A DNA stretch of 64,000 nt from a virus. Every line of letters begins with the position of its first letter. Position 1 is the stretch's first letter. Positions 1-64,000 of the stretch are shown one piece after another. Made by a program: the position numbers and the translations under genes. Under the pieces are notes generated by a model. It did not search any database and had not been told where the DNA came from. It saw only the letters and a list, made by a program, of their open reading frames with translations. The stretch lies in the IMG/VR virus record IMGVR_UViG_3300046697_000300, positions 1-64,000 of that record; one strand, written 5' to 3'.

Positions 1-356
1 TCGCGCTGCGGGATGGCGTCGCCCGGGCCTCCGCCCTGGTACCAGGTCGCGCCGACGTTTTTGCCGTAGATGTGCGGCTCGCGCACGGTCAGAACGTGGC
101 CGATGCGGTCGCGGCCGTCGTAGGGTAGCGTGACCCGCATGCCGTGCTCTCCGGGCGGCAGCCGGTCGTCTTCCGGGCTCCAGACGCAGTAGCGCATCAG
201 TTCGCCCTGCAGCCTGAGCGGCGGCGGGTTAAAGTTGACGACGGTGAACGGCTCGCACTGCCCGCTCTCGATAAGCTCTTCTCTCTTCGCTCTGGCGGCG
301 TCCGCAAACGCTGACTGCGCGGCTCCGACAGCTTCCTGCCCTGGCGTGATGGCCAT
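1..356 (-). CDS. hypothetical phage protein, 5' part only (gene continues past the left edge)
   Basis: ATG at 354-356 (minus) shortly after AAGGAGAA. Frame stays open to position 1 (MAITPGQEAVGAAQSAFADAARAKREELIESGQCEPF...). Not in the ORF track because it has no stop inside the window. Confidence 0.55.
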   Translation of the reverse strand, partial: MAITPGQEAVGAAQSAFADAARAKREELIESGQCEPFTVVNFNPPPLRLQGELMRYCVWSPEDDRLPPGEHGMRVTLPYDGRDRIGHVLTVREPHIYGKNVGATWYQGGGPGDAIPQR

Positions 357-362
357 AACCTT

Positions 363-381
363 GTTTCTCCTTGCCCTGCTC
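363..381 (-). promoter_or_regulatory. conserved leader block GAGCAGGGCAAGGAGAAAC (copy 1 of 3), includes the SD
   Basis: Minus-strand cacGAGCAGGGCAAGGAGAAACaaggttATG. Near-identical blocks at 9441-9460 and 44437-44454. Confidence 0.4.
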
Positions 382-423
382 GTGTTGGCCGCCGCGGCGG
401 CCGTTGATGTTTCCCTCGGCCGC

Positions 424-1104
424 TCAACCGGCGGCGAGGTGCCCTTCCATGCCCAGCGAATCCATCAGCTCGTCGCGCACCCGCTGCGCCGTGGTGCCCA
501 CGGTCGCGAGCATCGGCTCAACCTCGTGCCGGTGGATATGATTGACTTCCTCGATAAAGGCCTCGCGCCGCATTGCCTCCGCCGACCTCTCAATGTGCAG
601 GCAGTTCGCCAGATAGGTCGCGGGGTCGACCGGGGCGTTCGCCATCCGGCGCAGCTCGAGCTGAATCTTGTCCTTCCAAAAGCCCGCCGACGGCATCTCG
701 GCGTAGAACTCGTCGCCCACCATGAAGTAGTCACCATGCCTCGGCCACTCCCCTTTGAGCCGCGTCACGCCGTCCTCTGCGACCTCAGACTCCCAGGTAA
801 TCTGGGAACCCCAGGCTGAGGCCGGAAACCAGCGCTCAAGGATCGCGCCGCGGTTCTGATAGCGCGGAATCCACAACTCGCCAGATTCAAAGAACTGCGG
901 CTCGAGCGCTTCCACCTCCGCGAGGTCGATGTCGGCGCCCACGCGCGGCATGTGCCGCATCGAGCCGAACGTCTGTTCGAGCACATTCTGGGCCCACACC
1001 ACGCGCCAGGAGGGTCGCCCGAAGGGATTGAGGCCGCCGTAGCGGGTGATCTCCCGGCGTATCTCGCCTGGCACGTTCCGGTTGGCGTGTGCGTGCGGAT
1101 CCAC
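424..1104 (-). CDS. hypothetical phage protein
   Basis: Track ORF 424..1173. Start reset to GTG 1104, which follows AAGGAGAG by 8 nt. The ORF's extra 5' codons cover two hairpins, including the terminator. Confidence 0.6.
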   Translation of the reverse strand: MDPHAHANRNVPGEIRREITRYGGLNPFGRPSWRVVWAQNVLEQTFGSMRHMPRVGADIDLAEVEALEPQFFESGELWIPRYQNRGAILERWFPASAWGSQITWESEVAEDGVTRLKGEWPRHGDYFMVGDEFYAEMPSAGFWKDKIQLELRRMANAPVDPATYLANCLHIERSAEAMRREAFIEEVNHIHRHEVEPMLATVGTTAQRVRDELMDSLGMEGHLAAG

Positions 1105-1159
1105 TAGGCGATCTCTCCTTTTCAGTGCGAGGCGGCCGAAGCCGCCCCGCCTGGTTTGT

Positions 1160-1188
1160 AAAAGCGGACACAATTTATTCCGCTTTTT
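1160..1188 (-). terminator. intrinsic hairpin terminator after the capsid gene pair
   Basis: Perfect 9-bp stem AAAAGCGGA (1160-1168) / TCCGCTTTT (1179-1187) with a 10-nt loop. A-run on one side and T-run on the other, so it is symmetric. Lies right after the stop of 1198..1476. Confidence 0.6.
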
Positions 1189-1197
1189 ATTTGGGAC

Positions 1198-1476
1198 TTA
1201 TATACATAACTCCCTCGGGTGAACGGTGCCCCATGCCAGTCCCTTGATCTCGACTACATAGGTCGATTTCAGCGTCTCCAGTGTCCTTTCGTCGGGCCAC
1301 GACACGTCAACATAGGGGATATACGGCTCTCGGCCACCTTCGCCAATCGAACCTTGACAGCTTGCGTGAGTTCTCACGCCTTCGATGGTGTTCAGGTGTT
1401 CGACAATGGCCGCGATGCCAAGATCGGCATCCACCCAAACCTGAACAGGACGTGTTTCGTGATTTACGGAACCCAT
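1198..1476 (-). CDS. hypothetical small phage protein (92 aa)
   Basis: Internal ATG 1476 of track ORF 1198..1812, preceded by GGAGGG. The upstream part of that ORF overlaps the capsid gene out of frame. Confidence 0.6.
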   Translation of the reverse strand: MGSVNHETRPVQVWVDADLGIAAIVEHLNTIEGVRTHASCQGSIGEGGREPYIPYVDVSWPDERTLETLKSTYVVEIKGLAWGTVHPRELCI

Positions 1477-1520
1477 TTTCCCTCCAAGGGAGTCAAGTAT
1501 GTAATTCCCTTTTATTTCAG

Positions 1521-2834
1521 CTAGACCGCGTCCTGGAACGCGGGGTTGATGGCCAGCGTGTGGATCACACCGTTCCACCAGGGAATCTTTCCGTAGTAGT
1601 TCGCGGAGTCCTGGTAGATGATGTCGTACTCGCTCAGCCAGTTGCCATTCTGGTCCATGCGCGGCCACCAGAGCGAACCCGAGCCCGCGAACGGGATGAA
1701 CCGCTGCGAACCGGGATAGCGGACCGAGCGCAGGCCCGACTTGCGGAGCGAGTAGAGCTTGTCGATCGCCGCCGTCGACTCGGTGATGACGTCGCGGCCG
1801 GAGATCTTCCACTTGCCCATGGTGTTGGGGCCGATGTCGTAGTTCGCCGGCTTGCCGTCCGCCAGGAAATACGTGCTTTTCGCGAACCCGAGGATCTCGG
1901 CCGAGCTCGCCTGCGACAGGTGGGTGTACCAGAAGGCGTCGTTTCCGGCGTCGTCCCAGTTTTCCGTGCCAATCGCCTGCTGCTGGCGGGCCTTGAAGAT
2001 CGAGACCGTGCCCAGGGTCAGGGTGCCGTTGGTCGCGTTGAGCGCCGGCGCCTGGACCCAGGAGATCGAGCGGTCCACGCCGTCGTAGTCTCCGGCGTTC
2101 GAGGGGTCGACGATGTACTGCAACCCCTGCACCCAGAGCGGCGCGCCTGTGGTCAGGCCGGTCGGGATGAAGTTGTATCCCGCGGCCAGGCCAGCCGGCA
2201 CGTTGTCCAGGGTGACGGTGTCGCCGGCGCCGATCGAGTTCGATTGCTTGTCGGTGACGACCACGGTGCCGACCACGTTGAGCGCGGGGTCGGTGACCTG
2301 GTACTTCTCATAGATGTCGATCAGGCGCGCACCGAAACTGATGTTTGCCATCGGCACCACGTTGAGCAGGCCGGCATAGCTCGCGTCCACGGTTCCCACC
2401 ACACCGTTGTTATAGGTCTGGAGGTAGGTGTCGCGGTCATGGCCCTGCTTCACTTTGGCGTCGGCGACCATGCGCGCGACGGGGTCGATCGCGGTCACCT
2501 GCGCGCCGCCCTTGGCGATGCGCTGCATCAACTCGGTCGCCGCAAACGCCGAGGTCATGGGCACGGGAGCGATGATGAACTCCGCGTAGCCGGGGCCGAA
2601 GCCCTTGGGGTAGATGCCGCCGTCCGGCTGGTAGCCTCCGGTGTGCCCGCCGATGTTGAACTGGATCGGGTGACGGAAGTCCTGCTCGCCGATTTCGCCG
2701 GCTTCTTTCGTAGCTGTCGAGAACATTTTCTCGAGAATCGAGTCCATGTTCTGGGTCAGCTCAATGTCGCGTTGCACAACCTGCAGGTCCAGGGGCGCCT
2801 GGGCGACTGCGGTTGCAAAATCCTGAATTGCCAT
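1521..2834 (-). CDS. putative major capsid protein
   Basis: 437-aa ORF with AAGGA before ATG 2834. It follows the scaffold-like gene and portal candidate and precedes the strongest terminator in the window. Function is from synteny and size only. Confidence 0.55.
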   Translation of the reverse strand: MAIQDFATAVAQAPLDLQVVQRDIELTQNMDSILEKMFSTATKEAGEIGEQDFRHPIQFNIGGHTGGYQPDGGIYPKGFGPGYAEFIIAPVPMTSAFAATELMQRIAKGGAQVTAIDPVARMVADAKVKQGHDRDTYLQTYNNGVVGTVDASYAGLLNVVPMANISFGARLIDIYEKYQVTDPALNVVGTVVVTDKQSNSIGAGDTVTLDNVPAGLAAGYNFIPTGLTTGAPLWVQGLQYIVDPSNAGDYDGVDRSISWVQAPALNATNGTLTLGTVSIFKARQQQAIGTENWDDAGNDAFWYTHLSQASSAEILGFAKSTYFLADGKPANYDIGPNTMGKWKISGRDVITESTAAIDKLYSLRKSGLRSVRYPGSQRFIPFAGSGSLWWPRMDQNGNWLSEYDIIYQDSANYYGKIPWWNGVIHTLAINPAFQDAV

Positions 2835-2899
2835 GGTCTGGCATCCTTGCTGCCGTCAAAACCGGGCAGGCTCGGGCTCACTCGCGTTGGTTGTGCACA

Positions 2900-2919
2900 C
2901 GGCCGCATCATTGCGGCCG
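2900..2919 (-). other. perfect 8-bp stem-loop in the scaffold-capsid spacer
   Basis: CGGCCGCA (2900-2907) / TGCGGCCG (2912-2919), 4-nt loop, no U-tract. Confidence 0.5.
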
Positions 2920-2936
2920 GTGGTTCGGTTCTGGCG

Positions 2937-2960
2937 TTGCCCTGCGAATTGCCCTGCGAA
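2937..2960 (-). repeat. 12-nt perfect tandem duplication (TTGCCCTGCGAA x2 on plus; TTCGCAGGGCAA x2 on minus)
   Basis: Read directly: 2937-2948 and 2949-2960 are identical. Shares the GCAGGGCAA core with the leader blocks. Confidence 0.8.
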
Positions 2961-3043
2961 GTGGAACAGAGTCGAGCCCATGGTGGTCTGACGCCCCCGG
3001 TAGGCGGTTACACGGTGACCGAACTCTTGCCTGCTCCCGATGC

Positions 3044-4780
3044 TTACTTTCGGCCCGAACGCAGCCGGTGATACTGGGTGATGATCCGGGCCTGTTTGTC
3101 GCCCGGGCTTGCCCCTGGGAAACCAGGGTCGGCCTTGGCCAGTTCTTCGGCCTTGGTCATCAGTTGCGCTTCGGTCGCGCCCTGCGGCAGCGCCGAGCTT
3201 GCGCTCGTCGGCTCCGGCTGGACTGCGGCGGTCCGCGCGCCCAATCTTTGCGCCTGTTTGTCAGCGTCGAGTTTCACCAGATTCTGGATCCGCTCGATCT
3301 CTTTGGTCACCAGGCCGGGGATCAGGTCCGCGGCCTTGCGCTGGTACCAGTCGGCGCGCATCTTGCGGGTTTGATCGTTCTGCGGCAGCAGTTCGTGCTG
3401 CGCAATCTCGAGCAGCGTCCTTGAGCCAGGCTGCATCAGCGCGTTCTCGAAGGCCGTGAAGATTCTGACCACGATGTCTGCGGTCTTGGTTTCCTGGCCG
3501 TCGGCGCCCACGTATTTCTGCTGCAGGTAGAACTCGGGGATGTAGGTGCCCCCGTCGATCGCCTCTTTCAGGCGCTCGCCGATCACCTTGCCGGCCGAGC
3601 TTCCCATGTCGCTGCGCACGGCAGACTGGAACGTCGCGTTCTCGGCCGCCCTGGTTTCCTTGGTTGCTCCGGCCTTCTTGCCGGCCAACTCCTCGCGTTC
3701 CCTCGTCAACCGCGCCGCTTCCTCGGTGGCCCACTGTTTGAACTCGGGCGTCGCGTCGGCCGGAATCTCCGGCGCTTCGTCGGCGAAGTATTCGCCGCTC
3801 ATGATCAGGGGCGCGATCTCGGCCCACATCTGGGCGTATTCGAGCCGGTCGAGCCGGCGCTGATCCATCGAGCGCGCTTGCTCGTTCGGATAGACGCCGG
3901 TGTCCACCTTGGCCTTGAGTGCCGCGATCTTTGCCGTCATGTCGGCGTGGATGCTCGTCACTTCGCGGCCCACCACGGCGTCGATGAACGGCTTGCGGTC
4001 CGCCGCATAGGTTGGTTTGCCATCGGCTCCCATCACCGGCCTGCCGTCGGCCCCTACCACGGCGAACTGCGAGTCGAGCATCTCGAGCACCTGCGGCGCC
4101 GTCTCCGGAGCAACCGACAGGCGCATCGAGGCGGCCTTCAATCCCACCATGGCCGCCGAGTTTTCCTGCATGAACTCGGCGTCGGCTTTGGTTGGTACCA
4201 GGGCCAGCACCTCTTCGGCGCCGGCGAGTTTGCGGGCCATCGAGAAGACCTGACCCTTGAACTCCGGGTCGGCGTCGAGGAAGGCCTGCCGCTCGGGCTT
4301 CGCTGTGAGTAGGTCCGCCAGTTGCTTCGGGGTTGGCGGCGCTGCTTCCGGCGCTGCCGGTGCGGCTGCCTCGCCCGGTTTGGCTGGCTCGCCGGGCTTG
4401 GCGCCATCGGCCGGCTGCGCGCCGAGCTGGTCGGCTACGGCCTGGGCTGGCGGCTTCGCTGGTTCGGCTGCCGGTGCCGCGCCTGGCGCGGGCTGCGCGG
4501 CTTCCCACTCTCTGAGTTTGCGCAAGAACTCGACCTGCCCATCGCGGTTGCCTGGGAAGTCGGTGTTTTTCGGCTTCTCGCCGGCTGCCGCTGCCGCGGG
4601 TGCTGCCGGTGCGGCTGCTGGAGCAGCGGGCGCCGCGCCTGGGGCTGCGGGGGCTGCTGGGGGCGCTGCTGGTGCTGCGGGGGCCTGACTAGACGGCGCA
4701 GAGGATGGAGCGGCCGCGGGGGCCGCTGGGGCTGCTGCCGGTGCTGCTGCTGGCGCTGCTGGTACGACTGGACTTGCCAT
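3044..4780 (-). CDS. putative scaffolding protein with ~160-aa Ala/Pro-rich N-terminus
   Basis: 578-aa ORF with GAGGAA before ATG 4780. Low-complexity (AAPAAP)n N-terminus, then a charged helical-looking body. Sits immediately upstream of the capsid candidate. Function by position only. Confidence 0.5.
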   Translation of the reverse strand: MASPVVPAAPAAAPAAAPAAPAAAPSSAPSSQAPAAPAAPPAAPAAPGAAPAAPAAAPAAPAAAAAGEKPKNTDFPGNRDGQVEFLRKLREWEAAQPAPGAAPAAEPAKPPAQAVADQLGAQPADGAKPGEPAKPGEAAAPAAPEAAPPTPKQLADLLTAKPERQAFLDADPEFKGQVFSMARKLAGAEEVLALVPTKADAEFMQENSAAMVGLKAASMRLSVAPETAPQVLEMLDSQFAVVGADGRPVMGADGKPTYAADRKPFIDAVVGREVTSIHADMTAKIAALKAKVDTGVYPNEQARSMDQRRLDRLEYAQMWAEIAPLIMSGEYFADEAPEIPADATPEFKQWATEEAARLTREREELAGKKAGATKETRAAENATFQSAVRSDMGSSAGKVIGERLKEAIDGGTYIPEFYLQQKYVGADGQETKTADIVVRIFTAFENALMQPGSRTLLEIAQHELLPQNDQTRKMRADWYQRKAADLIPGLVTKEIERIQNLVKLDADKQAQRLGARTAAVQPEPTSASSALPQGATEAQLMTKAEELAKADPGFPGASPGDKQARIITQYHRLRSGRK

Positions 4781-4833
4781 CTTTTCCTCGTTTCGAGTGG
4801 GCCGCCGCGGCGGCCGTTGGTCCTGCTGGTTGC

Positions 4834-4863
4834 CCCGGCCCCGCTTTTGAAGGCGGGGCCGGG
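4834..4863 (-). other. perfect 11-bp GC-rich stem-loop between 4875..5699 and the scaffold-like gene
   Basis: CCCGGCCCCGC (4834-4844) / GCGGGGCCGGG (4853-4863), 8-nt loop. No U-tract on the coding (minus) strand. Confidence 0.5.
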
Positions 4864-4874
4864 TGCCTGTCCGT

Positions 4875-5699
4875 TTATTGCTGCTCTTCTACCGGCTTGC
4901 CGCCTGCCTCTGGATCCCCGGCGTCGTCGACGGCGTCGAGGAAACTCTCGGCAACCGCTTCGGGCTCGGGTTCGGGCTCATTTTCCGGCTGCGCTTCCAT
5001 GGTCTCGGCGACCGCCTCCGGCTCGAGGTGGGTCTGGCCCTCGTCGACGAAGGTCTGAGGTTCGGCGACGACGACGCCTGACTCGGGCTGCGCCTGGGGC
5101 TCCTCACCCGGTTGCGCACCGCCGGCCGTTGCATCGGCGGCGGCCTTGTCGGCCGCGTCGGCGTCGAGATCTTCGGCCGATGGGAGTTGCTGCTTCACGA
5201 TGCCGGAGCTGAGGGCTTCGGCGAGGGCGCCCGGTGTGCGCAGCGCGCGTGCCATCGCGCTCGCCTGAATGGCTTCGACGATTCTGTTCGAGGCCACCTT
5301 GTGCATCTCGACATCGGGATCGGCGATCAGCGCGAGCAAGGCCTCAACCTTGTCGAAGGGCTGCCAGCCGCTGGCCCTGGGGTTCGCGTTCATCTGCGCC
5401 TCGAGGTCCTTGGCGGCCTCGTCGCGTTCCGGGCCCGGCGGGAACTGGGCTGCGGCGGTCTGGCGCGCGTACTCGCCGGCAACGCCCAGGCGAATCGCGG
5501 CTGCGATCAGCATCGGGGCTCCGGTCACGGTTGACGGCACGCCGGCCTCGTCCAGGTAGATCAAGCTGAGGTGATGGCTGACCATCCTATACCAGCCGAG
5601 CCTCCCGATTGCGGGACTGCCGAGCGCAACGGCGCGATACCCAACGCCACCGACCACGTACAACACGGGGTCGCCCTTCTTGATTGCTGCAAAGTCCAT
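4875..5699 (-). CDS. hypothetical phage protein with strongly acidic C-terminal tail
   Basis: 274-aa ORF with GGAGGAatgtcATG at 5699. Lies between the portal candidate and the scaffold-like gene. Confidence 0.65.
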   Translation of the reverse strand: MDFAAIKKGDPVLYVVGGVGYRAVALGSPAIGRLGWYRMVSHHLSLIYLDEAGVPSTVTGAPMLIAAAIRLGVAGEYARQTAAAQFPPGPERDEAAKDLEAQMNANPRASGWQPFDKVEALLALIADPDVEMHKVASNRIVEAIQASAMARALRTPGALAEALSSGIVKQQLPSAEDLDADAADKAAADATAGGAQPGEEPQAQPESGVVVAEPQTFVDEGQTHLEPEAVAETMEAQPENEPEPEPEAVAESFLDAVDDAGDPEAGGKPVEEQQ

Positions 5700-5713
5700 G
5701 ACATTCCTCCGTT

Positions 5714-8275
5714 TTATTTTGCTCCGCCGGCGACCTTGAGAGTGTCGAGGGCGGTCTTGACGACATTGTTTGAAGCAGTGACCTGCGGGCCGATGGCCCC
5801 GCTCTTGCCCTGGGGCGGCAGCTCGGCGAGCTCGACCTCGCGGTCAACCATGGCCAGAGCCTTGCCCAGCAGTTCCTTGAGGGCCGCCTGGGCGCCCTGC
5901 TGTGTTGGATCGGGCGGAGGTGGCGGCGGCTGGCCGGCAGCGCGCACCTTGAGTTCGAGGTTGGCTTTGCGCACGCCCTGCGTGGTCTGCATGTCCTGGC
6001 ACATGCCGAAGTAGCGCTCGACCTGCGACCATCCGATGGGATTTTTGACGCGCAGGTCGGCGTTTTCGATCATGAACTCCTGAATGGTCGGAATCACGAT
6101 CGAGTAATCCCAGAGCACGGAGGGTTCGACGGGCAGCTTCACGCCGATCGAGCCGTCCGGCATCTCTATCGGCATGCCCGGCTGCTCGAGCAGCACGTTC
6201 ACATCCTGGAGGGTTTGGGCGCGCTGCGCCTTGACCGGCGAGACCACGTTCGGGTAGAGACGGCTGGCGATGGTGTCCTGGTTCGCCGGCACGTCGAGGA
6301 TGCGCTGCGCTGCCGGGTTGCCCTTGGTCAGCCCATCCATCAGGTGCTCGAAACTCTCGCGCTCCTGCTCGGCGGTCAGCGGCATATCCTGGTCCTCGTC
6401 GGGGTAGACTTTAACGCGGCCGCGCATCTTCTCGAGGTTGACGTAATTGTTGCGGAACTGCGAGCCCTGGTCTTCGACGACTTCCCATATCTCCTTCGCG
6501 GCGCCGCACTTGAGCAGCTTTTGCAGGCACTCGATTGCGTTCTCGGCGGCCTGTGCGTGCTCCTCCTTCACATTCTCCCAGTACGGGGCCATGCCCAGGT
6601 TCGCCTGGCCGAGCTGCATATTCTGGCCGCCATAGGTCTCAACGTCGGGGTTGGTGCCGGCGCCTGCCAGTTGCGGCGGCATGCCGTTCAGCAGTTGCGC
6701 AAACATCCAGAGCATCTGCGGGTAGAGCGCGAGGCCCGGGTTCACGGGGATGTCGAAGTGCATGAAGGCTTCTGACATCGGCCGTTTGTCGCCCGCGCCA
6801 AACTTCATCGGCACCGGCAGCACCGTCGCCGGGGCCAGCGTGTTGCCCTTCCACTTGTCGGTGTCGATCCTCGAGCCGTCCACCAGGTTGAGCCCGCAGG
6901 CCGCCCGCATCATGTAGTCGTCGTAGAGCTGCATCGCGGAGTTGAACCGCTCGTTGAAACTGACCACGTTTTCGGCGATCGAGATCGAGTACACGCCAAA
7001 CTTCTCGTGCAGCCGGCAGAGCGTCCACTCCTTGACCAGCGTGGCCTTCTTCACCGCGACGACTTTGGACCCGATCATCGAAATCTTGATCCCGTCAGGC
7101 GCTGCCGCCGTCATGCGGTCGGCGTAGTCCTTGTCGCCTTTGCGCCGGTAGGCCATGGGCTGCACCCAGACCTGCGAGAACGTCGGCCGCTGCTGGTCGG
7201 TGTCCGAGGTGTAGGCCGTGCCCATCGAGTAGCTCTCGTTGCGGCGCAGCCGGTCGTAGTCGGCGATCGACGAGGTGGAGGCGACCGCGCCCTCCTTGAT
7301 GTCTTCCCACGCCGCCGGGAACATCATGCGCGCCTCGCCCACGTCGATCTCCATATCGAACGCGAGCAGCGGCACGCCGGCCAAATCCTTGGCCTGGGGG
7401 TCGGTGTCGATCTCAAGGCCTGAGTGGATTGACTGCTTTACCATGGCCCGCGGAATTTTCTGGACTCCGGTCACGGTGAGCACGTTTCTGGGCGGCCCGG
7501 CTTCCATATAGTCCTGGGGTCCCATCCTGGCCGAGCACCCGGGGCAGCTAAAGTTCGTGTCGTCGCCGGCGCCGAGCTGGTCGAGCGGCGTTTCCTTGCC
7601 GCATTTTGGGCAGTGCATGCGCTCGGGCACGTCGATCGTCATCTCGCCCAGCACTGGCTGCGTGTCGTAGCCAGACCAGGCGCCGTCGAGCACGCCGCGG
7701 GTGTACTTGAAGTAGGAGCCGTACAGGTAGAGGAACTCAAACTCGCCGCGGGTCATCTGCCGGATCCCGTTGCGCCGTTCAATGATGCCGATGGCATCCT
7801 GGGCGGCCTCGGCGGTGGTCAGGTCGGCGAGCACGCGCGCGTCCTGCGGCCGCACGATGGTCATCGGCACCTCGCGGCTCATGTTGCCGATAAAGGTCTG
7901 GCCGAGCATCAGCGTGACCGGGTGGATAAACCGCTCGAGGCCTGTCGACTCGCCCTGGCGCACCTTGTCCGAGCCCTGGTACCAGGCCAGCGAATCGACC
8001 CAGTTGCCGGCCTGCTCGTTCCAGTCCAGCACCTGCACGCCGCGATACATCAGCACGTTCTTCATCCAGATCCGCATGCGCTCGAGCCGGTCCATCGACC
8101 ACTGGTTCCGGTACATGGTGATGATCGAGACGGTCTGGTTGATGTCCTCTTCGCTGAGGTCGAGCTCGATCCACTGGTTCTCGGCCGGGCGCTGCTCGGG
8201 GTTCTCTCCTGAGATTGCGGCAACCTTGGATCCAGTTGAGCCTGGAAGCGTAACCGGGATGATGCTTGCAGCCAT
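5714..8275 (-). CDS. putative portal protein (853 aa) with an embedded CxxC..CxxC zinc ribbon
   Basis: First large gene of a portal-X-scaffold-capsid order. TGATG coupling to the upstream gene. Function assigned from position and size, not from a recognised portal motif. Confidence 0.5.
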   Translation of the reverse strand: MAASIIPVTLPGSTGSKVAAISGENPEQRPAENQWIELDLSEEDINQTVSIITMYRNQWSMDRLERMRIWMKNVLMYRGVQVLDWNEQAGNWVDSLAWYQGSDKVRQGESTGLERFIHPVTLMLGQTFIGNMSREVPMTIVRPQDARVLADLTTAEAAQDAIGIIERRNGIRQMTRGEFEFLYLYGSYFKYTRGVLDGAWSGYDTQPVLGEMTIDVPERMHCPKCGKETPLDQLGAGDDTNFSCPGCSARMGPQDYMEAGPPRNVLTVTGVQKIPRAMVKQSIHSGLEIDTDPQAKDLAGVPLLAFDMEIDVGEARMMFPAAWEDIKEGAVASTSSIADYDRLRRNESYSMGTAYTSDTDQQRPTFSQVWVQPMAYRRKGDKDYADRMTAAAPDGIKISMIGSKVVAVKKATLVKEWTLCRLHEKFGVYSISIAENVVSFNERFNSAMQLYDDYMMRAACGLNLVDGSRIDTDKWKGNTLAPATVLPVPMKFGAGDKRPMSEAFMHFDIPVNPGLALYPQMLWMFAQLLNGMPPQLAGAGTNPDVETYGGQNMQLGQANLGMAPYWENVKEEHAQAAENAIECLQKLLKCGAAKEIWEVVEDQGSQFRNNYVNLEKMRGRVKVYPDEDQDMPLTAEQERESFEHLMDGLTKGNPAAQRILDVPANQDTIASRLYPNVVSPVKAQRAQTLQDVNVLLEQPGMPIEMPDGSIGVKLPVEPSVLWDYSIVIPTIQEFMIENADLRVKNPIGWSQVERYFGMCQDMQTTQGVRKANLELKVRAAGQPPPPPPDPTQQGAQAALKELLGKALAMVDREVELAELPPQGKSGAIGPQVTASNNVVKTALDTLKVAGGAK

Positions 8276-8643
8276 CAGTTCGGTCTCCTGCCGTTCAAAC
8301 TAAAGGTGCCGTTGGCGATCGCCGTGCGCGCGGCCTCGTGCACGTCGTCAAAGCTGATCTGCCGCTTCGGCGCCGGCGCCGAAGATTCCGGCGGCGCGGC
8401 CGCAGTCGCGACCGCCCGTTCATAGATCGGCGGCTGTCCGCTCAGTTGCGCGATGCGGTCGGTCAAGATCCGGCGTTCCTGCTCGGCCGTCTCGGCCCGC
8501 GCGTTTGCTGCCGCAATCAGCGCTGCGTCGCGAGCCTCGGCCATCTCGCGGGCGGCTTCGGCCTTGGCGGTTGCGCTCTCGGCAATCCTCACCCATGCCT
8601 CCGCGGCGTCCAGCCTCGCTCTCGAAACCAACGGCCATCTCAT
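8275..8643 (-). CDS. hypothetical coiled-coil phage protein (122 aa)
   Basis: Track ORF 8275..8703. Start reset to ATG 8643, which overlaps the stop of the 57-codon ORF upstream (ATGA). Confidence 0.55.
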   Translation of the reverse strand: MRWPLVSRARLDAAEAWVRIAESATAKAEAAREMAEARDAALIAAANARAETAEQERRILTDRIAQLSGQPPIYERAVATAAAPPESSAPAPKRQISFDDVHEAARTAIANGTFSLNGRRPN

Positions 8644-8813
8644 GCGAATATCCCCATCAGCCAGGCACCCAGCCTGGTCTCCGACGTTCCGGCATCCTGC
8701 CACTTGTCACCGACCCATATCAGGGTCAGGAAGAAGTCGGCGGTAATGCCGCGGCGCTCGCGAAACTCCGAGTACCAGCCGGCCCGGACGCGAACGTGCC
8801 AGGGCGCGTTCAT
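8640..8813 (-). CDS. hypothetical small protein (57 aa), below the ORF-track size cut-off
   Basis: Hand translation gives MNAPWHVRVRAGWYSEFRERRGITADFFLTLIWVGDKWQDAGTSETRLGAWLMGIFA*. ATGA overlaps at both ends (8810-8813 and 8640-8643) link it into the gene chain. Confidence 0.45.
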   Translation of the reverse strand: MNAPWHVRVRAGWYSEFRERRGITADFFLTLIWVGDKWQDAGTSETRLGAWLMGIFA

Positions 8814-9037
8814 TTCTTGCGCCTGGCCTTCTCTTTGGCGCTGGCCATGTCAAATTTACGCTTCACCGCGCCACGCACGCGGGCCTTCTCTTCCGGCGTG
8901 CCGTTCTCGCTCACCCTCGACAATGCGTTCGCCCCGTGGCTCCGGTCGGGAATCGGATAGGCGCGCTTCTCGGGAATGGCAAAGGCTGAGTCGGGCAGTG
9001 CGTCGCGGGTTGCCGTGGTCAGTTTCGCCATCGTCAA
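8810..9037 (-). CDS. hypothetical small basic phage protein (75 aa)
   Basis: Complete ORF, head-module position, Lys/Arg-rich C-terminus. Confidence 0.6.
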   Translation of the reverse strand: MTMAKLTTATRDALPDSAFAIPEKRAYPIPDRSHGANALSRVSENGTPEEKARVRGAVKRKFDMASAKEKARRKK

Positions 9038-9049
9038 TTCTCCGGGGCC

Positions 9050-9436
9050 CTAGTTCTCGGTTGCGTTGATTAAGATCGTGGACGCGGTCCTGGACGTCAC
9101 CACGCAGATCACGGTGCCGTGGGTGACCGGGCCGCCAGGGCAGACCGGGAACGGCGAGCTGCCGCCGTTGCCGATGGGCACCGTGTTGGGTGGGTGGTCG
9201 CCGGGATAGCCGGCAATCAGCACCGGCTCCTGCGTCGGACCCACTGCAATCGGCGGGCCGAGCACGTACAGGCCGTTGCCCTGCATGGTCGCGAGGCGAT
9301 AGATGAAGCCCTGGAGCACGCCGGCGTTAAGCGAGGCATCCTCTTGCAGCGAGATCCGGCTCGAGACCTGCGTGGTGCGAACGATGACTGCGGCGCCGCC
9401 AGCAACGGGCGCGGCGTACTGGGTTGTCTTTTGCAT
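9050..9436 (-). CDS. hypothetical phage protein (128 aa)
   Basis: Internal ATG 9436 of track ORF 9050..9652, preceded by GAGGAGAGGG. Upstream codons overlap the M15 peptidase gene. Confidence 0.6.
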   Translation of the reverse strand: MQKTTQYAAPVAGGAAVIVRTTQVSSRISLQEDASLNAGVLQGFIYRLATMQGNGLYVLGPPIAVGPTQEPVLIAGYPGDHPPNTVPIGNGGSSPFPVCPGGPVTHGTVICVVTSRTASTILINATEN

Positions 9437-9440
9437 TACC

Positions 9441-9460
9441 CTCTCCTCGTTGCCCTGCTC
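9441..9460 (-). promoter_or_regulatory. conserved leader block GAGCAGGGCAACGAGGAGAG (copy 2 of 3)
   Basis: Minus-strand ccaGAGCAGGGCAACGAGGAGAGggtaATG. Confidence 0.4.
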
Positions 9461-9473
9461 TGGCCCATCTGTT

Positions 9474-9923
9474 TCATAGCACCTGCGCCGGGGTGTACGA
9501 CCCCTGCCCGTTGGTTTCACCGACCAGCGCCTCACGGCGTTGCGTGGCCTTGCCTGAGTCGTAACTGAGATGCACGCAGGCCGGCGCACCCTTTGAGAAC
9601 TCGAGGATGACCTGGTCGAACGGAAGTTTGCTGTCCAACCGGATCCAGTCAAACACCGTCTGCAGGCCGCCCGCGACTGGCACGGTCACGCGAATGTCTG
9701 CCGCCGCGTTGCCGGCCTCGTAGAGGTGCTGCGAATCGCAAGCACCGCCGACGCGCGCGTTGTGCCCCGGGTCGCGATAGCCGTCGTCGACCGCGATCGA
9801 CCCAAACTTCACGCGCACCGGCTCGAGCAGTTTCTCGCAGAGCACGGTGGCGTTCGCGATCAGCCGCTGTTCGCAGCCGGCGACCCCAAGCTCGGTGTCC
9901 GCAAAATGTGGCGAGAGTTGCAT
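9474..9923 (-). CDS. peptidase M15-family (D-Ala-D-Ala carboxypeptidase-like) cell-wall hydrolase, probable endolysin
   Basis: Motifs SQHLYEAGNAAADI and a later VHLSY resemble the H..D...H zinc site of M15/VanY-type peptidases. GGGGAGAAGAG before the ATG. Lies in the lysis neighbourhood. Confidence 0.7.
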   Translation of the reverse strand: MQLSPHFADTELGVAGCEQRLIANATVLCEKLLEPVRVKFGSIAVDDGYRDPGHNARVGGACDSQHLYEAGNAAADIRVTVPVAGGLQTVFDWIRLDSKLPFDQVILEFSKGAPACVHLSYDSGKATQRREALVGETNGQGSYTPAQVL

Positions 9924-10018
9924 GAACTCTTCTCCCCGTCAAAATGCTCCGCGGGCCAGCCTACGACCGGCGGAGGATAGATCCGGCCGTGGCGATGCGG
10001 CTGGTCCGCGGAACCCTG

Positions 10019-10636
10019 TTACCTGGCCATCAACCTCGAGGTCGCCGATGCGATGCGTTTGACCAGTGATCTCTTCACGTTCGAGGAGACCGCTGGCGAT
10101 GCCGGGTTGCCGCCGAAGTAACCGGCGATTCCCGAGGAACAGTAGGGGTCTCTGTCAGCACCGAAAAAGATCATCCCGCACTGCACCGTGTTCCAGGTGA
10201 GATTGTCGCTGATGACGTACTTCACATAGCCGCCGGCCACGGCGCTCATGCGGCTGGCGCCCGTTGCAGGGATCCCGTTACCGGCCGAGGCCGTGAAACC
10301 TACCAGGAAATTGCCGCCGCTGAAATTCGTCTTGTTGAAAAGCCCGGAGAGATCCGGCTGCCAGGTCACGCCGCCGCCGAACACCGAAAGGCCGCAGCTG
10401 GGGGCCGTCACCTCGATGCCATCGAGGAAGAGACGGCTGGCCTTGGTCGCGCCGTAGTCCAGAAAGTCGTAGGACTCTTTGCTGAGGTTGCCGACGCCCC
10501 AGACGCCGTTACAGTTGATCGCGAGAGCGTCCGACGAGGCGACGAAGCCGGCCGGCGTGGGGTTCGTGGTGGTCTGGGCGACGGCGGCGATCGAGAGTGC
10601 AATCACGGCCAGAAATACGAGTCCGATATTTCTCAT
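10019..10636 (-). CDS. exported protein of unknown function (Sec signal peptide)
   Basis: MRNIGLVFLAVIALSIAAVAQ signal peptide. GGAGGAaccaATG. Gly/Ser-rich with an alternating pattern. Confidence 0.65.
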   Translation of the reverse strand: MRNIGLVFLAVIALSIAAVAQTTTNPTPAGFVASSDALAINCNGVWGVGNLSKESYDFLDYGATKASRLFLDGIEVTAPSCGLSVFGGGVTWQPDLSGLFNKTNFSGGNFLVGFTASAGNGIPATGASRMSAVAGGYVKYVISDNLTWNTVQCGMIFFGADRDPYCSSGIAGYFGGNPASPAVSSNVKRSLVKRIASATSRLMAR

Positions 10637-10663
10637 TGGTTCCTCCGTTTCGGTTGGTCTTGC

Positions 10664-11461
10664 TTAGTTGGTTTTCGGAACCCACGGCCGGCCCATGTGG
10701 CCGGTCCACGAGTCGCAGGTTTCGTTTCCCCCCGCGGCGTCGTAATAGCCGTAGGGGATCATCAGGTCGCCCTCGAGACCCCAACCGGAGCCCCAGGAGT
10801 TGCGTGCAAGTTCCACGCCCTTTGTGTCGTCGTAGCCGTAGACCAGCAGCTCGTGGCCGCCGACCGGCGTCTCGAACCTCGCGGGCAGCGGCAGCAATCC
10901 AGTCTCGGCCACCTCGTCGCTCTCGATCGCCTTGTACACCGGGATGCCGATCGTCCGGCAGTAGCCGGAGGCCAGCACCGACTTCGCGGTTGCAAGGCCC
11001 TCGTCGAACAGCACGCGGTGGTAGGCGCCGATCCTAAAGGAGTACGCGGCCGCATCCATCGGCGCGGTCGGCGCCTGGCCGATCGCGGTGTCAATAAATG
11101 GATCCGCCGGGTCCGGGCAGACGCCAAGCTGGTTGAGGACCTGAAACAGGGTGCGGCTGTCCGAGCCGTCGTCGGCAGGGAATGTGCCGTTCTTCATGCG
11201 TTCCTGGGCGTAGAGGAAGAGCGCCGAGAACATGGCCGGGCTAACGAGTTTGGTTGGGAAAGCGGAGGTGAACGCGCCGTAAAGCCAGTCGAGCCATCCT
11301 GCTCCTGACTGGCCTGTGCAGCTTCCGCTCGCGCCCTGGTCGCGCACCGGCCCGAGGCCTGGCTTCATGCTCACCGTGGCCGGACCCAAGGCCAGCGACC
11401 GCATCGCGAGGTGATCGCGAACGTCGAATGGGTCTTTCCGGACTCTGAAAATGCGGCTCAT
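10664..11461 (-). CDS. papain-like cysteine peptidase (C1 family-like)
   Basis: GSCTGQS (Cys), GGHELLVYGYDD (His) and NSWGSGWG (Asn) match the C1 catalytic-triad contexts. GAGGTccacATG. Confidence 0.7.
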   Translation of the reverse strand: MSRIFRVRKDPFDVRDHLAMRSLALGPATVSMKPGLGPVRDQGASGSCTGQSGAGWLDWLYGAFTSAFPTKLVSPAMFSALFLYAQERMKNGTFPADDGSDSRTLFQVLNQLGVCPDPADPFIDTAIGQAPTAPMDAAAYSFRIGAYHRVLFDEGLATAKSVLASGYCRTIGIPVYKAIESDEVAETGLLPLPARFETPVGGHELLVYGYDDTKGVELARNSWGSGWGLEGDLMIPYGYYDAAGGNETCDSWTGHMGRPWVPKTN

Positions 11462-11469
11462 GTGGACCT

Positions 11470-11685
11470 CTATTTCTCCGGCTCGTCCGGCGCGTCGTTC
11501 GTCTTGTGGCCAGCTGCGATTCTCACTGCGCCGGCCACCGTGCCCAGAACGGCGAACCCGATGGGCACCCAGCCCGGGCAGCCCTGGATGGCGATCGTGC
11601 CGGCGGCGGCCGAGCCAAAGGCGGTCATAAAGAAGCCGGCATACCCGGCCAGCGTTGTGGGGCTCATTCCAAAGAGTTTCGGCAT
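11470..11685 (-). CDS. holin-like small membrane protein (2 TM, charged C-terminus)
   Basis: 71 aa with two hydrophobic helices and a KTNDAPDEPEK tail. Lies immediately upstream of the peptidase genes. Confidence 0.5.
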   Translation of the reverse strand: MPKLFGMSPTTLAGYAGFFMTAFGSAAAGTIAIQGCPGWVPIGFAVLGTVAGAVRIAAGHKTNDAPDEPEK

Positions 11686-11737
11686 GGCGTTTTTCCCCTC
11701 TTTCGTGGCGATTTGGGCCCTTCGATTACCAACGCGC

Positions 11738-11956
11738 CTAGCGGTGCCAGGTGACGGTCACCGTCGGCGCGGCCAGGGTTGCTACGTTGTACTTCCCGGT
11801 CTCGATCACGTTCGGCGGCGTGCTCGGCAGCAGTGGCGGAGCCAGCGACGCGATCGTTGTCACGGCCGGCGCGCCCAGCGCGGGCGGGTAAAGTGCAATC
11901 AATTGCGCGGTCGAGGCCGGCGAAGGCGGTCCGGTCCATGCCGGCGTGAGGTTCGT
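11738..11956 (-). pseudogene. 3' fragment (72 codons + stop) of a lipoprotein gene split by the IS
   Basis: High-GC3 frame TNLTPAWTGPPSPAST...TVTVTWHR* has no start codon of its own. It begins exactly at the IS right-end boundary and is in frame with 13696..13848. Confidence 0.6.
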
Positions 11957-12140
11957 TTGATACTCCCCACGGATAAATCCGGGGGATTCTAGCGTTCTTT
12001 CGAACGCCTTAACTGTTTCAACCAGCGTAGCTGAATTTCTCCAGACTTACACACTGTCCGCAGTCGTTTAACGACTCCATGTATCCCAAGGCGTCGAGTA
12101 TCCTGATCCCTTCCGCTTTCAGATTTAGAGATGCGTTTCC
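11941..12140 (-). ncRNA. predicted TnpB guide RNA (omega/reRNA) region: tnpB 3' end + right end + 16-nt flank
   Basis: Inference from the known IS200/IS605 TnpB organisation. Hairpins at 11965-11985 and 11992-12007. 5' extent is not determinable by eye. Confidence 0.3.
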
Positions 12141-13193
12141 ATCCCGGCTATGATGACTTCCACAAGAAGGACAGTCCCACTCTCTATCTGAAAGAGTTAG
12201 GTCATTGTTTTTGTATCCGCATTCGCTGCACAGTTTCGTGCTTGGAAAGAACCTATCAACTTGGACTGCGTGCCTGTTATTCCAAAGTGATTTATACTTC
12301 CATTGTCGAACTGTTTCTCCGAATGCGGCATCGAGCATCGACTTAGCCAGCTTGGTTTTCGCAAGACCTTTGATGCTTAAATCTTCAAGACACAGTGCTG
12401 GATACTTTTCAACCAGACCATGCGTTAGTTGATGAGCAAAATTACTCCGTAGATTTGAAATCCGTTCATGGACTTTTGCAACAGAGACTACAGCTTTGGC
12501 ACGGTTACGACTACCTTTAACGCGACGGCACACCTTTTGTTGAGCTTTCTTTAGCTTTTGAGCATGACGACGGTAGAACTTTGGAACTGAGACCTCGCCC
12601 CCGTCAGACAGCGTTAGATATGTATTCAATCCAAGATCGCCACCTTGCATCTGCTCAGGTTTTACCTTTGGCAAACATTCTGTTAATTCAAACTCAGAAA
12701 CTAATATAACAAACCAACGACCCGTTGCTGTGCGCTTAAATGTCGCTGATTTTGTTTCACCGTCAATGATTCGTGATTGACGTATCTTTATCCAGCCGAT
12801 CTTAGGAACATACACTTTACCATCTTTTACCACTACTCTCTGTGGTATACGGAAGGTTTGTTTTGTACTCTTCTTGGTTTTGAATACAGGAAATCCGGCA
12901 TTCATCTTTGGGTTGAAGTGGTTATCGTATGCTCGTTTTAGATTCTTTAGAACCTGCTGCAAAGACTGAGAATCAAAGTCATACATCCACGGCCTCGACT
13001 CTTTGAATTTAGTGAGTTCCACGGATAATCGTGACTGAGATATGCTTTTCTTGTTTTCTTTGTAGAATGTCCGGCAGCAATCCAAAGCAAGGTTCCACAC
13101 AAGCCTAGATGCCCCCGCTTGGCACAAAAGTTTCTGTGCTTCGTCAGACGTTGGCTCCATGCGGAATTTGAACACCTTGCGCTGTTTAGACAT
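12018..13193 (-). CDS. tnpB: TnpB (RNA-guided RuvC-type nuclease of IS200/IS605)
   Basis: VFKFRMEPT N-terminus, GGDLGLN (RuvC-I), CLEDLSIKG (RuvC-II), CSECG...CPSCG zinc ribbon and RDGNASLNL (RuvC-III). ATG 13193 chosen over the TTG at 13208. Confidence 0.9.
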   Translation of the reverse strand: MSKQRKVFKFRMEPTSDEAQKLLCQAGASRLVWNLALDCCRTFYKENKKSISQSRLSVELTKFKESRPWMYDFDSQSLQQVLKNLKRAYDNHFNPKMNAGFPVFKTKKSTKQTFRIPQRVVVKDGKVYVPKIGWIKIRQSRIIDGETKSATFKRTATGRWFVILVSEFELTECLPKVKPEQMQGGDLGLNTYLTLSDGGEVSVPKFYRRHAQKLKKAQQKVCRRVKGSRNRAKAVVSVAKVHERISNLRSNFAHQLTHGLVEKYPALCLEDLSIKGLAKTKLAKSMLDAAFGETVRQWKYKSLWNNRHAVQVDRFFPSTKLCSECGYKNNDLTLSDREWDCPSCGSHHSRDGNASLNLKAEGIRILDALGYMESLNDCGQCVSLEKFSYAG

Positions 13194-13587
13194 TTTTCTG
13201 ATTTTCAACGTACTGTTTTATTACTTCCAGTGGAGACCCGCCAACTGTTGAAACAAAATAGCTATTCGTCCACAACGTCGGCAACTTTGATTTCAGCGTT
13301 CTAAACTCATTTCTCAGCGTGTGAGATGAAACACCCTTCATGTTCTTGACAAGGCGGTGAATGCCAAACTGAGGATCAATTTCCACGAGTACGTGAACAT
13401 GGTCTGGCATGATTTCTAGCGCAATTACTTCTGCCTTATACTTCTCTGCCGCTTGTCGAATAACAGATTCGCACCGTGCTGCAATATCACCAATCAAAAC
13501 ACTGCGCCTATACTTCGGAGTCCATACCACATGGTACTTGCTCGAATACACCACATTTAAGTTCGATTTGTAGTCTTCTAGTGCCAT
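13186..13587 (-). CDS. tnpA: TnpA, Y1 HUH transposase of IS200/IS605
   Basis: YHVVWTPKYRR, HUH motif HVHVLV and catalytic Tyr context WTNSYFVSTVGG. ATG 13587 chosen; the track start TTG 13623 coincides with a -35 hexamer. Confidence 0.9.
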   Translation of the reverse strand: MALEDYKSNLNVVYSSKYHVVWTPKYRRSVLIGDIAARCESVIRQAAEKYKAEVIALEIMPDHVHVLVEIDPQFGIHRLVKNMKGVSSHTLRNEFRTLKSKLPTLWTNSYFVSTVGGSPLEVIKQYVENQKNV

Positions 13588-13593
13588 AACAAA

Positions 13594-13623
13594 ACTATAC
13601 AGTACATCGGTGTATATTGTCAA
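13594..13623 (-). promoter_or_regulatory. putative tnpA promoter inside the IS left end
   Basis: TTGACA (13623-13618), 18-nt spacer, TATAGT (13599-13594). The ATG follows 6 nt later, so the mRNA would be nearly leaderless. Confidence 0.4.
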
Positions 13624-13695
13624 GAACTATTTTTCTACGCAAAACACGCCTTATATCCCCATGCCTGAAGGCAGGGGCTTTACGGCGCTTTCTCG

Positions 13696-13848
13696 GTAAA
13701 TGTACCCACAGGTGTAGCCGGTCGGGCACGCCGGCGCATTGTTTGAGACGGTGACGGTGGGCGGCGGGGTCACCGGCGCCTGGCCGTGGCTGCAGCCGAC
13801 CAGTGCGGCGGCGAGCACAAGGACCAGAAATTCGTTGCGTAGCTTCAT
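13696..13848 (-). pseudogene. 5' fragment (51 codons) of the IS-split lipoprotein gene
   Basis: MKLRNEFLVLVLAAALVGC lipobox. Track ORF 13651..13848 runs 14 codons into the IS before stopping. The junction falls exactly after TTAC. Confidence 0.6.
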
Positions 13849-13858
13849 TTGAATCCTC

Positions 13859-14236
13859 CTACGGGTTGATGGTTACGGTTGGCTTCGCCAGCGCTGGCGG
13901 CGACGGAAAAGACGGCACGGCGACTACTGCGACGTTGCTGTTGGGGCTGGTGACGCCCTGGGCGTCGACGCTCCTGACCACATAGTCGTAGGTCTGGAGC
14001 GGTTGAATCGTGAGGTCGAGGTAGCTGGTCACGGCGACCGGCGCCGTGTTGAGTTGCTGGTAGGTTGCGAGTCCGTCGGGCGAGCGGTAGGCATTGTAGC
14101 CGGCGACCGGATCCGGCGACGATGCCGGCGCATCCCAGGTCAGCGTCACGGTCTCCTGGGTCACCTTGGCCTGGGCCTCCGCGGATCTCGCCCATACCGC
14201 CAACACAACCAGCCCGATGGCAATCGCTCTCAGCAT
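13859..14236 (-). CDS. exported FN3-like domain protein
   Basis: ATG 14236 after AAGGAG. Signal peptide MLRAIAIGLVVLAVWARSAEA. VTLTWDAP...YNAYRS...YDYVVRSVD pattern typical of fibronectin type III folds. Confidence 0.65.
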   Translation of the reverse strand: MLRAIAIGLVVLAVWARSAEAQAKVTQETVTLTWDAPASSPDPVAGYNAYRSPDGLATYQQLNTAPVAVTSYLDLTIQPLQTYDYVVRSVDAQGVTSPNSNVAVVAVPSFPSPPALAKPTVTINP

Positions 14237-14246
14237 CAATCGCTCC

Positions 14247-14504
14247 TTACCGGAGAAGGTGAATATAACCCAGCGCACTCAGGGCCACCAGGGTCGCCGG
14301 CACGCCCGCCAGAAAAACGATGAACCAGAGCACGCCCTTGACGAAGCTCTCAAAGTTGCGCCGGGTGGTTTTGAAGTCGCGCCACTCGTTTACCATGCCA
14401 TCGTCTCCATACTTGCCGAAAAGGATCACGTCCGTGATCCGGCCCCAAATCTGGAGCTTGAGCAGTTCTCTCTCGACGCTCTCGTGCCCAGGTTCATACG
14501 GCAT
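14247..14504 (-). CDS. hypothetical membrane protein (C-terminal TM)
   Basis: 85-aa ORF with GGGGGAAGAG before the ATG. Hydrophobic VLWFIVFLAGVPATLVALSALGYI segment. Confidence 0.55.
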   Translation of the reverse strand: MPYEPGHESVERELLKLQIWGRITDVILFGKYGDDGMVNEWRDFKTTRRNFESFVKGVLWFIVFLAGVPATLVALSALGYIHLLR

Positions 14505-14552
14505 CTCTTCCCCCGCCCCGCTCGATCTTCCTGACTATCTACTACCGCTGCG

Positions 14553-14768
14553 CTAAATCTCCGGCGTGTGCCGCCCCTTCTCGGCCTTCACACCCTTGGC
14601 GTGGGCTGCCGATGCCGTGAGCTTCAGAAGCTCTGTCATGCGGCTGTTAAAAAGCACATGGACCTCCTGAATCTTGCGCTGATTCCGCAGACCGACGATA
14701 AGGCCGAATAACGCCACAAGACTAGGCGGTAAGGCAGAAATCATGGCAACTTGAATGCCTTCCGTCAC
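14553..14768 (-). CDS. hypothetical small membrane protein (1 TM)
   Basis: GTG 14768 after GGAG. N-terminal hydrophobic helix. Confidence 0.55.
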   Translation of the reverse strand: MTEGIQVAMISALPPSLVALFGLIVGLRNQRKIQEVHVLFNSRMTELLKLTASAAHAKGVKAEKGRHTPEI

Positions 14769-14771
14769 GGG

Positions 14772-14945
14772 TTACTCCTTGTTTGGCTTTTCCGCTTCAT
14801 CGCTAAACACGTTCCCGCGCCCGCCGAGGATCGTGCGGAGACTGGTCAGCACGCGCTTGGTGTAATTGTCGCCCTCAAGAGCACCGCGAGTGTAAAGCTC
14901 TTCGCGCATTGCTTTGTCAAGCTGCTCCCAACTTATCGCGTCCAT
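14772..14945 (-). CDS. hypothetical small protein (57 aa), below the ORF-track cut-off
   Basis: GGGAGGatcaATG at 14945. Hand translation gives MDAISWEQLDKAMREELYTRGALEGDNYTKRVLTSLRTILGGRGNVFSDEAEKPNKE*. Confidence 0.5.
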   Translation of the reverse strand: MDAISWEQLDKAMREELYTRGALEGDNYTKRVLTSLRTILGGRGNVFSDEAEKPNKE

Positions 14946-15155
14946 TGATCCTCCCAGCCAATTTCAGCAACCTTGCCCCACGTCGCATCGCCATCCTCTG
15001 CGCAAGCTCCGCTGGAATCCTTGGTCTGCATCCTCCCCGGCTCTTGCGTCGCGCAGGCGGGGATGGAAGTGGCGGAGGCTCTTCCCTCGTGACCATCTCC
15101 CAGAGGAACAGCGGATCGGTCTCCCTAATCCGCCGCATCTCCGCGCGCATACCTA

Positions 15156-15668
15156 TCACCGCAACGCCACGACTTTCAAACCACTCGGGGCCGGGAGCTT
15201 CTTCGCCAAGGTCGGCTGAGGACCGACAGCATCGAAAGGCTTCTCCAACTCCGCCACTGTTGGAGAAGAGAGCGTAGGAGCAAGAGGAACGCCCGGAACC
15301 ACGACAGGGCCGACAACGTTTGAAGGCGCACTGTTTTGCGCGGCTTGAACCGTTTCCACGTCATAGCACTTTGTCAGGCCAGTCGCATTGGAATCCGTGA
15401 AATTCGGAGTGCTCGGGCGCGCGGTCGGCGTGGTGATTTCCTTCCAGTTTGTGCTGCTGGTCGGATCGCACGAACCACTCACGGATTCGGCGTAGAACGC
15501 ATAGGTGCATGGCGCTGAGGTTGTGCATCCAGCCCAGTTTCCACTCACTAATGGAGCGATAGCCACAAGCACGACACTATGCCCAGAGGAGGCAGGAGGA
15601 ACCTGCGCGTGACAGCCAACCGAAATCGTGACTGCAATCAGGGCGAGTGTTGCGAGTGTGCGTTTCAT
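15156..15668 (-). CDS. lipoprotein, FN3-like
   Basis: MKRTLATLALIAVTISVGC lipobox. Cys-containing beta-rich body resembling the IS-split gene product. Confidence 0.65.
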   Translation of the reverse strand: MKRTLATLALIAVTISVGCHAQVPPASSGHSVVLVAIAPLVSGNWAGCTTSAPCTYAFYAESVSGSCDPTSSTNWKEITTPTARPSTPNFTDSNATGLTKCYDVETVQAAQNSAPSNVVGPVVVPGVPLAPTLSSPTVAELEKPFDAVGPQPTLAKKLPAPSGLKVVALR

Positions 15669-15686
15669 GTATTCTGCCTTGTTTGC

Positions 15687-16019
15687 TTAGTTTGTACCGT
15701 AAATACTCACGGTGTCGCCAACAGCGAAATTCGTACCTTCAGGTGATAAAGTTATACTAGTGATGGTTGCTGTATTGTGCCAAATGCCTTCACTTGAGAA
15801 ATTCCACGCATAGTCAGAACCGGGACCACCGGCACTACAAGCAGAAGATTCTGTCTTGTAAAGGTTGGTATTAACGTAGTCGGTAATTATAATCTTTCCA
15901 CCGCCTCCGTAACCACTCGCACCTAATGAGCACGACTGGGCTTGTGAAGCGCCATTGTCAGTTAACCTACCTGGACCCGTTCCTCCCGCCGCATAAATAG
16001 TGGTGTAGTCATAATTCAA
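15687..16019 (-). CDS. hypothetical Gly-rich protein, low G+C
   Basis: 110-aa ORF with a TTG start. Many A/T-ending codons, unlike the rest of the phage. Follows the 844-aa beta-helix protein. Confidence 0.5.
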   Translation of the reverse strand: MNYDYTTIYAAGGTGPGRLTDNGASQAQSCSLGASGYGGGGKIIITDYVNTNLYKTESSACSAGGPGSDYAWNFSSEGIWHNTATITSITLSPEGTNFAVGDTVSIYGTN

Positions 16020-16069
16020 ACCTGAATCCCCGTTAAATTTAATGTCTACCTCGGTAACAGCGACGTTAG

Positions 16070-18589
16070 TTAATTCGCGCTACAGGCAATAGCGTAAGTG
16101 CCGCCAGCCGTTGCGGTGTGTGTAACCGTTACCGTCCCCGTTGTTGGCACAACCGCCGTCCAGGGGACGATTGTGGTTGTGCTGTTCTGTGTTGCCGTGC
16201 AGTTGCTCGCCGACGTTACCCAAGAACAGGCGAGCGCGTCTGTCGTCGCAGCCGTGGTTGTTAATGTTCCACAATTCTCAAGCAGTTTCGACGAGGAAGT
16301 AAGAAGGGAACTGTCAGGAAATTCGAGGCCATTTGAAGGGTGAAAATATGGCGTTGTTTCATTTTGCCAGTACGCAGCATAACCGCTGCCGGTTTCGGCG
16401 TAGACACGGTCACCACTAACCCCAGCATCTAGGCAGAGGCCGCTTGCATAGGAGCCAAACGCCCCGAAGAGAGCGCAGTTCTTGTAGCCCGTGGTCGATA
16501 CCTGTAATCCGTTGTTTGCGCCTCCGTTAGACCCCGCTACAGATGATCCGTTTGGATAAAAACCGTTGCCATAAAGATCAAGCGAAGTGTTTATCCTGCT
16601 GCTGGCATCAATGCTGTTGATGGTCATTATTGCATCGGTAAAGTACGCGGAGCACGTACCCGATGATGAGCTTATCGTCACTGTCATGTCGTAGACGGCG
16701 GAGTTTTGTGGGAGTCTGATAGGGCTTCCGAGTATCCCAGCTGTCCACACTCCGGCAACATTCACGGTGTTTGCGCCACCGCTGGTCCCGGAAATTGTTG
16801 AGCCAGATGAGTCTACTGCGTAAGAGTTGACGCTGGAAGTACACCCTGAACCCCATGAGCTAGTCACACCCTGAATCTGGAATGTCCCTCCGACAACCGC
16901 GCCGGTAGGTACTTTGAGTTGCTGATAAATTTCGACTGTCTGCCCAGAAGTCGCAGTCAGTTCCGCTCCATAGGCGCCGGAATGAAGCGCTGCGGATGTA
17001 ACTGAAACCGTACCCGTTGACGATAGTGTTGTTGACCATCCAGTCAAGTCCCCGGTGCGAAAGTTCCCGTTTGTTAGAAGTGATTTATAGGCACCCATTG
17101 CCACGAACCCATAGTTAGATGGATCATTGTCGAAAGTGCCGACGAACGGCCCACCAAGATTTTCCAGCTGGCGTCCTACTGGCGCAGTCACATTGAGATC
17201 GGGGCGATAACAAGGACCGGCCACTCCTTGTAGGGTCGTGTTGGGTCCAAGGACGATCCCATAGGTAGCCGTAACGCTTGGAGCAACGCTGAAATAGGTG
17301 CTTGTAACGTAACCAGAGGGCGGGCAATCTGTTGTGAAAAGCGTGTTGTCTATATAAAGCGGGCCATCGCCTCCTGTTACCGATACATAGTGAGGCAACC
17401 AAGTTCCGAAGTCACCACCCCCGGGATTCTCGAAATGGCTTCCGTGCACCCAAGAAGTACCATTCGTTTGAGAAAGTTCCACGTTGTCAAATGAATCGTT
17501 ATTGAAGTGGATTTCCCCATCGCTAACTATTACAGGACCGCCGTCAGCGAACATCATGTTTTCGAAAACCATGTTTTCGCCGAAATTATCTCCTGGTCCC
17601 GGTGTACTCATTGAGAGAGTTTTTGCATTGTCGGCCCATCGCCCGTTTTCAGTCTTGATTCGCCACACGTTATTGTACATCACCGCCGCATTTGTGAATC
17701 CATAGATATTTACCGAATCAATAACTTGAGTGTTAAACCAGTGGGTGCCGTCGCCATAGTGCAGCCCATCCATCGCAAAGTACAAACCAGGTGAGGGATA
17801 ACCAAGTAGGGCAATCCCCTTTATCGCGTACCCAAATACGCCGTGCATCGGGTAGGTAGGATCTGATTGATACATGGTAATTCCCGCGACTCCCTCGCCT
17901 GCATCGGCATTCCACTGCAAAATCGTATGTCCGCCGTTGGAGTACCATGGGGCCTCATCTGAGATGACAGTAAAGGAGCCATGCACAACGCAGATAGCAT
18001 TGGAAGGAAATTGGAGGGAGGAAGAGGCCGCCTGCGCAGCCGTGTTAGCGGCAGATATTGCAGTTGTATCATCCGTAGAGCCGTCACATTTAGCGTTGTA
18101 TGGGGCTGCAATCACGCTGATTGATCGATTTATGCTCGATACCGCACTGGCAGCCGCGACGGTGCCTGTGAACGATGCGCTTGTACCATTGAGTGCGCCG
18201 GTCAGCGTGCCACCGGAGAGAGGGAGGTAGGTGCCAGTCGAATTGATGGTCACCTCCCCAGTCCCGCCAGATGGAGTGATAGTGATGTTCGATCCAGGGA
18301 TGATCTGCGTCACCCCGCCGAACCCCGAGCCGAGGCAAGCGGAGAGCGTTACGCATGGCGTCCACTGGCCGAGCGACGTGTTGAAGCCGTAAAAGGCAAA
18401 AGCCTGCGGCGTACTCTGCGCAGGCTCCGAGGTCGATGGGTTGGTGATCTTCTCAAACTGGCCGGCGGTCGCGTTCCACTGGTAGAGCGCGATCGGCGTC
18501 GGCTGCAGCCCGATGACCTGGCCTCGCACACCGAGCGCAGCGCACGCGGCAAGCGCAAGCAACCCGACAATCCTCGCGAGGTTTCGCAC
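16070..18589 (-). CDS. exported tailspike-like / pectate-lyase-fold protein
   Basis: Signal peptide RNLARIVGLLALAACAALGVRGQ. NAKCDGSTDDTTAISAANTAA matches the N-terminal motif of pectate-lyase-superfamily (tailspike-type) proteins. GTG 18589 (after AAGGG) preferred to TTG 18604. Confidence 0.7.
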   Translation of the reverse strand: MRNLARIVGLLALAACAALGVRGQVIGLQPTPIALYQWNATAGQFEKITNPSTSEPAQSTPQAFAFYGFNTSLGQWTPCVTLSACLGSGFGGVTQIIPGSNITITPSGGTGEVTINSTGTYLPLSGGTLTGALNGTSASFTGTVAAASAVSSINRSISVIAAPYNAKCDGSTDDTTAISAANTAAQAASSSLQFPSNAICVVHGSFTVISDEAPWYSNGGHTILQWNADAGEGVAGITMYQSDPTYPMHGVFGYAIKGIALLGYPSPGLYFAMDGLHYGDGTHWFNTQVIDSVNIYGFTNAAVMYNNVWRIKTENGRWADNAKTLSMSTPGPGDNFGENMVFENMMFADGGPVIVSDGEIHFNNDSFDNVELSQTNGTSWVHGSHFENPGGGDFGTWLPHYVSVTGGDGPLYIDNTLFTTDCPPSGYVTSTYFSVAPSVTATYGIVLGPNTTLQGVAGPCYRPDLNVTAPVGRQLENLGGPFVGTFDNDPSNYGFVAMGAYKSLLTNGNFRTGDLTGWSTTLSSTGTVSVTSAALHSGAYGAELTATSGQTVEIYQQLKVPTGAVVGGTFQIQGVTSSWGSGCTSSVNSYAVDSSGSTISGTSGGANTVNVAGVWTAGILGSPIRLPQNSAVYDMTVTISSSSGTCSAYFTDAIMTINSIDASSRINTSLDLYGNGFYPNGSSVAGSNGGANNGLQVSTTGYKNCALFGAFGSYASGLCLDAGVSGDRVYAETGSGYAAYWQNETTPYFHPSNGLEFPDSSLLTSSSKLLENCGTLTTTAATTDALACSWVTSASNCTATQNSTTTIVPWTAVVPTTGTVTVTHTATAGGTYAIACSAN

Positions 18590-18606
18590 GTTCCGCCCTT
18601 TCAAAA

Positions 18607-18879
18607 CTACTTAGGTTTCGCCGGCTCCGCCGGTTTCGCCGCCTTGGCTGCCGCGGCATCCTCCGCCGCGATCCGGTCCAGCCAATGCTGGCACTCCTGA
18701 ATTGCGCCGGCGATTGCCTGCACGTTAGCGATGGCCTGCTGTTGCTGCTGTTGTAGCTCGAGCAGCCGCCGCTCAATGTCTTCGCGCTTGACGACTGAGG
18801 CCCCCGTCGGCGCTGCCGGCGCTGGAGCCGCCGGCTTTGCCTCCCCCCGTACTCGTATTTCACTGAAGTCTTCCACCAC
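18607..18879 (-). CDS. hypothetical coiled-coil protein with a Q6 run
   Basis: 90-aa ORF, GTG start, overlaps the upstream gene end by 20 nt. Confidence 0.5.
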   Translation of the reverse strand: MVEDFSEIRVRGEAKPAAPAPAAPTGASVVKREDIERRLLELQQQQQQAIANVQAIAGAIQECQHWLDRIAAEDAAAAKAAKPAEPAKPK

Positions 18880-20746
18880 CCGTTATGCTCACGTTGCCGC
18901 TCATTCCCGCATTCGATGAACTGCCGCCGCCCTGATACTCCAGGGCTCCTATCGCTGGGGGATTTGGGCGCGTAAACTGCTGAAAGTCCCAAGTCAAATA
19001 TGTATTGCTGGCTCCCTGCGACTCCACTGGTCCTACTTGAACCCCCGCGCCGATGGCGGGACTGGTCGCCTGCAATTCGTAGTGCGTCCATGCTCCGTCA
19101 GCGGCGCTGACAAACAACGGATTCTCAATCGTGCCGTATGTCGCGGCGGGCGTTGTACTCGATGGCGTGGCTGCGCTGTAGAAGATGTTGTTTGATCCGG
19201 CCAGGGTGCCATTGGTTCCGTTAGCCGCGAAAAATACGTTCTGGCTGCTCGTATAGGTGTAGGCAGGCTGATAGATGATGTTGTTCGTGAAGTTGTCGGT
19301 GACGTTGTTCTGCGAAGTATTAACCTGGATGGCCCCCGACTCACCCTCGCCAGAAAAAGTGTTCAGAATCGAGGAACAATCGAACATCGTATTGTTATAG
19401 AAGTAGACGGTTCCCGCGCCAGTCGCCGTACCGCTTCTTTTATCCGCGATGCAATTATGGGGATTGTCCGTGCCCCCATCAGACGCTCTGGCTAGTCCGC
19501 AGTGGTGCAGGATGTTGTTGTAAACCAGAATGTATCCCGACGACGGATCGATGGTCGCCAGGTTGATGCAACTCCCGTTCACGTCTGCGATGTCATTGTC
19601 GTGAATGGAGAAGTTATAGTATCCCGATGAACTGTCCTGATTGACCTGAAATCCATTGTACGCGGCAGTATTGCTAATTCGGTTCCACGCAAACTCCCAC
19701 CCATCTCCCGTAAAGTAGACATCGTGGAACTGTTTATTGGAGCCATTTGGAAGCGCGGTCGTGTTGTTGGAGATATTCACGATATTATTGCCGAGGGCTT
19801 CTATTCCGCTCACATACGTAGAAGCTCTGACATCAGCCGCTTCAATTCCCCCACCCGCCTCGTTGTAGCAATCCGGGCACTCCAGCGTGTTGCCCACAAT
19901 ACGAAAATAATCCCACGCATGAAGCGCAGAAGTGTTCGATCCCTGCCCAATCAGTGTCATGCCAGAGATCACAGTGTAGCTCGCGTCTCCGGTGCTGCCG
20001 ATGCCATTCATGCTGTCAACTGTCCCGCCAAGAATCGCTGTAGCCCCAGGTCGTGCTTGAATTGTGATGAAGCTGGAGGATGTCCACCCACCTTTATCCA
20101 TTGTCAAGGCCCCACCCTCTCCGCTACCAGCGAAATACGGATAGTTGACGCCATCCAGAAAGACAAGGACATCTCCATTGGCGATGCAATGGTAATAGGT
20201 GTACGGGGTCCGATAAGTTGAATATCCTCCGCTTGTAACCGGCACATTCGTACTTGTCAGCGTCCACGGGCTGCCGTACGTGCCACTTCCACCCGCCCCG
20301 CCGCCCGCCGTGCCGTTCTCGATTGTGGTGCAATTGCTGCCTGGAGTATCATTTACGATCCCCGAACCGATGAACCAGATGTTGCCACTGCGTACCGTAA
20401 ACGTAAGGTTGGAGCAGGAACCACCGGAAGTCGTAACTACGATATTGCCTGTGCCAGTTGTTCCGCTGGCAATCTGTACGCTGATCTGGTCGTGCTCGCC
20501 GGTCACATCGTTGTTTGAACCCCACACGAGATACTGCGCCACGGGCGTGCCGTTGACGGTCACTGTAGACGTTCCCTGGCTCGATCCGAAATTGTGGCCG
20601 TAGATGCTCAGGTAGATTCCATCGCCGCCTTCGCCGCCCGTCGCCGGTCCAGAGAGCACGTCCTGATACAGACAGACAGGAGCGGCTGCAAAAAGTGGAA
20701 GCGTGGCGAAGAGCACAGCAAAGAGAATAAGTAGTCGTTTTATCAT
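18860..20746 (-). CDS. exported IPT/TIG + right-handed beta-helix repeat protein
   Basis: Signal peptide MIKRLLILFAVLFATLPLFAAA. IPT-like segment YLSIYGHNFGSSQGTSTVTVNGTP. Repeated NN(I/T)x motifs typical of parallel beta-helix repeats. TAATG coupling to the next gene. Confidence 0.7.
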   Translation of the reverse strand: MIKRLLILFAVLFATLPLFAAAPVCLYQDVLSGPATGGEGGDGIYLSIYGHNFGSSQGTSTVTVNGTPVAQYLVWGSNNDVTGEHDQISVQIASGTTGTGNIVVTTSGGSCSNLTFTVRSGNIWFIGSGIVNDTPGSNCTTIENGTAGGGAGGSGTYGSPWTLTSTNVPVTSGGYSTYRTPYTYYHCIANGDVLVFLDGVNYPYFAGSGEGGALTMDKGGWTSSSFITIQARPGATAILGGTVDSMNGIGSTGDASYTVISGMTLIGQGSNTSALHAWDYFRIVGNTLECPDCYNEAGGGIEAADVRASTYVSGIEALGNNIVNISNNTTALPNGSNKQFHDVYFTGDGWEFAWNRISNTAAYNGFQVNQDSSSGYYNFSIHDNDIADVNGSCINLATIDPSSGYILVYNNILHHCGLARASDGGTDNPHNCIADKRSGTATGAGTVYFYNNTMFDCSSILNTFSGEGESGAIQVNTSQNNVTDNFTNNIIYQPAYTYTSSQNVFFAANGTNGTLAGSNNIFYSAATPSSTTPAATYGTIENPLFVSAADGAWTHYELQATSPAIGAGVQVGPVESQGASNTYLTWDFQQFTRPNPPAIGALEYQGGGSSSNAGMSGNVSITGGGRLQ

Positions 20747-21729
20747 TACAGGCTCCTCAGAACGGTGCAGGTTGCGGCCCAGTAACCACTAGTAATGGTT
20801 CCTGAAACGGTTAGTGTTGTTGAGGTTGAATTGTAATCTTGAATCGTACCGCCATTATCCCCATCGATGTGTGCGCGTATAGTGCCGCTCAGGGCAGTTG
20901 ATGCAGTGTTCCCGTAGTCGGAAATTGAGCAAACAAGCCAGTCGTTTGCTTCAGGCGCAGTGACGGAGATTGAATATGTGGCGCCGTTTCCGGTTGCCGT
21001 CGTTGAACTGCCGATATGCAGCACGCCTGAATACTCACTGACGCAGATGCTAGAAGCGTGTCCACTCTTGAGAGGACTGGCCGTGAAAGTCATTGCCCCG
21101 GTGCGCGTGTTGGCATCGGCTCCAGTCCCGAACATCAGGGCATTGTAGTAACTATTCGCCGTCACGGTTGATCCTTGTTGCGAATAGCTGTTATAGGTTC
21201 CGCTGTCCACAACAGTCGGCGTTGGAGCAGTTCCAAGCGTGTCGATAGCTAAGTAGATCGTGCTTCCGCTAGTCGCTGAGTAACTCGCGGTTGTCAGAGT
21301 AGTTGCGCCGCTACTAAGCGTCTGTGTACATGCAGGAGTACCGATGTGAGCGATGCTGGCCGCGCTTATCGTGTACGTCGCGTTTCCCACGCTCGAATCC
21401 GTGTAGCCCACAAGCGTTGCTATGGCTTGCACAGTCTGCGTGGTTGAGACCGTGATCGGCGTGGTGTACGTGCTGGTCGTTCCGCCTGAGCAGAGATTGG
21501 CTGATTCTGTGGGCGTTGTTCCGTCCGTGGTGTAGCACAGAACCGCGAGAGGAGTCGCGGTGGAGATCGTCACTGTCTGTGTGCTGCTGTAGGTTCCTGC
21601 GCCGGGTGAGAATGTCGGCGTAGAGGCTGTAGAGCTTCCACCTCGGTTTGCCGCTGTCCATTGGCCAATCGTGTACTGACCAAACGCAGGAACAGAAAAG
21701 AGTAGGAGGAATAAAATCAGCTTCTTCAT
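20746..21729 (-). CDS. exported protein with chitobiase/hexosaminidase C-terminal-like (Fn3-associated) domain
   Basis: ATG 21729 (ATGA overlap). MKKLILFLLLFSVPAFGQ signal peptide. PTFSPGAGTYSSTQTVTIS...CYTTDGTTPT motif. Confidence 0.7.
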   Translation of the reverse strand: MKKLILFLLLFSVPAFGQYTIGQWTAANRGGSSTASTPTFSPGAGTYSSTQTVTISTATPLAVLCYTTDGTTPTESANLCSGGTTSTYTTPITVSTTQTVQAIATLVGYTDSSVGNATYTISAASIAHIGTPACTQTLSSGATTLTTASYSATSGSTIYLAIDTLGTAPTPTVVDSGTYNSYSQQGSTVTANSYYNALMFGTGADANTRTGAMTFTASPLKSGHASSICVSEYSGVLHIGSSTTATGNGATYSISVTAPEANDWLVCSISDYGNTASTALSGTIRAHIDGDNGGTIQDYNSTSTTLTVSGTITSGYWAATCTVLRSL

Positions 21730-23597
21730 CGTGCCCCCACATTGAACGTCACCGCGCCCGGAGTGCTTATTGAACTGGCCGTCTGATTGCAAATCTTGTA
21801 GTTCAGATATCCAGCAGTCGGCCATGTGTCCAAGATCAATCCACCCGTGCTGCCCCAGCCAGTTGCAGCACTCGTATCAGCGCTTGGTGTGATCAAAAAT
21901 GTCATGCTTGTCGTGACGCCAGTCATGGCGATCTGGACCGTGGAATTGCAGGTATTGGCCGAGACAGACCCCGTGCTGGTGGTAAATGTTGTATTCGCAA
22001 CTTGGATCACCGCGCCTGCTGCGGTAGGCGTTGCTGCGGCCATGTTCGCGGATGGTAGCACTCCACTTACATCCGCTGTCAGACTCACCGCCGAAGAGGT
22101 CATTGCTGATTCGTTCACACCATCGCCTGTAGCTGGTGCAGCCGCGTGCAGGATGCCCGCCGTGACAGTCGCTGGCAGTTTGAACACGTAAGCTGTGCCG
22201 CCTGTAACTGGGGCCGCGAATCCTGCGGAGTTTGCGGGGAGTGCGGGGATATTGCGTGTGCCTGCCGGTAGGCTCAATGCGGAGGGTGTCGTGCCGGTAA
22301 GCTGAACGCTCGTGAACGTGCCTGCCGCTGGAGTTGTGCCGCCAATGACCACGCCATCGATCGTGCCGCCTGTAATGGCAACTGAAGCGGGGCCGTAGGG
22401 ATTGGCGACGGAGATCGCACCGCTGGAATTGCTTATTGTGGTCCCGTCCGGCTTCACACCGCCCAGGATAGACGAGGTTGCTGTTGGCAGAGTATATGCT
22501 GAAGGCACCGCGCCACCGTCTGCTATCACGTCTCCCGAAGTGGCGTTCATTACAGCCAAATGTCCAACCGTCGCTCCAGAACCCGGCCCGGTAACGGGGT
22601 TGGTCAGCGCGGATTGTTTGCCGTTGAACGTGGCCCAGTCAGCTGAGGTTAGATAACCGTTAACAGAGTTAGTAGCCGCTCCCAATGTCGTCTGAATGTT
22701 CGCTGAGGTCGCCGCTGTTATTGCCGTGCCACTAGAGAACGCCGCGATATTCGGACTCACAGGCGAGCCGCTGGTGGTCACTGTGCCGCTACCGGAAGGC
22801 ATACAACTCCCGCCGGAACTGGTCAAGCACTTGAGTTGGTGCGCGGTCGAATCCAGATAGAGACGATCATAGGTGGATGCTGGGTTGGCTGGGGCTGCGA
22901 TCTCCAGCGCGTCCTGGTAGCTGGTTCCAGCGCCGCCGTTGAAGCCGGTTCCGCTCGCTGATGGGCCGGTTACGCCCAGCACCCCGCCCGAGCAGGCGTA
23001 GAACGTCCACGGGTTGGTGGTCACATCGACCACGCCTGTCTTCGCGCTGCAGGTGGCCGCGGCGAGGATCGTCGCCGCTGTCACCGCCGAGTCCTGCGAG
23101 TGTATGTTTGCGACCAGCTTGTACCACTCCGGGCTCAGAACGACGGTCATCAGCGCAGGTTCATGCGTGCCGCCGACCGCGTTCAAAGCCTCCTGGAGGC
23201 CGCCCGTGCCTGATTGCAGCGTAAATGTGGAGTGCTGGTTCACCGGCGCGAGGTTGACGCCGCAGCGCAAGTCTGTCGGCGTGAGGTAGCTCGACGGGGT
23301 AAGCACTTCGCTCGTAGCCTGGTTCTGGTCCTGAATCAGGACCGGAGCAAGGGCGAGCGTGTCGGCGAAGGCGTAGAACGTCGGGCTGTCGGCAAAGTCC
23401 AGTTGCGTGACCTGGCACCCGTTTACGTTCGAGAAGGTGTACGTGTTGGGCTTCTGGCCTTGAATCACCCAGCGGCCGTAGTTATCCGCGTAAACCCAGG
23501 GCGGCGCCCCGGCCGGATTGAACCCCTGAGCCAATACACACGCCGTCGCCGTCAGCGCCAGCACCAAAACCGCGAGAAGCCCGGTAAAGGTCTTCAT
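21726..23597 (-). CDS. exported fibre-like protein, paralog A (shared ~195-aa N-domain, long Thr/Ser/Gly/Ala-rich C-part)
   Basis: Signal peptide MKTFTGLLAVLVLALTATACVLAQG. N-domain aligns by eye with 23643..24650. Confidence 0.7.
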   Translation of the reverse strand: MKTFTGLLAVLVLALTATACVLAQGFNPAGAPPWVYADNYGRWVIQGQKPNTYTFSNVNGCQVTQLDFADSPTFYAFADTLALAPVLIQDQNQATSEVLTPSSYLTPTDLRCGVNLAPVNQHSTFTLQSGTGGLQEALNAVGGTHEPALMTVVLSPEWYKLVANIHSQDSAVTAATILAAATCSAKTGVVDVTTNPWTFYACSGGVLGVTGPSASGTGFNGGAGTSYQDALEIAAPANPASTYDRLYLDSTAHQLKCLTSSGGSCMPSGSGTVTTSGSPVSPNIAAFSSGTAITAATSANIQTTLGAATNSVNGYLTSADWATFNGKQSALTNPVTGPGSGATVGHLAVMNATSGDVIADGGAVPSAYTLPTATSSILGGVKPDGTTISNSSGAISVANPYGPASVAITGGTIDGVVIGGTTPAAGTFTSVQLTGTTPSALSLPAGTRNIPALPANSAGFAAPVTGGTAYVFKLPATVTAGILHAAAPATGDGVNESAMTSSAVSLTADVSGVLPSANMAAATPTAAGAVIQVANTTFTTSTGSVSANTCNSTVQIAMTGVTTSMTFLITPSADTSAATGWGSTGGLILDTWPTAGYLNYKICNQTASSISTPGAVTFNVGAR

Positions 23598-23642
23598 GGT
23601 TGCCTCGTTCCTTGTGGAGATTGGCCGTGCGCCCCTCTGCCA

Positions 23643-24650
23643 TCAATGGCAGAGGTAGGTCCAGGAGTACCCGGCGGTCGAGCTCGTGAGCCCGGCGGCG
23701 GGCGATGTCAGGGTTGCGACCGCAGGCGGCCCGATCACGGACGAGGCCACGGTAACGCCGGGGGCCACGCCGGTTGACGTGTAAACGCAGGTCGGGGCGT
23801 ACTGGTACCCGCTCGTCGGCGAGCCGGCGGTGCCGGGCGAGGGCCAGGTCAGCGTAAAGATGGGATCGGCGGCCGTTGGAACCGCAGAGCCGGTCCTGAG
23901 AGTCACAGTCCCGGTCACGCTGTTGCCAGCGATCGCGATCGTCGGCGAGGTGCCGGCGCCCGTGCCGGCCGCGACCGTGGGAGGCGTTGCACTCAACAGG
24001 TAGTATTGCGTGCCCGAGGCGTAGCCGCCCGAGCCCTTCCACACGTACTGCGTTGGCGGCGCCGTGGTGATGTCGACCACGATGGCGAAGACGCTGCCCT
24101 TGGCTGCCGCAATGATCGTCGCCGGCGTGGTCGAGGCCAGGGTCGAGTTCTGGGTTGAGATCCCGGTCACCAGCTTGTACCACTCGGGAGATAGGATCAC
24201 TTCCATCGCGTTCGCGGCCGTGAATCCGCCCACCGAGTTGATCGCCTCCTGGAGACCGCCTGTGCCTGATTGCAGCGTGAAGGTCGTATGGTTGAGCGAC
24301 GGCGCGATGTCCACGCCGCAAGAGAGCTGCGTCGGCGTCAAGTAGGTCGACGGCGTCGCGAGCTCGCTGTTGGCTGAGTTCTGGTCGGCGATCAGCACCG
24401 GAGCCAGCGCCACAGCGTTCGAGAACGCATAGAACGTCGGCCGGTTTTGAAAGTTGAGCTGCGTAATCTGGCACCCGTTGACGTTCGAAAACGTGTAGGT
24501 GTTTGGCGACTGGCCTTGAATCGCCCAGCGGCCATAGTTATCGGCATACACCACGGGGGGCGAGCCGGCCGGGTTGAATCCCTGAGCGAGGACGAGAGCC
24601 GGCGTCAGCGACGCCAGCAGGATGACTGCGAGTGCGAGGAACTTCCGCAT
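23643..24650 (-). CDS. exported fibre-like protein, paralog B
   Basis: ATG 24650 after AGGAGA. Signal peptide MRKFLALAVILLASLTPALVLAQG. QGFNPAG.PP.VYADNYGRW.IQGQ.PNTYTFSNVNGCQ.TQL is shared with paralog A. Confidence 0.7.
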   Translation of the reverse strand: MRKFLALAVILLASLTPALVLAQGFNPAGSPPVVYADNYGRWAIQGQSPNTYTFSNVNGCQITQLNFQNRPTFYAFSNAVALAPVLIADQNSANSELATPSTYLTPTQLSCGVDIAPSLNHTTFTLQSGTGGLQEAINSVGGFTAANAMEVILSPEWYKLVTGISTQNSTLASTTPATIIAAAKGSVFAIVVDITTAPPTQYVWKGSGGYASGTQYYLLSATPPTVAAGTGAGTSPTIAIAGNSVTGTVTLRTGSAVPTAADPIFTLTWPSPGTAGSPTSGYQYAPTCVYTSTGVAPGVTVASSVIGPPAVATLTSPAAGLTSSTAGYSWTYLCH

Positions 24651-24669
24651 GTCGATTCTCCTGGTGACT

Positions 24670-24685
24670 GGTCGCCGCGGCGACC
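24670..24685. repeat. perfect 16-bp palindrome GGTCGCCGCGGCGACC abutting the RBS of paralog B
   Basis: Read directly. Lies 20 nt upstream of ATG 24650. Confidence 0.7.
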
Positions 24686-24885
24686 TGAGTCCTATTGTGG
24701 AATTGGCCTTACGAGGGGTCCTGCTTAGAAATTGTAAATCTGCCAGCAGATGCGCGCGTAGCGTCTCAAAAGTCCATCCGCTTTGGTTCCCCTCACCCAC
24801 AGTGCGCCTCACATATCGCTTTCGAGGTACTGCCGGGCTCTGCCAGATACAGTCTACAACGATGCTACGACTTCTGAATATCTAT

Positions 24886-26571
24886 CTATAGGGACAATTC
24901 GTACCAAGAATGCAGGACATAAGAGCTTCCACCGACAGTAGAAATCGTGACTTGGAACGTAGCCCCCGGAGGAACAAGCAACGTAAAACCTGATATATTC
25001 CCAGTATTACAGTCGTTATTGATCTCCGTAAAGAGTATCGAACTTCCGTTTACGATCCCAGTGAGCAACCCTGAGGGACCAGTGCAGCCCCCCGTTGGAT
25101 CAGTTCCGTTCATACTCACCATTTCGCTAAGCACACGGCTCGTTGAATTGGTGTAGGTTGTCGAAGTAGTGTAAGTGGAACCACCCGCACAGGCTACAGA
25201 TTGACAATTGAGCAGCGGGTGTGTAGCTGATCCGTTCGTGGCTGAAGTCAGCCGCCCATATGCATCGACCGTCAGGCTCACGTCGGTATAGCTACCCGGC
25301 GTGACGCCAGAGTTTGCCAAGCCGATGTTTGTCTTGCCCGTCACTGGCGTTACCGTCAGTGGGCTAAGAAAGTTGTTCACCGGTTGCTGCGCCACCGATG
25401 TTCCGTTTAACTGGTCCGTCTGGTAATAGAAGGTCGGGAGATCGCCTGCGGTAATGCAGGAAACGAACGTGTCATAAGCTGTTCCGTCTGAGCCTAGGCA
25501 CTCACCGGCTTCGCCCACAGACCCGTTCACTAAATAGCCGCCCTTGGCGTTGATCAGCGCGTCCAGACCGGAGCCCTCGACGTCGACTCCCCATGCCGGC
25601 GTCGAGGTCCCCACTCCGACCGCACCGACATTGTAGAGGTTGTACCCCGACAGCGACAGCGGTCCGGAGATCGATTGCGCATTGTGATTGTAGGGGATCG
25701 TCAGGATCGGAATTGGATAAGTGACCTGGCCGTTGTAATAGGGAATCCCATTCGACAGGTTGTAGGCCGAGCCTGGCCCCAGCAGTTGCCAGAGTTGCGG
25801 ATATTGAAACAGGACGTTGCCGCTCGCGTCGACCAGCGAAACCTTGTAGCCGGTGCCGGTCGGCCATCCGGCATCGTTTGCCACCTGGCGGCAGGCGCTC
25901 GAGTTCATGATGGGCGGGGTTGCGCCTGTGGTCAGCGGCACGGCCTGCGTGAACTGCGCGGTCGGCGTTAGAGTTTGACCCTGGTAGGTCTCGGCGCCCG
26001 GCGCCGTGCCAATGTAGACATCCATGCCCACAGCGGAAGGTGGCCCGGTTCCTGCTGGCGGGAGCACATGGAGCTCGCCGACGCTGGTCAGTTGCTGGGC
26101 CACCTCCACGCTCGGCAGTGTCTGGCCGCCGAACTGGTCGTACCAGGTGAACTTCACGTAGTAATTGCCGACCGGGAGCGTGCCCACAAACTGCGGGCTC
26201 ACTATGGGCGGCGAATAGGGGTTGCCGATCCCCACCACCGAGCCGTTGACGTCGGTGGAGCACTGGCCGCCGTTGACCACGACGCCGGTGCCCCCGACGA
26301 AGAAGACCTGGCTGGGTTGAAAGGAGAGCGTCGCGTTCTTGGCTGGGATCCCGCTCGAGCTGAAAAGTGTGCCCTGGAGAATGACGTATGGAGCCACATA
26401 CTGCGCCGGAGCCGGCGCGGCCAGCAGCACAACTGCCACAAGGCACAAAAAAACGCGGGCAAGCTGTGCTCGCCCGCAATCAGAATCAGTTGCCTTGGTT
26501 GTCCCCGGATGCGCTCCGGAGCCATCAGCGACTGTAAGGTAGTCCATCGTCTCTGTCAAGACCTTTCTCAC
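24886..26571 (-). CDS. tail-fibre-like protein with N-terminal hydrophobic/signal segment
   Basis: 561 aa, GTG 26571 in a GTGA overlap. ARVFLCLVAVVLLAAPAPAQ segment. SGPLSLSGYNLYNVGAVGVGTSTPAWGVDVEGSG...INAKGGYLVNG resembles motifs common in phage tail-fibre proteins. Confidence 0.7.
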   Translation of the reverse strand: MRKVLTETMDYLTVADGSGAHPGTTKATDSDCGRAQLARVFLCLVAVVLLAAPAPAQYVAPYVILQGTLFSSSGIPAKNATLSFQPSQVFFVGGTGVVVNGGQCSTDVNGSVVGIGNPYSPPIVSPQFVGTLPVGNYYVKFTWYDQFGGQTLPSVEVAQQLTSVGELHVLPPAGTGPPSAVGMDVYIGTAPGAETYQGQTLTPTAQFTQAVPLTTGATPPIMNSSACRQVANDAGWPTGTGYKVSLVDASGNVLFQYPQLWQLLGPGSAYNLSNGIPYYNGQVTYPIPILTIPYNHNAQSISGPLSLSGYNLYNVGAVGVGTSTPAWGVDVEGSGLDALINAKGGYLVNGSVGEAGECLGSDGTAYDTFVSCITAGDLPTFYYQTDQLNGTSVAQQPVNNFLSPLTVTPVTGKTNIGLANSGVTPGSYTDVSLTVDAYGRLTSATNGSATHPLLNCQSVACAGGSTYTTSTTYTNSTSRVLSEMVSMNGTDPTGGCTGPSGLLTGIVNGSSILFTEINNDCNTGNISGFTLLVPPGATFQVTISTVGGSSYVLHSWYELSL

Positions 26572-26948
26572 TCGGCGGTTTTGCCGACGCCGCTGTCCTC
26601 GAGTTCGTCCTCGTGGACGGTTTCGAGTTCGCCGGCGCCATCGCCCTGGCTCACCGCGGCTGGCTGCACCAGTTCGGGGCCGGCGACGTGGCCGCGCATC
26701 TCTGCGGCGCGCCGGCGATCCATCTCTTCCTGGGCCAGCTTCGTGTTCTGCTCCTGCACCGTGACGGCCCGCTGCCGCAGCGCGTTCTCTGCGTCCGCCG
26801 CGGCCTTTTGCTCCATCAGGTTGCGATGATCCCTGCCGATCCTCACCATCTCGATAATCGCTGAGTGTGTCTGGACCGGGTAGGCCATCAACTGATCGTT
26901 GAACTTCCTGGCAATTCCGTACATTTCACTGGGTTGCAGCTCTTGCAT
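26568..26948 (-). CDS. hypothetical protein (126 aa), acidic C-terminus
   Basis: ATG 26948 preceded by AAGGAGCAGGGC. Internal start of track ORF 26568..27035. Confidence 0.6.
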   Translation of the reverse strand: MQELQPSEMYGIARKFNDQLMAYPVQTHSAIIEMVRIGRDHRNLMEQKAAADAENALRQRAVTVQEQNTKLAQEEMDRRRAAEMRGHVAGPELVQPAAVSQGDGAGELETVHEDELEDSGVGKTAE

Positions 26949-27366
26949 GCCCTGCTCCTTTTTGCTTCCGCGCCCGTTCGAGCTCCGTGCAATCCGGTCC
27001 GCACGGGATGCGGTGCCCTTCGTATTGCCGGTCAAGATCGAACCGGCTCTCTGCCTCAGCGTCGAGCAGCGCCCGGCCGCAAAGGTTGCAGCGCCGGTAC
27101 TTCGCCACGGTCAACTGCGGCGTCCCGCCGGCTTCCTGGTCCATCCGGCAAAGCAGGTTCGCAGCGATGCGGCCCAGCCAGACCTTGTCCTTATTCGACT
27201 CGAGGCCTGGTATCGCCTTGGCCAGTGCCCAACCAGGTACGTCGATCGCCTCGGGTTCTACCAGCGCAATTTCTTTGAGGCGCGGCGTCTTCCAGCCAAA
27301 CTGCCGGCGGATCCGCTCGTCACGCCAGCGGTCGTCGCGTGTTCTTTGCCAAACTGGGGTTGCCAT
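26926..27366 (-). CDS. hypothetical protein with a Cys-rich zinc-finger-like segment
   Basis: ATG 27366 within track ORF 26926..27465. CNLCG...CGPDC. The start overlaps the upstream gene by 47 nt, so it is uncertain. Confidence 0.5.
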   Translation of the reverse strand: MATPVWQRTRDDRWRDERIRRQFGWKTPRLKEIALVEPEAIDVPGWALAKAIPGLESNKDKVWLGRIAANLLCRMDQEAGGTPQLTVAKYRRCNLCGRALLDAEAESRFDLDRQYEGHRIPCGPDCTELERARKQKGAGHARAATQ

Positions 27367-27676
27367 TCGAGGGGTCAATCTCATTCGAGGAAATCTGTGT
27401 GCCGTCCTCGAGGTAATACTCGGCCAAGTAATTCGGGCTAGAGCCCTTTGGGTAGCCGCGGTCAAAGTTCATGATCTGCATCGATCGGTCGCTGACCGTG
27501 ACCGCCTTCATGTACACCGGATGGCCTTTCGAGGTGAGTGACGTGATCGTCGCGCCGTTGTCCAACTTCCCTGGGGGCAGCGTCACCATCACGGTCGCAC
27601 TCGCCTCGGCGAGTGCTGGGCCGGAAAGGACGGCGGCCGCCCCGAGTCCGAAAAAACTGCGGCGAGTAATGCTCAC
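27320..27676 (-). CDS. small Tat-exported protein
   Basis: GTG 27676 after GGAGAA. Twin-arginine signal ITRRSFFGLGAAAVLSGPALA. Confidence 0.6.
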   Translation of the reverse strand: MSITRRSFFGLGAAAVLSGPALAEASATVMVTLPPGKLDNGATITSLTSKGHPVYMKAVTVSDRSMQIMNFDRGYPKGSSPNYLAEYYLEDGTQISSNEIDPSNGNPSLAKNTRRPLA

Positions 27677-27822
27677 TTGATTCTCCGCAAAGCGTTGCGG
27701 CTGGTCACGGCCTTGTACCCGTCGCCGAACTCGACCAGGCAGGAGTTCATCTCGCCGCGCACCAACACGCGGCAGGTCTGGCCCTTGCGGCCCATTCGGT
27801 TCCAGGCGTAGCGGTAAACCAT
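27673..27822 (-). CDS. hypothetical small protein (49 aa), below the ORF-track cut-off
   Basis: Hand translation gives MVYRYAWNRMGRKGQTCRVLVRGEMNSCLVEFGDGYKAVTSRNALRRIK*. Its stop overlaps the next GTG start (GTGA). Confidence 0.45.
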   Translation of the reverse strand: MVYRYAWNRMGRKGQTCRVLVRGEMNSCLVEFGDGYKAVTSRNALRRIK

Positions 27823-28070
27823 CAGCACCTTTTCAACGGACGGCAGGAGGTCGCGGGACTTACTGCCGCCCGGATTAGCGGCCCGACTTGGCCCGGGCTG
27901 CTAACTGAATCCGTAATTGCGTGGGCGACGGTCCCTTTCGTGCTGGACCCGACTTGTATTGCGTCATTCACGTCGCAACCTACGCCCGCGCAAAATCGTG
28001 GGCCCAGCTACCGCTGCTCGCCTTCGCCAGGCCCCAAAGCCGGCGAAGCAGCAGAAAGCCGGCACCGAGG

Positions 28071-28199
28071 TTAATCGAGAGTCAGGTCCGCCTCCAGAAA
28101 AACCATCTCAAGCGGTCTGCGTTTGATCCCGGTGTAATCTCCGCTCGCGATCCGGTGCTCTTCGCCTTCGATGTAAAACTGCAACCCGTTGAGGCTCAC
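28071..28199 (-). CDS. possible 42-aa ORF coupled by a GTGA overlap
   Basis: GTG 28199 overlaps the stop of 28196..28570. VSLNGLQFYIEGEEHRIASGDYTGIKRRPLEMVFLEADLTLD. It could instead be the frameshifted tail of the upstream gene. Confidence 0.3.
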   Translation of the reverse strand: MSLNGLQFYIEGEEHRIASGDYTGIKRRPLEMVFLEADLTLD

Positions 28200-28570
28200 G
28201 GCACCAACTGCATCGTCGCCGCCGGCCCCTTGCCGTCCGCGTCCCGGCTCATTGTCTTGCGCCAGGTGCGCGCTCGCAGCAACTTGATCACCGGGATCCA
28301 CACGGCCTCGGTTACTTCCTGGCCCTTGCGGATCACTACTCTTTCGCCGTGAACCCATTCCGCACGCTCCTGACTCACCAACTTGTCGGCATGTGCCAGA
28401 TCCAGGTGGCCGTGCCGGCGACTCTTGCAAGCCTCGCCGCTCGGCGGCTCCGTCCACTCAGCGCGGCCGGCCAGCACGCAGATCGGTGTGCTCGACTTGA
28501 GTCCCGCCGGCCGCCTCGCGCTCACTATTCTGTCCCGCCCACAGTCTCGCCTCACCGGTAGCTGCGCCAT
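28196..28570 (-). CDS. hypothetical protein (124 aa)
   Basis: Frame choice is supported by my hand tally of third-codon positions over 28199-28570, about 85% G/C. ATG 28570 has only a weak SD. Confidence 0.5.
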   Translation of the reverse strand: MAQLPVRRDCGRDRIVSARRPAGLKSSTPICVLAGRAEWTEPPSGEACKSRRHGHLDLAHADKLVSQERAEWVHGERVVIRKGQEVTEAVWIPVIKLLRARTWRKTMSRDADGKGPAATMQLVP

Positions 28571-28730
28571 GCCTGGATAGTTTGCGCGGGAACTTTGGCC
28601 CCCGGCGGCGCGCCCTGCAGGCGGGGCTATCCGGCCCGGCCTGCGCATTTCTGCCCAACTTATTTGACTGGGATCAGCAAATTAAGATCGCACGGCTTCG
28701 GAAACCCCAAACCCCGCACTCGGTGCAACC

Positions 28731-29048
28731 TTAACTCCGCCGGGCCGCATCGTCAATAGCAAACTGTGGAAGTTGTGCAAAAACGTCACTTACCCCGCTC
28801 GCGATGACCACGTCCGCCAGCATGGCTGGGCGCTCGGGCTTAAACAACCAACCCAGCCGATCACCACCCCACTCGACCGAGATCCGGCCGCGCAACTCAG
28901 CGCCAGACCCGAAAGGCAGGCACCTAAACGTCCTGTTCGGAGGAACCCACACCACATACCAGGCCCCGGGCTGGAGTAGCCGGCACCGGGCAATAAGCTC
29001 GCGCAGAGCTGCGTGCACCTCTCTTAGATCTCGACCTAGTTTGTTCAC
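28731..29048 (-). CDS. hypothetical protein (105 aa)
   Basis: Complete ORF. Its start overlaps the ASCH gene stop by 4 nt. Confidence 0.55.
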   Translation of the reverse strand: MNKLGRDLREVHAALRELIARCRLLQPGAWYVVWVPPNRTFRCLPFGSGAELRGRISVEWGGDRLGWLFKPERPAMLADVVIASGVSDVFAQLPQFAIDDAARRS

Positions 29049-29482
29049 GCTGCATCTCCGATCAGCCCCGGCGGCACGTTGAAGAAACCGAGTTGGCCTT
29101 TGAACGGCACCGCCGCGGCCAGCGCCACAGGGTTACGCAAAACCAGGCCCACTTCGCCCTGAAACCACGGGCTCGCGGATCCAGTCACTCGCCCCACAAT
29201 CTCGACGGACCCAACGATACACCCGCAGAACGGCTCGAGGGCGCGCCAGTCTTTCAAGAGGCCGACCTCGCTCTGCTGCTGGATTGACTTCGCCTGCATC
29301 TCCTCGGCCGCACAAAAATCGTCGAAGACCTCCGCCGGCTTCCAGAACTTGCCTACGTGGATCCACACTGGCCCGATGTACTGCTCCACCGCCGCCGGCG
29401 ACCTCCGGTCGCGGTTCTCGATGTCCTTGCCGCCGTACAGAATGAACCACCACCACGGCGCCCGGATGCTCAGAGCTTTCAT
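29045..29482 (-). CDS. ASCH-domain protein
   Basis: MKALSIRAPWWWFILYGGKDIENRDRR matches the characteristic ASCH N-terminus (SIrqPWa..I..G.K.iEnR). Confidence 0.7.
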   Translation of the reverse strand: MKALSIRAPWWWFILYGGKDIENRDRRSPAAVEQYIGPVWIHVGKFWKPAEVFDDFCAAEEMQAKSIQQQSEVGLLKDWRALEPFCGCIVGSVEIVGRVTGSASPWFQGEVGLVLRNPVALAAAVPFKGQLGFFNVPPGLIGDAA

Positions 29483-29730
29483 CGCCGCGACCCCTGGTTG
29501 CGGTATGCCGCCGCGTCAATCATCAACTCGGCACAGATGCGGCTCAAGGTGTTCCGGTGCATGTGGAGATCCGTGGCGGCCTTACACTGGTTGCCGCGGT
29601 GTTCGCGCAGGGTCTGCGAGATAAACGACCTCCGGAAAGCTGCGACCGTAGTCTCGAAGTCGAGGCCGTGGTTGCGTGCTTCCTCGCATGCGGCGGCGAT
29701 CGCGGCGTGAACCTGGCCCAGCGGTGTCAC
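29479..29730 (-). CDS. Fis-type helix-turn-helix DNA-binding protein (83 aa)
   Basis: C-terminal REHRGNQCKAATDLHMHRNTLSRICAEL matches the Fis/NtrC-type HTH_8 pattern. Start set at GTG 29730 (GTGA overlap with the upstream stop). The track ORF extends to 29877. Confidence 0.6.
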   Translation of the reverse strand: MTPLGQVHAAIAAACEEARNHGLDFETTVAAFRRSFISQTLREHRGNQCKAATDLHMHRNTLSRICAELMIDAAAYRNQGSRR

Positions 29731-30125
29731 ATCCGGAACTTCGCGTCGGTCGTTTCCCTGTACTGCGTGAGATCGAAGTATCTCCATCCCCGAAAGCCCT
29801 CCATGTAGATTCTGTCTTTGAGCCGCACGCATGGCGGCGCGCAGACTGCGACCTTTGCGTCCTTCCGTATCTGCCACTCGCTCTCGCCGCCATCCAGGCG
29901 CCGCAGTTCCGGCAGCGTGCCGTCATTCACAATGATCTCCTCGACTTTGAAGGATCCGAGGATGCGGCCCCCATAGGTGAACCAAAGGCGATCGACCTGC
30001 TCCTTCGGCCGCCCGCGGCCGAGCGTGAAGTAGTAGCGGTGGAACGCCGGCACTGCCGGCGAGAACATGCGCGCTGTCGATCGCGCGCTCACGCAGGCCG
30101 GCCAGGTTTTGATGATCTCAGCCAC
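29727..30125 (-). CDS. hypothetical protein (132 aa)
   Basis: GTG 30125, 8-nt overlap with the upstream gene. Confidence 0.55.
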   Translation of the reverse strand: MAEIIKTWPACVSARSTARMFSPAVPAFHRYYFTLGRGRPKEQVDRLWFTYGGRILGSFKVEEIIVNDGTLPELRRLDGGESEWQIRKDAKVAVCAPPCVRLKDRIYMEGFRGWRYFDLTQYRETTDAKFRM

Positions 30126-30822
30126 TGCGCCACTCCTCCGCCAGCGCCCGCCGGGAAAGTTCCTTGTCTATCTCGGCCGCAATCAACGCGCCGGCCTTGA
30201 CGAGGTTTCGTAGCGCGTCAGTTGTCGGCTTCCACATGCCTTTGGCCAATGGCCACTCCATCGCGATATTCGGCAGCCCTTTTACCTCGCCGTTAAACTG
30301 CAACACGGCAACGCGCAGATAGGCCAGGGCGGCGGCCGAGAGCGGCCCTGATCTCCGGCGCTCGTCCGCCCTCATCCCAAAGCCCTCAGCCGTGAATTGC
30401 CGGGCGCGCTCGATCGCGATCAACGCCGACCCTTTGCTGCCAAGGACAGCCGCGTCTCCCCCCTCAGTGAGCGGCGCGAGCGGGATCTCGCGCGCGCCGC
30501 TGTGCCGGGGAGCTCTCGCGAACGATGGGACATCGCAGGCGTCACGGCGATCTGCGATACGGAACACTTGCTCATCGAGGTACGGGTTGTCGTCACCTGG
30601 CTGCCGGGTAGCGTTGCGCTGTCCGACGTCCTCAACCCCTGCGACCGCCGGCCCGCTGGTCAGCAATTCCTTGAGGTGTTGTTCCGCCGCCTGTTCGCAG
30701 GCCCGACGGCTGAGACCGCTTTGGTCGAGCAGTGTGAAGGCACGAACCCATGCGCCGCAAATGCAAAAAACTACTGCCAACCCGGTCGCGCGGTCGTCGA
30801 CAGCCCTGATCTCGTGTTTCAT
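30118..30822 (-). CDS. hypothetical protein (234 aa); C-terminal helical region faintly MazG-like
   Basis: ATG 30822 in an ATGA overlap with the integrase stop, GGAGG upstream. C-terminal LVKAGALIAAEIDKEL recalls phage NTP-pyrophosphohydrolase tails, but this is a weak resemblance. Confidence 0.55.
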   Translation of the reverse strand: MKHEIRAVDDRATGLAVVFCICGAWVRAFTLLDQSGLSRRACEQAAEQHLKELLTSGPAVAGVEDVGQRNATRQPGDDNPYLDEQVFRIADRRDACDVPSFARAPRHSGAREIPLAPLTEGGDAAVLGSKGSALIAIERARQFTAEGFGMRADERRRSGPLSAAALAYLRVAVLQFNGEVKGLPNIAMEWPLAKGMWKPTTDALRNLVKAGALIAAEIDKELSRRALAEEWRSG

Positions 30823-31991
30823 TTCAAAGCCTCCAGGTAGTCCGCCCACGCGGCTAGCATTTGTTTGCGCTCGGCGCCGAACAGCGCCCGGTTGTAGGTG
30901 CCTCTCACGCCGAGCGGCGTGTGATTCATGGCCTTCTCGATCCAGTCGGCATTGTAGCCGCGCTCGTTCAAGTGCGTCGAGCCGGTGCGGCGCAGATCGT
31001 GGGGACAAAAATGCGGCATGCCCCAGTCGACGCGCGAGATGGCTTTGTTAAGCGCTGCCGCGGGCAGCGGCTGCGTCGTCGAATTATACTGCGGCAGCAC
31101 GAACGGCGACTCGCCGGCCAGCGTTTTAAGGTGCTGAAACAGGCCGGCGGCGCGCGGGCTTAGATAAAAAATGTGCTCGGTCCCCATCTTCGAGAGCTCG
31201 GCCGGCAGCTCCCAGGTGGCCTTCTCAAAGTGGACGTGCTCCCAGCGCGCCAGGCGCAGTTCGCTCTTGCGGCAGAGGGTCAGGAGCATAATCTCGAGCG
31301 CCACCGCCAGCCGCGGCGGCCTCAGCGCCGGCAGTTTTTTGAAGAACAGTTTCAGCTCCTCTTCGCTGAGATAGCGTATGCGCGAGCGGTGCTGCGTGAC
31401 GTAGCGCAGCGGCGTCATGTCGACCGGGTTACGGGGTAGAACGCCACAGGATTTCGCGTAGTCGAAAAGCCGCTTTAGCAGGTGGCGGAGGGCCGCGGCC
31501 GCTTCTGGCTTGCCGTCGTCGCGGCGCTTGAAAATCATCTTCTGGATGTCCCAGGGGTCGACCACGCACATCGGCTGGCGGCCGAGTTTTGGGTAAACGT
31601 CGCGTTCCAGATAGCGACTCACCGCGCGCGGATCCTTGCGCACCTTCTCGACGACCTCCTTCACAAACCGGCGGCCGAACTCGCGGACCGTCACGCGCTG
31701 GTTCCTCAGGAGCCTCTCCTTGCGGATCGTGTCCGACGGCCGCTCGCCGCGAATCACGATTTCCTCGAACGAAGCGCGGCGTTTCCGGGCAGCCTCAAGC
31801 TTCACCCAGGGCCATCTGGCAAAGGTCACGGCCTCGTCGCGGCCGTCGATCGAATAGCGGTAAACCCACATTCGCCGGCCTGTCGGATGGCACCGGAGCC
31901 AGAGGCCGCCGCCGTCGGCAAGCCAGTAAGGCCTGTCTTTATTGGCTAATTCGTGCAGCTTGGTCTCTGTCAAATTGCCAGCCGGTGACAC
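30819..31991 (-). CDS. int: tyrosine recombinase / phage integrase (P4-type, N-terminal arm-binding domain)
   Basis: YWLADGGGLWLRCHPTGRRMWVYRY N-domain. Catalytic contexts LLTLCRKSELRLARWEHV (Arg), HDLRRTGSTHL (HxxR) and VRGTYNR (Tyr). Confidence 0.9.
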   Translation of the reverse strand: MSPAGNLTETKLHELANKDRPYWLADGGGLWLRCHPTGRRMWVYRYSIDGRDEAVTFARWPWVKLEAARKRRASFEEIVIRGERPSDTIRKERLLRNQRVTVREFGRRFVKEVVEKVRKDPRAVSRYLERDVYPKLGRQPMCVVDPWDIQKMIFKRRDDGKPEAAAALRHLLKRLFDYAKSCGVLPRNPVDMTPLRYVTQHRSRIRYLSEEELKLFFKKLPALRPPRLAVALEIMLLTLCRKSELRLARWEHVHFEKATWELPAELSKMGTEHIFYLSPRAAGLFQHLKTLAGESPFVLPQYNSTTQPLPAAALNKAISRVDWGMPHFCPHDLRRTGSTHLNERGYNADWIEKAMNHTPLGVRGTYNRALFGAERKQMLAAWADYLEALK

Positions 31992-32081
31992 ATTCCGCTC
32001 CTGTTTGAGTCCATCGAAGCATAGACCAAGTGGTTTCAGAAGTCAAACAAGCCCAGGCATGGAAAATTCCGGCGTTTATTC

Positions 32082-32109
32082 TTGACAAACTCTAAGATTA
32101 GCGTATTGT
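32082..32109 (+). promoter_or_regulatory. putative sigma70-type promoter of the plus-strand operon
   Basis: TTGACA 32082-32087, 16-nt spacer, TATTGT 32104-32109. Followed by AAGGAGGGAG and ATG 32132. Confidence 0.4.
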
Positions 32110-32131
32110 AAGAAACCAAGGAGGGAGCGCC

Positions 32132-32530
32132 ATGCCAACTCGAAGCGAGTATCAGCCAGTCCCGGTGACGGCAGCCCGTAACGTCGGCGAGATGTTCAGC
32201 AAGGACATCGTCATCATTACCGCGTGGGACGCAGAACACTTAATGCTCCACACAACGACATGGGGCCGCAGGCCTGACGACAATGTTCAGCTGCTGACAG
32301 CTTCGCCTTCCCTGCTTGCGCCTCAATTGCAGATGAGCAGTTATGCCCCCACAGTGGCTGGAGCTAAGGCTTTGGAGAGCGGGGCAGTTCGAGCAGACGC
32401 GGAGTGGCCTGCCGAGGCGATCGTCAATCTCCATCTTCTGGGAAAAGGAGTAGGGTGGGCGCTAGCGATCGAAAGCGCAGCGGCGTTAAGCATTTACGGC
32501 ATCTGGTATCTGTGGCATCTTTGGCTGTAA
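32132..32530 (+). CDS. hypothetical protein with C-terminal TM helix, lower G+C
   Basis: Strong SD AAGGAGGGAG. C-terminal WALAIESAAALSIYGIWYLWHLWL. First gene next to the int/attP spacer, a typical moron position. Confidence 0.6.
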   Translation: MPTRSEYQPVPVTAARNVGEMFSKDIVIITAWDAEHLMLHTTTWGRRPDDNVQLLTASPSLLAPQLQMSSYAPTVAGAKALESGAVRADAEWPAEAIVNLHLLGKGVGWALAIESAAALSIYGIWYLWHLWL

Positions 32531-32625
32531 GGCGCACCGGCCAATGACCTCGTCAACAAGGCCATCACCGAAACCGAAGAATTGATCGGCGAGGTCGACG
32601 AGGCGGTGTGGGAGGGTCAAAAGCT

Positions 32626-32817
32626 ATGAGAAAAGGCGCTCGCTTTACCAGCCGCTGTCCCCGCTGCCAGGCCTCGGCCGGCGCGCCCTGCCGCGACAAG
32701 GATGGCAACCCGATGCCCGGCGTCCACTTCCAGCGCAAGACCGAACTGCGCCGCGCGATCGACGCGGCGTTCTATCTCTACGCGCCGCCTAAACGTGAAA
32801 GAGAGGCCACCGAATGA
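32626..32817 (+). CDS. small zinc-finger-like protein
   Basis: ATG 32626 after GGGAGGG. CPRCQ...APCRD. Confidence 0.55.
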   Translation: MRKGARFTSRCPRCQASAGAPCRDKDGNPMPGVHFQRKTELRRAIDAAFYLYAPPKREREATE

Positions 32818-33191
32818 CCCAAAAGAAGAAGCCTGATCCGGAGCGCACCATGGTGGCCAACGAGCCCCTCGTTCTTACTTACGGTCCTGTCGTCCTAAAC
32901 CGGCTCACTAGAGACGTGCGCGTCAATGAACGGCCGCATCATCTTGCGCCCACCCAGTTCCGGCTGCTCGAGTTTCTGCTGCTTAACCAGGGCCTTTGCT
33001 GGAGCCGCAACGAGCTCGCCCAGCGCGTCTGGCAACGTGGGAAGCGCGCCAACTCGATCGACGTCGCCATCTGCAAACTGCGCACGCAACTCGGCGGCGA
33101 GGGCGCCCGCATCATCGAGACGGTGCGCGGCAAGGGCTACCGGGTTCTCGACGAATTTCATACTTCAACAAAGAAGGGAGGAACCATATAA
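32814..33191 (+). CDS. stand-alone OmpR/PhoB-type winged-helix DNA-binding protein (no receiver domain)
   Basis: LAPTQFRLLEFLLLNQGLCWSRNELAQRVW...SIDVAICKLRTQL...IETVRGKGYRV matches the Trans_reg_C pattern. ATGA overlap start. Confidence 0.75.
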   Translation: MTQKKKPDPERTMVANEPLVLTYGPVVLNRLTRDVRVNERPHHLAPTQFRLLEFLLLNQGLCWSRNELAQRVWQRGKRANSIDVAICKLRTQLGGEGARIIETVRGKGYRVLDEFHTSTKKGGTI

Positions 33192-33195
33192 CCAT

Positions 33196-33444
33196 ATGAA
33201 AACCTTGCTCCTGATTGGCGCGCTCGAGTGCGCCCTCTGGTTTACCGGCATCGCCCTGGGGTTTGAGGCGGGGCAAAAGCATCCGGCGCACGTTTACTCG
33301 GTCTACGGCCGCGATGGGCTGTTGCTCGACACCTCCACGGGCCGGCTCTGCGTGCCCGCCGGATGGGTTGCCCCGGCCTATGGCGACGTGCCCGAAGGTT
33401 ACACGGCCCTCGCGCCCGCCGGCGTGCTCCCATGCCCGCGGTAA
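33196..33444 (+). CDS. small membrane/exported protein (82 aa)
   Basis: ATG 33196 inside track ORF 32926..33444. MKTLLLIGALECALWFTGIALGF hydrophobic N-terminus. Confidence 0.5.
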   Translation: MKTLLLIGALECALWFTGIALGFEAGQKHPAHVYSVYGRDGLLLDTSTGRLCVPAGWVAPAYGDVPEGYTALAPAGVLPCPR

Positions 33445-33692
33445 GCGGCAGGCTCGGCCGCCTGCTGGCCCGGCGCACGGCCCGGGTTCGCGTCTGCGCT
33501 GTCTGCGGCCGCAAAATCCCCGCCAATGAAACCATCGAACTGCTCGATCCCCGGCCTTGCTCGAACTGCGGAAGCCGGCTGCGCCAGTGGGACCGCCAGC
33601 CGCCGGGCATCTTTGAGACGGCTCGCGCCTGCTGGGATCTGCTCTCCTGGTGGTGGTGGTGCCGGGTCGCGGCGCCCGGACCAAAGCCGTAG
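33432..33692 (+). CDS. zinc-ribbon protein (86 aa)
   Basis: ATG 33432 inside track ORF 33363..33692. CAVCG...CSNCG. Confidence 0.5.
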   Translation: MPAVSGRLGRLLARRTARVRVCAVCGRKIPANETIELLDPRPCSNCGSRLRQWDRQPPGIFETARACWDLLSWWWWCRVAAPGPKP

Positions 33693-33714
33693 CTGGGCGA
33701 GTTTTTCATCTTTC

Positions 33715-34047
33715 CCACAGGCTTTTTGCACAGGAAAGTCACAGCGGTGGAAAACTATAGGCGCGACCCCACACTCCGTGCCTGTTTTCCTTTTTCCCAC
33801 ATCGCAATCCACAGAATCATCCACAGGTTGGCAACCATGTATGATGCTCGCGCGTCGCAACTTAGCCTTTCCGTCCACAGCTTCCACAGGCCCTACGGGT
33901 ACTACGGGTTTGTTTTATCTCTTTACTCTCCCTAACAACCCCCGTCGCGGCTGCGGGGGCCGTGCCTCGCCAGGTTCCTGCATCTCGCAGGCCACACTTT
34001 GCGCTTGACATCCCAGCCGAACGCCGTTACTTTTCTCGTGATCCACA
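33715..34047 (+). promoter_or_regulatory. array of same-orientation CCACA(G) repeats, several DnaA-box-like; candidate replication origin / iteron region
   Basis: Exact CCACA at 33715, 33769, 33797, 33809, 33821, 33875, 33884, 33992 and 34043, all on the plus strand in a 466-bp non-coding gap. TCATCCACA and TGATCCACA are 8/9 matches to TTATCCACA. Confidence 0.5.
34005..34033 (+). promoter_or_regulatory. putative promoter of the chaperonin operon
   Basis: TTGACA 34005-34010, 17-nt spacer, TACTTT 34028-34033. Confidence 0.4.
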
Positions 34048-34158
34048 CGAAAGGCTGCTGCTCATGCACCTGCTGCTGCTCGTCCCACGTTCTGCGCGCT
34101 TTTGCCGCGGCCTCTCACTGTTCGACCCCCACCCCCAACCCAACGTAAGGAGCTCCTT

Positions 34159-34506
34159 ATGAGAAACGGAATTTTCACGTTCGCTGGCTGCCTCGTCCTC
34201 ACCGTCGCGCTCGTCGCCGCGCAGGCGCCACCAACGCCACCGCCAGCGGCGCCGCCTGCGGCCCCGGCGGCGGCGCCGCAACCAGCCGAGCCTCCCGGCC
34301 CAGCGCCGCAGCTCACCAGCACAGAAGCCCTCGAGGTCGAGAACCTCACCCTCAAAATGCAACTGCTCAACGGCCAGTTTAACGAACTCCTCACGCAGAT
34401 CAACGGCGAGCATCCCGGCTGGCAGTTCCATCCTGAGCTCAACCGCTTCGTTTACGTCACCCCCCAGCCAGCCCCGGCGCCCGCGGCGAAGGAGCCCAGG
34501 AAGTAA
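34159..34506 (+). CDS. exported Pro/Ala-rich protein (115 aa)
   Basis: TAAGGAG before ATG 34159. Signal peptide MRNGIFTFAGCLVLTVALVAAQA. TAATG coupling to the chaperonin gene. Confidence 0.6.
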   Translation: MRNGIFTFAGCLVLTVALVAAQAPPTPPPAAPPAAPAAAPQPAEPPGPAPQLTSTEALEVENLTLKMQLLNGQFNELLTQINGEHPGWQFHPELNRFVYVTPQPAPAPAAKEPRK

Positions 34507-36266
34507 TGCCCAGACAGATCAAGCACGAAGACGACTGCCGGCAGACGATTCTGCGCGGCATGGACGCGGTCGCCGACCTGGTCGGCTCAACCCTCGGCCC
34601 GCGCGGCCACACGGTCATCATCGGCCAGCCCATCGGCCCGGCCAAGGTCACCAAGGACGGCGTCACCGTGGCCGAGGGCGTCTCGGTTCCCGATCCCTGG
34701 GAGAACGAGGGAGCCAAGCTGATCCAGCAGGCGGCAAGAAAAACCAACACCGAGGCCGGCGACGGCACCACCGCGGCGACCATCCTCACCCGCGCGCTCT
34801 ACCGCGAGGGCATCCGGCAGGTCACCGCCGGGGCCGACTCTCAAGCCCTGGAGCGCGGCATGCGCCTGGCCGTCGCCCGCGTCGTCGAGGAGCTCGGGAA
34901 GATCGCGACGCCCGTGGCCCAGGAAGACCTGACAACGCTCGAGGCCGTCGCAACCGTTGCGGCCAACGGCGACAAGGAGATGGGTTCAGAGATCGCGAAG
35001 GCCGTGCACCACGCAGGCCTCGAGGGCAATTACACGCTCGATCCGTCGCTGACCTCGAAGACCACTTTCGAGATCGCGAAGGGCCTCGAATTCCAGCGCG
35101 GCCTCGACAAGTGGCCACAGTTCATGAACGACCAGCGGGGCATGGCCATCTTTGGCGCCTGCAACATCTTCATCACCGACATGCACCTGATCGAAGTCGA
35201 GCAGGCCGCGGCGCTGCTCCGCAAATACTCTTCGTTCGGCGGCATGGTGCCGCTCTTGATCATCTGCGAAGACGTGAGCCAGGGCGCGCTCCAGGTGCTG
35301 TCGGCAAACAACGGCCGCAGCGTCAACGTATGCCCGGTGCGCGCTCCCGGCTCCGGGCTTGAGAAGAAGGAAATCCTCCAGGACATCGCCATCCTGACCG
35401 GCTCGAGGGCGTTTATGATTGCGCGCGGCGACAAGATCGAGAGCGTCGACAAAGACCACTTCGGCTCGGCCGACCGCGTTCTGGTCACGCCCGTCCGCAC
35501 CACCATCGTCGGCGGCCACGGTCAGGCCGAGCGCGTTGAACTGCGCAAGGACGAACTCAGGGCCAGGATCAAAGACGCCGAGACTCCCGAGTACGGCCGG
35601 GCGCAGCTCGAGCGGCGGCTGGCCATGATCTCGGCCAAGATCGCCATCATCAAACTCGGCGCCGGCGTCAACTCCAAACTGCTCGAAAAGCGTGACCGCG
35701 CCGAGGACTCGCTCAACGCGACCCTGGGCGCGCTCAAGGAGGGCATCGTCCCCGGCGGCGGCGTGGCGCTGATTCGTACGCTGCCAGGCCTGGGCGAACT
35801 GATCCAGACCATGGCCGGCGACGAGAAGATCGGCGCGCAGGTGGTAGCCTCGGCCCTCACCGTGCCGCTGGCCACGCTCGCCAAAAACGCCGGGGCCAAA
35901 CCCGACGTCGTCGTCCAGCAGGTCATCGAGATGCCCCTGGCCAAGCGTCTCGAATTTGACGACGCACTGGCCCAGGCAAAGCCCGGCATGGCCGAACCGG
36001 ACGGCGACGTTTACCCGCAGGGTACCGGACGGCTTGACTTTTCCGGCTCCGGCTTCGGCTACAACGCGGCCAGGGACTGCTACGAGCACCTGCCGGCCGC
36101 CGGCATCATCGATCCGGCCAAGGTGGTGCGGCTCGCGCTCGAGAACGCAGTCGAGCTTTCAGGCTTGCTCATCACCGCCTCGGGCGGCGTCGTCGAGGTG
36201 CCGGATCCAGCGCAGCTCGCGGCGATGGTTGCAGCCCGCCAGGCTGCCCAGGGAGGCCGTCCATGA
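34506..36266 (+). CDS. groL: GroEL-type (Cpn60) chaperonin, phage-encoded
   Basis: LGPRGHTVII, VTKDGVTVAEGV, AGDGTTAATILT and C-terminal GIIDPAKVVRLALENAVELSGLLITA align with canonical GroEL motifs. No GGM tail. ~35-aa insertion near the C-terminus. Confidence 0.9.
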   Translation: MPRQIKHEDDCRQTILRGMDAVADLVGSTLGPRGHTVIIGQPIGPAKVTKDGVTVAEGVSVPDPWENEGAKLIQQAARKTNTEAGDGTTAATILTRALYREGIRQVTAGADSQALERGMRLAVARVVEELGKIATPVAQEDLTTLEAVATVAANGDKEMGSEIAKAVHHAGLEGNYTLDPSLTSKTTFEIAKGLEFQRGLDKWPQFMNDQRGMAIFGACNIFITDMHLIEVEQAAALLRKYSSFGGMVPLLIICEDVSQGALQVLSANNGRSVNVCPVRAPGSGLEKKEILQDIAILTGSRAFMIARGDKIESVDKDHFGSADRVLVTPVRTTIVGGHGQAERVELRKDELRARIKDAETPEYGRAQLERRLAMISAKIAIIKLGAGVNSKLLEKRDRAEDSLNATLGALKEGIVPGGGVALIRTLPGLGELIQTMAGDEKIGAQVVASALTVPLATLAKNAGAKPDVVVQQVIEMPLAKRLEFDDALAQAKPGMAEPDGDVYPQGTGRLDFSGSGFGYNAARDCYEHLPAAGIIDPAKVVRLALENAVELSGLLITASGGVVEVPDPAQLAAMVAARQAAQGGRP

Positions 36267-36622
36267 CCCAGGTCATCAGCAAACTCATCGAGACGGACCT
36301 GCGCGACCTCGACGTGCAGTGCGCCAAGCCCGGGGACCGGCCCGTGGTTGAGCCCGGCCGGCATCGCGCAGCTCTTGCGGCCAAACGCCTGCGGCCGCTG
36401 GGTCCACGGCTTGCCGGCGAGATCATTCGCATCAAGGAGGGCATGGGCTTCGGCTTCATCCGGCCCGACGGCGGACTGCCCGAGCACTACGTGCACGTCA
36501 GCGCCCTGGTCGATCGCAGCCTCTGGAAAGAAGGCCAGCGCGTAACCTTTGTGCCGGGGCCGCCGTCTGGCGGCCGCAAGGCTCCGCCGGCCCTGGCCGT
36601 CGAGGCGGAGGAGGCCCCGTGA
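36263..36622 (+). CDS. cold-shock-domain (CSD)-containing protein
   Basis: GEIIRIKEGMGFGFIRPDGG...HYVHVSAL...EGQRVTF matches the CspA RNP1/RNP2 pattern. ATGA overlap with groL. Confidence 0.7.
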   Translation: MTQVISKLIETDLRDLDVQCAKPGDRPVVEPGRHRAALAAKRLRPLGPRLAGEIIRIKEGMGFGFIRPDGGLPEHYVHVSALVDRSLWKEGQRVTFVPGPPSGGRKAPPALAVEAEEAP

Positions 36623-36852
36623 AAATCACCATCGAAAGCACCTCACAGATCGTCACTATCGTCCAGGGCGTCGCTGAAATAACCGCTCGGGTTTGGGAGG
36701 GCCAGACCGAGAGCGGCATCAAGGTCGCCTGCCTGATTCCCAGGATTGTGGCACGTCGAGCCGACGACCTTACCCAGTTTGAGGCCGAGTTAAAAGAGCA
36801 GCCGGTTGCCACGGCGGCGCTCTTTGCCTTTCCGCTGCGCATGATTTTGTAG
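36619..36852 (+). CDS. hypothetical protein (77 aa)
   Basis: 4-nt overlap with the upstream gene. Confidence 0.5.
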   Translation: MKITIESTSQIVTIVQGVAEITARVWEGQTESGIKVACLIPRIVARRADDLTQFEAELKEQPVATAALFAFPLRMIL

Positions 36853-36861
36853 GGGGAAAGT

Positions 36862-37101
36862 ATGCCCATGTTTTTCAGACAACCCGGCGGAATCGTTGAA
36901 CTCTCCGACCGCGGCGAGTGGCGCCGAATCACCCGCGAGGTGCCCATGGCCAACGCGATGGCACCCTTCGCCGCCTCCGAGCGCGCGCGCCTGCTGCCCC
37001 ACTGGCGGCGCATCGGCCGGCGGATCCGCGTGGCAACGCTTGCCGCGGCCCTGCTGTTCTTTATTTTGGGCCTGGCCCTGATGATGTGGGTGACGCCATG
37101 A
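36862..37101 (+). CDS. hypothetical membrane protein (79 aa)
   Basis: GGGGGAAAG before the ATG. C-terminal TM VATLAAALLFFILGLALMMWV. Confidence 0.5.
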   Translation: MPMFFRQPGGIVELSDRGEWRRITREVPMANAMAPFAASERARLLPHWRRIGRRIRVATLAAALLFFILGLALMMWVTP

Positions 37102-37646
37102 CGAACCAGATCGACGAGGCCGCGGCCATCAGAGACGCCGCGACCATGGGCATTACCGACCTGATGGCCAAACACCGGATCGGCTACGGCCGGGCGCTCA
37201 AATTGCAGCGCGCCGCCGGCGAACAGTCTGACGCAGCCGAGGCGGCGGCGCTGCCCGACCTGCGCAGTGCGTTTGACCGCGACGAACCAACTGCGACAGA
37301 AACAGGCTCGAACGAGGAGCGGCCAGACGCCGGAGCACCGATCGAGCCAAGCGGCGACATCCGTTTGGCGGCCGCCGCTGCGATCGTTAAGAACGGGCAA
37401 CCGTTCACGATCTCCCTCAATGTTCCCGAAGAAAGGCTCGAGGACCTGGTTCACGGGTTGGCCCGGGAGGAGGCAATCGCAGCTCTGCTACGGCTCAATC
37501 CAGACGAGACCGGCCGACTGCTCAGTTTTATTCTCCAGGCGCGGCTCGACCGCATGCTGTTTGGCCCGCCAGAGGCCGAGATGGCCAGTCTGGGCGAGCG
37601 GCTCCTACGGATGCGCGCGCCAGGCCCTGGCCTGGCCGCTCAGTAA
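37098..37646 (+). CDS. hypothetical protein (182 aa)
   Basis: ATG 37098 (ATGA overlap) inside track ORF 36918..37646. Confidence 0.55.
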   Translation: MTNQIDEAAAIRDAATMGITDLMAKHRIGYGRALKLQRAAGEQSDAAEAAALPDLRSAFDRDEPTATETGSNEERPDAGAPIEPSGDIRLAAAAAIVKNGQPFTISLNVPEERLEDLVHGLAREEAIAALLRLNPDETGRLLSFILQARLDRMLFGPPEAEMASLGERLLRMRAPGPGLAAQ

Positions 37647-37673
37647 CCCGACGCGCTGGGAGGCGCGACTAAG

Positions 37674-38057
37674 ATGGCTGACACCAAACTCGAACCTGTC
37701 AATCTTGGATCCATCGCGCGCGGCGCGCTGATGAAACTCTTCGAGGTGGAGATCCAGAAGATCGCTGCCAACATCGCCGACCGCTCGACTCCGGCCACGG
37801 CCAAGCGCGAGATCACCCTCAAAATCGAGTTCAAGCCCGACACCGACCGGCGCTCGATCGACGTCACCACCTCGGCCGGCTGCCGGCTCGCCTCGGTCGA
37901 AGCCCACGCCAGCCGCCTTTACACCGGCAAAGGCGTCGACGGCCAGATGTACCTTTTCGACGAGGATCCGCGCCAGGAGATGCTGTTCGCGCCCCCGGCC
38001 GAAGACCCGAACATGCTCCAGTTCCCCACCGGCACCGCCGGCGGGAACGGCAGCTAA
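37674..38057 (+). CDS. hypothetical protein (127 aa)
   Basis: GGGAGG 10 nt before the ATG. Confidence 0.6.
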   Translation: MADTKLEPVNLGSIARGALMKLFEVEIQKIAANIADRSTPATAKREITLKIEFKPDTDRRSIDVTTSAGCRLASVEAHASRLYTGKGVDGQMYLFDEDPRQEMLFAPPAEDPNMLQFPTGTAGGNGS

Positions 38058-38103
38058 ACCGCAACCGTCAACCCACTCAGGCGCTTCCGGAGGAGCGCAT
38101 GCC

Positions 38104-38889
38104 ATGGATGCAGAAACTGTCGATAAAATTGCGGCGCTGGCGAAGCAGGCCACCGACCGCGTTGAGCTGACCACCGCGCTGGCGCTGCCCTACGACGGCG
38201 CAAGCGTGAACTATCTTTTCAAAACCAACGTCACCGAGTACGGCATCGAGCTGGGCGACCGGGTCGCGCCGTTGCGGCCGCAGGCGCTGCAGGTCGAAAC
38301 CCTGACCGGCTTCATCGACGCGGTAAGGGGCGGCGTCGCCGGAGACATCACAAAGGGCCGCGTGGTGCACGTCGAGGATCCCTTTACCGTCAAGGTTCTT
38401 GACGCCGAGCCCGACACCTTCGGCGTGCGCAACCTGCGCCTGGTCGCGAAGTTCAAGCCGACGGGTCAGTTCGAGTTCGAGACCTACACGCCCGGTGAGA
38501 AATTCATCATCGCTTTGCGCACCTGCTTCCTCTTCACCGAGGGCGACGACTCTCTCTGGATGCTCAAACTCGCCTCGAACTTGAAGGCCGGCGAAACCGT
38601 GCACGCTCAGGACGACGGCGTCAACCAGACGGTCACCATGAAACTCAACCAGGTCGAGTCGGTCGACGTTCCGGTAAAGCCCGAGATCGTGCTCTGCCCA
38701 ATCCGCACCTTCGCCGAGGTCGCGCCGGCGATCGAGCGCTTTCTGTTGCGGCTCAAGCCGGCGGCGAGCCAGCTCCCACTGATTGCCTTGTTCCCGCTCG
38801 GGGGCACCAAGTGGAAGGGCGACACGATGCTCGCGATCAAGCACTACCTCGCCAAGCACCTGCCAGAGAACTCGACCATTCTGGCTTGA
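38104..38889 (+). CDS. hypothetical protein (261 aa)
   Basis: GGAGGAG before the ATG. No motif recognised. Confidence 0.6.
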   Translation: MDAETVDKIAALAKQATDRVELTTALALPYDGASVNYLFKTNVTEYGIELGDRVAPLRPQALQVETLTGFIDAVRGGVAGDITKGRVVHVEDPFTVKVLDAEPDTFGVRNLRLVAKFKPTGQFEFETYTPGEKFIIALRTCFLFTEGDDSLWMLKLASNLKAGETVHAQDDGVNQTVTMKLNQVESVDVPVKPEIVLCPIRTFAEVAPAIERFLLRLKPAASQLPLIALFPLGGTKWKGDTMLAIKHYLAKHLPENSTILA

Positions 38890-38952
38890 AACCGGAGGGG
38901 CCCCCGACGAAAAACGGTCGCCCCTCCAACACCTCGCACACCGGAGGCACCC

Positions 38953-39414
38953 ATGCCAATTTTCCGCACCAGACAGATGCGCGTCCTGGCCGAGCGTAAC
39001 CAGCCCGGCGCCTGGCCCAGGATTCACGAGATGCTGCACGTCACAGGCAGCAAAATGGGCTCCTACGCCCACTCGGCCGACGGCGTCGTCACCATCACCA
39101 CGGTTGACAACGTGGTGCGCGCCGATCCCGGCGACTGGATTGTGAAAGACCAGACCGGCACCATCTACGTGCACACCCCCGACAACTTCGCGGCGACGTT
39201 TGAGGCGCCGCCAGACGAGGGCAGCCGGATGGCCACGCTCGACCGCGATCAAAAGGTCGGTCTTGCCGGCCAGCGGCCGGGCGAGCTCTTCACCGTTGAA
39301 TCGTCGGAGATGCTCGAGGGTCGACGCTTCTATCGGCTCCGCGAGATCCCGGGCCTCTTCCTGCGCGAGTCGCTCGAGTCAACGCCCTCATCGGCGCCGC
39401 CAGCAAACCGGTAA
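38953..39414 (+). CDS. hypothetical protein (153 aa)
   Basis: GGAGG before the ATG. Confidence 0.6.
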   Translation: MPIFRTRQMRVLAERNQPGAWPRIHEMLHVTGSKMGSYAHSADGVVTITTVDNVVRADPGDWIVKDQTGTIYVHTPDNFAATFEAPPDEGSRMATLDRDQKVGLAGQRPGELFTVESSEMLEGRRFYRLREIPGLFLRESLESTPSSAPPANR

Positions 39415-39426
39415 GAGGATGCCGCC

Positions 39427-39837
39427 ATGGCCAGATACAGAGAACTGCCGGTCGTCGTCGATGCCACGCAGTGGTTTAAGAACGGCGACCACCCAGACGA
39501 TTACACCCGGTCGCGGCGCGGCCTCACGGCCACGGGCACCGTGCTCTTCTCTGCCGAGCACGCTAGGCGGCAGGGCTGGGAGGGCGACGTGGTGCGCTAC
39601 TACCGCGACCCGTTGGTCCCTGGGTCTTTGCTCTGCATGGACTGCGGCAAGACCATGCACGTCCACGGGTGGCTCGATACCGGGGGGAGCGGCCAGGCGG
39701 TCTGCCCTGGCGACTTTGTCGTCACCGGCGTCGACGGCAAGCCCTTCGCTGTAAAGCCGGATGCCTTCAAGCAACGCTACCAGCGGGTCATCCAGCCACC
39801 GGCCAGTGTGACCGAGAATTTACCGGAGCCGCTGTGA
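39427..39837 (+). CDS. hypothetical protein (136 aa)
   Basis: AAGAGGA before the ATG. Confidence 0.6.
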   Translation: MARYRELPVVVDATQWFKNGDHPDDYTRSRRGLTATGTVLFSAEHARRQGWEGDVVRYYRDPLVPGSLLCMDCGKTMHVHGWLDTGGSGQAVCPGDFVVTGVDGKPFAVKPDAFKQRYQRVIQPPASVTENLPEPL

Positions 39838-40073
39838 AAGAGTGCGCGCTCTGCCACCGGCCATTCGGCGCGACGAAGCGGCTTTGCTTCGCCTGCGGCC
39901 GGCCCATTCTTAAAAATCACAAGTGGCACGTCGTCGGTTGCTACATCGTGCACGATGACTGCCAGAACCCAACCCAGCGGCCCCTGGTGCGCACGCCGGC
40001 GCCGTCCGGGGCTATACCCTTCCAGACGGCCGACGCGCCCGAGGAGGCAGCAGAGGAGCGTAATGCGGCCTAA
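39834..40073 (+). CDS. small zinc-finger-like protein (79 aa)
   Basis: GTG 39834 in a GTGA overlap. CALCH...CFACG. Confidence 0.5.
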   Translation: MKECALCHRPFGATKRLCFACGRPILKNHKWHVVGCYIVHDDCQNPTQRPLVRTPAPSGAIPFQTADAPEEAAEERNAA

Positions 40074-40503
40074 AAAAATTATTCTGATCGCCGACCCCAA
40101 CGAGCAGCGGCTCTCGGTCATGCTCTACACCCTCGCCACAAACGGCTACCGCGTGCTGCGTGCGTCGTCCAGCCAGGAGGCGGTCGCGTCCTACGCGACA
40201 GCCGAGATCGTCGACCTCGTGATCGTCTCCGAGACCAAGGACAACCCGCAGTTCCCGGCCCGGCAATTGGTCGAGCAGTTGCGCAAGTTGCGCCGGCACA
40301 TTCCGGTGCTGCTGCTCACCGACGGCGAGCCCCAGGCCGGCGATCTCTGGGCCGACGCGGTCGTCGCGAGAATTGCGTGCCCGTCGCTCGAGCTGCTGGA
40401 GCGCGCGAGGGTCATGAGCGCGCGCAAGCGCGGACCCAGAAAAGTGGAATTCAGCAAGGCTCCGGCGGCCGAGCCCGTCGTCATTGAGGCGGTCGCGCGA
40501 TGA
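40063..40503 (+). CDS. CheY-like receiver-fold protein lacking the canonical phospho-acceptor Asp (pseudo-receiver)
   Basis: KKIILIADPNE ... VDLVIVSETKD ... IPVLLLTDG follows the REC beta-alpha pattern. By eye, Ser/Glu sit where the acceptor Asp is expected and no conserved Lys is present. GAGGAG before ATG 40063. Confidence 0.65.
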   Translation: MRPKKIILIADPNEQRLSVMLYTLATNGYRVLRASSSQEAVASYATAEIVDLVIVSETKDNPQFPARQLVEQLRKLRRHIPVLLLTDGEPQAGDLWADAVVARIACPSLELLERARVMSARKRGPRKVEFSKAPAAEPVVIEAVAR

Positions 40504-40724
40504 AAACGTCCCGACCGGGGTCCGAGGTTCGCGAAGTGATGGATATTCGCCAGGCCGCGGCGTACCTGCAGCTCTCCTCAGACACCATTTATAAATACGC
40601 CCTGCAGGGCAAGATCCCGGCTTTCAAACTCGGCAACCGCTGGCGTTTTACCCGTGGTCAGCTCAACAGGTGGATGGATCAACTGTCAGATGGAGGCAAA
40701 GATGGGCACCAGGACCGGCATTGA
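40500..40724 (+). CDS. xis: excisionase-family (MerR/AlpA-type) HTH DNA-binding protein
   Basis: IRQAAAYLQLSSDTIYKYALQGKIPAFKLGNRWRFTRGQLNRWM matches the HTH_17 excisionase pattern. ATGA overlap start. Confidence 0.7.
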   Translation: MKTSRPGSEVREVMDIRQAAAYLQLSSDTIYKYALQGKIPAFKLGNRWRFTRGQLNRWMDQLSDGGKDGHQDRH

Positions 40725-41973
40725 ATGGACCGACTCCACATGGTCGCCGATGCGCGCGCGAGTGAAGCCCGACGCGGTAGCGATTGCCGTAGAAAAGGGC
40801 TACACGTCGCTGGTTGCGATTGCCGACAAGATGGCAGGCCGCACCGGGCAGCACTGCGAGCATGTCTCGCCGGGTTGCGAGCGCTGCTACGCCGAAACCA
40901 ACAATCACCGCTGCCTGCCGGCCAACGGCACCGGGTTGCCCTACGATCGACGATCGCGCGATCTGGTCGAGGCCTTCGTCGACGAGAACGCGCTGATGCA
41001 GCCGTTCCATTGGCGGCCTGTTCTCCAGAACGACGGGACATACCTGAGAGGCAGCGAACAGGCGCGGCGCATGGCCCAGTTGCCGGCGCATCGTCCGCGG
41101 CGCATCTTTGTCGAGAACCAGTCGGACCTCTTCGGCGAGTGGGTGACGGACCAGATGCTCGACCGCGTCTTCGCGGTGATGGCGCTGTGCCAGTGGCATA
41201 TCTTTCAGGTGCTGACCAAGCGGCCGGCGCGGCTGCAGAGCTATTGTTCCGACGACGCGGCCCTAGGCCGCATCCTGCGCGCGGCAGACGGGTTAGCCAA
41301 AATCTTGAAAGGCCGGGCAGTGATGAAGGCCTGGGAAGTGGACGACGGTATGGGGGGCCGCCACCTTCCCAACGTCTGGCTGGGCGTGAGCGTTGAGAAT
41401 CAGGCCGCGGCCGACGAGCGGATCCCGCTGCTACTTAGGACGCCAGCGGCCGTGCGGTTCATCTCAGCGGAGCCGCTGCTGGGGCCGATTGCGTTACCGC
41501 ATCTCGTCTCCTTAGCCTGCATGGTCACGAGCGAGCTTCCAATTCCGCCAGCATTAAGCGTTCCCGCTGGCCAGCACATTGCGTTCTCAAATCCGCACGG
41601 AGCTCTTGCCGTCGCCGCCCAGGGTGGCGGTCTGCTCGGCATAAAGCCCGGCGAGTTTGTCGATCAGGGCACTGGCCTCGATTGGGTGATCTGCGGCGGC
41701 GAGAGCGGGCCTGGCGCGCGGGTGATGCACCCGGCTTGGGCGCGTAGCCTGCGCGACCAATGCGTGGACCCGGGCGTGCCGTTTTTCTTTAAGCAGTGGG
41801 GCGCTTGGCGCCCGGCTAAGGATGGCAGGCTGATCGTCGCAGAGGATGGCCACATCCGGCCGAAGCACGAGACCCTCACCGACAAAGATTGCCGCATGCG
41901 TCGTGAGGCCAAGAAGGCCGCCGGCGCCGAGCTCGACGGCCGCGAGTGGAAGCAGTTCCCGGGGGGTAAATGA
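40702..41973 (+). CDS. phage Gp37/Gp68 family protein (DUF5131), unusually long
   Basis: TGIEWTDSTWSP ... SPGCERCYAE ... FISAEPLLGPI ... DWVICGGESGPGAR ... FFFKQWG signature. ATG 40702 after GGAGG. Confidence 0.75.
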   Translation: MGTRTGIEWTDSTWSPMRARVKPDAVAIAVEKGYTSLVAIADKMAGRTGQHCEHVSPGCERCYAETNNHRCLPANGTGLPYDRRSRDLVEAFVDENALMQPFHWRPVLQNDGTYLRGSEQARRMAQLPAHRPRRIFVENQSDLFGEWVTDQMLDRVFAVMALCQWHIFQVLTKRPARLQSYCSDDAALGRILRAADGLAKILKGRAVMKAWEVDDGMGGRHLPNVWLGVSVENQAAADERIPLLLRTPAAVRFISAEPLLGPIALPHLVSLACMVTSELPIPPALSVPAGQHIAFSNPHGALAVAAQGGGLLGIKPGEFVDQGTGLDWVICGGESGPGARVMHPAWARSLRDQCVDPGVPFFFKQWGAWRPAKDGRLIVAEDGHIRPKHETLTDKDCRMRREAKKAAGAELDGREWKQFPGGK

Positions 41974-42125
41974 GCAAAGATGCTTACGACCTGTTCCTCG
42001 AGGCCAAGGTTCTTTCGACGCCCGATACGGGGTTCGAGGTTCAGGCCTCCGAGATTAATCCCCTTTTGAAGCCGCACCAGTCGGTTATCGTTCGCTGGGC
42101 CGTGCGACGCGGCCGCGCCGCCTAA
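41970..42125 (+). pseudogene. 51-codon stump resembling the N-terminus of phage helicase-domain/DNA-methylase proteins
   Basis: MSKDAYDLFLEAKVLSTPDTGFEVQASEINPLLKPHQSVIVRWAVRRGRAA*. It stops just where such proteins continue into the GLGKT Walker A. ATGA overlap start. Ends 13 nt from the terL stop. Confidence 0.4.
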
Positions 42126-42138
42126 GCCATTGGCACCC

Positions 42139-43842
42139 TTAGGCCCTTGGAATCTTGAGGCCGCCAATCCGGGGGCCCGTCAGGGGCAACCCCGCAGCAA
42201 CCGCCTTTTCCTTCTGCGCAATCCGGTGGGCTTCCTGCAGCGCCCAGCGCGCGATCGAGGTCTCATCGACGCCCGAGGCGCGCATCTCCTTCACCCTCTC
42301 CAGCATCTTGAGCCGCTCGGGCTTCACTGCCTCCACCAGCCAGGTGTTATAGGCATAGGCCACCATGTCGTAGAGGTCGTCGTCGGCGTCGCCGTGGATC
42401 TTCTTCACCGCCTTGCGCTCGTCGATCACCCGGGTCGCGACCGAGTTAAAGGTGCGCGGCATGGCCGTGGTCAGCACGATCTCCCTGCCGGCGAGGCCGG
42501 TATAGAGTTTCTGGGCGTTGTCGGCCGGGTTCTTGTGGCTCTTGATCAGCGAAACCCCGTGCTTCGCAAACACGCCGGCGATGATGTCGAAGTTGGTCTC
42601 GCCGGTGCCGTCCTCGTTGTCATTGGCGGGGTCGATCGTGGCAAACAGGATTTTGCGCCGCTCGTCGCCCATGCGCGGCTTGATCCAGAACTCGCAGATT
42701 TTTTCCGCGAACTCTTTGGAGATCATCTTCTGCTCGCTCAGTTCACCGATCCCGAAGACGCGGCCGTTATCGTCGACCGCAAACAACCCCGCCGCGGCGT
42801 GCGAGTTCCCGTAGCCGTAGTCGATCGAGATGAAGTGATTCCACCACCACTCGACGCCCACCTGCTGGAAGGGCATCGACCACTCCGGCCGCAGGAACCC
42901 GAAGTAGAGGCTCTCGGCGTTGCACCAGCAGCCATGGAGTAGCTGCATCTGGATCTCCGGGGTCTGCGAGAGCAGGGAGTCGATCTTGTCCTGGCCATAG
43001 AGCGGGTTGTCGGTCACCGAGGCCGGGAAGAACGCGACGGTCTTGTGCGTCAACTCAGACGGCGATGGCGGCCAACTCCAGCTTGTGCCGGAGTAGACGC
43101 GGCCTGGCCACACCGAGGAGTGCAGCGGGTCCGCGTCGAGCCTGGTGCCGGGGTAGTGGAGCGGGCAGCGGTTGCGCAGGAAGACGCTCATCTGCCAGCC
43201 GTGCCCGACGCCGCCGGGGTTGGTCGCAAAGCGCGCCCGCACGCGCAACCGGCGGTCGACCGCGGCGAGCCAGGCGATCATCTGCCTAACCCGAGCCTTG
43301 GGGTGCAGACCGCTCTCGTCGATGCCCAGCCAGGAGTATGGGTTACCGCGGTACTTCTTGAGGTCGGCGTCACTTGAGAGGTAGCCGAACCGGATACGGG
43401 CGCCGCTGCTGCCCAGAATCTTCACCCAGCGGCCGCGCTTGAATTCATACCCGGGAAAGATCCACTGGCCGCCGCCGGTTCTCAGCCGGTACTTGGCGCC
43501 CAGCGGTTCATAGGCCGCCTTCATCCGGTCGCCGATCTGGTCAAACTCGCCCAGTGACTCGCGCAAAAGCAGACCCCTGAAACTCGGGATCATGTACTCC
43601 TGCATCGCGTCGCCAACCAGAAAATCGCTCTTGCCCCCGCCCGACTGGCCGCCGTAGAGAAGCATCTCCGCCGGCGAGCAGAGCGCGGCCTGCTGGGCGC
43701 CGTTGATCGGCCACCAGACCGGGTCGAGTTCGGCCGTCGGCGGTATCCAGGCAGGGAAATCGTTGGGGATTGAGAGCTCGCCGGGCGCGAGCGGCGGAGG
43801 CAGTTGGAACAGGGCCGGCGGTGTAAAGGATTGCGTGCTCAT
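42139..43842 (-). CDS. terL: terminase large subunit
   Basis: Walker A GGQSGGGKS, Walker B-like WLGIDESG, nuclease-domain FISIDYGYGNSH...TIDPAND. ATGA overlap with the upstream gene. Confidence 0.85.
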   Translation of the reverse strand: MSTQSFTPPALFQLPPPLAPGELSIPNDFPAWIPPTAELDPVWWPINGAQQAALCSPAEMLLYGGQSGGGKSDFLVGDAMQEYMIPSFRGLLLRESLGEFDQIGDRMKAAYEPLGAKYRLRTGGGQWIFPGYEFKRGRWVKILGSSGARIRFGYLSSDADLKKYRGNPYSWLGIDESGLHPKARVRQMIAWLAAVDRRLRVRARFATNPGGVGHGWQMSVFLRNRCPLHYPGTRLDADPLHSSVWPGRVYSGTSWSWPPSPSELTHKTVAFFPASVTDNPLYGQDKIDSLLSQTPEIQMQLLHGCWCNAESLYFGFLRPEWSMPFQQVGVEWWWNHFISIDYGYGNSHAAAGLFAVDDNGRVFGIGELSEQKMISKEFAEKICEFWIKPRMGDERRKILFATIDPANDNEDGTGETNFDIIAGVFAKHGVSLIKSHKNPADNAQKLYTGLAGREIVLTTAMPRTFNSVATRVIDERKAVKKIHGDADDDLYDMVAYAYNTWLVEAVKPERLKMLERVKEMRASGVDETSIARWALQEAHRIAQKEKAVAAGLPLTGPRIGGLKIPRA

Positions 43843-44426
43843 CCGACCTTAATTGAACCCAGCCGGCTCTTGATCTTCGGCGCCGCTCCGGCCGGCGTGG
43901 TCGGCGTTGGCGGCTCAGGTACGCTCGGCGGCTGCGCCGCTGTCACGGGAAGAATGGGGGTCGGGGCTTCGGAGACCTGGACGAGGGCCTGGTAGAAGTG
44001 CGCCGGCCTGGGCGTCGCGTCCGAGTTTGGGTCGTCGCCGCCGCCGTGCGGCAGCAGCTCCAGCGATCGCATGGCGCCGTGCTGGATCCGGCCGTTGACG
44101 ACCAGGGCAGTCCGGATCGCGTCCATCTTGAGCGAGCCGTGCTCTTTGGGGTCGAGGACCATGACCTCGACCAGCGACGAGTCGATCAACTCGTTGGTTA
44201 GTTTCTCGGCCTTGACCTGCTGGCGCGCGCGCTCCAGGCGCACCGCCTCGTCCTGGCGCTCGAGTTCGGCCTGGAACTCGGGCAGGTTGAAGGTCTTGAT
44301 CGCCTGATTTTTAGGGATCCTCGCGTGTTCGGCGCCCTTGTAGATGTCGCGGTACTTGCGGAATTCCGTGACCATGCGCAACTGCGGCCTGGTCAGGGGT
44401 GGGGGGTCTTTCTCTTTTTTTGCCAT
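43839..44426 (-). CDS. probable terminase small subunit
   Basis: 195-aa basic N-terminus and Pro-rich tail, translationally coupled to terL. Position-based call only. Confidence 0.45.
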   Translation of the reverse strand: MAKKEKDPPPLTRPQLRMVTEFRKYRDIYKGAEHARIPKNQAIKTFNLPEFQAELERQDEAVRLERARQQVKAEKLTNELIDSSLVEVMVLDPKEHGSLKMDAIRTALVVNGRIQHGAMRSLELLPHGGGDDPNSDATPRPAHFYQALVQVSEAPTPILPVTAAQPPSVPEPPTPTTPAGAAPKIKSRLGSIKVG

Positions 44427-44436
44427 GCCCGTTGCC

Positions 44437-44454
44437 CTTCTCGTTGCCCTGCTC
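44437..44454 (-). promoter_or_regulatory. conserved leader block GAGCAGGGCAACGAGAAG (copy 3 of 3)
   Basis: Minus-strand caaGAGCAGGGCAACGAGAAGggcaacgggcATG. Confidence 0.4.
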
Positions 44455-44477
44455 TTGCAAATTAATGAATCTGTGAA

Positions 44478-47400
44478 TTAGTAGTCGATCGGCACGCCGT
44501 GCTGGCGCAGCGTGTTCTCAAGCTCAGTAGCCGCCGGCACGTTCGAGCTGGCCAGCGTCTGGATCTTCCGGTCGGCCTTGGCTTCCATGATGTCAGAGAG
44601 TTCCGCGCGCTCGCTCGCGTCGGCTGCGTTCCACACCTTGACCGCGTCGTCGAAGTTGCTCATGTGCTTCACGTCGTACTGCAGGTCACTCATCGAGCCG
44701 CGCTCCTGGACCCTGGCAGCGTCCTGCGGCGAGATCTTGCCCGTCGACACCAGGTTCCAGAGGTCAGTCTGCGAGATCTGGCCGTCCCTGAATTTCTGGC
44801 TGAGTTGCACATTGCGCCGGCTTTCGGCCTGCCGCTCCTCGCTCTCCGGCTCGTCGGGTATCCCCCTAACGTAGAGGTCATGCGCCTTCTTCTCGAGGGG
44901 CGTGTGGTAGTTCGCCATGTTCGCGCCGAGCGAGGTGAAGAAGCTCTCGATCAGGCTCTGGTCGTTTGTGGTGAAGAGTTTCTGGACGGGGATCGGCGTG
45001 GTCTGGGTCGCGTAGCTCTTAGCAAAATGCGTCTTTGTTTCCTGCCGGCCAAAGTTGTCGCGGCCGGTGATGAACTCGATCGTCGGCCGTATCGTGACCG
45101 GGTTGAGCCGGTTATAGGTCCACTCAGCCGGGCTCGCCACCAGGTGGGCGATGTCCGAGTAAACGGTGCGGACCGAGATCGCCTTGTTGCCCCAGGCCGG
45201 GCCCCAGCTCTTTGGCGTGACGACGGTAAAGGCATCCTGCGGATCCCAATGCGCTCCGCGGCGCCAGCCCTGCTCGTGATTAAGGGCAGCGTTGATGATG
45301 CGGCATGCGGCATACATCAGCGCCGCGCCGCGCAACAGGGCCAGCCGCTGCTCCGAGCCAAACTTCGAGAAACCCTGCGCCACAAACTGCGCCCGGGCCT
45401 TGGTGAAGTCGGGCGAGAACAAGAGCAGGTGTTCGGCAGCCTTGAAGGTCCGGTTATTCATCACCTCAAGGTGCCGGAAGAACGCCGGATCCTGGCCGGA
45501 AAACGCAGCGTTGGTCTGGGCCGCGCTCATCAGGCCGATCTCGTCGCGGGTGAGCTTGGCCTGGGCGCCGGGCCTTCCGCCGCCGTAGCGCTCAAGGTTG
45601 CGCTCGTAGATGATCTTGTACGACTTGGCTTTGAGCCGCGGGATCCAGTCGCGGAAGAGGTACCTGTGATAGGCGCCCATCCCCGGCAGGCCGCTCAACA
45701 CGCCCTCGGGGTCGATCTCGACCATCTTGAGGCCGTGGCCGACGCCGTCCTGGACGGTCTTATCCTTGGTCAGGTCCTCGAGCGAGTCCAGCCGGAACGG
45801 GTTGATGAAGTGATCGAGCGCGTGCATGCCGAGCTGCACCTGGTGGAACCCTGAGCCGTAGAGGATCACGCCCTTCACGGTCGACCCGGCCTTGCCGACC
45901 GCCCGCGCCGTGCCCTTGATGATCTTCACGGGCAGGTGGTCTGAGGGTGACTCGAACCAACTGCGGGTGACGAGATCCGAGACCCGGCCGGCATACTTCG
46001 GGTGGATGACGATGTCGCCCTTCATGGCCAATTGCTTGCCCTCGGGCACCGGGAACCTGGGATCTTCGGGGGTAAACAGTTTCGCCTGCTCCGCCGGGTC
46101 CATCTTGGCATAGCCGGGTGCGAGCACCTCGCGGTCCTGGTCGTCGAGTTCCCAGGTAAAGTTGCGCAACTGGCTGGCCGGGATGCGCACGTAGTCGTCA
46201 ACGTTCTCGGGCCGCTTTGGCTGCTTCATGATCCGGGTCTCGCCGGCCGTGTTCTTGTCGACGATGGCCCAGCCTGAGCGGCTCTCAAGCGCAGCCAGAG
46301 GCCGGCCATCCTCGGGGTCCACCCCATACAAAAGCGATCGCACAAAGCCGCGGGTCATAAAGGTTTTGGTGAACGCATCGTGATACGACGATAAGATCCG
46401 GCCGGCGTCCATGGTCTTCGGGTCTTCGCCGCCCATGATCGCGTCGAAGAAACTCGGCCAAACCCGGCGCTTGAGAAAACTGGGGTTCGACATTAACTCA
46501 GAGAAGTCCGTCACCGCGCGCAACTTGGCCAGCGTCTCAGGATCAGTGGCAAAGGTGTGCATGGCGTAGTGTGACGCGCCCGCCGGCAGCAGGCCAGCGT
46601 CGGTCAGGATCTTCAACTGCTGCTGGTAGTAGCGGGTGTGCGCGTCGGCCACCTGCTGCTGTTCCGGGGTTAGATTGAGCGCATCTTTGAAGGCCTGGGC
46701 GTTGCGCTTGCCGCCGGGTTTTGACTCGAAGGCTACCGAGCCCGCGCCGGCTGCCCAGCGCTTGAGTGTTTGCGGGTCGCCACCGGCTTCGCCGTAGGCG
46801 GTCATCGCGTTGCGCTCGCGCTCGCTCGGCGCCACGCGCTTCAATTCCTTCTGGTAGCGATCGACGTCCATCGCGGCGCGCAGCTCGGCCTTGCGCAGGT
46901 CGCCCAGATTCTGGAAGTAGTCGGTCCACGGCGCCGGCTGTCCCCAACTGTCCCAGGCACCTGCTGCCGCGCCCTTGACGCCACCCCAGGCCTTTTCGAT
47001 CGCGGTGCCGGTCTTGGCCACGGCGGCGACGCCGGCGTCGCTCGCGGCCTCTACACGCTCGCCCATGCCCATCTTGCGGGCCGGCATCCCCTTGAGGTCA
47101 GCGATCGCGTCCTCAAGGCTCTTGCCGGTATCATGGCCGCCGGTCGTAACCGTGGTGGGGGTCGCCCGTGGCGCCTTGAGCCCGGCAAGTCGGTCGTGAA
47201 ACTCCTCCTCGCTCTCGTCGCCGCGTTTGGCGGTGAGGTCTTCCGACACTGGCGTGCGCTTGAAGAGCGGCTGGCCCTCGGTCATCACGCTCTCGCGCAT
47301 GGCGTCGGTGACCGGCAGGTAGGGCACGGTCACAGCGCCCAGTTCGCGGTTCAGCCGGTCGGCTTCGGCCTGGGCGGCGTCGCGGTCGTAATAGTGCATG

Positions 47401-50400
47401 TCCTTGGCGGGCGTCAAACCCTCCGACGAGATCACGCTGAAATCCGGCTGGCCGTCGCGCGGCGGTCCTTGCGTCACGCGCCATTTGTTATCGGGCAGGC
47501 TCGTCTCGACGACCTTGGCGCCGAACGGCTTGCCGATTTTGTTGGCGGTCTGGGGCACGATCTTGTCGTAGAAATTCTTCATCCCCTCGCCGCCGACCTT
47601 GAGGTCGAGGCCAGAGAAGGTTTGGCGGCCTACGGTCCCGGCCGCGGGCGCTCCCGCCACGATCTTTGCCGCCAGGTCCTTGCCCACGTGGTCTGCCAGT
47701 TTCTCCTCGGACACATCCAGTTCGACCTCGCGCCAGCGCCCGTCGGGCATGCGCGCTGTCAGATCGTACTTGCCATTGCCAAAGCCGATCGCGTCCAAAC
47801 TCTCGATTTGTCTGCTCAGGTCGTATCGTGCCGCCTGCTGCTCACCCGGCGTCCAACTGATGCCGTCGTAGCCGTTCTCGGCGGCGTAGCGGATCATCCG
47901 CTTCATCAGCAGCTCCGGCCAGGTCTTCTTGAAAGGCGCGTTCGGCACGCCGCGATTCCCGTTTTCATTCAGCCTACGCTGCGCCTCGTCGTACTCGCGG
48001 GTGATCGCCGCGAGCCTTGGGTCATCTCTCTCCGCGCCGCGGAAATCAGAGCGAACGATGTTTGTCTGCTCGATTGCGTCTTTTGCGCTAGAGGCAGCAA
48101 CCGTGTACACGATCCGGCCGTTGACCGAAACCTCCCAATCTCCCGGCGCTCCTGCCGCCGGCTCCGCGCTGAATTTAGCGAATCCGCGCAATTGCTTCCA
48201 GAGGTCGTTGCGCCGTAGCTCAAGCGCCCTTACTTCCTCGGCCGGAAGAGAGCGCAGATACCCTTCCGTGCGCCCTCTCTGGTGCCAGTCGCTCTGCAAC
48301 TCCTCTAGGTGCAGCAGCTTTTCGCCGTTCGGGCCGGTGCGGTCGTTGAAGCGCACATGGCCGATGACGTTCGGCTCTTCCCAGTGCGGCGTGCGGAAAT
48401 CGACGGCGTGGGTGTCGCTCCGGCTCTTCGTGTCGGCGACGTACTGCATCGCCCGGCCAGCACTGCTCATGCCGTAATTCTGCTTGGAGATCATGAACTG
48501 TTGGCCCGGCGCGTCGATCGCCCAATGTGTCGGCGTCGTGTCCTTCTCGTTGAGCTTCAGCTCAGAGAGATCGTAGCGCGAACTGCCTTGCGACGGCAGT
48601 GTGAGCAGTAGTTCGCGGTAGTTCTCGCCCCCGGGCAGCGTGTAGCCCTCAAATTTTACGGGGCCGGCGAGGCGCGGTTCCAGCGCCTTAACCTCGCGCT
48701 GGTGCGGTGTTCCGCCTTTCTCGACCTCCTGTATTCCTATATCGTTCGCGGCCAGCGTCTCGCGCAGTTCCTGCGGCTTGACCGGCGCGGTCCCCTTGGC
48801 GCGCAGCAGGTCGCCCAGGCCAGTCCACTCGAGCTCTTCCGGCTTCACGCCGTTGTTTTCCAGCATGCGCAGGGCGGCGTTGGCCGGCATCGGGCCCTGC
48901 ATCTTCTGGCCGATCAGCCGCTCGCTCTTGAGGTAGAACGTCGGCGCTTTTTCCAGTCCCTGTTCCCTGTTCCCTGTTCCCTGTCTTTTGAAGAGCGACC
49001 CCTGCGGGCTGGCGTCCGACCCTCTAAACAGCGGCGCGTTGCGCTCCATCTCGCCGGCCTTCTTGTCGATGTCGGCGAGCGGCGTCCGCAGTTGCTCCTC
49101 CATCGCCTGCTTCTCGGCCGCGGTCCTGGCCTCCTCAGCCTCCTTGACCGCGTCCTCCATGCCCGGGAAGGCGATCGGCTCGCCCTGGAGCGGAACAAAG
49201 CCCGGTGGCCGGCGGCGCTGGAAGAGGCCGCCCTGGCCGGCAGCCTCTAGTTCTGCTCGCGTCGGCGCTGTTCCCTCAGCGCCTGGTTGAAGGCCTGCAC
49301 CACCGGGCTCTCGGCTCCCCGCCGTATCAGGCGCGAGCCCTTGCCGAGGGGTTGCTTCGCGTACTGCTTCCCGGTTCGGTTGAGCCACTCCTCGGCCTTC
49401 TGCCCCTGCTCCTGCTCGAGCTGTTTGCTGTCCATACTCCCTCGCTCTCTTGATTACTTCGGCCAGTTTCGGGTCGGCGGCCGGCATCCCGTCGAGGACC
49501 GCCGGGCCCTTCTCGTCGATCGCGGCTTCGAGCGCCGCCTGCGCCAGGTCCTGCTGCTCGGTTCCCTTCCAGTCAATATCGGGGTCGCCCGCGAGCGCCT
49601 TCCCGACGATTTCCGCGGCGACCTGTGGGCCGTCGGCTTCCTTGTAGAGTTCCCTCAGTTTTGCCAGAACTCGCTCAAAGACCGGCATCGCGGCAAGCTC
49701 TTCCATGGTATCCGACCCGTAAAGCCCCGACCGGATATACCAGCGATGCCAGAGCTCCTCGCGCAACGTCGCTGGGTCGTAGTCGCCGCGAATCAGCAGC
49801 AGCGAACCGTCGGCGTCGCGGCCCTGGTCGAGTGCGAGCGCCAGCGCCTTGAGCGACTCTGCGGCCTGCCGCATGCCGGGCCGTACCCGCACGTTCGACT
49901 CAAACGATCGCACCCTGGCCACCATGCGCGAGGCCTCGGCGGCCACGAGATAAACCCCCTCGAAACGGTCCTCCGGAAAAGCGATCTTCCGGATGGCTTC
50001 GTAAGCCGGCGCGTTCATCACATGCACCGGCGCCCCGTCGACTTCCATGCGGTCGACTTTAGCCCTGGCGGCATTGTCCCAGGTCAGCCGGTTCTCGGCC
50101 GCAGAGAGCTCGCGCTGGTACCGTCCCCTGGCTATAAGTCGATTCTGCGTCTCTTCCGCGGTTTCGCCGGGGAGGCGACCGGCAGGTCGAGCGCCAGCGG
50201 GTACATCTCCAGAAGCTCCTCCGGCGTTGCGTCCCTGGTCGGGAACCAGATCTCCGGCTTCTGTCCGGGCCGGTACCGCACCTCGGGCGGCAGTATCACC
50301 TGCGGCTTGCCGAGTGGCTTCACTCGCTCGAGCGGCTGGCGTAGCAGCCGGCGGCGCCTCCTGAATCCGTGCCCCAGTTTCGGCATCTTCTCCCCCTACA

Positions 50401-53400
50401 ATCTGGCCCGTGTTTGGCTCGACCTGCGTCGCGCGGTCGTCGTACAGTTTCACCATCTTCGGGTCTTTGATGTTCGTGATCGGCAGCACCTGGCCCAGGT
50501 GTTGCTGGCTCCAGGCCTCGATCGACGCGCGGGCGACTCCGGTTGGGTCGTCGGCCACGCGCGCCGTAAAGAACCTGACATTCTTGACTAGCTTGCCGTC
50601 GACCCGCTCGCCATTGGCGAGGATGTTCCTGATCCGGTCGACCATCTCCGGAATCGGTTTCCCGATGAACTCTTTGCCTTTGAACTCGGTGTAGTGGGCG
50701 AGCGTCTTGTCGAGATCGACCCCGATCCACTCGGCCGCCGGATCCACTTTTGGCGGCTGCACCCGCTCAAGGTCGGTCGGCTTCACAGCCTCGCGGAGCT
50801 TGCCGTCAGAGAGCCGGACCCTGGCACGCACCAGCCCGGTTGAGGCCGGCGTCACGTATTGCACCACGCCGGCGGTGCCGTCCCTCAATCGGACGACGTC
50901 GCCCTTGGCTATCTCTCCGGGGCCTCGCTCTGCGGCGGCACTACCGGCTCCTGCTGCGCCGGCGCCTCGCCCTCCTTGGGTTGCGTCAGGCCGAACCTGC
51001 TGGCTGCCTGCCGGTACAGTTCGAGGCCCCTCAGCACCCGCTCCTTCGCCGCGCTTGTAAGCCTGGGCCAGCGCGGTCCTTGCGGCGCTATAGGCTCTGC
51101 GTTTGATCTCACTCGCGTTCCCCTTTCCCTCGGCCAGTTCCGTGGCGGCCGCGTTAAGGATGTCGTCGACCGTCCCGGTGCGCGTACTCAGCCGGTCATA
51201 AATTTCCTGGTCCTGGTCCTGCGCCGCGGTCTCAGCGGTCTTCGCGTTCTCGGCCGCGTTGATCTTGTTCTGGCCCTTTTCAAGCGTTGCCGCGCGGCCC
51301 TTGTCGGCGACCGTGGCAAAGAGCCTGCGCTCCCTGCCAATCTCGTCGCGGATATAGGCCGAGATCTCCGCCTTTTCGAGCGCCAGGTTGCGCCGCATCT
51401 CGACCGCTCCGAAGAGCGTCTGCTGCGTCTCGGCGTGTTCGCCGGCACCCGACGCCATCCTGGCTAACTCGGCTACCGTATCGTCACTTACGCGACGGCC
51501 CCGCATCTCCTGGCGCTCGATCAGCTTGAGAATTGCTTCCTGCTGCTCTGGGACCGCCGTGGCGTTGCCGATCTCGACGGCACGGCCGATGCGCAACTGC
51601 CCGCTGACGACCTTGTCGAAGAGTGAACTGTGGAGCCGCGACAGCGCCAGGCCGTTCGCGGCCGTGGCTTCACCCAAGGATATGCCCTTTTCTTTCAGAT
51701 CCGCAAGCCCAATTCCGCTATCGCGGAAGAACTTCGCTGCGTCAACTGCGGTTCCGCGGCCCTCGGCGATGTTCTGGAGCGCGGCCGTGGCCCGGGCTTC
51801 CTCGGCCGTTGTGGCCGGCAGGTGCAGCGCGTTTAGCCGGGGCACCTCGTTTTCCTTGGCGTGCTGGGCCCGGTGGTGGCCGTTGACGACGTAGAGTTTA
51901 CCGTTTGCGGGATCTCGCCAGACAGAGATCACGCCGGCCAGGTCCGGGTTCCATTTCTGGCCCTTGAGCAGGTTGGTTGTCCCCGATGCGTCGGTATTGA
52001 GTTTGTATTGGAAGCGCTTCGGATCGAAGGCTATCTCGGAGGTCTTGACCGAGCCTACTTCGCCCGGGCCTGGTTCGCGTCCTCGGGCGCCAGGCGCGCT
52101 TTCCACTTCGTTTTTGGGTTTAACTTCAACGCCTGGTCCAAGCTCACCACGGGCGCGCTCTCCCTGACTCTCGCGCTCAGACTTGTGGGCTTTGAGGGCG
52201 GATTCTGCGGTTTTGAGATCGGTGCCTGTGCCATAACTGAAATCGACTCCCTTCAACTGTACCTGTGATCCGGCCGGCTCGATGCCGTCGAAAACCTGCG
52301 CTCTGAGAATTTCCCTTGCCTTTTCCAGTTTCGCTTCAATGTCTTTTGGCGAGTCACCGCGGTAAAGGAACTCGTCGCCCTTGTCGTGGTACGCATCGAG
52401 GCCAGCCGCCCTCAGGGCCTCGGCCTTCGCGCGCAGCAGCTCGTCGCCGGCGGCGTAGCCAAAACGGTCATTGAAGGCCTTGAGCCCGTCTGCGTCGCTC
52501 ATCGCGACCGCGGCGGCCGGCTGCTCGCGCTGCTTCTCTTCAAAGGCCCGTCGGTTGGGCAGGCCGGTCTTCTCGCTGGTCAGCAGTTCGCGCCGCATCT
52601 CTTCGGGCGCCATCTCAGCCACACGCTGCCGGCGGCCAGCGTCGACGCGCCGGTCTGGAGTTCCCTTGAGCGGGATCTCGGTTTCATTCCCCTTACTGTC
52701 GGTAACCGTGATCGAGTTGACCTTGAACGGCTTGCCTGCTGTGACCTGGTTGCCCACGTACTTCTGAGCGGCCTCGGGCTTCACGTAGGCGATCGTCGCG
52801 TGGGGTTTGTAGTCGGCGAAGTTTGACCGGGCAAAGTCGCCATGCTGCTCGATCTCGCGGTTGAGCCGGGCAAGCTCGGTGCTCTCGACGGGCGCATGCA
52901 GCGGCACGGCGCCATCAGAGTGAACCGAAGGCGGAAAGGCTGCGACAGGCCCCAGCGTCGCATCGAACGGGGTCTGCGACTCAATGAAGAAGCGCAACCC
53001 CGGGGTTAGGTCATGTTGCAGGCCGTAGCGCACCGTAACATGGTTGCCGCCCACATCCTTGCCCTGGCCGGCAAGGTCGGCCTCGGGAATCGCGGCGCGG
53101 GCCTGCTCGATCGCCTGGGCGGCATCCGAACCAGCCGGGATGTTCGAGTGTGTGGTGCCGAACTCGTGCTCGGTCGCCGTCTCCTGCTGGCGCGCCTGAA
53201 AGTCCTGCCAGTGTTGATCGTTCCGCTGGCGCAGCTCGGCCGCGGCATCCTTGTCGCCGTCGCGCGCCTTCTCGTAGAGGCTGTGGTCTTTATTGGCGGC
53301 GTCGGCCACTTCGCGCGGCAGAATCTGCACCTCGTGCGACACGTCGGACCCGGGCGCGCGCACGTTGAGCGTGTAGGAGTGGAACCCATGATCCTCGTCG

Positions 53401-55496
53401 CCCTGGGCAAAGTTGTCCTGCTCGGCGTGCACTTCGAAGCGTTGGCGAAGCGCCGCGATCGTCGCCGGCACGTCGGCCGGGGAGTCGACGGCGATGCGGA
53501 ATCCGGAGTAGTCGCGTGCCGTGGCCGACGACTGGCCTTCGTCCTCGATCTTTTCCTCGAGCCGGTCGGCATCCTTCTCGGGTCTGGCTCCTGCTAACTT
53601 GGCCCCCGGTACATCACTTAGCGCCGTTTTGATGGTCGCCTTGACCTCGGGATGCTCCTCGGTTGCGCGCGCCTGAATCGCTTCGGGATTGTTGCCCTCC
53701 TGGAGCACGGGCCGCTCGGTCTCTGGCTCGACCGCGCCAATTGGTTTGACTGGTTCGCCGGCAGTGCCCGCAGGCGCTGCCGGGTTATTCGGCACCGATG
53801 TTCCCCGTGGAACATTCTCGCCGCCGCCGGCGGTGAGCTCTGCCGGCGCTGCCGGGGTTGGCGGCGCTGCAGCCGGCGCTGGTTGGCCGTAAGTGGCCTC
53901 TCTCGCGCCTACTCTCACCTTGGCGGTTGGCGTCCCCGGCACCACGCGGCTGCCCTCCTCGGCGCTGTAGCTGCCCGTGGGGCCCTGCTCCCGATAGGCT
54001 GGCCTGTAGCCGACCTGGCCCTCTATGGGTCCGGCACCAGCGCGCAGGCCGTGCTCCCCGTAGGCTCCTTCATACGTGCGCACGCCAGCCAGGTGCGCGC
54101 CCGTCAGTAAGGCAAACAGAGCATCAGCAGGGGCCGCCGTCCAGGCCTGGGTGGCTGTGATCACATCGCCCTTTTTATAGGCGTCGTAACCCAGGTTGAA
54201 CTGCTGCACTGCTTCCTTGGCCATGCCGGCGGCAAAACCCATACCGCCAAGGATCCTCACTGCCCGCGGCACCGACGATGATCCAAGCGCATACATCAGG
54301 GCAAGATTTTCCGGGGTTGTCAGCCCGTCCGCAACCTGTCTCGCGCCACCGCCCATGCCGCGCAGGACGTTCGCCACCGAGAGGCCGCGGTCTTGAATCT
54401 TTGCAATCTGATCAGGGTCGCCGGACTTGTAAGTGTCGATCGCTTCGCGCAGCGGATCAGTTGCGTTTTCCATGTTCTTCTGGCGCTCTGCCTGGTCCGG
54501 AGGCATCCCCGCAGAGATCAGAAGCCGCTTGTACTCTTCTGGCGTTGTCCGCCCAAACATGGGTGATTTTTTGTCGAGCGCGTCGAGCATGTCCACGGCC
54601 CGCGTGAGCAGGGGTTTTCCGGTTATGGGATTAGCGGCTAGAGCGGCCGGAATCCCCGCGACGTTCGTCCCGATATTGCGCACCGTCGCTGTAGCCTGTT
54701 TGGCGTTGTCCTCCGCCCTGTCCATCTCCCTACCGAGCGTGCCGTCACCGCTTGGGTAGGGTAGTTCGCGGATCGCATCCCAGGCGCGGCCAAAAAGTCC
54801 TTTCGTTGGCGCGGCCTCGAGCGCTCCCGGGTGGGCCACTGCGCGGGCCGGTTTGAGCGGCGTTGCGGTTGTCGCTTCGAATGGCTCTCTAGGAAGCGCC
54901 GCCTCCTGCTGAATCTGCTCCTGCATGTTGCGCGGCGGTGCGCTGGCTGGTGCCCGGGAAAAGCCCTCTGCCGCCGGCCCGGCAAGTTCCATCTTTTCAG
55001 GTATAAGGGGTTTCAGCGGCACGAGTTCAGTCGGCAGCGTCGCGCGGTTGATGTCGATCTGTTGTGCCTGCCGTTCGGCGGTGAAAGCCGGCAACACCTT
55101 GTAGCCCTTGGGCACGTCCTCGTAGTCGGCGGCCTCCTGCGGGGTCTCCATCTCCGCGCCTGGCTGGCGTGTCAGGCGCAACCCTGGAGGCATGGCCGCC
55201 GGTGTCGGCGGCTTGTACTGGCCGCCAGGGAGAAACTGCGGCTCTAAGATGCTGGTCTGCCGCGGCGCCGGAGTGATCGAGTCGACTGCGGGTCTCTGGC
55301 CTTGGGGCTGGGCTGGCTGCGCTGGCGCCTGGGGAGCTGCGGCGGGCGGAGCCTGGGCCGGTGCCGCCGGTGGCAGCACCTTGTAGCCGTCGGGCACGTC
55401 GGAATACTGCTGCGGCTGGGTGTCCGATCCAGCCGGCGGCAGCACCTTATAGCCCTGGGGCACGTCCGAATACTGCTGTTGGTCCTGGTCGTCCAT
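44478..55496 (-). CDS. giant multidomain (polyvalent-type) protein, 3672 aa
   Basis: Uninterrupted ORF. Start set at ATG 55496 (TAATG overlap with the upstream stop). Domains read by motif: RelA/SpoT-like, 2H phosphoesterase, GGDEF-like, ParB-like, HAD-like and an EELQSDWHQ module (see findings). Confidence 0.85.
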   Translation of the reverse strand: MDDQDQQQYSDVPQGYKVLPPAGSDTQPQQYSDVPDGYKVLPPAAPAQAPPAAAPQAPAQPAQPQGQRPAVDSITPAPRQTSILEPQFLPGGQYKPPTPAAMPPGLRLTRQPGAEMETPQEAADYEDVPKGYKVLPAFTAERQAQQIDINRATLPTELVPLKPLIPEKMELAGPAAEGFSRAPASAPPRNMQEQIQQEAALPREPFEATTATPLKPARAVAHPGALEAAPTKGLFGRAWDAIRELPYPSGDGTLGREMDRAEDNAKQATATVRNIGTNVAGIPAALAANPITGKPLLTRAVDMLDALDKKSPMFGRTTPEEYKRLLISAGMPPDQAERQKNMENATDPLREAIDTYKSGDPDQIAKIQDRGLSVANVLRGMGGGARQVADGLTTPENLALMYALGSSSVPRAVRILGGMGFAAGMAKEAVQQFNLGYDAYKKGDVITATQAWTAAPADALFALLTGAHLAGVRTYEGAYGEHGLRAGAGPIEGQVGYRPAYREQGPTGSYSAEEGSRVVPGTPTAKVRVGAREATYGQPAPAAAPPTPAAPAELTAGGGENVPRGTSVPNNPAAPAGTAGEPVKPIGAVEPETERPVLQEGNNPEAIQARATEEHPEVKATIKTALSDVPGAKLAGARPEKDADRLEEKIEDEGQSSATARDYSGFRIAVDSPADVPATIAALRQRFEVHAEQDNFAQGDEDHGFHSYTLNVRAPGSDVSHEVQILPREVADAANKDHSLYEKARDGDKDAAAELRQRNDQHWQDFQARQQETATEHEFGTTHSNIPAGSDAAQAIEQARAAIPEADLAGQGKDVGGNHVTVRYGLQHDLTPGLRFFIESQTPFDATLGPVAAFPPSVHSDGAVPLHAPVESTELARLNREIEQHGDFARSNFADYKPHATIAYVKPEAAQKYVGNQVTAGKPFKVNSITVTDSKGNETEIPLKGTPDRRVDAGRRQRVAEMAPEEMRRELLTSEKTGLPNRRAFEEKQREQPAAAVAMSDADGLKAFNDRFGYAAGDELLRAKAEALRAAGLDAYHDKGDEFLYRGDSPKDIEAKLEKAREILRAQVFDGIEPAGSQVQLKGVDFSYGTGTDLKTAESALKAHKSERESQGERARGELGPGVEVKPKNEVESAPGARGREPGPGEVGSVKTSEIAFDPKRFQYKLNTDASGTTNLLKGQKWNPDLAGVISVWRDPANGKLYVVNGHHRAQHAKENEVPRLNALHLPATTAEEARATAALQNIAEGRGTAVDAAKFFRDSGIGLADLKEKGISLGEATAANGLALSRLHSSLFDKVVSGQLRIGRAVEIGNATAVPEQQEAILKLIERQEMRGRRVSDDTVAELARMASGAGEHAETQQTLFGAVEMRRNLALEKAEISAYIRDEIGRERRLFATVADKGRAATLEKGQNKINAAENAKTAETAAQDQDQEIYDRLSTRTGTVDDILNAAATELAEGKGNASEIKRRAYSAARTALAQAYKRGEGAGAEGPRTVPAGSQQVRPDATQGGRGAGAAGAGSAAAERGPGEIAKGDVVRLRDGTAGVVQYVTPASTGLVRARVRLSDGKLREAVKPTDLERVQPPKVDPAAEWIGVDLDKTLAHYTEFKGKEFIGKPIPEMVDRIRNILANGERVDGKLVKNVRFFTARVADDPTGVARASIEAWSQQHLGQVLPITNIKDPKMVKLYDDRATQVEPNTGQIVGGEDAETGARIQEAPPAATPAARASEATRQAAGDTAARGAVPARTEAGDLVPDQGRNAGGASGDVPAGARPAGRLPGETAEETQNRLIARGRYQRELSAAENRLTWDNAARAKVDRMEVDGAPVHVMNAPAYEAIRKIAFPEDRFEGVYLVAAEASRMVARVRSFESNVRVRPGMRQAAESLKALALALDQGRDADGSLLLIRGDYDPATLREELWHRWYIRSGLYGSDTMEELAAMPVFERVLAKLRELYKEADGPQVAAEIVGKALAGDPDIDWKGTEQQDLAQAALEAAIDEKGPAVLDGMPAADPKLAEVIKRAREYGQQTARAGAGAEGRGVAQPNREAVREATPRQGLAPDTAGSREPGGAGLQPGAEGTAPTRAELEAAGQGGLFQRRRPPGFVPLQGEPIAFPGMEDAVKEAEEARTAAEKQAMEEQLRTPLADIDKKAGEMERNAPLFRGSDASPQGSLFKRQGTGNREQGLEKAPTFYLKSERLIGQKMQGPMPANAALRMLENNGVKPEELEWTGLGDLLRAKGTAPVKPQELRETLAANDIGIQEVEKGGTPHQREVKALEPRLAGPVKFEGYTLPGGENYRELLLTLPSQGSSRYDLSELKLNEKDTTPTHWAIDAPGQQFMISKQNYGMSSAGRAMQYVADTKSRSDTHAVDFRTPHWEEPNVIGHVRFNDRTGPNGEKLLHLEELQSDWHQRGRTEGYLRSLPAEEVRALELRRNDLWKQLRGFAKFSAEPAAGAPGDWEVSVNGRIVYTVAASSAKDAIEQTNIVRSDFRGAERDDPRLAAITREYDEAQRRLNENGNRGVPNAPFKKTWPELLMKRMIRYAAENGYDGISWTPGEQQAARYDLSRQIESLDAIGFGNGKYDLTARMPDGRWREVELDVSEEKLADHVGKDLAAKIVAGAPAAGTVGRQTFSGLDLKVGGEGMKNFYDKIVPQTANKIGKPFGAKVVETSLPDNKWRVTQGPPRDGQPDFSVISSEGLTPAKDMHYYDRDAAQAEADRLNRELGAVTVPYLPVTDAMRESVMTEGQPLFKRTPVSEDLTAKRGDESEEEFHDRLAGLKAPRATPTTVTTGGHDTGKSLEDAIADLKGMPARKMGMGERVEAASDAGVAAVAKTGTAIEKAWGGVKGAAAGAWDSWGQPAPWTDYFQNLGDLRKAELRAAMDVDRYQKELKRVAPSERERNAMTAYGEAGGDPQTLKRWAAGAGSVAFESKPGGKRNAQAFKDALNLTPEQQQVADAHTRYYQQQLKILTDAGLLPAGASHYAMHTFATDPETLAKLRAVTDFSELMSNPSFLKRRVWPSFFDAIMGGEDPKTMDAGRILSSYHDAFTKTFMTRGFVRSLLYGVDPEDGRPLAALESRSGWAIVDKNTAGETRIMKQPKRPENVDDYVRIPASQLRNFTWELDDQDREVLAPGYAKMDPAEQAKLFTPEDPRFPVPEGKQLAMKGDIVIHPKYAGRVSDLVTRSWFESPSDHLPVKIIKGTARAVGKAGSTVKGVILYGSGFHQVQLGMHALDHFINPFRLDSLEDLTKDKTVQDGVGHGLKMVEIDPEGVLSGLPGMGAYHRYLFRDWIPRLKAKSYKIIYERNLERYGGGRPGAQAKLTRDEIGLMSAAQTNAAFSGQDPAFFRHLEVMNNRTFKAAEHLLLFSPDFTKARAQFVAQGFSKFGSEQRLALLRGAALMYAACRIINAALNHEQGWRRGAHWDPQDAFTVVTPKSWGPAWGNKAISVRTVYSDIAHLVASPAEWTYNRLNPVTIRPTIEFITGRDNFGRQETKTHFAKSYATQTTPIPVQKLFTTNDQSLIESFFTSLGANMANYHTPLEKKAHDLYVRGIPDEPESEERQAESRRNVQLSQKFRDGQISQTDLWNLVSTGKISPQDAARVQERGSMSDLQYDVKHMSNFDDAVKVWNAADASERAELSDIMEAKADRKIQTLASSNVPAATELENTLRQHGVPIDY
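49832..49866. repeat. 35-nt segment identical to 55653-55687
   Basis: gtgcgagcgccagcgccttgagcgactctgcggcc read at both places. Here it encodes AAESLKALALAL in the giant gene's high-GC3 frame. Confidence 0.85.
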
Positions 55497-57193
55497 TATT
55501 GCCCGGGTCGCGACTCGGCGACCCATTTACCGCCTCGCTTTACTTCAATGTGACCGTCGGGTGCCTGCCGGCGCAGCCCCTCGGGGGCGGGCTGCCGCGG
55601 TGCCTTGCGGCTCGTCGCGGCGGCCGCGGCCGGCGACTGCACCAGTTGGCCCGTGCGAGCGCCAGCGCCTTGAGCGACTCTGCGGCCCGCGGCGGCCGCG
55701 GCCGGCGACTGCACCAGTTGGCCCTGCGGGTCGATCATCCAGCCGTCCTTCGCTAGCTTCGCGTTCGCGTCCTGGCGCAACTTTGTGACCTTGGCGTCGT
55801 ACTCGGTGCCGGTGATTGAATCGAACTTTCCCGGCACCGTGGTGCGATAGTTGCCGTTTGGCTGTCGCTTCCAGGTGCTGGTGAACTCCGTGATCTTGCT
55901 CATGCCGTCGTCGGCCGCAGCCTTGACAGTATCCGGCGGCGTTGCGCTTGGCGGCTCCTTCTCCCGGCCGCCGGCCACCTGGTTGATCTGGTTGAGGTCG
56001 TCGAGCGTCGGTTGCTTGCCGCGGTTGGCCGGGTCGCGCTCCCATGCCCGCAGGGCCTGCGCCCGGGCCGTCTCCTCGGCGGTGGCCTGCCGTGGGTCGA
56101 AAAGCCGGCCGTTGGCGCGGTAGAAAGCGGCGTACTGGCCCTTGAGGCCGAGCCTGGTCGCTTCAGCATCCCACTGTTTGTACTTGGCTGCCCACTCGGC
56201 ATTGGTCTCGGCCGTCTTGACGGCTGCCTTTGCCTCGGGGGTGTTCTGGTCGGCCGTGGCTTGGGTCTTCACCAGGTCCGCCGCCGTGGTGCCGACGTGT
56301 GCATAGTCGGGCGCAACGGTCTGGAGATCCTTGCCCTTGTCCCGAATTGCCGAGGTCGCCGCGTTGAAGCGCGCGATGATGTCGGCCTTGCGCTGCTGGT
56401 CCTGGGCGAGTGTTCCCTGCCGCAGTTGCTCGTCCTCGGTGTAGTCCTTGTTTGGCGAGCCGTAGGGCGTCGCCTGATCGGGGTGGCCGCCAAAGCCCTC
56501 GGCGAAGTTCTTGAACACGCGGCCGACTGTGCCCCCGAAACTATCCTTGTAAAGCGGTTTGCCAGTCACCGGATCTGTCGCCCTGGGATTGGTGGGGATT
56601 GAATCGGTCTCGATTTTCGTGTCGATCGCCGTGGTGTCGGGCGCTGCGGGTTCGGCCTGGAAGGCTTGCCGATTCTGGTCGGCGATCGAGAGCTCGCCCT
56701 CGAGACCCTTTTGGGCGTAGCCTGCCCAAGGTGCCGCGCCAGCCGGTGCGGGCGCCGCGGGGTTCGATGGGTTCGGATTGGGTGCGGCCGGGTCGGGCGC
56801 CGTGGCTGCTGGTCCCAGCGTCTCTGGCGGCGGGGCGGCCGGCTGGCCGGGCTGGGGCCTCGTGTGGAGTACGGGCCTGGCCGGCGAGCCTGGAGGATCC
56901 TGAAAGCGTGGATCCGGATCGGCAGCCGCTGGCTGCGGAGCAGCAGCCGGAGCGGCCGGTTCGGGGGTCGGCGGAGGGGTTGCCTGCGCAATCTGCACGG
57001 CCTGCGCGCTGGCGTTCCTTTCATCGCTGGCGGCCTTATACGGGCCCGAGAGTTGGCTCAATGCGGCGGAGGCCTTGCCCGGGTTTGCGCGTAGTTCGTC
57101 TGGGTCGTATCCGGCCGCCGCGAGCGGCGCAGAACTCCGGCTCATTGAGGCCAGGTCGCTGCCGTCTGCCCAGTCTGTCCAGTCGTCAGCCAT
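55496..57193 (-). CDS. hypothetical virion-operon protein (565 aa) with Pro/Ala-rich centre
   Basis: ATG 57193 (TGATG overlap) inside track ORF 55496..57292. Confidence 0.65.
   Translation of the reverse strand: MADDWTDWADGSDLASMSRSSAPLAAAGYDPDELRANPGKASAALSQLSGPYKAASDERNASAQAVQIAQATPPPTPEPAAPAAAPQPAAADPDPRFQDPPGSPARPVLHTRPQPGQPAAPPPETLGPAATAPDPAAPNPNPSNPAAPAPAGAAPWAGYAQKGLEGELSIADQNRQAFQAEPAAPDTTAIDTKIETDSIPTNPRATDPVTGKPLYKDSFGGTVGRVFKNFAEGFGGHPDQATPYGSPNKDYTEDEQLRQGTLAQDQQRKADIIARFNAATSAIRDKGKDLQTVAPDYAHVGTTAADLVKTQATADQNTPEAKAAVKTAETNAEWAAKYKQWDAEATRLGLKGQYAAFYRANGRLFDPRQATAEETARAQALRAWERDPANRGKQPTLDDLNQINQVAGGREKEPPSATPPDTVKAAADDGMSKITEFTSTWKRQPNGNYRTTVPGKFDSITGTEYDAKVTKLRQDANAKLAKDGWMIDPQGQLVQSPAAAAAGRRVAQGAGARTGQLVQSPAAAAATSRKAPRQPAPEGLRRQAPDGHIEVKRGGKWVAESRPGQ
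55617..55723. repeat. 35-nt direct repeat (55617-55651, 55689-55723) flanking a 37-nt insert
   Basis: Both copies read gcggcggccgcggccggcgactgcaccagttggcc. Period 72 nt, in frame in the 565-aa gene (GQLVQSPAAAAA x2). Confidence 0.85.
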
Positions 57194-58245
57194 CAGCGTG
57201 CCCCTTTCGAGTCGGCGAGAACTCTTGCGATGAACCGGCCGCCGGCTGTTTTTATGACCGCCTTTTGTCCTGCGTGCCACTCGAGGAGGCACTTTAAAAC
57301 GTGGTTAGAAATGTCGCGCTCGGTGAAGCCTTCGGCAAACGGCTTACCCCGCACCACCTTCTCGAGGTTCCAGTACGATCGCCAGAGGTTTGAGCCCTCG
57401 GCGCCGATCAGCCACAGCGAAGCGCTGCCCAGGCCGGCCTCAAAGACATGCCGCAGCACCCACGAAACTGCCCTCGACCGCGGCATCCACTGGTCCGCAA
57501 TCCGCTCCCCCCAGCGCGCGTAGGCGGCCGCGACGACCCGGCCGTGCCAGGTCCTGCTGAATTTGAAGGCCAGCCAGAGCCGGAAGAGCACCGTGCGCCG
57601 GCTGCCCCACCCATCCCAGAGCCGCGCCGCAATCCAGCATCCACCGACTGCGGTCGCGATGCCTCCTGCGGCTGATTTTCCGAGGCCTTGGGCGAGAGCT
57701 CCGAAGCCCGAAACGGCCGCGTTGCCGAGTTCATCCAGGAAGCTAGGTTCCTCTGCCGCCTTTTGGCTGGTCTCGAGCGAGGTGTTGCCCGCCACGGCCT
57801 GCTGGCCGCTCAATGTCGTCTCCAGGCTTGCCGGCACCTCGCTCGCCTGGAGCGTGCCTTTGTTGTAGGCGGCTTCGTTTGAGATCCGCTCGGCGTTCTG
57901 CTGCGCCTGTTGGCCCGAGAGCGTGCGCTCGTTGGCCTGCTCATCGGCCTGGGTCGCAGCGATCGCCGGCGCTGCGTTCTGTCCCGTGCGCACGGCTGCC
58001 CCCTGCATGGCCTGGCCGGCCGCCGCGGCAGCCGCGTCCGAAGTATTGGCGAGCACCTTGTTCTGCGAGGTCTCGAACTCTCCGCCGGCTTTGTAGGGGT
58101 TGGCCGAGGCATATTGGGAGAGTTGGTTTTCGTAGTCCTGCACACCCGTCTGAGCGCCGGTGTAGCTCTGCTGGGCGTTCTGGTTGAACGTCTGGTTCTG
58201 CTGCTCGGCGGTCGACAAAACCTGCGCTTCCTGGCCTCTGCTCAT
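57193..58245 (-). CDS. hypothetical Gln/Ala-rich protein with central hydrophobic segment (internal-virion-protein-like)
   Basis: 350-aa ORF with AAAGGAA before the ATG. GIATAVGGCWIAARLW hydrophobic region. Confidence 0.65.
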   Translation of the reverse strand: MSRGQEAQVLSTAEQQNQTFNQNAQQSYTGAQTGVQDYENQLSQYASANPYKAGGEFETSQNKVLANTSDAAAAAAGQAMQGAAVRTGQNAAPAIAATQADEQANERTLSGQQAQQNAERISNEAAYNKGTLQASEVPASLETTLSGQQAVAGNTSLETSQKAAEEPSFLDELGNAAVSGFGALAQGLGKSAAGGIATAVGGCWIAARLWDGWGSRRTVLFRLWLAFKFSRTWHGRVVAAAYARWGERIADQWMPRSRAVSWVLRHVFEAGLGSASLWLIGAEGSNLWRSYWNLEKVVRGKPFAEGFTERDISNHVLKCLLEWHAGQKAVIKTAGGRFIARVLADSKGAR

Positions 58246-58257
58246 AGTCGGTTCCTT

Positions 58258-58692
58258 TCAAAGCACGCGAAAAAAATGGGCCAAGCGATGGTCAATCTGT
58301 TTCATGCCCTGCTCGCCGAGCACTTCAATCAACTCCGGCGTCGCGCGCTGGCGCGGCACAAAAGCGTGCGCGTCGTCGTAACCCCGTTCTTTGAGAAGCT
58401 GGAGCGCCATGGGGATGTGACCCATCGAAAACTCCATCTCCTCGCGACCGCCGCCGAAGCTCATCACCTCGATCGTGCGCAGAAAAACGTGACCGCAGCG
58501 CGCCCGCCAGGGCCGGTCCCCCGTCCTTGCTTCGGTCACCAGCGCCAGCGCCACGTTCGGAAGCCTGCGGCCCAGGTCTGGGTGGCCGTCCCTCATTTCA
58601 AACACCGGCGGAAAAGGGTAACTCGTTCCGTCCCTCCGGTTCTGCGCCGCCGCCGCTCGCCATAGCGCCGGCAGATCTTTGGGCTCCATCAT
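58258..58692 (-). CDS. hypothetical protein (144 aa)
   Basis: ATG 58692 chosen inside track ORF 58258..58836 to avoid overlap with the upstream gene. ATG 58719 is an alternative. Confidence 0.5.
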   Translation of the reverse strand: MMEPKDLPALWRAAAAQNRRDGTSYPFPPVFEMRDGHPDLGRRLPNVALALVTEARTGDRPWRARCGHVFLRTIEVMSFGGGREEMEFSMGHIPMALQLLKERGYDDAHAFVPRQRATPELIEVLGEQGMKQIDHRLAHFFRVL

Positions 58693-58705
58693 CCGGACTC
58701 GATAC

Positions 58706-59068
58706 TCACATACGGGCATGAGGCAAAGCCTTGAACTCCGGCACGTTGTGTTTTCTGGCGTAGGCCCTGAGCGCCGCGTGGTGATGGTTAAGGCGCTCGA
58801 GAAGGTGCCGCTCGAACTCCCGCGGGTCGAATACATTGCCGGCTGAGTCCTTGAGCGTGCCGTCGGGCTCGATCGAGAAATCCCCGCCCAGTTTGATCCT
58901 CACTGTGTTTGGCCCGACGTGGTACTCAAAGGCGCCGGTGCCCATCCAAAAATGAAGCTCCAGCCGCGCCGGCTGGCCTGACTCGGTGTGCACGCCTCGC
59001 TCGATCAGGCCCACTTTGTGCATGCCGGCGTCGAGGTTCATGTGGTGGTACTCCCGCTCCCAGCTCAT
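58706..59068 (-). CDS. hypothetical protein (120 aa)
   Basis: 4-nt overlap with the upstream gene. Confidence 0.6.
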   Translation of the reverse strand: MSWEREYHHMNLDAGMHKVGLIERGVHTESGQPARLELHFWMGTGAFEYHVGPNTVRIKLGGDFSIEPDGTLKDSAGNVFDPREFERHLLERLNHHHAALRAYARKHNVPEFKALPHARM

Positions 59069-60138
59069 ACGTTTGTCAGCCTCCCGCCGTTGCCGGCCGC
59101 TGCCGTGCCGCCGCCCTGCGCGCCCGGAAACACGCCGCCCGAGACGACGACCGTCGTACCGCCCGGATAGAGCGTTCCAGGGTTGCCTGGCGCGACCGAG
59201 ATCAGTACGCCGCCCACGATGGTCTGCGCCCCGAAGGTCGCGCCCGTTCCTGGGCCGAAGGTCGCGAGAGCCAGAACGTAATCGGCACTCGCGCCAGATC
59301 CGCCAAACGTCACGTTGTACCCGATGATCTGGCCGCCCGAGATGATCGGCACAATCACCGGCGGCACCGGCGTGCCGGTACCGACCACGCTCACCTTGCC
59401 GATCGGCGTGATGCCGTCCTCAAGCAGCGAGCCCAGCGTCGGCCGCAAGACGTAACCCTGGCGGCTGCGACCGACAAACTGCGTCGATCCTGGCGGCACA
59501 CCGACGATCACCGCCGCCGGCAGCACGCCCTGTGCCCCGCCCTTCAAGGTTGGCATCGAGGTCAGCGGCCCTGCTGCTCCCTGAATCTCGACGGCTGCCG
59601 TCGCGCCGACCGCCACGCTGGTTACGACGCCCAGATTGGTCTGGTTGAAGGCCCCGCCGTCGGAGGTGGCCGCGCTCGACACCAGACCGGCCTCGATCGC
59701 CGACTGCGAAGCCAGTATGGCCTGGTTCCAGACCTGTTTATTGAAACTCGACTCGAGCCGGAAGAACAACGTGCGGCCGGGCAGGTTCAAGACAATGCTC
59801 GTCGCCGTCGTCGGCTCGAGCACCGTGACGCCGCTCGTAAATCCCTTCACCGTCGAATAGCTCACCCGATTCCAGAGCGTTGCCGGCTGCGTGAGTTTGG
59901 GCGGCGTGATGGTCACGGTAAACGTGCCGTTTGACCCCTCGACCGCGATCGATCCTTGCGGCGGCGGCGCCGCGTTCTGCTGGTCCGACCCCTGGGTCAC
60001 GCCAACCGTGCCCGAGACCTTGGCGATCTGCGCGCTCCATCCCTGGAAGAGATTGCGCGCGTCCTCCTGGGTCGCCCGCGGCAGCTTGCCGACCAGCGAT
60101 TCAATCAGCGCGAAGTCATTGGGGGGTATCGTGCTCAT
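59065..60138 (-). CDS. hypothetical Gly/Val/Thr-rich virion/tail-type protein (357 aa)
   Basis: Beta-rich composition, structural-operon position. Confidence 0.65.
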   Translation of the reverse strand: MSTIPPNDFALIESLVGKLPRATQEDARNLFQGWSAQIAKVSGTVGVTQGSDQQNAAPPPQGSIAVEGSNGTFTVTITPPKLTQPATLWNRVSYSTVKGFTSGVTVLEPTTATSIVLNLPGRTLFFRLESSFNKQVWNQAILASQSAIEAGLVSSAATSDGGAFNQTNLGVVTSVAVGATAAVEIQGAAGPLTSMPTLKGGAQGVLPAAVIVGVPPGSTQFVGRSRQGYVLRPTLGSLLEDGITPIGKVSVVGTGTPVPPVIVPIISGGQIIGYNVTFGGSGASADYVLALATFGPGTGATFGAQTIVGGVLISVAPGNPGTLYPGGTTVVVSGGVFPGAQGGGTAAAGNGGRLTNV

Positions 60139-60140
60139 GG

Positions 60141-63100
60141 TTATCCATTCCCCGCGTCGAACGATCCGCGCGCGACCTTGACCGGGATGATGTAGGCGGT
60201 AAGTCCCTTGACGCTGGCCCAGGAGCCTGGCGTCTTGCCGTTGTCGTAGAGCACGCTCCAGTATTCATCGGTGACGCCGCGGCCCGGCTTCCTGGTCAAA
60301 TCGACCTGGCCCTGCGGCGTGAGAGACATCGGCCGGCAGCGCAGCATCTTCTTCGGCCCGTTGATGTCGGTCACCTTGTTGCGGCCCGAGAGAAAACTCA
60401 CGTTGATGTCGCCAAAGCCCACGCAGGTGGTGACGACGCCCTCGGGCTTCGACGGTTTCTGCATTTGCTTGGCCGAGACCGTCTGGTACTTCCAGTCGAT
60501 GCCGGCGCCGTTATCGTCGAACCGGCCCGGCGTGCGCGCGTTCACGATGCCGCTGGGGTCGGTCTGGGTGTAGGCCAGTTGCGACTGGTAGAAGTCGCTC
60601 GAGGTATGGTCGGTGCCGTCCGGGCCGAGAGGCAGCGGCGGAGGGTTCGCCACCACGCGCTGGATCCGCCGGCAGATAAAGGCCGAAACATCGTTGAAGG
60701 CCCAGCGCCGCGAGGCTTCCTGCGAGACCTCCTTTTGCGCATAGGTCGAGAAGTGGATCGGGTTGAGCCAGCCCTCAAGAAAACTCAGGGTGAACTCCTG
60801 GTTCGGCGTCGGCGAGTTGCCGGTCGGCACCTGGATGCGCACCGTGTGGGTATCGTTGTCGATCATCAGCGCGATGGTCTCTGCGGCCGCCCAGTTGATC
60901 GTCGCCCACTCGCGCGGCACTTCCTTGGTCATCAGGTCGGGGTCGCCCGTGCCGTCGTATTTGTAGAGGCCGGAGCGGTGCACGAAGGCGATGAACTGAT
61001 GGTTGCAGGCGAAGGCGCGCGGGCCGCACGGCCCCACGCCCTCAGCATCCTGCGACGGACCCCAGCGCGTTTTTGCGTCCCAGGTGACGGGGTCGCCGGT
61101 GCCAGGCGTGATCACGATGGCCGACTGCGAACGCATGGCATAGATGGCGTTGCGAAATTCGATCAACCCCCAGCACACCTCGCCGCATTGGGTGAGCAGA
61201 GGCAGCGGGCTGGTGTCGGCGTAGATGCTCTCGTACTCCCCAAAGAGGCCAATGACCGGCCCAGTCGTAAAGCCCGGCGCGCCGCACACCGAGATCCGGT
61301 TGCAGGTGGTGAGGAAGTCGACGCGCACGCCCGCCGGCGGCGCCTGCACCCGCAGCCGGTCGGTCGAGTTGTTCGCGGACTCGAGGTAGGTGTCGGAGAA
61401 GTTGAACGTGCCCGTCGTCGTCACGTTGTCGAGGATCACGGTCGGGATGATGGTGACCCCATCCGAGAGGAAGCTCTTCGGGTAAACCTGGTTCTGGGTT
61501 GGCACATCCAGGTTGACCGTGCCAACCCACCAGAACGGCCCTGACTGGGTCGAGTCGGCGACGCTCCAGTTGATGGCGCGGCCGATGATATTCACGGGGC
61601 CGATGGGCACGTTGAAGACTGCGATCTCCCAGCCTGCCTCGTCGACGATGTACTTCGACACCGCGGCCTGGGTAAAGCCCGAGAACGTCTGGTTGCGGTT
61701 GATCCAGGACGGCACCGCGTATCTGTAGCCCTGGGTCTCGTTGATGCCGCCGTCGGCGGTATCGGCCACGATGTCGCCGCCCGGCCCTGTGCCGTTCACG
61801 GTCACAGACATCGGCCCCGCGGCAGTGTTGTCGACGGGAACAGTCTGGCCGACCTGCGAGGTGGCTGAAAGCGCATAGGCCGAGATCGGCGGCTCGGCAG
61901 TGCCGGTCGCAACGTCGGCCTCGTAGACGTTCACGGTGACCAGTTGCGGATACTGCTGGGCGTCGGCGAGCTCGGCGAGCGAGACCTGGACCTCATCCTG
62001 AAGCAGGGTATTCACGATCGACGACGACGGGCCGAGCGGCGTCTCGCCGCTTGAGTTTGAATAGCTCAGGCGGATCCACACGTCGCGGCCGGCAACAAAC
62101 GCCCCAGCGCCCGGGTTGCGGGTGAGCGCAGCAGCCTGCGATGGCGTCGGCAGTTGGCCTTTGGTGATGCGTGCGCTGTTGATGGTGGGCGCGGGCGCGC
62201 CGACCGCGGTCGCGGTCACGATGGGCGTCGCGCCGAGGGCGGAGGACAGGGCGAGCTCGTAGGCGGCCTGTGGCGGAGCCGGCGCCGCGAAGGCCACATC
62301 AGCCTCATAGACGTTGACGCCGGTGATCGCGTAAGGCGGTTTGAGCTGCCCGAGCCAGCCAGGAAGATCGGCAAGCGCAGGAATCGTGACCTGGACGCCC
62401 TGGTTGATGGCCGTGGTGGTGATCGAGGCCACGGCGCCGGCAACGGTTTCGCCCATGCCGTTGGTGAAGGTGAGGAAGATATAGACGGTGCGGTTGGCAG
62501 CGAAGGTGCCACCGGCATTGATCAGCGCGAGGACCGGGGCCGGAGGCTCCGGCAGCCGGTTCGCGATGACCATGGTCAATTCTTTCCAGGTCACCGGCAC
62601 AAGGCCTGCCGCAACCTGGGCCGGCGAGAGCACCTCGATGACCTCCGCGCCTTCGGAGGCTGGCCCGGTCGGCCAGACCGGCTCGAGGGGTCCGGTCGCG
62701 CCGTTGTTCTGGGCCTGGTAGGTATGGCCGTTGCCCTGCCGGCCAGAGTTCGAGTTTGAAGGGCAGGCGACCTCGCCCTTGTATATGGCCGGCGTGATCG
62801 GCAGCCACTGCCACCCGTAGGGCTTCATGCCTAGGGGGTCAAGAGTGAGGGTCTTGGGGTTGTAGCAGGAGAGTCCGGCCGTCGGCGTCTTGAGGTCCGA
62901 GTAGGCGCTCCAGACCCGATTACCGGCCTGGGTGTCGATCTTGTGGCTGGCCGTCGGCAGCTCAAACACGCCGGCGGGCACCGGGATCAACCGGCCAGAG
63001 CCTATGGGAGACTCGCGTTCCAGAATTCCAGAAGATGTAAAGCGCAGCATCTGCTGGAAAAAGGGATCGGTCGCCGAGAGCGACTGATACTGGAAGTCCC

Positions 63101-63311
63101 AGAACCCGGTGCCGGGCGCCGCGGCGCCCTGCATGATCAGGCAGTTTCCGGCCCGCGTCGCCGCCGACAGAGCTCCGCCCGTCGAATCACGGGTAAAGTC
63201 TGTGTTGCGGCAGACCGCCGCGCATCCGGCGGGCAGGTTGGTCGGATCGTCCTGATCCACCTGCCCGAGCATGCGCGAAATGGCAACCGGAACTCCTGAG
63301 AATACTGGCAC
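60141..63311 (-). CDS. large virion/tail structural protein (1056 aa)
   Basis: GTG 63311 after GAGGAG. Size and position are typical of a tail tube/nozzle or baseplate-hub component. No motif recognised. Confidence 0.7.
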   Translation of the reverse strand: MPVFSGVPVAISRMLGQVDQDDPTNLPAGCAAVCRNTDFTRDSTGGALSAATRAGNCLIMQGAAAPGTGFWDFQYQSLSATDPFFQQMLRFTSSGILERESPIGSGRLIPVPAGVFELPTASHKIDTQAGNRVWSAYSDLKTPTAGLSCYNPKTLTLDPLGMKPYGWQWLPITPAIYKGEVACPSNSNSGRQGNGHTYQAQNNGATGPLEPVWPTGPASEGAEVIEVLSPAQVAAGLVPVTWKELTMVIANRLPEPPAPVLALINAGGTFAANRTVYIFLTFTNGMGETVAGAVASITTTAINQGVQVTIPALADLPGWLGQLKPPYAITGVNVYEADVAFAAPAPPQAAYELALSSALGATPIVTATAVGAPAPTINSARITKGQLPTPSQAAALTRNPGAGAFVAGRDVWIRLSYSNSSGETPLGPSSSIVNTLLQDEVQVSLAELADAQQYPQLVTVNVYEADVATGTAEPPISAYALSATSQVGQTVPVDNTAAGPMSVTVNGTGPGGDIVADTADGGINETQGYRYAVPSWINRNQTFSGFTQAAVSKYIVDEAGWEIAVFNVPIGPVNIIGRAINWSVADSTQSGPFWWVGTVNLDVPTQNQVYPKSFLSDGVTIIPTVILDNVTTTGTFNFSDTYLESANNSTDRLRVQAPPAGVRVDFLTTCNRISVCGAPGFTTGPVIGLFGEYESIYADTSPLPLLTQCGEVCWGLIEFRNAIYAMRSQSAIVITPGTGDPVTWDAKTRWGPSQDAEGVGPCGPRAFACNHQFIAFVHRSGLYKYDGTGDPDLMTKEVPREWATINWAAAETIALMIDNDTHTVRIQVPTGNSPTPNQEFTLSFLEGWLNPIHFSTYAQKEVSQEASRRWAFNDVSAFICRRIQRVVANPPPLPLGPDGTDHTSSDFYQSQLAYTQTDPSGIVNARTPGRFDDNGAGIDWKYQTVSAKQMQKPSKPEGVVTTCVGFGDINVSFLSGRNKVTDINGPKKMLRCRPMSLTPQGQVDLTRKPGRGVTDEYWSVLYDNGKTPGSWASVKGLTAYIIPVKVARGSFDAGNG

Positions 63312-63338
63312 GGGCCGCTCCTCGCTTCCGTGAGCGAC

Positions 63339-63719
63339 CTACGAGTTCTGCTGCGTGTTGACCAGGATCTCAAGGAAGTGCTCGCCGTTCAAAATCGCGT
63401 CGGGATAGTTCGCCGAAGCCAGCTCGGCGCCCTCTGAGGCATACCAGCGCAGGCCGAAGGACGTAACGCCGCCGGCAACGGTGCGCTGCACCTGGGCATA
63501 GTAGCCACCGGCAAAGCCAAACCAGCGCGGCGAGACCGGGGGCGGGTTCTGGCCCGGGTTCGGTTGCGGAACCTGGCCAATGGCCTTGGGGTCCTTGATC
63601 GCGTTCAAAGGCAGGTTGTCGGCGGTTCCCTGGATATAGGCGCCGGTGACGGCGATCGAGACGATGTTGCGGTCCGGGTTCGATGCCGGGCTCGCTTGCG
63701 CCATGGACAATGCGTTCAT
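63339..63719 (-). CDS. hypothetical virion-operon protein (126 aa)
   Basis: GAAGGAAGTG before the ATG. Confidence 0.6.
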   Translation of the reverse strand: MNALSMAQASPASNPDRNIVSIAVTGAYIQGTADNLPLNAIKDPKAIGQVPQPNPGQNPPPVSPRWFGFAGGYYAQVQRTVAGGVTSFGLRWYASEGAELASANYPDAILNGEHFLEILVNTQQNS

Positions 63720-63722
63720 TTT

Positions 63723-63932
63723 TCACTTCCTTCGTTGAAGTCGCCCTGCTGGGTGCTGCTCTTCTTCCGGCTCCTCTTGCTCGAGCCGCCGCTTGCCACA
63801 TTTTTCACAACAAACCTCGCGCCGCCGGCCTCTGCCGACGGGCATCATCAGCGCGTCCTGCCGAATCTCACTGCCGCAGTCCGAGCATTTCTCGGCCTGG
63901 TCGGCGGGCACAAAGTGCCCCCGATGACTCAC
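63723..63932 (-). CDS. small zinc-ribbon protein (69 aa)
   Basis: CSDCG...CEKCG. The last of five consecutive GTG codons (63932) overlaps the upstream stop (GTGA). The track start is 63944. Confidence 0.5.
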   Translation of the reverse strand: MSHRGHFVPADQAEKCSDCGSEIRQDALMMPVGRGRRREVCCEKCGKRRLEQEEPEEEQHPAGRLQRRK

Positions 63933-64000
63933 CACCACCACCACCCCGCACCGCGCTGCCGCCGGGCGTTTGAGCCGGCGCGCGCCGTGTAACCCTGCTT
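63929..64000 (-). CDS. 3' end of a gene entering from the right edge
   Basis: Open frame KQGYTARAGSNARRQRGAGWWWW* ends in the GTGA overlap. Only 23 codons are visible. Confidence 0.3.
   Translation of the reverse strand, partial: KQGYTARAGSNARRQRGAGWWWW

Follow-up and report, generated by a model that had tools for sequence, protein, structure and literature searches.

A recent, polymorphic insertion of a phage's own 35-bp gene fragment with a 37-bp target duplication, possibly made by off-target Cas1-Cas2 integration

Cas1-Cas2 is the known enzyme that joins fragments of 30-40 bp with a stagger of 24-40 bp. Off-target integration by Cas1-Cas2 takes place in vivo and has a proposed role in the origin of new CRISPR loci (Nivala et al. 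2018, described in PMC7054753 and in PMC6698737). In the reported neo-CRISPR events (Nivala, Shipman & Church 2018, Nat Microbiol 3:310), one spacer-sized fragment is placed at a non-CRISPR site, the event itself makes an exact duplication of a repeat-sized stretch, and the junctions show neither homology nor loss of bases; the reported cases lie in chromosomes of bacteria or archaea with known systems. A second group of related structures is formed by the mini-arrays and solitary units of viral genomes (Medvedeva et al. 2019, PMC6858448). These consist of repeat-spacer-repeat units without cas genes, in which the repeats are host-type, often accompanied by leaders, and non-coding, and the spacers match related viruses, not the carrier.

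The locus that we describe here is carried by an uncultured, soil-type phage and resembles the reported neo-CRISPR events in all three of these respects. It differs from them in that a protein-coding gene of a phage was hit by a fragment of that phage's own DNA, and in that no Cas1-Cas2 system, PAM or leader-like motif is tied to the locus. With the viral mini-arrays it shares the repeat-spacer-repeat arrangement in a viral genome without cas, but its repeat is made of viral coding sequence, the whole unit is translated, and the spacer has its match in the carrier.

An exact-repeat search of the window (the whole stretch of 64,000 nucleotides that was analysed) identified a perfect direct repeat of 37 nt at 55616-55652 (CGCGGCGGCCGCGGCCGGCGACTGCACCAGTTGGCCC) and 55688-55724, with a spacing of 72. 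The first-pass annotation had reported a 35-mer present twice, at 55617-55651 and 55689-55723; a pattern search returned exactly these two matches, with 0 expected in 100 shuffles, and the pair extends by one base on each side. Between the copies lies an insert of exactly 35 nt (55653-55687), which is identical at 35 of 35 positions to 49832-49866, on the same strand and 5.8 kb away. The identity of these two segments thus stands as first described, but the lengths given as 35-37-35 are in fact 37-35-37. The 37- and 35-nt pairs are the longest exact repeats in the window, followed by repeats of 21, 21 and 20 nt, and the window holds no further closely spaced exact direct repeat of at least 16 nt.

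The recipient is a minus-strand gene (55496..57193) of 565 aa, or 541 aa in the ancestral allele, with the insertion at about residues 490-513. The start of the ORF at 57193 is backed by the conserved N-terminus of the homologues, MADDWTDWADG. The protein, previously labelled a virion protein, has no match in Pfam, PHROG or PDB, and the label is thus unbacked. The 72-bp unit is in frame and duplicates GQLVQSPAAAAA, as had been proposed, and it adds 24 codons. In an AF2 model of the 565-aa protein, pLDDT falls below 50 at residues 491-515, directly after the best-folded module (421-489); the mean pLDDT of 53 is too low to warrant a fold search. The 24 added residues sit in a poorly conserved, probably flexible segment which, together with the preserved frame, would account for the insertion being tolerated.

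The donor is the neighbouring giant gene (44478..55496, minus strand), encoding 3672 aa from the ATG at 55496; in the ORF list it extends to 55526. The donor segment, or 'protospacer' (49832..49866, flanked by ...GGTCGA and TGCCGC...), encodes AAESLKALALA in the giant gene, while the insert is read as GRRVAQGAGAR(T) in the 565-aa gene (mod-3 offsets 2 versus 1), so the two genes do use different reading frames, as first noticed. Strains without the insert keep the 35-mer in the giant gene. The motif that it encodes there, RPGMRQAAESLKALALALDQ, is conserved among relatives at 43-74% identity (contigs L013-L015). Judged by these comparisons, the 35-mer belongs originally to the giant gene, and the earlier view of the giant gene as the source and of the copy in the 565-aa gene as secondary is borne out.

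To establish the polarity of the change, we compared alleles. The exact 565-aa product is recorded on seven contigs, and the five that were fetched represent five JGI samples; in contig L004 the insert allele stands on a different SNP background. The 65-kb phage occurs in JGI samples 3300050026, 3300037095, 3300037092, 3300048780, 3300037182, 3300048777 and 3300037175 and in the Logan runs SRR12362154 and SRR35913617. A 541-aa sister allele was read on eight contigs. It is the same at every base from 55458 to 57767 save for a clean gap of 72 nt, and contains one 37-mer and no insert, as seen in the ancestral-allele contigs L006-L010. The protein cluster at 90% identity is made up of the 565-aa and 541-aa alleles only, with no alternative insert at the site. 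Eight homologues at 41-96% identity have a single copy of the 37-mer, with one GQLV motif each, and since this holds for all eight, the polarity of the change is insertion. The same homologues led us to reject both the reverse polarity, with the 541-aa allele as a deletion derivative, and an ancient, conserved coding tandem repeat.

Together these data indicate that, almost certainly, a recent insertion, still polymorphic among these phages in nature, brought 35 bp of the giant gene into the 3' part of the 565-aa gene, where they are now bordered on both sides by a stretch of 37 bp that used to be single-copy. The comparison with relatives that the first-pass annotation had proposed thus revealed one repeat and no insert in the relatives and a polymorphic insert allele, and its reading of the unit as the result of a DNA-level event is supported. 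We consider it highly improbable that the unit is instead an artefact of assembly or of chimeric reads, or a coding repeat of ordinary, ancient origin. The insert-bearing allele was seen in JGI assemblies only and in none of the Logan assemblies, as an artefact might be; however, independent assemblies from five samples contain it, one of them on another haplotype, and no k-mer common to the repeat and the insert could mislead an assembly graph, while an ancient repeat is contradicted by relatives that carry one copy.

Because the ancestral allele has one 37-mer, the event itself made the duplication, which is therefore a target-site duplication. The earlier idea of an insertion between pre-existing direct repeats is not compatible with this ancestral state. 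Recombination between the two 37-mers would allow precise loss of the unit, which may contribute to the polymorphism; such reversion could lie behind some of the single-copy alleles whose background is nearly identical (L010).

We then compared the locus with CRISPR loci. Identical, in this case perfect, repeats surround a unique spacer of similar size, 37-35-37 nt, in line with the CRISPR-type arrangement of repeats of about 23-55 bp. A CRISPR locus is also expected to be non-coding, with a leader, a foreign-directed spacer and cas genes that are either in cis or available in trans; here the unit lies in frame in the 565-aa ORF, and all 35 positions of the spacer agree with the giant gene of the same phage. 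The 37-mer gave no match to the Rfam CRISPR-repeat models even at E<=10, its folding z-scores are about 0, with no unusual fold or hairpin potential, and it is absent as an array repeat from the scanned contig collections, which lack this phage. No cas domains, Cas1, Cas2 and Cas4 included, were found in the 42 ORFs, the giant protein and the 565-aa protein.

These results bear on the possibility that the phage carries a working mini-CRISPR array which operates with Cas proteins of the host, a reading that is effectively refuted and to which we give almost no credence. The repeat-spacer-repeat geometry and the lengths are typical of such an array, and viruses with mini-arrays of 1-2 spacers are known (PMC6858448). 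Against this, the repeat consists of coding sequence of the phage itself and was single-copy in the ancestor, the unit is in frame inside an ORF and has no leader, the carrier genome contains a perfect match to the spacer, a situation that known mini-arrays avoid (PMC6858448), the repeat neither matches an Rfam CRISPR model nor occurs in any array of the scanned collections, and the phage is without cas genes. The 'one-spacer CRISPR-like unit' of the first-pass annotation therefore survives as a description of geometry, which fits better still at 37/35, but not of function, given a coding, self-matching unit with no Rfam match and no cas genes.

The geometry is also that of off-target integration. 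The event made an exact duplication of its target around a single spacer-sized duplex, and the junctions are free of homology, with 0 nt shared and no base lost or added, leaving the clean 72-nt gap between the alleles. CRISPR types I-D, I-G and III include systems with repeats of 36-37 bp. Known PAMs include TTC, AAG, CC and GTN, and type III-associated adaptation does not need a PAM. TAT is a PAM in PMC12915315, and 35 bp is the modal spacer length in a type I-G system (PMC12915315). At the protospacer, the flanks GGTCGA and TGCCGC (TCGA on one strand, GGCA on the other) place none of the listed PAMs (TTC, AAG, CC, GTN, TAT) next to the fragment.

Our tentative choice of mechanism, and the best of those considered, is off-target ('neo-CRISPR') spacer integration by host adaptation machinery. 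On this model a short double-stranded fragment would have been joined, free of homology, to two opposite-strand nicks 37 bp apart, and filling of both single-stranded gaps would then have produced the 37-bp duplication. The integrase would be Cas1-Cas2, the prespacer would come from the same phage, and the target would be the phage or prophage genome. Host Cas1-Cas2 may thus have captured a 35-bp prespacer from the giant gene and, rather than extending the array of the host, integrated it off-target in a 37-bp stretch of the neighbouring phage gene, after which the translated unit spread in the phage population; we put this sequence of steps forward with some reserve. The unit would be a scar and not a working array. 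The phage encodes a tyrosine integrase, and it may therefore live for periods as a prophage inside cells that have adaptation machinery. Several results speak against this model: none of the listed PAMs adjoins the protospacer, the 37-mer resembles no Rfam CRISPR repeat and folds in no unusual way, the strain comparisons gave no second event of this kind, and the protein cluster contains no other insert at the site.

To distinguish between modes of joining, we examined the junctions for microhomology. None (0 nt) was present at either junction in either direction of synthesis, and no base was lost or added. Of random junctions in the genome, 54% likewise show 0 nt, so 0-nt junctions are a common result of homology-independent joining. 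Microhomologies that were not used lie close by: GCGGCC inside the 37-mer, TGCGGC 4 nt upstream of the 37-mer, and GGCCCTG near the source.

A double template switch of the FoSTeS/MMBIR type, in which a strand leaves the 565-aa gene after the 37-mer, copies 35 nt of the giant gene and returns 37 nt behind its point of departure, is in our judgement unlikely. Template switching is known to yield small tandem duplications with templated junction inserts, and the locus resembles FoSTeS/MMBIR products in that a short stretch is duplicated in tandem around an insert templated by another part of the genome, here on the same strand 5.8 kb away; phage replication is moreover rich in recombination, and the strain comparison shows the strains to be visibly mosaic. 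However, priming after a switch needs terminal pairing and FoSTeS/MMBIR junctions normally have at least 2 nt of microhomology, yet both junctions here have 0, the 6-7-nt microhomologies GCGGCC, TGCGGC and GGCCCTG nearby were left unused, and a neighbouring 39-nt indel does bear a local slippage signature, a 7-nt repeat. The template switch or patch repair offered as an alternative in the first-pass annotation is accordingly disfavoured.

The junctions do not discriminate against end joining, in which a staggered break with nicks 37 nt apart would leave 37-nt overhangs that are filled in, by Ku/LigD-type NHEJ or by phage ligase and polymerase, and a stray 35-bp phage fragment is ligated blunt. 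This route gives the same product, with a duplication as long as the overhang and homology-free, blunt joints, as in NHEJ fill-in duplications by LigD/Ku. LigD-dependent NHEJ typically proceeds by fill-in of 5' overhangs and then blunt ligation, ectopic capture of fragments at breaks has been reported in actinobacteria, and Ku/LigD are frequent in soil bacteria. The locus differs from ordinary fill-in products in that both a 37-nt stagger and the capture of a 35-bp fragment are needed. The route thus demands several coincidences, namely nicks exactly 37 nt apart, four ends joined with no base lost or added and a blunt fragment that happens to be spacer-sized, and the phage ORFs scanned encode neither Ku nor LigD. 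We therefore regard end joining as doubtful. Only one such event is at hand, and its product is also the one expected from homology-independent routes other than Cas1-Cas2 integration.

Other enzymes were considered and rejected as the source of the unit. TnpB/omega-RNA-guided cutting by the phage's IS200/IS605 element was rejected on the finding that the flanks of the IS share no stretch above 10 nt with either the target or the source. A diversity-generating retroelement or retron was rejected as well, the copy being exact and no reverse transcriptase being present in the 42 ORFs and the two large proteins. Phage-encoded Cas1, Cas2, Cas4, Ku or LigD were dismissed because none was found in the ORFs scanned.

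No second event of like geometry was seen in about 55 kb of strain comparisons or among relatives. A 29-nt/37-nt repeat in L006-L010 reflects an old protein repeat of 22 aa and not a second event, and no other copy was found of a 39-nt difference in L026. An ordinary indel of 39 nt is located 530 bp from the unit, between 7-nt direct repeats, as slippage predicts. Neither further copies nor alternative inserts, nor other copies of the 37-mer core, were detected in viral and metagenome contig collections, a weak negative as these collections lack this phage.

To learn about the host, we scanned genome contigs with the protein family, which gave no match. The TnpB search gave only Acidobacteriota MAG fragments, in one of which a TnpB matches at 88% identity over 59 aa, the sole and a loose hint, and the integrase-bearing contigs are all phage-internal. 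No cultured phage is close at the DNA level; the terminase shows only 24-29% identity to those of Pelagibacter, Roseobacter, Sinorhizobium and N4-like phages.

The locus provides a rare natural pair of alleles from before and after a complex insertion, from which the event can be followed one base at a time. If the Cas1-Cas2 reading is not true, it is still a clean case of homology-independent capture of a self-derived fragment in a phage, a single and probably neutral polymorphism of modest importance. If Cas1-Cas2 integration is the true origin, off-target integration, known from experiments in E. coli and from a few cellular genomes, would also strike viral genomes in nature, and phages and prophages would owe some of their insertion mutations, and of their new in-frame coding sequence, to CRISPR adaptation. 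The length of such a duplication would then report the repeat length of the host's CRISPR system, and would serve as a footprint that links uncultured phages to the CRISPR types of their hosts.

The recipient gene of 565 aa (55496-57193, minus strand), whose start is set by the conserved N-terminus MADDWTDWADG, carries a perfect direct repeat of 37 nt. The left copy lies at 55616-55652 and the right copy at 55688-55724, at a start-to-start distance of 72 in an exact-repeat search, with an insert of exactly 35 nt (55653-55687) between them. The first-pass annotation had described this unit as 35-37-35; its repeat-insert-repeat order stands, but the lengths are really 37-35-37, the repeat being one base longer at each end. 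The 35-mer reported there as occurring twice has exactly two occurrences in the window, where shuffles expect none, and the insert does match the giant gene, with 35/35 nt identical to 49832-49866 on the same strand. A self-comparison for further copies demonstrated that the 37- and 35-nt repeats stand alone: they are the two longest exact repeats of the window on both strands, followed by repeats of 21, 21 and 20 nt, and the window contains no further exact direct repeat of at least 16 nt with close spacing.

The donor is a giant ORF on the minus strand (44478-55496 or 55526; 3672-3682 aa). Here the segment 49832-49866 is read as AAESLKALALA; this forms part of RPGMRQAAESLKALALALDQ, a stretch that relatives at 43-74% identity have conserved in their own giant proteins. 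The donor 35-mer is also present in the giant gene of contigs free of the insert, supporting the earlier view of the giant gene as the source; by these comparisons the segment is native to it. Between the window and the insert-free contig L006 there are zero SNPs across 45.5-50.5 kb. Elsewhere in the giant gene we noticed a hypervariable patch at 52092-52357, with 155 differences from L006 in the 500-nt bin 52000-52499, which looks like a swapped cassette and points to mosaic recombination among strains. At the N-terminus of the giant protein are 22-aa tandem repeats (QQYSDVPxGYKVLPP; window 55372-55466 and 55090-55118, L006 9414-9508), whose two copies share 90% identity in the window but match perfectly over 29 nt in the insert-free contigs L006-L010, suggesting gene conversion between the copies in the latter. 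At residues about 650-1040 Pfam places RelA_SpoT-like, 2'-5' RNA ligase-like and GGDEF-like domains one after another, with PDB matches for GGDEF as well, and the giant protein may be a nucleotide-signalling or anti-defence multi-enzyme. No N4-type virion RNA polymerase was detectable in it, despite a distantly N4/HTVC/CRP-like terminase. Its versions in relatives measure 2770-3683 aa, some being called as two split ORFs.

Seven contigs on record encode exactly the 565-aa protein; five of them were fetched and originate from five different JGI metagenome samples. Four of these five are 100% identical to the window, while L004 has 14 differing sites, six of them common to insert-free strains, indicating two or more haplotype backgrounds for the insert-bearing allele. 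A protein search detected a version 24 residues shorter (P0001, 541 aa), read on eight contigs of JGI and Logan assemblies; in L006-L010 the 37-mer occurs once and the 35-mer in the giant gene only. DNA alignment of the alleles leaves a clean 72-nt gap with the nearby sequence otherwise the same, and both alleles agree at each aligned base over 55458-57767. The 90%-identity protein cluster consists of these two sequences only. Comparison with relatives showed that every homologue, at identities between 41% and 96%, is single-copy, having a single GQLV motif here within an otherwise poorly conserved segment. Since the insert-free alleles and all homologues have one copy, the single-copy state is ancestral and 37-35-37 derived, and on this polarity the duplication is a product of the insertion event itself. 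The event is recent, because neither the 37-mers nor the insert has yet diverged from its source. Neither of the trivial explanations considered at first was borne out: an assembly artefact is ruled out by the independence of the assemblies and because repeat and insert have no common sequence able to mislead the assembly graph, and an ordinary conserved protein repeat by the single copy in homologues.

In the recipient gene the 72 nt add 24 codons, duplicating GQLVQSPAAAAA. The insert, open in all three frames, is indeed read there in another frame, as GRRVAQGAGAR. No relatives of the 565-aa protein were found in Pfam, PHROG or PDB, and the name "virion gene" given to it is therefore unsupported. 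AlphaFold modelled the protein poorly (mean pLDDT 53); the insert, at residues 491-515, has pLDDT <50 and directly follows the best-folded module (421-489, block means 71-86). This is consistent with a tolerant linker, subject to the gaps that the alignment has at this position.

After rebuilding the ancestral allele, we set each junction against its alternative continuation. Microhomology was 0 nt on either side of both junctions, whichever strand was taken as nascent. Several microhomologies went unused: GCGGCC at the insert end and again inside the 37-mer, TGCGGC 4 nt upstream of the 37-mer, and GGCCCTG, which is found at the target as well as 10 nt upstream of the source. As 54% of random junctions of this genome have 0 nt, two blunt junctions are a common outcome of homology-independent joining, and a polymerase priming on a new template would not be expected to leave them. 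A double template switch (the first-pass annotation named template switching as one possible route) would explain an insert that is templated and nearby, but is contradicted by the blunt junctions, and we regard it as unlikely. As an internal control, the only other sizeable nearby indel, 39 nt at 55089, lies between 7-nt direct repeats (CGGCAAC). These 13 codons, PLKGANSPAAGLP, are present in L006-L010 and absent from the window, and the arrangement is a classic signature of slippage. In a further strain, L026, ~39 nt (about 1766-1806) replace 2 nt of the window at 34049, in the intergenic region upstream of the GroEL operon. No fetched sequence contains this segment a second time and no duplication flanks it, so this difference is unrelated to the 37-35-37 event. 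Together, the sequence comparisons make a solid case for a polymorphic, recent, homology-independent self-insertion with a 37-bp duplication.

The likeness to a one-spacer CRISPR unit does not extend to function. A working array or virus-borne mini-array was rejected: the unit is translated in-frame, its repeat is the phage's own coding sequence, and it has neither leader nor cas gene. The 37-mer has no match among Rfam CRISPR-repeat models and folds no better than shuffles. Known viral mini-arrays carry host-type repeats and spare their carrier (PMC6858448), whereas the "spacer" here is a perfect match to the carrier's own genome. A DGR or retron product was rejected on the exactness of the copy and the lack of a reverse transcriptase, and TnpB of the resident IS element because the IS flanks have no guide-like match to either site. 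Scanning 42 ORFs and the two large proteins detected no Cas1, Cas2, Cas4, Ku, LigD or reverse-transcriptase domains.

The window is nearly the whole phage genome, of about 65 kb (contigs 64.3-71 kb), and L001 links both its ends via 1.5 kb outside the window. The large terminase is a distant relative (24-29% identity) of terminases from Pelagibacter, Roseobacter, Sinorhizobium and N4-like phages, and a GroEL-type chaperonin is encoded at 34506-36266 (plus strand; PHROG 5725, E = 1e-107; Pfam Cpn60_TCP1). A P4-type tyrosine integrase (30819-31991, minus strand; Arm-DNA-bind_3, Phage_int_M, Phage_integrase) suggests that the phage is temperate. An att site or variable junction may be marked by the ends of five short Logan contigs, all exactly at 30773, and by the lack of 32289-32541 in L019. 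A complete IS200/IS605 element with Y1 TnpA and TnpB (about 12000-13700; tnpB 12018-13208, minus strand) sits in a low-GC island (GC 0.47), and its edge is where contig Ga0494740_000408 stops. Acidobacteriota MAGs contain the closest TnpB fragments (Terracidiphilus, 88% over 59 aa; Sulfotelmatobacter, 56%), the only hint of the host; a scan of 185,579 species genomes did not recover the 565-aa family. Positions 12000-22000, where GC is 0.47-0.57 vs 0.65 elsewhere, possibly represent acquired cargo or genes for tail fibres or defence; individual scans of the ORFs of 844, 628 and 623 aa there gave no PHROG match, and a neighbouring 359-aa ORF was scanned in pooled searches only. In the more distant relative L015 (from SRR28211888), a 73-aa protein encoded at 508-729, ahead of the structural block, has the Acb2/Tad1 hairpin domain of an anti-CBASS/Thoeris sponge family. 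ARAGORN called a 92-nt tRNA-Leu(GAG) at 5177-5268 (plus strand), inside and antisense to a 274-aa ORF (4875-5699), which may be a false positive.

What we observe is a 35-bp duplex inserted together with a 37-bp target-site duplication, with neither homology nor any loss or gain of bases, and this outcome follows when strand transfer takes place at two nicks with a 37-bp stagger and the gaps are then filled. Transposases and casposases make much shorter target duplications. Cas1-Cas2 is the known enzyme inserting 30-40-bp fragments with a 24-40-bp stagger, duplicating the repeat with each added spacer, and types I-D, I-G and III often have repeats of 36-37 bp. Because the 35-bp insert and 37-bp duplication match this product, we rank first, tentatively and short of calling it probable, that a host Cas1-Cas2 integrated a 35-bp prespacer from the giant gene off-target, a natural event placing a spacer in a coding gene of the same phage. 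A spacer length of 35 bp is modal in a type I-G system (PMC12915315), and off-target integration outside arrays was shown in vivo, and proposed as a route to new CRISPR loci, by Nivala et al. 2018 as related in PMC7054753 and PMC6698737. A prophage stage, which the integrase suggests, would expose the genome for long to the host integrase. Neither protospacer flank (TCGA, GGCA) corresponds to a PAM that we know of. Strain comparisons covering about 55 kb, and relatives too, revealed no second event of this kind, and the protein cluster has no alternative insert at the recipient site; these negatives leave the Cas1-Cas2 reading unproven. End-joining of a break with 37-nt overhangs and capture of a stray fragment would give the same product but requires more coincidences, and seems to us improbable; other mechanisms share the small probability that remains. 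The insertion belongs to an already known type of event, and the before-and-after alleles make it unusually clean. Off-target spacer integration here rests on one event and, if true, would be of interest to specialists in CRISPR and in phage evolution.
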